Positions 1-27,916 of a stretch of DNA of 27,916 bases are shown here, piece by piece. The notes under the pieces are model-generated. The model was not told the origin of the DNA and did not search any database. It saw only the letters and a list, made by a program, of their open reading frames with translations. Each line of letters begins with the position of its first letter. Position 1 is the stretch's first letter. Origin of the DNA: Kofleriaceae bacterium (lineage in GTDB: Bacteria > Myxococcota_A > Polyangia > Haliangiales > Haliangiaceae); NCBI GenBank assembly GCA_046597055.1, contig JBKJLC010000205.1, forward strand, positions 1 to 27,916, in the 5' to 3' direction. Position numbers and translations under genes: made by a program.

Positions 1-387
1 ACCTTCCGGGTCGCGCCGGATCTGGCAGCGGCGCTCCAGCAGCTCCCCAACCAGACCGCGTTCGTGGAGGCCGCGCTGCGCGACGCGCTCCGGCAGAGCT
101 GTCCGCTGTGCGACGGATCCGGCCGCGCGCCCGTCGCAGACTTCGCAGTGCCCGACTTCCGCGACCAGCAGCTGCCGCGGCTCGCGCCCGCCGCAGGGCG
201 CCGGTTGCGCGAGATCGTCCGGCTGGGCCGGCGGGTGTGGGCGACTGGGCTCGAGCTCACCCGCGAGGCCGACGCCGCCTGGCGGTTTCGCCTGCGCCGC
301 GGCGACGAGCTGCTGCTGACCGGTCGCATCGGCGACGGATCTGACGATCACGACCTCGTCCTGGGCGAGCCCTCTCGCTCCAACTGA
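1..387 (+). CDS. Ribbon-helix-helix (CopG-like) DNA-binding protein with a single CxxCxGxG motif, 5'-truncated by the window edge
   Basis: Frame 1 is open from base 1: TFRVAPDLAAALQQLPNQTAFVEAALRDAL (beta strand-helix-helix pattern typical of RHH proteins), then SCPLCDGSG. Stop TGA at 385-387. Confidence 0.6.
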   Translation, partial: TFRVAPDLAAALQQLPNQTAFVEAALRDALRQSCPLCDGSGRAPVADFAVPDFRDQQLPRLAPAAGRRLREIVRLGRRVWATGLELTREADAAWRFRLRRGDELLLTGRIGDGSDDHDLVLGEPSRSN

Positions 388-400
388 AGAGGAGATTCAC

Positions 401-721
401 ATGGCAACGATGATCACCGACGACTGCATCGGCTGTGGCCGCTGCGCCGAGGAGTGCCCCAACGAGGCCATCTCGCTCGCCGACGATGGCTTCATGTACC
501 GGATCGCAGCCGAGCGCTGCACCGAGTGCGTCGGCTTTCACCGCATGGAGATGTGCCAGGCGGTGTGCCCGGTCGACTGCTGCTTGCCCGATCCGGAGCG
601 ACCCGAGACCGAGGACGCGCTGCGCGCGCGCGCCGAGGCGCTGCACCCGCGGCTGGCCGGCACGCTGGTGCTGTCGCCGGCGACGTCGCGGTTCCGACAG
701 CCGCCAGGTACGGTAGAGTGA
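401..721 (+). CDS. YfhL-family 2x[4Fe-4S] ferredoxin
   Basis: Motifs CIGCGRCAEECPNEAI and CTECVGFH...CQAVCPVDCC. SD-like GAGGAG just upstream of ATG 401. Confidence 0.9.
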   Translation: MATMITDDCIGCGRCAEECPNEAISLADDGFMYRIAAERCTECVGFHRMEMCQAVCPVDCCLPDPERPETEDALRARAEALHPRLAGTLVLSPATSRFRQPPGTVE

Positions 722-724
722 CGC

Positions 725-2347
725 ATGGTGGCCGTACCCGCCCAGCAGCCTGGCGCGAGGCCTGAAGCGAAGTCGTTCCGGATCGAGGATCTGATCCGTT
801 ACGCGCGCGCGGGGCGCATCCGCGTGCCCCGGTTCCAGCGGGGCTTCAAGTGGGAGCGTCCGGACGTCGAGAAGTTGATCGACAGCATTCTCCGCGGGTT
901 CCCCATTGGAACGCTGCTGCTGTGGAGTCGTAAGGCCCCGGCCGAGCGGCTGACGATCGGGGGCCTGGCGCTGGATGTGCCCGAGCAGATTGCCTGGTAC
1001 GTCGTTGATGGTCAGCAGCGGGTGGTGTCCTTGGTCGCGACCCTGATCGCAGCAACCGAACGTGATGCGCGGTTCGACCTGCGCTTCGAGCTGTTCGTCG
1101 ACCTGGCGACCGGCCAGGTGAGGCACACCGCACGTGGCGAGCGTCCGCCATCGTACCTGCCGCTCGACCGGCTCGTCGACTCCGAAGACCTACTCGGCTG
1201 GATCGACGCCAATCGACTGACGCTTACTGCCGACGAAGTCAAGCAGGCGATCCGCGCGGGTCGCGCGGTTCGGGAGTACGAAGTCCCGGCGTACATCGTC
1301 GACGTCGACGACGAGCAGATCGTGCGAGAGATCTTCGAGCGCACGAACACCTCGGGCAAGAAGCTCGATACCAACGAGGTATTCAACGCCCTGCACGCGC
1401 CCCTGGATCGCGAACCAGCCGTGAAGCTTTCGGATGTGGTGGCGCGACTGCGCAGCCGCGGACTGGGTGACGTGGACGAGGATCACGTTCTGAACAGCTT
1501 GCTGACGATCGCAGGCAAGGGCCTATCCGGGGATCTCTCGCAGCGCCTACGAGGCGTCGACGTGACGATCGCTCTTGCGCGCACCGAGCGTGCGCTCGAC
1601 GGCGTGTTCGGATTTCTCGCGCAGGAAGTGGGGATGCCGCATCTCCGGCTCCTGCCCTACAAAAGTCCCTTGATGGTGCTGAGCACGTACTACGATCGAT
1701 TCCCGATTCCCTCGGCCCGCGCCCGGAGGCTGCTCACCCGGTGGCTATGGCGGGGCGTGGTGACCGAGGAGCTGCGCGGTGATGGCAAGGGCATGCGCCC
1801 GGCACTCGAAGCGCTTCGATCGGCACTGACTGACGAGGAGGCCGCGGTGGCGATCCTCGCGACCGTGAGTCGCGCGCGGCCGAGCCTCGACTGGAGCGAG
1901 CCTTTCAATATCGCCCATGCACGCCCTCGGCTACTGGCAGTTGCCATGGCCGAGCTTCGTCCGCAGCACCTGCAGTCCGCGGCGCCGCTGGACGTCGCAT
2001 CCTTGCTCAGCGGCGGCGCGGACGTTTTTCCCCAGATATTTGCGCGGCGCCCGACGGGTCCGGAGCTGCTGGCGCCGTACTCATCCGTCGGGAATCGACT
2101 GTTGCATCCACCCCTCGAGAGCGGAACGTTCTCGAGCTGGCTGGGGCAAGCCGCGCCCGCCGTGCTGGCGACCCACGGCGTCAGCGAGGCCGCGGTCGAG
2201 CATCTGCGCCGCGACGATCGGCGGGAATTTCTGGCGTTGCACCGGCAGCGGATCGAGGCGGTCGCGTGGCAGGTGATCGACAGCCACGCGGAGTGGGAAC
2301 ACTCCGACCGCACGTCGATCCAGGCCATGGGCGACGCGGAGGAATGA
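725..2347 (+). CDS. DUF262 (GmrS / ParB-Srx-like) domain protein, GmrSD-related, with a degenerate C-terminal nuclease-like region
   Basis: DUF262 signature motifs VPRFQRGFKW, LIDSILRGFPIGTLLLW, VVDGQQR and EIFERTNTSGKKL. C-terminal SVGNRLL resembles the HNH/DUF1524 'GNL' segment. Confidence 0.85.
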   Translation: MVAVPAQQPGARPEAKSFRIEDLIRYARAGRIRVPRFQRGFKWERPDVEKLIDSILRGFPIGTLLLWSRKAPAERLTIGGLALDVPEQIAWYVVDGQQRVVSLVATLIAATERDARFDLRFELFVDLATGQVRHTARGERPPSYLPLDRLVDSEDLLGWIDANRLTLTADEVKQAIRAGRAVREYEVPAYIVDVDDEQIVREIFERTNTSGKKLDTNEVFNALHAPLDREPAVKLSDVVARLRSRGLGDVDEDHVLNSLLTIAGKGLSGDLSQRLRGVDVTIALARTERALDGVFGFLAQEVGMPHLRLLPYKSPLMVLSTYYDRFPIPSARARRLLTRWLWRGVVTEELRGDGKGMRPALEALRSALTDEEAAVAILATVSRARPSLDWSEPFNIAHARPRLLAVAMAELRPQHLQSAAPLDVASLLSGGADVFPQIFARRPTGPELLAPYSSVGNRLLHPPLESGTFSSWLGQAAPAVLATHGVSEAAVEHLRRDDRREFLALHRQRIEAVAWQVIDSHAEWEHSDRTSIQAMGDAEE

Positions 2348-2348
2348 G

Positions 2349-3539
2349 GTGGAGCTCCGGGTCAGCCTGAACGCGACGCAAGTCGGCTTTATCCGTGCCC
2401 ATCGCGACGGGCGGAACGAGTTCGTGTTCGCTCGCGACTACCTGGCGGGCGCGCGGCGCCCGGTATTGGGACAGTACTTCGAGGATCATCTCAGCGAGAT
2501 TCAGCGGAGCCAGACGCACCTGCCGCCGTTTTTTTCAGCGCTGTTGCCGGAGGGAGGCCTGCGCGAGTTAGTCGCGCGGCGAGCCAACGTGCACGCGGAC
2601 CGGGAAGCTGCACTGATCGCGGTACTCGGCAAAGATCTGCCGGGCGCGGTCGTCGTGGAACCGATCACTGACCGGGTGGACGACCCGGACGCCGAGCCAG
2701 TGGCGCCGGCCGAGACGCCGCCGTCCGGCGCGCTGCGATTCTCGCTTGCCGGTGCTCAGCTCAAGTTCTCGGTCCTCTACAAGCTCACCGGACGTGGGCC
2801 CACCCTGCCGATCGACGGGGTTGGCGGCAACTGGATCGCCAAGCTGCCCAGCGAGACCTATCCGGGCGTGCCCGAGGTCGAGTATGTCGTCAGCCGGTGG
2901 GCGGGCCGCGTCGGCGTCGCTGTCCCAGAAGTACGGCTCGTCTCGGTCGGTGAGATCGAGGGCCTACCGGTCCAACTCGATCCCGGGCTGAAGGTCTTCC
3001 TCTCGCGACGCTTCGACCGCCCGGACGACGTCGCACGCGTGCATCAGGAGGATTTCGCCCAGGTGATGAACGTCCGACGCGAGGATCGCTACGGGACCTT
3101 GGGGTACGCCAGCCTCGCGCGAATCGTGCGCTCGGTAGCCGGGGAGGATGACTTCGACGAGGTCATTCGGCGGCTCGTGTTCAACGTACTCATCGGCAAC
3201 GGCGACGCCCACCTGAAGAACTGGTCGCTCGTTTATCCCGACGAGGTCAACGCGCGGCTCTCGCCCGCGTACGACCTGGTGCCCACCGTCGTCTACATCC
3301 CCGGGGACCGGCTCGCGCTCAAGCTCGTCCGTGAGAGCCGCTTCGACCAGATCGGGCTCGCCCACTTCGAAAAACTCGCGGTCAAAGTCGGCGTCTCGCC
3401 GAGCCGGGTCGTGGCGCTCGTCCGAGAGACCGCGCAACGGACGATGGCGACGTGGCCGAACGGCGAGCTCGAGCCTGCCCGCGACGCGTTGTTACGCGCG
3501 CATGTCGAGCTGCTGCCGTTGGTTCGCGAAGCCGCGTGA
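2349..3539 (+). CDS. hipA: HipA-family serine/threonine kinase toxin (N-terminal Couple_hipA-like plus HipA C-terminal kinase domains)
   Basis: Motifs LPPFFSALLPEG, GKDLPGAV, SLAGAQLKF (P-loop Ser), WIAKLP, RRFDR, HQEDFAQ, GNGDAHLKNWSL and LSPAYD. GTG start is 1 nt after the upstream TGA, with GGAGGA at ~2338-2343. Confidence 0.9.
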   Translation: MELRVSLNATQVGFIRAHRDGRNEFVFARDYLAGARRPVLGQYFEDHLSEIQRSQTHLPPFFSALLPEGGLRELVARRANVHADREAALIAVLGKDLPGAVVVEPITDRVDDPDAEPVAPAETPPSGALRFSLAGAQLKFSVLYKLTGRGPTLPIDGVGGNWIAKLPSETYPGVPEVEYVVSRWAGRVGVAVPEVRLVSVGEIEGLPVQLDPGLKVFLSRRFDRPDDVARVHQEDFAQVMNVRREDRYGTLGYASLARIVRSVAGEDDFDEVIRRLVFNVLIGNGDAHLKNWSLVYPDEVNARLSPAYDLVPTVVYIPGDRLALKLVRESRFDQIGLAHFEKLAVKVGVSPSRVVALVRETAQRTMATWPNGELEPARDALLRAHVELLPLVREAA

Positions 3540-3593
3540 GGCGGCGCGGGGAGGTTCGCCTCGGTCGACTGGGTTCCTTCCGCGCGGGTGGGT

Positions 3594-6179
3594 TCAGATC
3601 GTCGCGTCGCCGAAGTTGCCGTACCCGTCGCTGATGCGGATCCGGACGACGGTAGCCGCGGCGGCGCCCAGCTCGACGGTGACCTCGCCGGCGCTGGTGC
3701 TGGTGACGACCTGGGCCGCGCCCACCGGCGCACCGCCCGCGGCGAAGGCGGTCACGGTGAGCGCCTGGGTGCGCAGCGGCACCGGACGGTTCGACGGCGC
3801 GGCGAGATCGAGCAGGCGGTAGCCCTTGGGCGCGTGGTGATGCGCGGTCGCGCGGAGGGTCGTGCCGGTCCGGGTCGCGGCCACGGTCACCGGTCCGATC
3901 ACCACGGCGAACGGATCGCTGGCGAGCGACCAGCCGTCGCCCTCGACCCGGAACCGGTAGCGGCCGAGCGGCGCGCCGCCGCGGGCGCCGAGCCCGTCGA
4001 GCCCGGCGAGGCCGGTCCACGGCACCGGCTGCCACTCGACCGCCCACACGTGCTGCTGCGGCCCACCGGCGCGGACCAGCGGGCTGGGCGCGTGGACGAC
4101 GATCAGATCGCCGTCGAGCACCGGCCGACCGCTGCGCCGCGTGACCGGCGCCCAGGCGGCGCCGACCTCGCGCTCGAGCGTCACGCGCGGGGTGCGGGTC
4201 AACGGATCATCGCCGAGCCACACGAACGTCGCCAGGCCCGCCACCCGCGGCACCTCGGCCGCCGGCTGGGCCTGCGCCGGGCGGCCCGCGCGCATCCATA
4301 GATCCGCCGGCACGGTGGCCGGGATGGTGCCAGCCTGCGGCGCCGGTCGGTCGTGCGGCAGCTGGTCGCTGATGACCGGCATGACCACGCGATCGGTGCC
4401 GCCGGCGGCGCCGTCGCTGCGGGTGGCCGCCATCGCCAGCGGCATCAGCTCGGCGAGGCGCTCGACCAGGTACTCGCCCTCGAGCGGACCGTTGAACGTG
4501 ACGCTCGGCTCGTAGCCGCCTTGCAGCCAGTCCTCGGGCGTCAGGCAGTAGCCGACGTGACCCTGCGAGTAGCCGACCGCGATCGTGTGCACGCTGTCGA
4601 TCGGCGACGCCGCGCGCAGCGTGTCGGCGAGCAGCACGCTGAGCTCGCCCGGGACGGTCGCGACCAGGTGCTCGCCCAGGCGCAGCGCCGAGATCGTCGT
4701 GCGCGTGGTCTGGCACGCGGGCCGATCGGCGCTGACGTCGGCGAAGCTGATATCGAGCAGCTGGCCGAGGATCGGCGCCGCCTGGTCGATGCGCAAGCAC
4801 GAGCCGTAGACGTCCAGCCCTTCGGTGCCGGGCATCGCCGCCGCGGGAAACAGCGCCTGCTGCGTCTCGCACAGCGCGGCGCCGACCGGCGCGTTCCACT
4901 CGTCGATCGGGGACACCAACGTGCCGCCGTTCCACACGATGCCGTCGGCGGGTCGGTCGAGATCGAAGGGCGCATAGGCGAGCGCGCCGTCACGGATCGT
5001 GTAGGTGTCGGCGTGGGGCCCGAGCTCGACCGAGCGGGTCACCATCGCGAGCGCCAGGGTGTCCCGCATCTGGGTCCCCGCGGCGGTCCAGCCGGCCATG
5101 ATCGGATCGACCGCGGCGCGACCGTGGCCCTCGGCGGTCAGCCATCGGAAGCACGGATCATCGGCGCCACCCGGCTTGACCGCGCAGTCGACCTGGCCAT
5201 GGCCGGTCGCGGAGGTATCGGCGCCGCCGGCCTGCACGTGCATCACGACCACCGGCCGATCGAAGCGCTCCTCGACCATGCGCTCGAGCTCGCCGACCGA
5301 GTCGGTCGAGGCCAGCGGGTTGTCGGCCTCGTTGAGGGTCGGGTGCATGCCGACGATCGGGATGATCGCGATCGGCTCGCCGCTGGTGCGGTCGATGCGG
5401 ATCAGGTGGAAGCGCTCGTCCTTGCGGTTGCCGCCGGGCAGGTCGTCGTTGGCGCTGCGGCGCTCGTGGCTGATCGCATCGGTGGGATCGAAGTCGGTGT
5501 CGGTGAAGAAGCCGATCGTCGCCGGCCGCAGATCGGCGAGGGCGGCCCGCGCTGCCGCCTCGATCCCCTGCATGAACCGATCGTGGACCAGGCCCCGGAC
5601 CTCGCCCGAGCCGACCTTGAGCGGCGAGTGCGCGGTGTACTGCGACCAGGCCGAGTGGCTGTGCGACGTGCTGACGAGCACCTTGCCGTGGAGGTCGGGA
5701 CCGAGCCGGCGCTCGAGCTCGAACAGCCACTCCTCGTAGGCGAAGATCGCGTCGACCTTGAGCCACAGCACGGTCTCGCCGCCGGCGCGCAGGGCAACCG
5801 CCTTGACCAGCGGCCGGGTCTCGATGCCGACGGTCGCCTGCCAGGCGCCCGCGATCGGGACCACGCGGCTGTCGACCTTCGGCACGTTGCCGAGCGCTTC
5901 GGAGCGCGCGGTGTAGCCGCCCAGCCCGGTGCCCACCGGCACGTCGAGCGCGACCTCGGCCGCGCCGGCCTCGAGCGGCGCCGCGGTCACCGGCGTGCCG
6001 GCGTGCGCGGAGGGCGCGACCGGCTCGAACGTACAGTGCGCCGTGGTGACGCCAGCGTCAGGCCCGGCGCCGGGCGGGTCGTCGCCACAGCCGGCGGCGA
6101 GCGCGAGCGCCACGAGCGGCGCCCGGGCAGAACCGATGATAGACGCCAGGCCTCGTCCCACGCGCGGGGATTCCCTCAT
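3594..6179 (-). CDS. Neutral/alkaline non-lysosomal ceramidase-like lipoprotein
   Basis: Lipobox LALAAGC. Motifs GLGGY, SHSHS (metal-binding HxH), GMHPT, TVPGE, GYSQGHVGY...GGYE, plus C-terminal beta-rich domains. ATG 6179 chosen because an extended -10-like TGGTAGGGT lies 7 nt upstream. Confidence 0.7.
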   Translation of the reverse strand: MRESPRVGRGLASIIGSARAPLVALALAAGCGDDPPGAGPDAGVTTAHCTFEPVAPSAHAGTPVTAAPLEAGAAEVALDVPVGTGLGGYTARSEALGNVPKVDSRVVPIAGAWQATVGIETRPLVKAVALRAGGETVLWLKVDAIFAYEEWLFELERRLGPDLHGKVLVSTSHSHSAWSQYTAHSPLKVGSGEVRGLVHDRFMQGIEAAARAALADLRPATIGFFTDTDFDPTDAISHERRSANDDLPGGNRKDERFHLIRIDRTSGEPIAIIPIVGMHPTLNEADNPLASTDSVGELERMVEERFDRPVVVMHVQAGGADTSATGHGQVDCAVKPGGADDPCFRWLTAEGHGRAAVDPIMAGWTAAGTQMRDTLALAMVTRSVELGPHADTYTIRDGALAYAPFDLDRPADGIVWNGGTLVSPIDEWNAPVGAALCETQQALFPAAAMPGTEGLDVYGSCLRIDQAAPILGQLLDISFADVSADRPACQTTRTTISALRLGEHLVATVPGELSVLLADTLRAASPIDSVHTIAVGYSQGHVGYCLTPEDWLQGGYEPSVTFNGPLEGEYLVERLAELMPLAMAATRSDGAAGGTDRVVMPVISDQLPHDRPAPQAGTIPATVPADLWMRAGRPAQAQPAAEVPRVAGLATFVWLGDDPLTRTPRVTLEREVGAAWAPVTRRSGRPVLDGDLIVVHAPSPLVRAGGPQQHVWAVEWQPVPWTGLAGLDGLGARGGAPLGRYRFRVEGDGWSLASDPFAVVIGPVTVAATRTGTTLRATAHHHAPKGYRLLDLAAPSNRPVPLRTQALTVTAFAAGGAPVGAAQVVTSTSAGEVTVELGAAAATVVRIRISDGYGNFGDATI

Positions 6180-6250
6180 GCCTCGCACCCTACCAAGTCC
6201 TGCGGGTGCCCGGCGTGACAGACAGCGCGTCGGCGTGGCACGGTCGGGGC

Positions 6251-7153
6251 ATGGATGTCGCTGCCGCCCTGGCCGAGCTGGAAGCCGCCGGGACCGAGCA
6301 AAGTCGCAACGTCTACCGGCGTCACGGTGCGCCGGAGCCGCTGTTCGGCGTCCCGCCCGGGGACCTGCGCGGCCTGGCCGAGCGCATCGGCGCCGATCAC
6401 GCGCTCGCGCTGGGGCTGTGGGCCTCGGGCAACACCGACGCCCGCTGCCTGGCGACCCTGGTCGCCGATCCGGCCCGGGTCGACGCCGCGCTGGCCGACG
6501 CCTGGTCGAGCGACGCCCGCTACTTCGTGCTGTCCGACCTGGTCGCCGAGCTGGTGGCGCGCACGCCGCTCGCGATCGAGCGCATGTCGCAGTGGGTGGC
6601 CTCGTCCGACGAGTGGATCGGCCGCGCCGGCTGGTCGGTCATGGGCGAGCTGGCGCGCCGCCACCCCGACGTGCCCGACGCCGCGTTCACGCCGTACCTC
6701 GCGATCATCGAGCGCCGCATCCACGACGCGCCCAACCGCACCCGCGAGACGATGAACGAGGCGCTGATCGCGGTCGGCGCGCGCTCCGACGAGCTGGCGG
6801 CACCGGCGATCGCCGCCGCCGAGCGCATCGGCGCGGTCGCGATCGATCACGGCGCGAGCGGGCGCACCACCGCCGACGCGGTGGCCGCGATCCGCAAGGC
6901 GCGCAGCGGCGTTCGCGTGCGCGGCGGTGCCCGGCGCGGTCACGGGCCGGCCCGCCCGACCGCAGCGGCGGCGGCCAAGGCGACCGGCAAGAAGGTCGTG
7001 AAGCGTGCGGTGCGCCCGACCAAGAAGCCGGCCCGGCCCGCGGCCAAGCCCACCCGCGCCAGCAAGCCCACGGCCAGGCCGAAGCCGGCGACCACCAAGA
7101 CCGCGGCCCGCCCCGGCGCGCGCCGCGGCGGCCGCAAGCCGGCGCGTCGCTAG
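6251..7153 (+). CDS. DNA alkylation repair protein (AlkD-like HEAT-repeat family) with a Lys/Arg/Ala/Pro-rich C-terminal tail
   Basis: Segments YRRHGA..LFGV, LALGLWASGNTDARCLA, WVASSDEWIGRAGW and NRTRETMNEALIAVG are typical of the DNA_alkylation family. ATG 6251 is in frame with ORF 6206. Confidence 0.8.
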   Translation: MDVAAALAELEAAGTEQSRNVYRRHGAPEPLFGVPPGDLRGLAERIGADHALALGLWASGNTDARCLATLVADPARVDAALADAWSSDARYFVLSDLVAELVARTPLAIERMSQWVASSDEWIGRAGWSVMGELARRHPDVPDAAFTPYLAIIERRIHDAPNRTRETMNEALIAVGARSDELAAPAIAAAERIGAVAIDHGASGRTTADAVAAIRKARSGVRVRGGARRGHGPARPTAAAAAKATGKKVVKRAVRPTKKPARPAAKPTRASKPTARPKPATTKTAARPGARRGGRKPARR

Positions 7154-7196
7154 GTTCGCGTCCGCGAGCGGTCGAGGCTGACGATCGCCCGTCGGG

Positions 7197-8537
7197 TCAG
7201 GCGGCGGTGCGCTCGAGGCCGCGCCACAGCGCGGTGCGGACGTCGTCGTAGCGAGCCGGCAGCTCGACCGGCGTGTTCCGCCAGCGCGGCGCCGGCACGT
7301 CGCCCAGCGTGCCCTCGTGGTAGCCGACCTTGAAGTCGGCGAACTTGAGGCCGCTCGCGGTCGAGACCACGACCGCGCGCTCGGCCTTGCCGATCACGCC
7401 GCGCGCCACCAGCTTCTCGAGCGCGGCCAGCGCGACGCCGGTATGCGGACAGGTGAACAGCCCGAACCGGTCGGCGCGCGCGGCGGCGTCGGCCAGCTCG
7501 CGCTCGGTCGCGATCTCGACCACGCCGTCCATGCGCTCGAGCGCGCGGACCGCCTTGCGGTAACTCACCGGGTTGCCGATCTGGATCGCCGACGCCAGCG
7601 TGGTCTGCGCCGCGACCGCCTCGAACGTGTCGTAGCCGCGCACGAAGGCCTGGTAGAGCGGGCTGGCGTTGGCCGCCTGGGCCACGCACACCCGGGGCGC
7701 CTTGGCGATGAGGCCGAGGTCGATCAGCATCTGGAAGCCGGCGCCCAGCGCCGACACGTTGCCGAGGTTGCCGCCGGGGATCACGACCCAGTCGGGGATC
7801 TCCCAGTTGAGCTGCTGGACGATCTCCATCGCGACCGTCTTCTGGCCCTCGAGCCGGAGCGAGTTCATCGAGTTCGCGAGATAGACGCCCTCGCGACTGG
7901 CCAGCTCCTGCACGATTGCCATGCAGCCGTCGAAGTCAGTGTCGAGCGCGAGCACCAGCGCGCCATTGGCCAGTGGTTGCACCAGCTGCGCCGTCGAGAT
8001 CTTGCCGCGCGGCAGGATCACGACCGTGCGGATGCCGGCGGCGGCGCCGTAGGCGGCCAGCGCGGCCGAGGTGTCGCCGGTCGAGGCGCAGGCGATCGCG
8101 GCGATCGGCGTGCCGTCGGCGATCATCTGCTTGACCGTCGACACCAGCACGGTCATGCCGAGGTCCTTGAACGAGCCGCTGTGCGAGACGCCGCACTGCT
8201 TGACCAGCACCTCGGCCAGGCCGAGCTCGCGGGCGTAGCCGGGCACCGGCAACAGCGCGGTGGCGCCCTCACCAGCGGTGACGATGTGCTCGTCACGAAT
8301 GTGGGGCGCGACCACCTCGCGCTTGCCCCAGACGCCGGAGGCCATCGCGCTGCGGGTCGCCCGCCAGCGCTCCTCGAACAGCATCCGCCAGCCCCCGGCC
8401 GAGCGCGTGCGGAGCGCATCGAGATCGTGGGTGACCTCGAGGAGCTCGTTGCAGGTCGGACAGCGATAGCGCACCTCACCGAGAGGCCACCGCCCCGCGC
8501 AGCCGGCGATGCACTGGAACCAGGCCGAATGACTCAC
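7197..8537 (-). CDS. thrC: Threonine synthase (PLP-dependent, plant-like long form)
   Basis: SHSGSFKDLGM (PLP lysine), CASTGDTSAALAAY, ANSMNSLRLEGQKT, PGGNLGN, CPHTGVA. Confidence 0.95.
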   Translation of the reverse strand: MSHSAWFQCIAGCAGRWPLGEVRYRCPTCNELLEVTHDLDALRTRSAGGWRMLFEERWRATRSAMASGVWGKREVVAPHIRDEHIVTAGEGATALLPVPGYARELGLAEVLVKQCGVSHSGSFKDLGMTVLVSTVKQMIADGTPIAAIACASTGDTSAALAAYGAAAGIRTVVILPRGKISTAQLVQPLANGALVLALDTDFDGCMAIVQELASREGVYLANSMNSLRLEGQKTVAMEIVQQLNWEIPDWVVIPGGNLGNVSALGAGFQMLIDLGLIAKAPRVCVAQAANASPLYQAFVRGYDTFEAVAAQTTLASAIQIGNPVSYRKAVRALERMDGVVEIATERELADAAARADRFGLFTCPHTGVALAALEKLVARGVIGKAERAVVVSTASGLKFADFKVGYHEGTLGDVPAPRWRNTPVELPARYDDVRTALWRGLERTAA

Positions 8538-8590
8538 GGCTCGACTATCGCACGGCGCGGCGGTGACGCGCGTTCCGGTCGAGGGCGCGG

Positions 8591-9052
8591 TCAGCGGACC
8601 GGCGGTCTGTGGTACGCGGGCTCACCGGCGTCGGGCCGCAGCACGCCGGCATCGGTCGGACGCGGACCGGCGTCGGGGAACAGCTGAGGCGCCGCGTCGA
8701 CCGGCGGAGCCACCGGGGCCGGGCGGCCGGCATCGATGGGCCGGACCGGCTCGGCGGCGCGGGCATCGACGGTCGGGCCCGCGGGGACGCTCGCGGTGCG
8801 GCCATCCTGGGCGGGCGCCGGGCCACCCGAGGGGGACGTCGAGGTGCCGGCGTCGGCTGCTGGCGGCTCGAGTGGCAGCTCGGGCGCCCCGCCCGCGCCT
8901 GGAGGATTCTCGTCAAACTCGGGAGCGGCTGGTGGCGCCGAAGGGATCTCGGGGACGATCGGCGTGGTGTCGCGGGTCGGGCTGCAGGCACCGAGCCCGG
9001 CGCTCAGGGCGAGCGTGAGCCAGACAGTGCAGCATGCGCGCAAGGAGGTCAT
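8591..9052 (-). CDS. Hypothetical Pro/Ala-rich low-complexity lipoprotein
   Basis: Signal peptide with lipobox LSAGLGAC, then a disordered region with repeated DAG/DAA-P motifs. Occupies the gap between thrC and the ferritin-like gene. Confidence 0.55.
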   Translation of the reverse strand: MTSLRACCTVWLTLALSAGLGACSPTRDTTPIVPEIPSAPPAAPEFDENPPGAGGAPELPLEPPAADAGTSTSPSGGPAPAQDGRTASVPAGPTVDARAAEPVRPIDAGRPAPVAPPVDAAPQLFPDAGPRPTDAGVLRPDAGEPAYHRPPVR

Positions 9053-9234
9053 GGCGGTCCTGGCTGCGAGCGACGTGCCGCGCCAGGCGTAGGGACTGCG
9101 AGGCCCGCCACGCGCGCTCCGGCCACGGTGGGCGCAGGCGCACGGGCGATGGCCGCTCTCGCCGCCGAGGCGTCGTCATCTCGCAGACCTGCGCGTCTCG
9201 CGCGAAGGCCTGGTTATTGCCTGAGGTGGCCCGC

Positions 9235-9768
9235 ATGCAGCCCTTCAAGACTGATCTCGAGGCGATCCGCCAGCGCGCACGCGCGCATATGCACGACGGC
9301 GCCGTGACCGGCGCGTACCTCGCGGACAAGGAGCGCGTCATCGCCGTCCTCAACGAGGTGCTGGCGACCGAGATCGTCTGCGTGCTGCGGTACAAGAACC
9401 ACTACTTCATGGCGTCCGGCATCCACGCCAAGCCGGTCGCCGAGGAGTTCCTCGAGCACGCCAACGAGGAGATGCGGCACGCGGACATGGTCGCGAAGCG
9501 CATCACCGAGCTCGGCGGCAACCCGAACCTGAGCCCGGTCGGGCTCGCGACCCGCAGCCACGCCGAGTACAAGGAGGTCGACTCCCTCGAGGACATGATC
9601 AAGGAGGACCTGGTCGCCGAGCGGGTGGCGATCGAGACCTACTCGGAGATCGTCCGCTGGCTCGGCCAGGACGACAACACGACCCGCCGGATGATCGAGG
9701 AGATCCTGGCGGTGGAGGAAGAGCACGCCGACGACCTCGCCAACCTCCTCCACCGCTTCAAGAAGTAG
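9235..9768 (+). CDS. Bacterioferritin / ferritin-like diiron protein
   Basis: Ferroxidase-centre pattern LATE...Y, EEMRHAD (heme-ligand-position Met retained), DLVAE..AI..Y, EEEHAD. SD-like GAGGT upstream of ATG 9235. Confidence 0.85.
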   Translation: MQPFKTDLEAIRQRARAHMHDGAVTGAYLADKERVIAVLNEVLATEIVCVLRYKNHYFMASGIHAKPVAEEFLEHANEEMRHADMVAKRITELGGNPNLSPVGLATRSHAEYKEVDSLEDMIKEDLVAERVAIETYSEIVRWLGQDDNTTRRMIEEILAVEEEHADDLANLLHRFKK

Positions 9769-9808
9769 CGCCGGCCCACCGAGCCGAGCCGAGGACCAGG
9801 AGAGCTCC

Positions 9809-9976
9809 ATGATCGACGCCCAGCCCGATCTCTGCCCGGCCCCGTGCGGCCTGCCCCGCCGGCGGCTCGTCGACGGGTCACCCGCCGACGCCCGCCCGCG
9901 CCAGCTCGTCCGTGACTCGGGACAGCCCGACCCGAAGTCGGGTTCCGAGCCGCGCCGGCAGCCACTGCGGCGGTGA
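9809..9976 (+). CDS. Possible 55-aa small protein (MIDAQPDLCPAPCGLPRRRLVDGS...QPLRR)
   Basis: SD-like AGGAG a few nt before ATG 9809, mostly G/C third codon positions, TGA at 9974-9976. No recognisable domain. Confidence 0.25.
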   Translation: MIDAQPDLCPAPCGLPRRRLVDGSPADARPRQLVRDSGQPDPKSGSEPRRQPLRR

Positions 9977-10387
9977 CCGCGGGCGCCCGACGGCGCGGTG
10001 GCGATGATGAGCGACCGACGGCGTGTCCTGACCGGACGCGCCGTCGGCATTTTCGGCCCGGCCGGTCGTGAACACGGGGCGGCGCAGCCGGGCTGCCCGT
10101 GTGAGCTGCCGGAGTTTGCCACCCTGGTACTCCCTGGCAGAACGGCCGCCAGGACTGGCACCCTGACAGACTGCCAATCACGGCCGCCCCCCGGACTGAC
10201 CATCAGGCACCGGCGGGCAATGCCGGGTGGTCGCCGGCAGCGGGCTCGACGAGCGGGGCCCTCGTCCCCCACCCTGTGTTGCGTGCAGTTTACATCGCGC
10301 GTGAACGCTTCCGCGCCCGGCCGGCTCCCCGGCCCGCAAGTCAGCGACACACATGATGTTTTATCGTGAGCGCGCGACCGTGCGCGG

Positions 10388-10403
10388 TGGCCGTGCCCTT
10401 GCA
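10388..10403 (+). promoter_or_regulatory. Putative sigma54 (-24/-12) promoter
   Basis: TGGCCGTGCCCTTGCA matches TGGC-N7-TTGCW with exact spacing. It lies ~50 nt upstream of ATG 10454 at the end of a long intergenic region. Confidence 0.6.
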
Positions 10404-10453
10404 CCATGACCCGGTACGAACGACGCGACGTCCACCACGACGGTCCCCTCATC

Positions 10454-12265
10454 ATGACCCCGCTGATCCTCATCGTCTCCGCGTCGCGCACCGACGCCGC
10501 CGAGCTGCAGCCCGCGCTGGCCGGCTGGGCCGAGGCGATCACGATCGAGCGGCGGGCGGATCTCGAGGCCGCCCTCACGCGCCAGCCGCGCCTGATCGTC
10601 GTGGGGGCGCGCCTGCGCGAGGGCACCCCGGCCGAGGTGCTGGCCGCGCTGGCCGGGCTCGAGTCGGCGCCGCCGGTGGTCGTGCTGGACGCCGCGCCGC
10701 GCGCGGACGACGGCCACGCCTACCACCTCGTGCGCCGCGGCCTGCCGGTCGAGCAGCTGCGGCTGATCCTCGGCAGCGCGGTGGCCGGTCGTCCGCTCGC
10801 CGCCGGCCCGCGCGCGACCGCCGGCTCGATCGACGATGCGCGACGCACCCAGCGCGCCTTCGAGGCGTCGCGCCGGGTCGCGGTGCAGCACGAGCTGGTC
10901 GGGGCCGAGGCCGAGGGCGTCGCCCAGATCATCCAGCTGCTCGCCGCCGACCGCGCGCACCTGCTGTTCCACGACGGCACCAGCGGTGATCTGTGGTCGC
11001 AGGAGCGCCAGGCCAGCCCGAGCGGCGACGCCCGTCGCGCGGTCGGTGGGCTCGCCGGGTACACCGCGCGCACCGGCCAGGTCGCGGTGACCGCGCGCGC
11101 CGCCGCCGACCCGCGCTACCTGGCGACGATCGACGATCCGCGCGGCCGCGGCGACGAGCACCTGCTGACCCAGCCGGTGATCGACGGCGAGACCATCCAC
11201 GCGGTCCTGGTCGCGGTGCGCACCGCCGCCCGCTCGCCGTTCGCCGGCGAGGACAGCGCCCAGCTCGCCGCCTTTGCCGCGCTGATCGGCCCGCTGCTGG
11301 TCCAGCTATCGTCGCAGGTCGAGGCGCGCTCGATGATCGACGAGGCCGAGGGCGGCGCGCTGTTCCGGGCCGAGGCGGTCGCCGCCCGCAAGGTGCAGCG
11401 CTACGGCCACGTCCTGCAGCTGCGCCCGCGCTGGATCGGCTGGGGCTACGCGGCGCTGGTCGCGATGGTGCTCGGCGGGGTCGGGTTCGTCGCGGTCGGC
11501 CGGGTCGGCACCTACAGCACCGGTCCCGCGGTGGTCCGGACCCTGTCGCGGGTCGAGGTGGTCGCGGGCACCGCCGGCACCGCGCGCGAGGTCCGGGTGA
11601 CGCCCGGCCAGGAGGTCGCCGCCGGCGACGTCCTGATCCGGCTCGACGACACCCGCGAGCGCGCCGAGCTCGAGCGCCTCACCGACGCGTTCGACGCCCA
11701 GCTGCGCAACCGGATGCTGGCCCCGACCGTCGACGCCACCGGGCAGGCGGTGGGCGGCCTCCGCCTCGAGCTCGAGCGCGCCCGCGCCCAGGCCGAGCAG
11801 CGCGAGGTGCGCGCGACCAGCGCCGGCATCGTCGGCGAGATCCGGGTCCGTCCGGGCCAGTCGGTCGCGGCCGGCGACACGCTGCTGTCGCTCGCGCCCG
11901 CAACCAGCGGTCATGAGGTGCTCGCCTTCTTGCCGGGCGGTGACCGGCCGCAGCTGACCGCGGGCATGGCGGTGCGCCTGCGCCTGGTCGGCTTCTCGCA
12001 GACGTACCAGGACCTCGAGATCGACACGGTCGCCGACGAGATCGTCGGGCCCAGCGAGGCCCAGCGTTACCTCGGACCCCAGCTGTTCGACAGCCTGCGC
12101 CTGGGCGGACCGGTCGTCATCGTGCGCGCGCGGCTGCCGGCCGATGGCTTCACCGCCGACGGCAAGCGCTACCGGTGGCACGACGGCCTCAGCGGCCTCG
12201 CCGAGGTCCGCGTCCGCTCCGACAGCGTGCTCGCCACCATCATCCCCGCGGTGAAGAAGCTGTGA
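10454..12265 (+). CDS. HlyD-family membrane-fusion protein with N-terminal pseudo-receiver and GAF domains
   Basis: Receiver-like N-terminus (LILIVSA...PRLIVVG...PPVVVL). GAF motifs ADRAHLLFHD, GLAGYTARTG, ADPRY, PFAGED..L. Then LFRAEAV, one TM helix, and lipoyl-like halves VTPGQEVAAGDVL / VRPGQSVAAGDTL. Confidence 0.8.
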   Translation: MTPLILIVSASRTDAAELQPALAGWAEAITIERRADLEAALTRQPRLIVVGARLREGTPAEVLAALAGLESAPPVVVLDAAPRADDGHAYHLVRRGLPVEQLRLILGSAVAGRPLAAGPRATAGSIDDARRTQRAFEASRRVAVQHELVGAEAEGVAQIIQLLAADRAHLLFHDGTSGDLWSQERQASPSGDARRAVGGLAGYTARTGQVAVTARAAADPRYLATIDDPRGRGDEHLLTQPVIDGETIHAVLVAVRTAARSPFAGEDSAQLAAFAALIGPLLVQLSSQVEARSMIDEAEGGALFRAEAVAARKVQRYGHVLQLRPRWIGWGYAALVAMVLGGVGFVAVGRVGTYSTGPAVVRTLSRVEVVAGTAGTAREVRVTPGQEVAAGDVLIRLDDTRERAELERLTDAFDAQLRNRMLAPTVDATGQAVGGLRLELERARAQAEQREVRATSAGIVGEIRVRPGQSVAAGDTLLSLAPATSGHEVLAFLPGGDRPQLTAGMAVRLRLVGFSQTYQDLEIDTVADEIVGPSEAQRYLGPQLFDSLRLGGPVVIVRARLPADGFTADGKRYRWHDGLSGLAEVRVRSDSVLATIIPAVKKL

Positions 12266-12267
12266 CC

Positions 12268-15032
<2,765 letters not shown>

Positions 15033-15036
<4 letters not shown>

Positions 15037-15965
15037 GCCATCGCCCGGTCCGCGTCATCCTGCTCGCCGCGCTCGCGCTCGCCGCGTGCGGCACCGAGGC
15101 GCCCCCCGCCCCCGCCGCGCCCCCGTCCACCCCGAGCGAAGCGCGCGTGACCGAGCTGGCCGCCCCGGCCCCGGCGCCCCCGACCGCCGTGAGCGGAACA
15201 CCCAGCGCGGCGGCGCAGGGCGCCCCCCCGACCGACTTCGTCGGCGTGGTCACCACGACCGAGGCGGTCGACGTCGCCCCCGTGATCGAAGCCGCGCTGA
15301 TCAGCCTCGCGGTCCGCCCCGGCGACGTCGTCACCGCCGGCCAGGTCCTCGCCAAGCTCGACCCGCGCGGGTTCCACCACGACGTCGAGGTCGCCAAGGC
15401 CACGCTCGCCGAGGCGGTCGCCGCCCGGCGCGCCGCCAGCGTCGACTACAAGGATGCCGGCCGGATCCTGGCCGCCGAGCGTCGCGCCTACGCCGCCGGC
15501 GTCACCGCACGCCGGGCCATCGAGGACGCCAGCGCCAACCGCGAGCGCGCCGCCGCCCTGCGCGATCGCGCCGACGCCGCGGTCGCCGAGGCCCGGGCCC
15601 GGGTCACCACCTTCGAGGTCCTCCTCTCCGACGCGGCGATCCGCGCGCCGTTCGACGGCGTGATCGCGCTGCGCTATCGCGAGGTCGGCGACACCGCCGG
15701 CCCGCGCAACCCGGTGGTCCGCATCAACAAGCGCGACGGCCTGCGCCTGCGCTTCGCGGTGCCGCCCGAGACCGCCCGCGCGCTGCACACCGGCCAGCGG
15801 GTCACCGCGCACCTCGACACCCTGGCCGCGCCGGTCACCGCGACCGTCGACCAGATCGCACCCGAGGTCGACGCCCCGTCGCGCCTGGTGTTCGTCGACG
15901 CCCGCCTCGACGGCGCGACCGCCGACCTGCAGCCCGGCCTCGCGGCCCACGTCCGCCTGGACTGA
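15033..15965 (+). CDS. Efflux RND-type periplasmic adaptor (membrane fusion) lipoprotein
   Basis: ATGA overlap with the ABC gene stop. Lipobox LALAAC. Motifs VRPGDVVTAGQVLAKLD, IRAPFDGVI, IAPEVDAPSR, LQPGL. Confidence 0.88.
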
Positions 15966-16070
15966 CCCAGTGGCGGGCGCCCTGACGCGCCGCCCACCGC
16001 CGCGGTGACCCCGGCCGTTGCTGCGGCGAGCCTTTCGAGCACCACCCGCGCCGTGGTACGCCGGCGCCCC

Positions 16071-18374
16071 ATGCGCTCTCCTGCCCGAGCCCTGCTCGCG
16101 TCCTTCGTCGCCACCGCCACCGCCTGCGGCGGCGCCACGCCCCCCCGTACGAGCACCGCGGCGACCCCGGGCTTGATCACCGTGCCGTCGACCGAGGTGT
16201 CGGCGCCACCCGCCGCGCCAGTCGCCGCGGTCCGCCGGTTCGAGGTCGCGTCGCCGCACGGCAACCGGGTCGACCCGTACTACTGGCTGCGCGACGACAC
16301 CCGCACGTCGCCCGACGTCCTCGCCTACCTGAACGCCGAGCAGGCTTACACCGCCGCGGTGCTGGCGCCGGTGAAGTCGGTCGAAGACACGCTGTTCGCC
16401 GAGCTGCGCGGCCGGATCAAGGAGGACGACGCCTCGGTGCCGACCTTCGACGCTGGCTACTGGTACTACCGGCGGTTCGAGACCGGGAAGCAGCACCCGG
16501 TCCACGCGCGCCGCAAGGGCACGATGGAGGCTGACGAGGAGATCCTGCTCGACGGCAACCAGCTGGCCACGGGTCACGCCTTCTACGCCATCGGCGCCTA
16601 CGAGGTCAGCCCGGGCGGCACGCTGCTGGCGTGGACCGAAGACGCGGTGGGACGTAACCAGTTCACGCTGCGCATCAAGGACCTGGCGAGCGGGAACCTG
16701 CTCGCGGACAGCGTCGCGAACATCTCCAACTCGCTCGTCTGGGGTGGCGACGACCGCACCCTGTTCTACGTCGGCAAGGACGCCACCACGCTGCGCGCGG
16801 ATCGCGTCATGCGTCACACCGTCGGCGCCGGCGACGCCCTGCTGTGGAAGGAGGACGACACATCGTTCAGGGTCGACGTGGCCGCCACCAAGTCGAAGCA
16901 GTACGCGCAGATCCAGATCGGCTCGACCACGACCAGCGAGGTCCGGTTGATCGATCTGGCCCGGCCCGCCGCGGCGCCGCGCGTCTTCCTGCCGCGCGCC
17001 AAGGACCACATCTACTGGCTCGACCACCTCGACGGCCGGTTCGTCGTGCTCACCAACGATCGCGGCAAGAACTTCCGCCTCGCCGAGGTCAAGGACGGCA
17101 AGGAGCGCGACCACAGGGCGTGGCGCGACCTGCTCGCGCACCGCGACGACACCCTGGTCGAGGGGTTCGCGCTGCATCGGGGCTTCGTCGGCGTGTCGAT
17201 CCGCACCGGCGGCCTGCGCAAGGTGCGGGTGATCCCGGCCAAGGGCAAGCCGTTCGTGCTCGACGCAGCCGACCCCACCTACGCGATGGCGGTGATCGAC
17301 ACCCCGGACCCGGCGGCCAAACGCCTGCGCTACTCGTACGATTCGCTGACCACGCCGAACACGATCTCGGAGATCGAGGTCGCGACCGGCAAGAAGGTCG
17401 TCCTCAAGACGCAGCCGGTGCCCGGCTTCGATCCCGCGCAGTACACGAGCGAGTACCTGCACGCCACCGCAGCCGATGGCACCAAGGTCCCGATCTCGGT
17501 GGCCTACAAGAAGGGCACGCCGCGCGACGGCACCGCGCCGATCCTGGTCTACGGCTACGGCTCGTACGGCATCTCGGAGGATCCCGAGTTCAACCCGAAC
17601 CTGGTGAGCCTGATGGACCGCGGCTGGGTCTACGCGATCGCCCACATCCGCGGCGGCCAGGAGCTCGGCCGGGCCTGGTACGAGGACGGCAAGCTGCTGA
17701 AGAAGCGCAACACGTTCACCGACTTCATCGCGGCGAGCGAGCTGCTGGTCGCCGAGCGCTACGCGGCGCGCGACCGCGTGTTCGCGCTGGGCGGCAGCGC
17801 AGGTGGCCTGCTGATGGGCGCGATCGTCAACCTGCGCCCGGATCTCTATCGCGGCGTGGTGGCCCGGGTGCCGTTCGTCGACGTGGTCACGACGATGCTC
17901 GACGAGTCGATCCCGCTCACCACCAACGAGTTCGACGAGTGGGGCAATCCGAAGGACAAGGCCTCCTACGACTACATGCTGGCGTACTCGCCCTACGACA
18001 ACGTCACCGCGAAGGACTATCCCGCGCTGTTCGTGCAGACCGGGCTATGGGACAGCCAGGTCCAGTACTACGAGCCGGCCAAGTGGGTCGCGAAGCTGCG
18101 CGCGACCCGCACCGACACCAACCCGCTGGTGTTCGACATCGACATGAGCTCCGGCCACGGCGGCGCGTCGGGACGCTTCGACAGCCTGCGCCAGACCGCT
18201 CGCTACCTCGCGTTCCTGCTGCACGTGAACGAGCGGCCCGACACCCGTCGGGGCTGGCCGGCGCCCTTTCCCGGTGGCCCTGCGCGCAGCGCGCAGCGCG
18301 AAGTCGAACCGCAGACCTCAGCAAGACGTCGGCACCGCGGCAAGGGTCCGCGAGGATCGAATCTATCGATGTGA
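16071..18374 (+). CDS. ptrB: Oligopeptidase B (S9A serine peptidase), predicted lipoprotein
   Basis: HGNRVDPYYWLRD, YGYGSYG, GGSAGG (catalytic Ser), PFVDVVTTMLDESIPLT, GLWDSQVQYYEPAKW (Asp), GHGG (His). N-terminal ATATAC lipobox-like segment. Confidence 0.93.
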   Translation: MRSPARALLASFVATATACGGATPPRTSTAATPGLITVPSTEVSAPPAAPVAAVRRFEVASPHGNRVDPYYWLRDDTRTSPDVLAYLNAEQAYTAAVLAPVKSVEDTLFAELRGRIKEDDASVPTFDAGYWYYRRFETGKQHPVHARRKGTMEADEEILLDGNQLATGHAFYAIGAYEVSPGGTLLAWTEDAVGRNQFTLRIKDLASGNLLADSVANISNSLVWGGDDRTLFYVGKDATTLRADRVMRHTVGAGDALLWKEDDTSFRVDVAATKSKQYAQIQIGSTTTSEVRLIDLARPAAAPRVFLPRAKDHIYWLDHLDGRFVVLTNDRGKNFRLAEVKDGKERDHRAWRDLLAHRDDTLVEGFALHRGFVGVSIRTGGLRKVRVIPAKGKPFVLDAADPTYAMAVIDTPDPAAKRLRYSYDSLTTPNTISEIEVATGKKVVLKTQPVPGFDPAQYTSEYLHATAADGTKVPISVAYKKGTPRDGTAPILVYGYGSYGISEDPEFNPNLVSLMDRGWVYAIAHIRGGQELGRAWYEDGKLLKKRNTFTDFIAASELLVAERYAARDRVFALGGSAGGLLMGAIVNLRPDLYRGVVARVPFVDVVTTMLDESIPLTTNEFDEWGNPKDKASYDYMLAYSPYDNVTAKDYPALFVQTGLWDSQVQYYEPAKWVAKLRATRTDTNPLVFDIDMSSGHGGASGRFDSLRQTARYLAFLLHVNERPDTRRGWPAPFPGGPARSAQREVEPQTSARRRHRGKGPRGSNLSM

Positions 18375-18861
18375 CCGAAAGCGCTCATATTCCCGGTTAC
18401 CCTGAACCGGCGCCAAAGCCGCCGTGTCGAATGCCAGGCCTCAGGATCCCGCACTACGTACCGGTGTCCCTGAGCGAAGGGCTCGTTGCGAGCCTGGAGT
18501 CGAAGGGCCAGCCTCAGGATCCCGCACATCTTTCCGGTGTCCCTGGGCGAAGGGCTCGTTGCGAGCCCGGAGTCGAAGGGGCCGCCCGTCGGAGCGACGT
18601 GCGGCACCTCGGCGCTCTGCCCTTCGACACGGCGCCTTCGGCGCCGGCTCAGGGACACCGGGAAAGGGTGAGCGCTTTCGATCACATGGAGACTTGTGAT
18701 CAATCCCGAGGTCTGCCCTTCGACTTCGCGCTGCGCGCTGCGCTCAGGGACACCGGAAAAGGTGAAGTGCTTCCGATCACATTGCGAGTTGTGATCAATC
18801 CCGAGACTGGTCCTTCGACTTTGCCCGCCGCTTCGCGCCGGGCTGCGCTCAGGACGAGCGG
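18267..18861. repeat. REP/BIME-like mosaic of seven palindromic units (consensus CCGGTGTCCCTGAGC-hairpin-GTCGAAGGG)
   Basis: Forward units at ~18271-18308, 18393-18433, 18461-18507 and 18534-18580. Reverse units at ~18620-18661, 18716-18756 and 18812-18861. Located between convergent ptrB and glmU. Confidence 0.85.
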
Positions 18862-18915
18862 AAGAGCAAGTGATCGAATTTGTGAGTGCCAGAGCGTATG
18901 TGACCGGCATTGCGG

Positions 18916-20355
18916 CTAATGGCCGCTACCGCCGCCGGTCTCCCGCTTGCGACGCGACTGCGCCTCGCGATAGCGGTCGGCCCAGCCCTCGACGTTGACC
19001 TGCTTGACCCGAGAGAGCGCGAGCGCGCCGCGCGGCACGTCCTTGGTGACGGTGGTGCCCGAGCCGACGTAAGCGTCGCGGCCGATCGTCACCGGCGCGA
19101 CCAGCTGGCTGTCGCTGCCGATGAAGGCGCCCGCCTCGATCGTGGTCACGTGCTTGGCGAAGCCGTCGTAGTTGCAGGTGATGGTGCCGGCGCCGATGTT
19201 GGCCTTCGCGCCGATCGACGCGTCGCCCAGGTACGACAGGTGGCTGGCCTTGGCGCCCGCCATCAGGTGCGACTTCTTGATCTCGACGAAGTTACCCACC
19301 TTGACGTCCTCGTCGAGCTGGGTCTTGGGCCGCAGGTGCGCGAACGGCCCGACCTCGGCGCGCGGGCCGACCTGGGCCTCGGCCGCGATCGAGTACGGCT
19401 TGAAGTAGGCGTCGGCCGCGACGGTCGCGTCGGTGAGCACGCAGCCGACGTCGATCCGGGCGCGATCGCCGATCGAGGTCTTGCCGCGCAGGACCACGCC
19501 CGCCGCCAGCCACACGTCCTTGCCGATCGGACCGACGTCGGCATCGATGTACGTCGTCGCCGGCGACACCATGGTCACCCCGGCCCGCATGTGCTCCTCG
19601 TTGATGCGACGGCGGGCGGCGGCCTCGACCGCGGCCAGGTCGACCCGGTCGTTGATGCCCGAGACCTCCTCGAACGGCGCGTCGATCGAGCGGGCACCGC
19701 CGCGGGTCGCCGCGCGCGCGACCAGGTCAGTCAGGTACAGCTCGCCCTTGGCGTTGTCAGCGCGCAGGGTCGCCAGATCCTTGCGCAGGTGACCCAGGCG
19801 CACCGCGTAGAAGCCGGCGTTGGTGTCCTTGATCGCGCGCTGGGCCGGCAGCGCGTCGGGCCACTCGACGATGCGGAGCAGGGTGCCGCCGTCGTCGCGG
19901 ACCAGCCGTCCGTAGGGCATCTCGCGATCGGGCACGGTCGACAGCAGCGCCAGGCCGGCCGGGTTGCTCGCGCACGCCTCGGTGAGCTCGGCGATGCGCT
20001 CGGCGCGCAAGAGCGGCGCGTCGCCGGACAGGATGACGACGACCCGATCGTCGGGCTCGCTGGCCAGCGCGGGCAAGGCCGACAGCACCGCGTGGCCGGT
20101 GCCCTTCTGCTCGGCCTGCAGCGCGATGTCGATCGCGCCGGCGCCGTAGCGGGCATCGAGCGCCGCCTTCACGGTCTCGAGCTGGTGACCGAGGATCGCG
20201 ACGATGCGATTGGCGCCGGCGCCGCGCGCCGCTTCGATCGCCCACGCGACCATCGGGCGCCCCGCGATCTCGTGGAGGACCTTGGAGCGCTCGCTCTTCA
20301 TGCGGGTGCCCAGGCCCGCGGCCATGATCAGGACGATCGGTGACGGACGGCTCAT
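18916..20355 (-). CDS. glmU: Bifunctional UDP-N-acetylglucosamine pyrophosphorylase / glucosamine-1-phosphate N-acetyltransferase
   Basis: MAAGLGTRMKS...KVLH, QKGTGHAV, SGDAP, ELYLTD, GINDR, GPFAHLRP, GNFVEIK, HLSYLGDA, GAGTITCNYDG. Confidence 0.97.
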   Translation of the reverse strand: MSRPSPIVLIMAAGLGTRMKSERSKVLHEIAGRPMVAWAIEAARGAGANRIVAILGHQLETVKAALDARYGAGAIDIALQAEQKGTGHAVLSALPALASEPDDRVVVILSGDAPLLRAERIAELTEACASNPAGLALLSTVPDREMPYGRLVRDDGGTLLRIVEWPDALPAQRAIKDTNAGFYAVRLGHLRKDLATLRADNAKGELYLTDLVARAATRGGARSIDAPFEEVSGINDRVDLAAVEAAARRRINEEHMRAGVTMVSPATTYIDADVGPIGKDVWLAAGVVLRGKTSIGDRARIDVGCVLTDATVAADAYFKPYSIAAEAQVGPRAEVGPFAHLRPKTQLDEDVKVGNFVEIKKSHLMAGAKASHLSYLGDASIGAKANIGAGTITCNYDGFAKHVTTIEAGAFIGSDSQLVAPVTIGRDAYVGSGTTVTKDVPRGALALSRVKQVNVEGWADRYREAQSRRKRETGGGSGH

Positions 20356-20408
20356 GGTGGGCAACATAGCAGGGCCCCGCGAGGCGCGGGATCGGGTAGA
20401 ACTCGAAC

Positions 20409-21539
20409 GTGCCGCGCCGGCTGCGCCTCGCTTGCTTGGCCGCGCTCGCGCTGGCGCTCGGGTCGCCCGGCACCGCCGCGGCCCACCAGTCGTCGGTGAC
20501 CTACGTCGAGGCCACGGTCGAGGCCAGCGCGATCGCGCTGGCGGTGCGCATCGACCCTCGCGACCTGGCCGAGGCGCTGCGCGGCAGCCACGACGTCGCG
20601 CTCGATCCGGCCGCGCTGACCGCCACGTCTCGAGCCGCCGCGATCGCCTACGTCACCGCCGGCCTCGCCGTGTACGACGGCGAGGTGCGGTGCCCGCCGG
20701 GCGCGACCGCGGTCGGGCCTCGCGACGGCCGGGTCGAGGTCCGGCTGGTCGCGTCCTGCCCGGGCCCACCGGCCCGGCTGGTCATCGACTACGACCTGAT
20801 GTTCGAGATCGATCGCAACCACACCGCGGCGCTGCGGGTGCGCGTCGCCGGCCAGACCCCGGCCGACACCCTGCTCGACGCCGACCATGCGCGCTTCGTG
20901 TGGGAGCTGGGCGCGCCCCCGCCGTCGGGCGCGGCCGGGTTCGTGCGCGAGGGCGTGCACCACGTCGTCACCGGCCTCGATCACGTCGCGTTCGTGCTCG
21001 CGCTCCTGCTCGCCGTGGTGATCGAGCGCGCCGGCCCGGGCTGGCGGCTGCGCCGGCTGGGCCCCGCGGTCCGCGCGACCGCCGCGGTGGTCAGCGCCTT
21101 CACGATCTCGCACTCGCTGACCCTGATCGTCGCCGCGCTCGGCTACCTGTCGCTGCCGGCGCGCCTGGTCGAGAGCGTGATCGCCGCGTCGATCGTGTGG
21201 ACCGCCGCCGAGGACGTCGTGCGGCCCGACGTGCGCTGGCGGTTCGCGGTCGCGTTCGGCTTCGGCCTGATCCACGGCCTCGGCTTCGCCCGCATGCTGG
21301 CGGTGCTGCTGCCGCCCGGCGACGTGATCGTGCCGCTGATCTGCTTCAACCTCGGCGTCGAGCTGGCGCAGCTCGCGATCGTCCTGGTCGCGGTGCCGGC
21401 GGCGTGGCTGCTGGCGCGTACGATCGGCGCCGACCGCTACCGGCGCTACGCACTGCCCGCGCTGGCCGGACCGCTCGCGCTGTTCGGCCTGATCTGGCTG
21501 ATCGAGCGCCTGTTCGACGTGACCCTGCTCGGGCTGTGA
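20409..21539 (+). CDS. HupE/UreJ-family membrane protein with N-terminal periplasmic domain
   Basis: Signal peptide ending AAA followed by His. Motifs GVHHVVTGLDHVAF, AFTISHSLTL, VESVIAASI, FGLIHGLGFA, FNLGVELAQ. Confidence 0.85.
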   Translation: MPRRLRLACLAALALALGSPGTAAAHQSSVTYVEATVEASAIALAVRIDPRDLAEALRGSHDVALDPAALTATSRAAAIAYVTAGLAVYDGEVRCPPGATAVGPRDGRVEVRLVASCPGPPARLVIDYDLMFEIDRNHTAALRVRVAGQTPADTLLDADHARFVWELGAPPPSGAAGFVREGVHHVVTGLDHVAFVLALLLAVVIERAGPGWRLRRLGPAVRATAAVVSAFTISHSLTLIVAALGYLSLPARLVESVIAASIVWTAAEDVVRPDVRWRFAVAFGFGLIHGLGFARMLAVLLPPGDVIVPLICFNLGVELAQLAIVLVAVPAAWLLARTIGADRYRRYALPALAGPLALFGLIWLIERLFDVTLLGL

Positions 21540-21792
21540 CGCCCGCGCACGGAGCTCAACGAGGCCTGGCGTACCGAGCTCGACGCCGGCGACACCGGAT
21601 CGCCAGACGATCGCGCCCGCGTCACGATCGACCACGAACGAGTCGGGGCTTGCGCTGATCGGCGCTCGACCGAGCAACCGGGGGACCGTCCAGATCACCG
21701 GCACCCGCGGCCTGGACCGATGGGGCGACGTCGGCGCGACGGTGGGCGAGGGCTGGCTGTTCGTCGAGTCGAGCACCGCCCTCGCCCGCTGA
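21540..21792 (+). pseudogene. Possible gene remnant
   Basis: Coding-like codon bias in a start-less stretch ending ...TVQITGTRGLDRWGDVGATVGEGWLFVESSTALAR* (TGA 21790-21792), with other coding-like fragments in other frames upstream. Confidence 0.25.
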
Positions 21793-21893
21793 TCGGGGGC
21801 ATTTTTCGGCAACTGCGGCACCGTCCGAACGATAGGGGCCCGCGCATGAGGCTGATCCGCTTCGACGTCGGCACGATGGGTCCAAGTGGACTG

Positions 21894-24800
21894 ATGTTCT
21901 GCATTGCCTGCCGCAGGTACCGGCAACCCGAGCACGCGCGACCACCGGACGCGTGCGCGGCCTGCGGCGGCGTCACGATCCAGCCGGCGCGCACCACGCT
22001 CGCCGACGACCTCGCGCGGCTGCGCTACCTCGAGCACGAGCTGCGCACCTGGGCCCGGACCGGGCTGATCGACGAGGCGACGCGGGACCGGCTGCTCGCG
22101 CCGTACCTCGAGGACGCCGCGCTCGCGCAGCAGTACCTGGACGACGAGGCCGCACCGGTGTCGCCGGCCCCGGTGCCGGTCGTCGAGGTCGTCGCGGCCA
22201 TCGCGGTCGTCCCGGCCGCCGCGCCCGGCGAGGTCGTGCCCGTGGTGGCGGTCGCCGAGCTCGTCGAGCCAGTCGGGGTCCCGGCCGCGCCCGCCCCGTC
22301 GCCGGCCCCCCCGGCCCCGCCCGGACCGCCACCGCGGGAGGACCCGCGGCTCCTCCGCGAGCTGCGGCCGGTGTTCTACGAGAACCTGGTCCTCCTCCTG
22401 GGCGCGTTCCTCGTCTTCGCCGGCTCGGTCTACTTCGCCATCTACTTCTGGGACCGGCTGGGCAGCGTCGGCCCGCTGGTCGCCGGCAGCCTCCTCGCCG
22501 GGTACGCCTCGAGCTTCGCCGGCACCGGCTACCTGGTGCAGCGCCGCTACCACGCCGACCTCAGCGCGCGCGTGCTCTACGCCATCGCCACGACGATCTT
22601 GCCGGTGGCCGTCACCCTGCTCGGTCAGCCACTCGCGGGCGGTGGGCTCGGCCTGAGCGTGCTCGCCGGCGCCGCGGTCACGCTGATCTCGGTGCTGGCC
22701 TACCCGGCGCTCTGGGTCGCGGCGTCGCTCTTCCAGCGCGAGGTCGGCCGGCCGTTCGCGCGCTCGTTCGTGGTGATGCTGCTGGCGATCGGGTGGGCGC
22801 CGCTGGTCGCGCACCATCTGCCGCGGCCGGTCGGCCTGCTATTCCTCTATCTCGCCACCCTGCCCTTGCTGGTCATGTACCGGCAGATCCGCGGCATCGG
22901 CTGGGTCTTCGAGCGCGCGACCGTGGTCTACGTCGTCGGCGGCTCGGCCTACGCGCTCCTGGCCGTGGCCACCCGCACCTCGCTGGCCCTCGAGCCCGTG
23001 CTCCGGCCCGCCGAGCTCGCGCCGCTCCTGGTCCTGATCGCCACCGCCGCGATCGATCTCGACGTGTCGTGGCGCGCGCGCGCCCACGCGGTGCGCACGA
23101 CGCTCGGCGCGGTCGGCGTGCTCGCCCACGGCGCGGCGGTGCTGGCGGTCGCGCTGGCGGCGCTGCACCCGGGCTGGCGCCTGGTCACCACCCTGGCGAC
23201 CGGCCTCCTGTTCGCGGTCGCCGCGCTCCGCCACCAGCGCGCCCAGGCGCTGCACCTGGCGCTGCTCGCGCTCGCCGCGAGCGCCGTGATGGTGCTGTGG
23301 CTGCCGGGGTTCAGCCCGCCGCGCGGGGTCGCGTTCGCCGGCGTCCTGCTCCTGCCGCTGGCGCTCGGGACCGCGCACCTCGCGGCCCGCTGGCGTCGCC
23401 ACGGCGCGATCGAATTCGCGCGGATCTGCGAGGTCTGGACGGTGGCGTGCGCGGTGGGCGCGGCGCTGATGGCGCTCGGCTTGCCCCGGCTCGGGCCCGG
23501 GTGGACCGCCGCCGCGCTGGGCTCGCTCGCCCCGCGCCTGCCCGCGCTCGTCATGCTGCCGGCGACCGCCGCCGCGCTGGCGCTGGCGTGGCGGTGGACG
23601 CGGCGCCGCGGCCTCCTCGGGCTCGCCGTGCTCGCCGCGGCGTCCACCGTGGTGCTGCTCGCGGGGATGGCCGGCGCCGGGCTGGCCACCCTGGCCGCGA
23701 CCACGGCCGGGCTCGGGCTGATGGTCGCGCTCGCCGCCGCCGCCGCCGGGCGTCGCGGCCATGCCGACGCGCAACTCGGCCTGGTCGATGCGGCGATGGT
23801 GCTCGCGGGCATCGGCTTCCTGGCCACGGTCGCCGCGCACCTCGGCGGCTGGCCCGGCCCGGACCTCGCGCCGCGCATGCTCGCCGGGGTGCTGGTCGCG
23901 GCCGCGGCGATCGCGGTGAGCGCCCAGATCCCCCGGCGCGCGCTCGACGTCCTCGCCGTGCTCGCGCTCGCCACGTCGTGCGCGGCCGCGCTCGCCCCGG
24001 TGGTCCCGCTGGCGCTCCTGGCCGGCGTGCTCGCCCTGGGCCTGTTCGCGCTCGACGCGCGCCTGCGCGACGCCGTGATCGGGGCGGCGCGGCCGTTCGC
24101 CGACGCCTGGTGGATCGCGATCGCGGCGACCGCCGTGCAAGCGTTCCACCTCGCCGAGACCACCGCCCGCCTGGCGACGCTGGCCTCGCTCGAGGCGACC
24201 CTGGTCGCGGCGGCCTGCTTCATCGTCGCCGCGCGCCGCTCGCGCGCCTGGCCCACGTACCTCGGCCTCGGCTTCCTGGCCGCCGCCGCCTACGGGCTGC
24301 CAGCGGCGCTCGCCCTCGACGTCAGGCCCCGGACGGTGGTCAAGGCGTGCGGGCTGGCGGTGGTGGCGGTCGCCCTGCTGCTGCGGGCCTGGCCGCGGCT
24401 GGTCCGCTGGCGCACCACGTTCCTCGACGTGCCGCTGCACCTGGCGGCGATCGGCGTGCCGATCGCGTGGTTCCGACCACTCACGCTGCTCGGCACGCTC
24501 GGCGACGACGGCTCGGTCGGATCGAGCCGCCTGCTGCGCGCGCTCGGATCGGCGCTCGCGCTGGCCACGCTGGCCGCGCTCGTGCACGGCTCGATCCTCC
24601 ATGCCTACCTGGCGGCGGCGGCGCTGGCGCTGCTGGCGCCAGCGGCCGCGGCGGCGCTCGGGCTGAGCACCGCGGCGGTCGCGCCGGCCTTCGCGGTATC
24701 GGCGCTGGTGATGCTGGCCGCGGCTCACCTCGCGCGGCGGAGCCGCTGGCTGCGCGGGGCGGTGCGCGCGGGCGACCGGCCGCTGGCGCTGTTCGGACGC

Positions 24801-26531
24801 TGGCGCCTCCCGGCCGCGGCCAGCCACGGTGCGTTGTGGGCGCCGCCGCTCGCGCGGACGAGCGCGCTGGCCGCGCTCGCCGCCCTGGTGCTGGTCGCCG
24901 GCGCGCCGGTGCTCGCCGGGCCGGCGCTCGCGCTCGTGCTCCTGGTCGGATATGCGCTGTGGCGGTGGCTGGCGCCGGCCCCGGCCGAGCACCCCTGGAT
25001 CGCGCGCGCCCGGCTCTGGGTCCACGCCGCCTGCGCCGGCATGGTGGCGCTGGCCGGCGCGCTGTGCCAGCTCGCCGAGATGACGACGACGATCGTCGCC
25101 GGCGCTGCGGTGATGGGCTGTCTGTTCTGGTTCGTCGGCGAGGTCCTCGCCCGCACGCCGTGGGCGCGCACCCGCGACGGCGCGCGCGGGTTCCTCGCGT
25201 GGAGCGTGCTGCTGCCGCTGATCGCGGTCGCCGCCGGCGCGCCGCGCGACGTCCCGCTCGCGGGCCTCGGCGCCGTCCTGCTCGCGCTCACCGTCACGCG
25301 TTATCGCGGCCGCTATCACGCCGACCGCATCCGGCTCGCGCCCTCGGTCGCGACCATGGTCGCCGCCGGGCTGGTCGTGCGCGGCCTGCTGGTCCGCAGC
25401 GGCTGGGCCGAGCCCACCGCCGTCACGCTCGCGGCGCTCGCACTCACCGCGAGCCTGGGGGCGTGGGCGCACTGGGGGCTGCGCCGCCGGGTCGGCCTCG
25501 GCGCGCCCCGTGCGTACGCCTCGGGCTGGGCGCTGGTCGCGGCCGCGCTCGCGCTGGCCTCCGCCGGCGCGGGCGCGCCACTGGCGGCGTCGGCGGTCGT
25601 GACCGCGGCGGTCGGACTGACCGCCCTCGGGCTGGTCACGGTGTGGTTCGGCTTCGCGGCCGTCGACACCGGTCGCGCCCAGCACGGCCACCCGGCGCTC
25701 GCTGGTCTCATTCTGGTCTACCTGCACGTCCGGATCGGGCCGTTCGGCGCCGGCCTGAACGCTGGGCTCGACGCCAGCCTCGCCGTCGGTGCCGCGTTCT
25801 TGCTCCACCTCGCGACCGAGGTGCTGGGACGCGGACGGCTGGCGGCGCTCGCCGGTTCGGCCCGCGCCGGCGCGCGCGTGCTGCCCGCGGTCGCCACCGC
25901 TGTGCTCGCCGTGGCGGTCGCGAACGGCGCCCCCGGCGTGACCACGCTCGTGCTGGTCGTGCTCGCCGAGGCGATCGGATTGATCTACGCGCTCGGCCAC
26001 CGCGGTGGCGGTCACCCGCTCCTCGGCCTGGCCGCCGCGGTCTCTTGCAACGCTGGCCTGCTGCTGCTCGCGCAGCGCAGCGACCTGCGCGACGCGCTCT
26101 TCTACACGATCCCGACCGGCGTCTCGATCGTGGTCCTCGCCCGTCTGTACCGCGCCCACCTGGATCCCGGCGCGAGTCGTGCGCTGCGGACGCTCGGCTG
26201 CCTGCTCATCTACGTCTCGGGCTTCTACCAGGCGCTGCAGTTCGACGGCGGCAGTCCGGCGCTGGTCCTGGGTGGCCTGACGCTGGTCGGCGTGGGCCTC
26301 GGCTTCGCACTGCAACTGCGCGACCTGTTCCTGCTCAGCGTCGGCTTCACCGTCCTGAACGTGCTCAGCAACCTGGCCTACTACGGCGTACACCGTCCGC
26401 TCCTGGGCTGGACCATCCTGACCCTGACCGGGCTGGGCCTGACCGCGAGCGGCGTGCTGTTCCAGCTGCGCCGCGCCCGGCTACGGGCCTGGATCGCGCG
26501 CACGCGCGCGCTCCTGCGGCGCTGGGACTAG
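21894..26531 (+). CDS. Very large (~1545 aa) polytopic membrane protein with N-terminal CxxC...CxxC zinc ribbon, function unknown
   Basis: Single open frame. MFCIAC...CAACGG, then ELRTWARTGLID (DUF2157-like), a Pro-rich linker and dozens of hydrophobic segments. Start could instead be 21846 or 21876. Confidence 0.75.
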   Translation: MFCIACRRYRQPEHARPPDACAACGGVTIQPARTTLADDLARLRYLEHELRTWARTGLIDEATRDRLLAPYLEDAALAQQYLDDEAAPVSPAPVPVVEVVAAIAVVPAAAPGEVVPVVAVAELVEPVGVPAAPAPSPAPPAPPGPPPREDPRLLRELRPVFYENLVLLLGAFLVFAGSVYFAIYFWDRLGSVGPLVAGSLLAGYASSFAGTGYLVQRRYHADLSARVLYAIATTILPVAVTLLGQPLAGGGLGLSVLAGAAVTLISVLAYPALWVAASLFQREVGRPFARSFVVMLLAIGWAPLVAHHLPRPVGLLFLYLATLPLLVMYRQIRGIGWVFERATVVYVVGGSAYALLAVATRTSLALEPVLRPAELAPLLVLIATAAIDLDVSWRARAHAVRTTLGAVGVLAHGAAVLAVALAALHPGWRLVTTLATGLLFAVAALRHQRAQALHLALLALAASAVMVLWLPGFSPPRGVAFAGVLLLPLALGTAHLAARWRRHGAIEFARICEVWTVACAVGAALMALGLPRLGPGWTAAALGSLAPRLPALVMLPATAAALALAWRWTRRRGLLGLAVLAAASTVVLLAGMAGAGLATLAATTAGLGLMVALAAAAAGRRGHADAQLGLVDAAMVLAGIGFLATVAAHLGGWPGPDLAPRMLAGVLVAAAAIAVSAQIPRRALDVLAVLALATSCAAALAPVVPLALLAGVLALGLFALDARLRDAVIGAARPFADAWWIAIAATAVQAFHLAETTARLATLASLEATLVAAACFIVAARRSRAWPTYLGLGFLAAAAYGLPAALALDVRPRTVVKACGLAVVAVALLLRAWPRLVRWRTTFLDVPLHLAAIGVPIAWFRPLTLLGTLGDDGSVGSSRLLRALGSALALATLAALVHGSILHAYLAAAALALLAPAAAAALGLSTAAVAPAFAVSALVMLAAAHLARRSRWLRGAVRAGDRPLALFGRWRLPAAASHGALWAPPLARTSALAALAALVLVAGAPVLAGPALALVLLVGYALWRWLAPAPAEHPWIARARLWVHAACAGMVALAGALCQLAEMTTTIVAGAAVMGCLFWFVGEVLARTPWARTRDGARGFLAWSVLLPLIAVAAGAPRDVPLAGLGAVLLALTVTRYRGRYHADRIRLAPSVATMVAAGLVVRGLLVRSGWAEPTAVTLAALALTASLGAWAHWGLRRRVGLGAPRAYASGWALVAAALALASAGAGAPLAASAVVTAAVGLTALGLVTVWFGFAAVDTGRAQHGHPALAGLILVYLHVRIGPFGAGLNAGLDASLAVGAAFLLHLATEVLGRGRLAALAGSARAGARVLPAVATAVLAVAVANGAPGVTTLVLVVLAEAIGLIYALGHRGGGHPLLGLAAAVSCNAGLLLLAQRSDLRDALFYTIPTGVSIVVLARLYRAHLDPGASRALRTLGCLLIYVSGFYQALQFDGGSPALVLGGLTLVGVGLGFALQLRDLFLLSVGFTVLNVLSNLAYYGVHRPLLGWTILTLTGLGLTASGVLFQLRRARLRAWIARTRALLRRWD

Positions 26532-26665
26532 CGCGCTCGCCTCGCCATGACGTGGGATGCCACGGTAGGTGGCGGCGCCACACGTAGGTACCAGCGTCGC
26601 GCCCGCGGCGAACCTTGGTGCGCACGCGCACGCTGGCCGCCCAGCAACACGCGTACGATCGTGAG

Positions 26666-27082
26666 ATGAAGATTCTTGGCTTGGTCGGGTGCCTGTTCCT
26701 CTGGTCCACGCTCGTCGCTTGCGGCAGTGATGCCCCGCCCGCGCCCGAGTGCGCCGGCTCGTCGTGCGCCTGCCCGGCGGGTACGTCGTGCGACATCGGC
26801 GACTCGAGCTGCGCTGGCGCGAGTTGCACGCTGGCGTGCACGAACGACAACGAGTGCACGGGAACCTGTGGCCAGTCGTGCAGCGTGAGCTGCGCCGGCG
26901 GCTCCGAGTGCGACCTCACCGTGGGTCCGAGCGGCAGCGTGAACTGTGCGAGCGGCTCGACCTGCACCGTGACGTGCACGGGCTCGTGCTCGCTGTCGTG
27001 TAGCCCCGACTCGGTCTGCAAGCTCAAGTGCGCGAGCGACAGCGCCCCTCGCACGGTGACCGAAGGGGGGGAGTGCGCGTGA
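26666..27082 (+). CDS. Small cysteine-rich lipoprotein (20 Cys after the lipidated Cys)
   Basis: Signal MKILGLVGCLFLWSTLVAC, then repeated C-x3-C / C-x5-C spacing rich in Ser/Thr/Gly. Confidence 0.75.
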   Translation: MKILGLVGCLFLWSTLVACGSDAPPAPECAGSSCACPAGTSCDIGDSSCAGASCTLACTNDNECTGTCGQSCSVSCAGGSECDLTVGPSGSVNCASGSTCTVTCTGSCSLSCSPDSVCKLKCASDSAPRTVTEGGECA

Positions 27083-27420
27083 CGACCCGCGCGCGCGTCG
27101 CGTCGCCCCGGCCGGTCTGGGCCTGCTGGTCGCCACGGCCGCCGCGTGTGGCGGCGGCCGCGAGGCCACGCTCGACGTCGCCAACGATCCGACCGCGGTG
27201 CCGTTCGGGACCGCCGCGCTCGTGGTCGTCGTCAACCCGGTGGTGAACGACGACAACCGCGCGTCGCTGCCGGTCCCCGGAGCGACCCGGGCTGGCGTCC
27301 GGCTCGCGACCGACGATGGCGTGACGGCCACGACGGACCCGACCGGGAATCGCGGTGCTGGCCCCGGTCATGCCCGGCACCCGGACGGTCACGGCGGCAC
27401 CGGTCACGACCTGCCCGTGA
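27079..27420 (+). pseudogene. Frameshifted, probably truncated lipoprotein gene
   Basis: GTGA overlap with the upstream stop. Removing one CG from the CG run at ~27088-27097 gives MTTRARRVAPAGLGLLVATAAAC-GGG...VVVVNPVVNDD. An extra A at ~27348 shifts TTDPTG into IAVLAPVMPGTRTVT. Confidence 0.5.
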
Positions 27421-27444
27421 GCCGCGACTGGCGGCACCGGGGCG

Positions 27445-27677
27445 CTACCGGACCAGCTCGAACAGGTCGGGCAGGGACAGCCGGCCCATCACCAGGAGGT
27501 GGGCGGCGTCCGCCGACTGGCGGGACAGGAACCGCAGCTCGCTCTCACCCTGCGCGACCAGCGTCTCCTTGCCGTCGCGGACCCAGAGCACGTGATACGA
27601 GCTGGTGCCGGTGCTGCCGGCGAGCAGGTAGCCGCCGGCAGGATGAGCGCCCGCGCGCTGTCCTCATCGACGTCCAT
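27445..27677 (-). pseudogene. Frameshifted small hypothetical gene
   Basis: ATG 27677 gives MDVDEDSARALILP. The coding-like continuation GGYLLAGSTGTSSYHVLWVRDGKETLV...LFELVR* (TAG 27447-27445) is in another frame, which is closed upstream by TGA. Confidence 0.4.
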
Positions 27678-27723
27678 GCCCGCAGGTATGGCACGCGCCG
27701 GGCCGGTCGCGCCGGCCGCGCGG

Positions 27724-27916
27724 TCAGCCTTCGCGGACGAAGAGGAGGTACTGCTCCTCGAGGTCGTCGACCTCCATGGGCCGGCCACAGCGCGGACACG
27801 GGGTCTTGGGCAGCTTGCCGCCGTTGGCGCGGCACGCGGCGGTCTCGAACAGCTGGTCGATCTGCTCGTCGCACTCGATGCAGGTCATCGGGGCGTAGAA
27901 CGACTCGAGCTGGCCG
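27724..27916 (-). CDS. C-terminus of a zinc-ribbon-containing hypothetical protein (5' part outside window)
   Basis: GQLESFYAPMTCIECDEQ...PCPRCGRPMEVDDLEEQYLLFVREG*. Two CxxC pairs, strong codon bias, TGA at 27726-27724. Confidence 0.7.
   Translation of the reverse strand, partial: GQLESFYAPMTCIECDEQIDQLFETAACRANGGKLPKTPCPRCGRPMEVDDLEEQYLLFVREG

Follow-up and report, generated by a model that had tools for sequence, protein, structure and literature searches.

The window, as the whole analysed stretch of 27,916 nt is called here (contig JBKJLC010000205.1 of assembly GCA_046597055.1, from a Kofleriaceae bacterium), carries at 725-3539 a DUF262 gene followed immediately by a gene for a HipA-family kinase. 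The features of the locus are as follows:

1-387, upstream of the ferredoxin gene: 5'-truncated ORF with no significant Pfam family
401-721, upstream of the DUF262 gene: ferredoxin gene, ending 3 nt before ATG 725
725-2347, forward strand: DUF262 gene (ATG 725, TGA 2345-2347, 540 aa); proposed partner, neutraliser and sensor for HipA
782-1396, forward strand: ParB/Srx-like DUF262 domain (residues 20-224) with NTP-binding motifs, DGQQR at nt 1007-1021
1397-2344, forward strand: helical middle and DUF1524-like C-terminal region of the DUF262 protein, apparently without the nuclease dyad
2021-2041, forward strand: DVFPQIF, at the place of the DHIxP-type motif of relatives
2338-2351, forward strand: coupling junction (SD GGAGGA 2338-2343, TGA 2345-2347, GTG 2349-2351)
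2349-3539, forward strand: HipA-family Ser/Thr kinase gene (GTG 2349, TGA 3537-3539, 396 aa); proposed toxic effector
2742-2765, forward strand: Gly-rich/P-loop S132-K139 (SLAGAQLK), aligned by BLASTP with HipA of E. coli K-12
3204-3221, forward strand: catalytic loop D286-A-H-L-K-N291, aligned to E. coli HipA D309/H311/K313/N314
3273-3275, forward strand: Mg-binding D309, aligned to E. coli HipA D332
3540-3593, no strand: 54-bp spacer between hipA and the convergent ceramidase-like gene, the right-hand end of the module
3594-3596, convergent: stop of the ceramidase-like ORF (Pfam Ceramidase_alk, 2.1e-10)

A single base separates the DUF262 stop codon from the hipA start, and the hipA SD lies 5 nt before the GTG, in the acidic-tail codons with which the DUF262 gene ends. 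Neither the ORF list nor Pfam revealed an HTH ORF on either side of the pair, in agreement with an earlier note on this DNA, which had also placed the ceramidase-like gene about 54 bp from hipA. ORF 1-387 was considered as a ribbon-helix-helix protein and dropped, Pfam returning nothing significant. Scans of positions 1-4200 for promoters, terminators and repeats gave nothing above chance; no repeats were found flanking the pair as insertion marks, and the spacer between hipA and the ceramidase-like gene contained no terminator-like site. The neighbouring genes in the window are of housekeeping type (ferredoxin, ceramidase-like, DNA alkylation repair, PLP enzyme, ferritin-like protein).

The DUF262 protein and the HipA kinase

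The kinase matches Pfam Couple_hipA at residues 3-103 (2.7e-16) and HipA_C at residues 131-369, over the full 213-position profile (4e-50), and is the sole HipA_C gene of the genome. Among PDB sequences it is closest to HipT(Lp) (4.1e-16), followed by E. coli HipA (1.3e-10). Eight residues, S132, K139, K165, D286, H288, K290, N291, and D309, are invariant among 62 sequences and align by BLASTP with E. coli HipA S150, K157, K181, D309, H311, K313, N314, and D332; A134, G135, and Q137 of the Gly-rich loop are likewise invariant in the same set. E. coli S150, the counterpart of S132, is the autophosphorylation site. The features by which a HipA-family kinase toxin is recognised (kinase core, Gly-rich loop, D-x-H-x-K-N, Mg-binding Asp) are all present and, judged from the alignment, the kinase gene is intact and retains every catalytic residue. 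RefSeq labels the protein a type II toxin-antitoxin toxin.

In the partner protein, the Pfam GmrSD_N/DUF262 match covers residues 20-224 (7.6e-27) and includes the motifs FQR (37-39), DGQQR (95-99), and FERTNTSG (204-211). The ORFs and Pfam matches thus bear out both the QR, DGQQR, and F.R.N..G motifs and the intact HipA from GTG 2349 that the earlier note had read from the letters. An (R/K)L(F/I)DS motif is also found; this and DGQQR are described as NTP-binding motifs in excerpts of PMC8565348. Positions R33, P35, F37, R39, D53, S54, D95-R99, R206, and G211 are invariant across 62 HipA-linked DUF262 homologues, and the ParB/Srx-like domain has kept its NTP-binding motifs. An AF2 model of the protein (pLDDT 93.0) aligns with BrxU (7p9k) over 471 residues at Z 16.1, its residues 211-526 align with the SspE C-terminal domain (7dri_C) at Z 9.8, and ParB-CTP structures are matched at Z about 7. 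Overall, the predicted structure has the full GmrSD/BrxU-like fold.

What appears to be missing is the nuclease site, identified in relatives by a DHIxP/DHIYP-type motif (PMC4619093, PMC8565348, both in part). DUF1524 (PF07510) gave no Pfam match in the protein, and its C-terminal 311 aa (residues 230-540) match no Pfam family at E<=1. At neither dyad column, P436 or Q437, do the six commonest residues of the HipA-linked set (62 sequences, alignment A5) include His; in alignment A3, 4 of 83 rows have His at P436. The alignments and the missing Pfam match together suggest that the protein has no recognisable His-Me nuclease site. The earlier note had the domain right, but a full GmrSD/BrxU-like protein with a lost nuclease motif went unnoticed in it. 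A search of a phage collection with the DUF262 protein returned only one match, weak and partial.

Conservation and mobility of the pair

Relatives of the DUF262 protein were located in 80 genomic loci, and in 77 of these the next gene downstream is a hipA in the same orientation; of the other three, one is on a contig that ends just past the DUF262 gene. Because order and strand recur in this way, the pairing is far beyond chance, and the neighbourhood survey that the earlier note had proposed came out in favour of a conserved DUF262-hipA order. The translational coupling that had been read from the junction also holds up, since the SD within acidic-tail codons recurs in relatives and stop and start are -4 to +4 nt apart in 50 of the 66 loci with clean ORFs. 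Clustering of the 2707 flanking ORFs with 55 aa or more, in search of a third gene or small antitoxin, yielded only within-genus synteny groups and no further gene common to the loci, and the 80 related loci have no conserved HTH family. Pairwise distances of the DUF262 proteins and of the HipA proteins are correlated (r=0.887), a value reached in none of 999 permutations. The loci belong to Myxococcota, Actinomycetota, Acidobacteriota, and Pseudomonadota and include two Azospirillum plasmids. In at least four phyla, and on plasmids, the pair is passed on as one mobile unit.

The GC and GC3 of the cassette are below those of its neighbours, and the flanks of the window were found in none of the related loci. 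In a same-genus genome a pair with only 34%/38% identity is located on another contig, and synteny with the window begins only at about position 3688; the syntenic contig stops 845 nt past the ceramidase-like gene, which bounds this empty-site comparison. On an Azospirillum conjugative plasmid the pair adjoins a recombinase gene. Distribution is patchy, a gene resembling the PADLOC family PDC-M55C (see below) being present in 51 of the 401 Myxococcota genomes searched. Enrichment in defence islands, for which the earlier note had proposed to survey homologues, is not evident: within 5 kb of 22 sampled loci, PADLOC at 1e-15 matched 10 of 150 flanking ORFs, in seven loci, several of the matches being of generic kinase, cyclase or HTH type and the counts having no baseline.

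One naturally fused protein, P0132, contains DUF262 residues 1 to about 445 together with the HipA core in a single chain. HipA is broken or absent beside an intact DUF262 gene in seven loci and the DUF262 gene is broken in two, so that decay of the pair is only mildly asymmetric. In the latter two (L032 and L052) a frameshifted DUF262 gene lies beside a HipA with intact motifs. If the partner were an essential antitoxin this would be surprising, barring errors of assembly or a sufficient N-terminal part.

A different sampling, of 80 metagenomic loci collected by HipA profile search, had DUF262 upstream in five (tblastn) and an XRE-HTH ORF upstream in 53 (motif regex). In a kinase tree built with FastTree only and rooted on E. 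coli HipA, an outgroup with a long branch (3.4), the DUF262-linked kinases form one clade (70 rows, support 91), and the other clade (71 rows, support 75) contains all 53 HTH-flagged kinases and not one that is DUF262-linked. Given this clean split and the XRE-HTH HipB upstream of the nearest other HipA proteins, the DUF262 protein holds the slot that HipB has in the sister kinase clade, as the earlier note had supposed in assigning it the antitoxin position.

Comparison with known systems

HipA kinases are classic persistence toxins, almost always discussed alongside HipB-type repressors. The ordinary hipBA systems, which constitute the sister clade of the kinases described here, resemble the pair in having a kinase with the Couple_hipA subdomain and all catalytic residues and a translationally coupled partner gene upstream, as in E. 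coli K-12 HipB/HipA. Their partner, however, is an HTH protein of roughly 90 aa, whereas that of the pair has 540 aa and contains DUF262, and no HTH (HipB) gene adjoins the kinase. None of the ten Hip gene organisations set out by Gerdes et al. (2021; PMC8262856, sections 4-5) has a DUF262 partner, and the words DUF262, GmrSD, and nuclease are absent from the main text of that article, as distinct from its supplementary tables.

Two-gene systems in which a HipA-family kinase is combined with a non-HTH partner are likewise represented by DS-6/HipAD/PDC-M66, although the partner there is a DUF3037/DUF1829 protein unrelated to DUF262. DS-6/HipAD, a HipA-like kinase with a DUF3037 protein, is described as a validated defence pair: the kinase is required for defence and is neutralised by its partner, deletion of which is toxic (excerpts of PMC12548924 and PMC13092281). 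Neither protein of the pair matches PADLOC PDC-M66 and no HipA-DUF3037 combination is present in it; the PADLOC matches of the kinase are only weak ones, to PDC-M03A (9.1e-09). DS-6/HipAD is the closest working analogue and offers the best model for the possible mode of action of the pair.

An N-terminal DUF262 domain with DGQQR is common to the pair's protein and GmrSD, BrxU, and SspE. Those proteins differ from it in their DUF1524 His-Me finger with a DH(I/Y)P dyad, and the protein studied here is set apart by preceding a kinase gene. Its closest catalogued relative is PADLOC PDC-M55C, matched over the full length at 2.5e-60 and 203 bits, compared with 270-430 bits for true PDC-M55C proteins. 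In PDC-M55 itself the genes upstream, in five loci scanned, encode an ABC ATPase (AAA_15/AAA_21/DUF3696, NsnB-like) and a protein of unknown family, and HipA occurs in none of the 12 best loci. PDC-M55 partners A and B are absent from the window. The PADLOC run suggested in the earlier note therefore did return a catalogued component, but one whose partners are missing and do not include HipA. By sequence match, the DUF262 protein is a diverged full-length relative of PDC-M55C, a component of a Menshen-like candidate defence system. None of the papers searched mentions 'PDC-M55'. In Menshen (NsnABC), the DUF262 protein NsnA is a proposed DNA sensor (PMC12065111, in part); the NsnA model matches only the N-terminal domain of the pair's protein (1.5e-14), and neither an NsnB nor an NsnC gene was found in the window.

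A literature search found no description of a DUF262-HipA pairing. The suggestion that this is not a named system accordingly stands as regards published accounts and is qualified by the match of one protein to the catalogued candidate component. The pair is widespread, mobile and, in the literature found, so far undescribed. It would be an eleventh Hip organisation, itself widespread, beyond the ten catalogued, with a partner of restriction-enzyme origin.

Possible function of the pair

The pair is likely a toxin-antitoxin-type switch and possibly has a role in phage defence, so that the interpretation in the earlier note is partly supported. The reading that we put forward, with about an even chance of being correct, is that the operon constitutes a toxin-antitoxin-type abortive-infection module: the DUF262 protein would restrain the kinase and release it when foreign DNA or an altered nucleotide pool is sensed. 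The two proteins would bind each other; free HipA would be toxic through phosphorylation of a translation factor, for example an aminoacyl-tRNA synthetase, as with E. coli HipA and HipT. The DUF262 protein would govern release of the kinase by recognising DNA and by binding or hydrolysing NTP, and infected cells would stop growing.

A plain type II toxin-antitoxin system, serving addiction or persistence, would dispense with phage sensing. The DUF262 protein would then be a large substitute for HipB, binding HipA and repressing the operon via its ParB-like and helical DNA-binding parts. Gene order and coupling are as in hipBA, whose kinases are sister to those of the pair; most loci have no defence genes nearby, one lies on a conjugative plasmid, a usual setting for addiction modules, and the type II label of the kinase in RefSeq points the same way. 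However, 540 aa and invariant NTP-binding motifs far exceed the needs of repression and neutralisation, the closest catalogued relative of the protein belongs, as a component, to a candidate defence system, and DUF262 domains serve a sensing role in GmrSD, SspE, and Menshen (PMC10952713 and PMC12065111, in part). Furthermore, the DUF262 gene in the window starts 3 nt past the ferredoxin gene and so shows no obvious operator or promoter region. We regard this simpler system as unlikely, though it is the strongest of the alternatives. Considerably less probable is a reversal of roles, in which the DUF262 protein is the effector, either an NTPase or a nuclease acting through its ParB/Srx-like domain, and HipA controls this restriction-like enzyme by phosphorylation. 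ParB/Srx-like domains have been proposed as possible nucleases themselves (PMC4619093, in part), the GmrSD-like fold is retained overall, and HipA, being intact beside a broken DUF262 gene in two loci, is tolerated there. Against this, the DH dyad, essential to BrxU for both cleavage and defence according to excerpts of PMC8565348, is absent and its position is not conserved; HipA-family kinases are known as toxins of the translation machinery (PMC8262856, in part), and of the two genes it is hipA that is more often broken.

It is very improbable that the genes merely happen to travel side by side, or that they make up a housekeeping signalling pair unconnected with toxicity or defence. The housekeeping surroundings in the window would fit such an arrangement, but the same order and tight coupling recur in four phyla and on plasmids amid unrelated flanks, the distribution is patchy, and the composition of the cassette is unlike that of its neighbours.

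A more far-reaching history can be proposed tentatively, as possible rather than probable. A GmrSD/BrxU-like type IV restriction lineage would have lost its nuclease and been rewired as sensor and gatekeeper of HipA, such that modified or foreign DNA, acting through the DUF262 NTPase, leads to translation arrest by phosphorylation and not to cleavage. If this were true, a restriction-type sensor would drive an abortive-infection kinase, an effector arm exchangeable with the ABC-ATPase arm of PDC-M55/Menshen-like systems. Should the partner sense DNA or nucleotides, modification-dependent restriction would be linked to toxin-antitoxin abortive infection. The pair could also provide a simple two-protein system for signalling from a DUF262 NTPase to its effector, a question shared with Menshen, Dazbog, and PDC-M55. 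Its carriers include culturable Myxococcus, Sorangium, Micromonospora, Methylomonas, and Azospirillum strains, and the pair is therefore directly testable.

The DUF262-hipA locus and its conservation

The pair is preceded by two ORFs on the same strand:

1-387 (+): 5′-truncated ORF at the contig edge, with a CxxC motif and no significant Pfam family
401-721 (+): ferredoxin gene (106 aa, 4Fe-4S; TGA 719-721), ending 3 nt before the DUF262 ATG
725-2347 (+): DUF262 gene (540 aa; ATG 725 to TGA 2345-2347; ORF list and sequence)
2349-3539 (+): hipA (396 aa; GTG 2349 to TGA 3537-3539; ORF list and sequence)

Pfam assigns GmrSD_N (DUF262) to residues 20-224 of the 540-aa protein (7.6e-27), and Couple_hipA (residues 3-103, 2.7e-16) and HipA_C (residues 131-369, covering the full 213-position profile, 4e-50) to the 396-aa kinase. 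The DUF262 stop and hipA start are 1 base apart, and the arrangement described in the earlier note was recovered, with a Shine-Dalgarno (SD) sequence inside the upstream gene (GGAGGA, 2338-2343, in the final DUF262 codons, 5 nt ahead of the GTG), 54 bp between hipA and a convergent ceramidase-like gene, and no HTH gene on either flank. Given the 3-nt spacing, the cassette may be transcribed here from the ferredoxin promoter; this ferredoxin gene lies upstream of the pair in none of the related loci. The truncated ORF, whose N-terminal stretch resembled ribbon-helix-helix proteins, has no significant Pfam match and is not conserved beside the module. The window constitutes all of contig C245 in an assembly of 8.38 Mb and 303 contigs, whose single HipA_C gene and single GmrSD_N gene are both in this pair.

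The DUF262 protein has 141 relatives in the protein collection at E≤1e-3, none labelled beyond 'DUF262 domain-containing protein'; the closest homologues bearing a name are labelled Kofleriaceae. The co-conservation on which the proposed pairing depended was borne out when each species was represented by one genome: of 450 DUF262-protein relatives, the best 80 loci were kept, and a HipA homologue lies immediately downstream on the same strand in 77 of them. The three others are L046, where the contig stops 66 nt past the gene, L043, with an intact DUF262 gene and no HipA, and L048, with a frameshifted DUF262 gene and no HipA. With start codons picked by a heuristic, 50 of 66 clean-ORF loci have a stop-start gap within -4 to +4 nt and all 66 fall within -14 to +33 nt, and the codons of the upstream gene's acidic tail (GAGGAGGA...) frequently serve as the SD too. 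Clustering of 2707 flanking ORFs (≥55 aa) gave within-genus synteny groups only, the largest of 12 loci, and the unit is therefore without a third shared gene. Pairwise distances of the DUF262 and HipA proteins are correlated (r=0.887 over 62 pairs; 0/999 permutations as high), to which shared species history contributes.

Carriers, named as in the sequence records, are found in Myxococcota (Myxococcus, Corallococcus, Archangium, Sorangium, Haliangium, Kofleriaceae), Actinomycetota (Micromonospora, Dactylosporangium, Nonomuraea, Amycolatopsis and others), Acidobacteriota (Thermoanaerobaculia) and Pseudomonadota (Methylomonas, Lysobacteraceae, Verticiella, Azospirillum). One locus, L013, from a record titled Comamonas sp. 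KCTC 72670, has coordinates and junction sequence identical to Myxococcus loci and flanks that cluster with them; the organism name may be mismatched with the sequence.

The kinase and its GmrSD-like partner

Across 62 kinases, twelve residues never vary (S132, A134, G135, Q137, K139, K165, E178, D286, H288, K290, N291 and D309). BLASTP alignment with E. coli HipA (24% identity, 2e-17) pairs S132 with S150, K165 with K181, D286/H288/K290/N291 with D309/H311/K313/N314, and D309 with D332, all of which we take to be functional residues of the E. coli protein; by these residues the kinase looks active. The nearest solved sequences are Legionella HipT (4.1e-16) and E. coli HipA (1.3e-10), residues 5-106 match HipS(Lp) (8.7e-05), and the only PADLOC match is a weak one to PDC-M03A (9.1e-09). 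Two longer HipA kinases (P0130, 756 aa; P0131, 810 aa) with 40-42% identity to the window's kinase carry a further 370-400-aa C-terminal extension without a Pfam family, another unlisted HipA architecture.

An AF2 model of the DUF262 protein (83-sequence alignment; mean pLDDT 93.0, pTM 0.86) was ranked by Foldseek closest to the type IV restriction enzyme BrxU (7p9k, 2.5e-11), followed by SspE and 9jfl_B, a chain of a DndBCDE-DndI entry. VIA-align superposed 471 residues (model 13-527) on BrxU with Z 16.1 and an rmsd of 14.6, which is high because domain orientation differs, and 285 residues (model 211-526) on the SspE C-terminal domain (7dri_C; Z 9.8, rmsd 6.0); the N-terminal domain aligns with ParB-CTP structures at Z about 7. 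The NTP-site residues R33, P35, F37, R39, D53, S54, D95-R99, R206 and G211 are invariant in the 62 HipA-linked DUF262 proteins.

In BrxU, D474 and H475 of the DHIYP motif are needed for DNA cleavage and phage resistance, and NTP hydrolysis persists without them (PMC8565348; motif definitions from PMC4619093). No Pfam match to DUF1524 was obtained over the C-terminal 311 residues of the window's protein, even at E≤1. A distant relative, P0118, has a DHIxP-like 'FHHIFP...N...N' where the window's protein reads 'DVFPQIF'; His is outside the six commonest residues at both dyad columns of the 62 HipA-linked sequences and, in a wider alignment, 4 of 83 rows carry it at P436; N457, the next Asn, is replaced by Ala in 11/62 HipA-linked sequences. 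Since DUF1524 is unmatched and the dyad His is not conserved, we infer from the alignments a GmrSD/BrxU-like protein without a nuclease motif, the C-terminal region of which is probably a nuclease-dead remnant.

A search for longer HipA relatives yielded a natural fusion, P0132 (766 aa, a cluster of four sequences), in which GmrSD_N spans 31-232 and HipA_C spans 482-709. By our reading the DUF262 part extends to about residue 445, followed by the HipA core at 'DLPGAVEV', so that neither the presumed dead-nuclease region nor the N-terminal subdomain of HipA is present in the fusion. As a single cluster it gives modest support for a functional DUF262-HipA link.

A probable partner exchange, and catalogued systems

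Metagenomes were searched with the HipA profile (best 80 of 533 relatives kept as loci). By tblastn, DUF262 is upstream in only five loci (L083-L086, L088); by motif regex, 53 have an ORF for an XRE-type HTH protein that stops where HipA begins. L136 has, by our reading, a C-terminal DUF262 fragment at the contig edge, upstream sequence is lacking in L087, and the remainder mostly show the same HTH motif by eye or are missing the upstream sequence. A FastTree phylogeny of 140 kinases gathers every one of the 53 HTH-flagged rows in a single 71-row clade (support 100), with every DUF262-linked row opposite. When one plasmid row was added and E. coli K-12 HipA used as single outgroup (long branch, 3.4), the DUF262-linked kinases with L087 and L136 formed a 70-row clade (support 91), sister to a 71-row clade containing all HTH-flagged kinases (support 75). 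The suggestion that the DUF262 protein stands in the position of the antitoxin HipB is thus upheld, the sister clade holding all kinases flagged with an XRE-type HTH ORF upstream, and the one-outgroup FastTree fits a single partner exchange, after which the pair would have spread together. Gerdes et al. 2021 (PMC8262856) list ten organisations of Hip genes, and in none is the partner a DUF262 protein; the main text does not contain the words 'DUF262', 'GmrSD' or 'nuclease'.

The earlier note had not recognised the pairing as a named system. In the literature searched this holds for the combination of genes and not for the DUF262 protein, which gives a full-length PADLOC match to PDC-M55C (2.5e-60, 203 bits), whereas PDC-M55 loci pair that protein with other genes; HEC-05, NsnA and SspE match weakly, at the N-terminus only. 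True PDC-M55C members score 270-430 bits and the HipA-linked proteins about 200-215 bits. In five loci scanned, PDC-M55A, an ABC ATPase (AAA_15/AAA_21/DUF3696) that also matches NsnB, and PDC-M55B, without a Pfam family, lie upstream of C, and tblastn found no HipA in any of the 12 top-scoring Myxococcota loci for PDC-M55C. The partner therefore alternates, one kind of DUF262 protein joining either a Menshen-like ATPase arm or HipA. A literature search returned no paper naming 'PDC-M55'. Five Myxococcota loci (L168, L169, L172-L174) hold a PDC-M55-like trio of NsnB-like ABC ATPase, unknown ∼320-375-aa protein and DUF262 protein, and PDC-M55C-like matches number two or three in each of several genomes of this phylum. 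In Menshen, NsnA has been proposed as a DNA sensor, and kinases or HipA are not mentioned in the available text of that analysis (PMC12065111).

For a HipA kinase whose partner is not an HTH protein there is a precedent in defence, DS-6/HipAD (PADLOC PDC-M66), in which a HipA-like kinase and a DUF3037 protein defend against phage Bas51; kinase deletion abolishes defence and partner deletion is toxic (PMC12548924), and a catalytic mutant loses defence (PMC13092281). Neither main text mentions DUF262 or GmrSD. The present pair belongs, as a new form, with HipA toxin-antitoxin/defence modules and is not a separate category. It is of interest for how widely it occurs, for a partner that derives from restriction enzymes, for the exchange of modules with the PDC-M55/Menshen-like ATPase arm, and because culturable strains carry it.

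Proposed function, mobility and surroundings

The likeliest reading, to which we give about even odds, is an abortive-infection module of toxin-antitoxin type. In it HipA would act as toxic effector and, by analogy with HipA and HipT, would phosphorylate an aminoacyl-tRNA synthetase or other translation factor; its GmrSD-like and presumably nuclease-dead partner would bind HipA and hold it back, the kinase being freed by NTP binding or hydrolysis together with recognition of foreign or modified DNA through the DUF262 and helical domains. Tending against this reading, a PADLOC scan of flanks at 1e-15 (150 ORFs at 22 loci, from 166 ORFs at 24 selected loci, leaving out L071, L078 and two edge ORFs) matched 10/150 ORFs at 7/22 loci and none at 15, with no baseline alongside. 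The matches are ThsB-like TIR (L006), SoFic (L065), PDC-S01 and mad2/mad3 (L062), mad2/mad3 and PycC (L026), mad2/mad3 (L039), MkoA/C (L056) and PD-T4-6 (L008), of which PD-T4-6 and PycC look like generic kinase and cyclase matches. The housekeeping-type genes around the pair in the window point the same way. A plain toxin-antitoxin or addiction module, with the DUF262 protein as a large HipB substitute, is possible but rather unlikely.

Both genes are intact at 67 of 80 loci; HipA is broken or absent beside an intact DUF262 gene at seven (L014, L017 with masked N inside, L037, L043, L050, L076, L080), DUF262 is frameshifted with HipA motifs intact at two (L032, L052), both genes are affected at one (L048), and a contig end cuts the pair at three (L046, L063, L068). 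With HipA alone affected at seven loci and DUF262 alone at two, the asymmetry expected of a toxin and antitoxin is only mild, and the frameshifted partners at L032 and L052, assembly errors excepted, argue against a strictly essential DUF262 protein. Reversed roles, with the DUF262 protein as effector regulated by the kinase, are improbable beside a C-terminal region that appears nuclease-dead, and a pair without any part in toxicity or defence is very improbable.

The DUF262-HipA unit is mobile. It is present on two Azospirillum plasmids, labelled in RefSeq only as 'DUF262 domain-containing protein' and 'type II toxin-antitoxin system HipA family toxin'; one plasmid is conjugative, with a recombinase gene immediately upstream of the pair. 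In the window the cassette (GC 0.66-0.68, GC3 0.81-0.83) sits among housekeeping-type neighbours (GC 0.71-0.77, GC3 0.90-0.97), and the ferredoxin, truncated-ORF and ceramidase-like neighbours are absent at every related locus, including L083, whose pair is ∼74% identical. A same-genus genome (G150) is syntenic only from ∼3688 onward (73-81% nt identity) and has its own pair on another contig, with protein identity of only 34% and 38%, and that pair represents another lineage of the module. PDC-M55C-like genes occur in 51/401 Myxococcota genomes searched (46/254 genera) and, the window's genome aside, in 1/6 genomes of its family.

Elsewhere in the window, a 1603-aa ORF (21720-26531, +) has no Pfam family at 1e-5; the stretch in which it lies is GC-rich (about 0.78-0.80) and strongly AT-skewed (about -0.4), suggesting a repetitive or low-complexity product. 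A gene at 12175-15036 (+) encodes an ABC exporter of the kind that exports bacteriocins or peptides, with a C39 peptidase domain at its N-terminus. It is followed by a prolyl oligopeptidase gene (16005-18374), and the two may form a peptide maturation and export locus.
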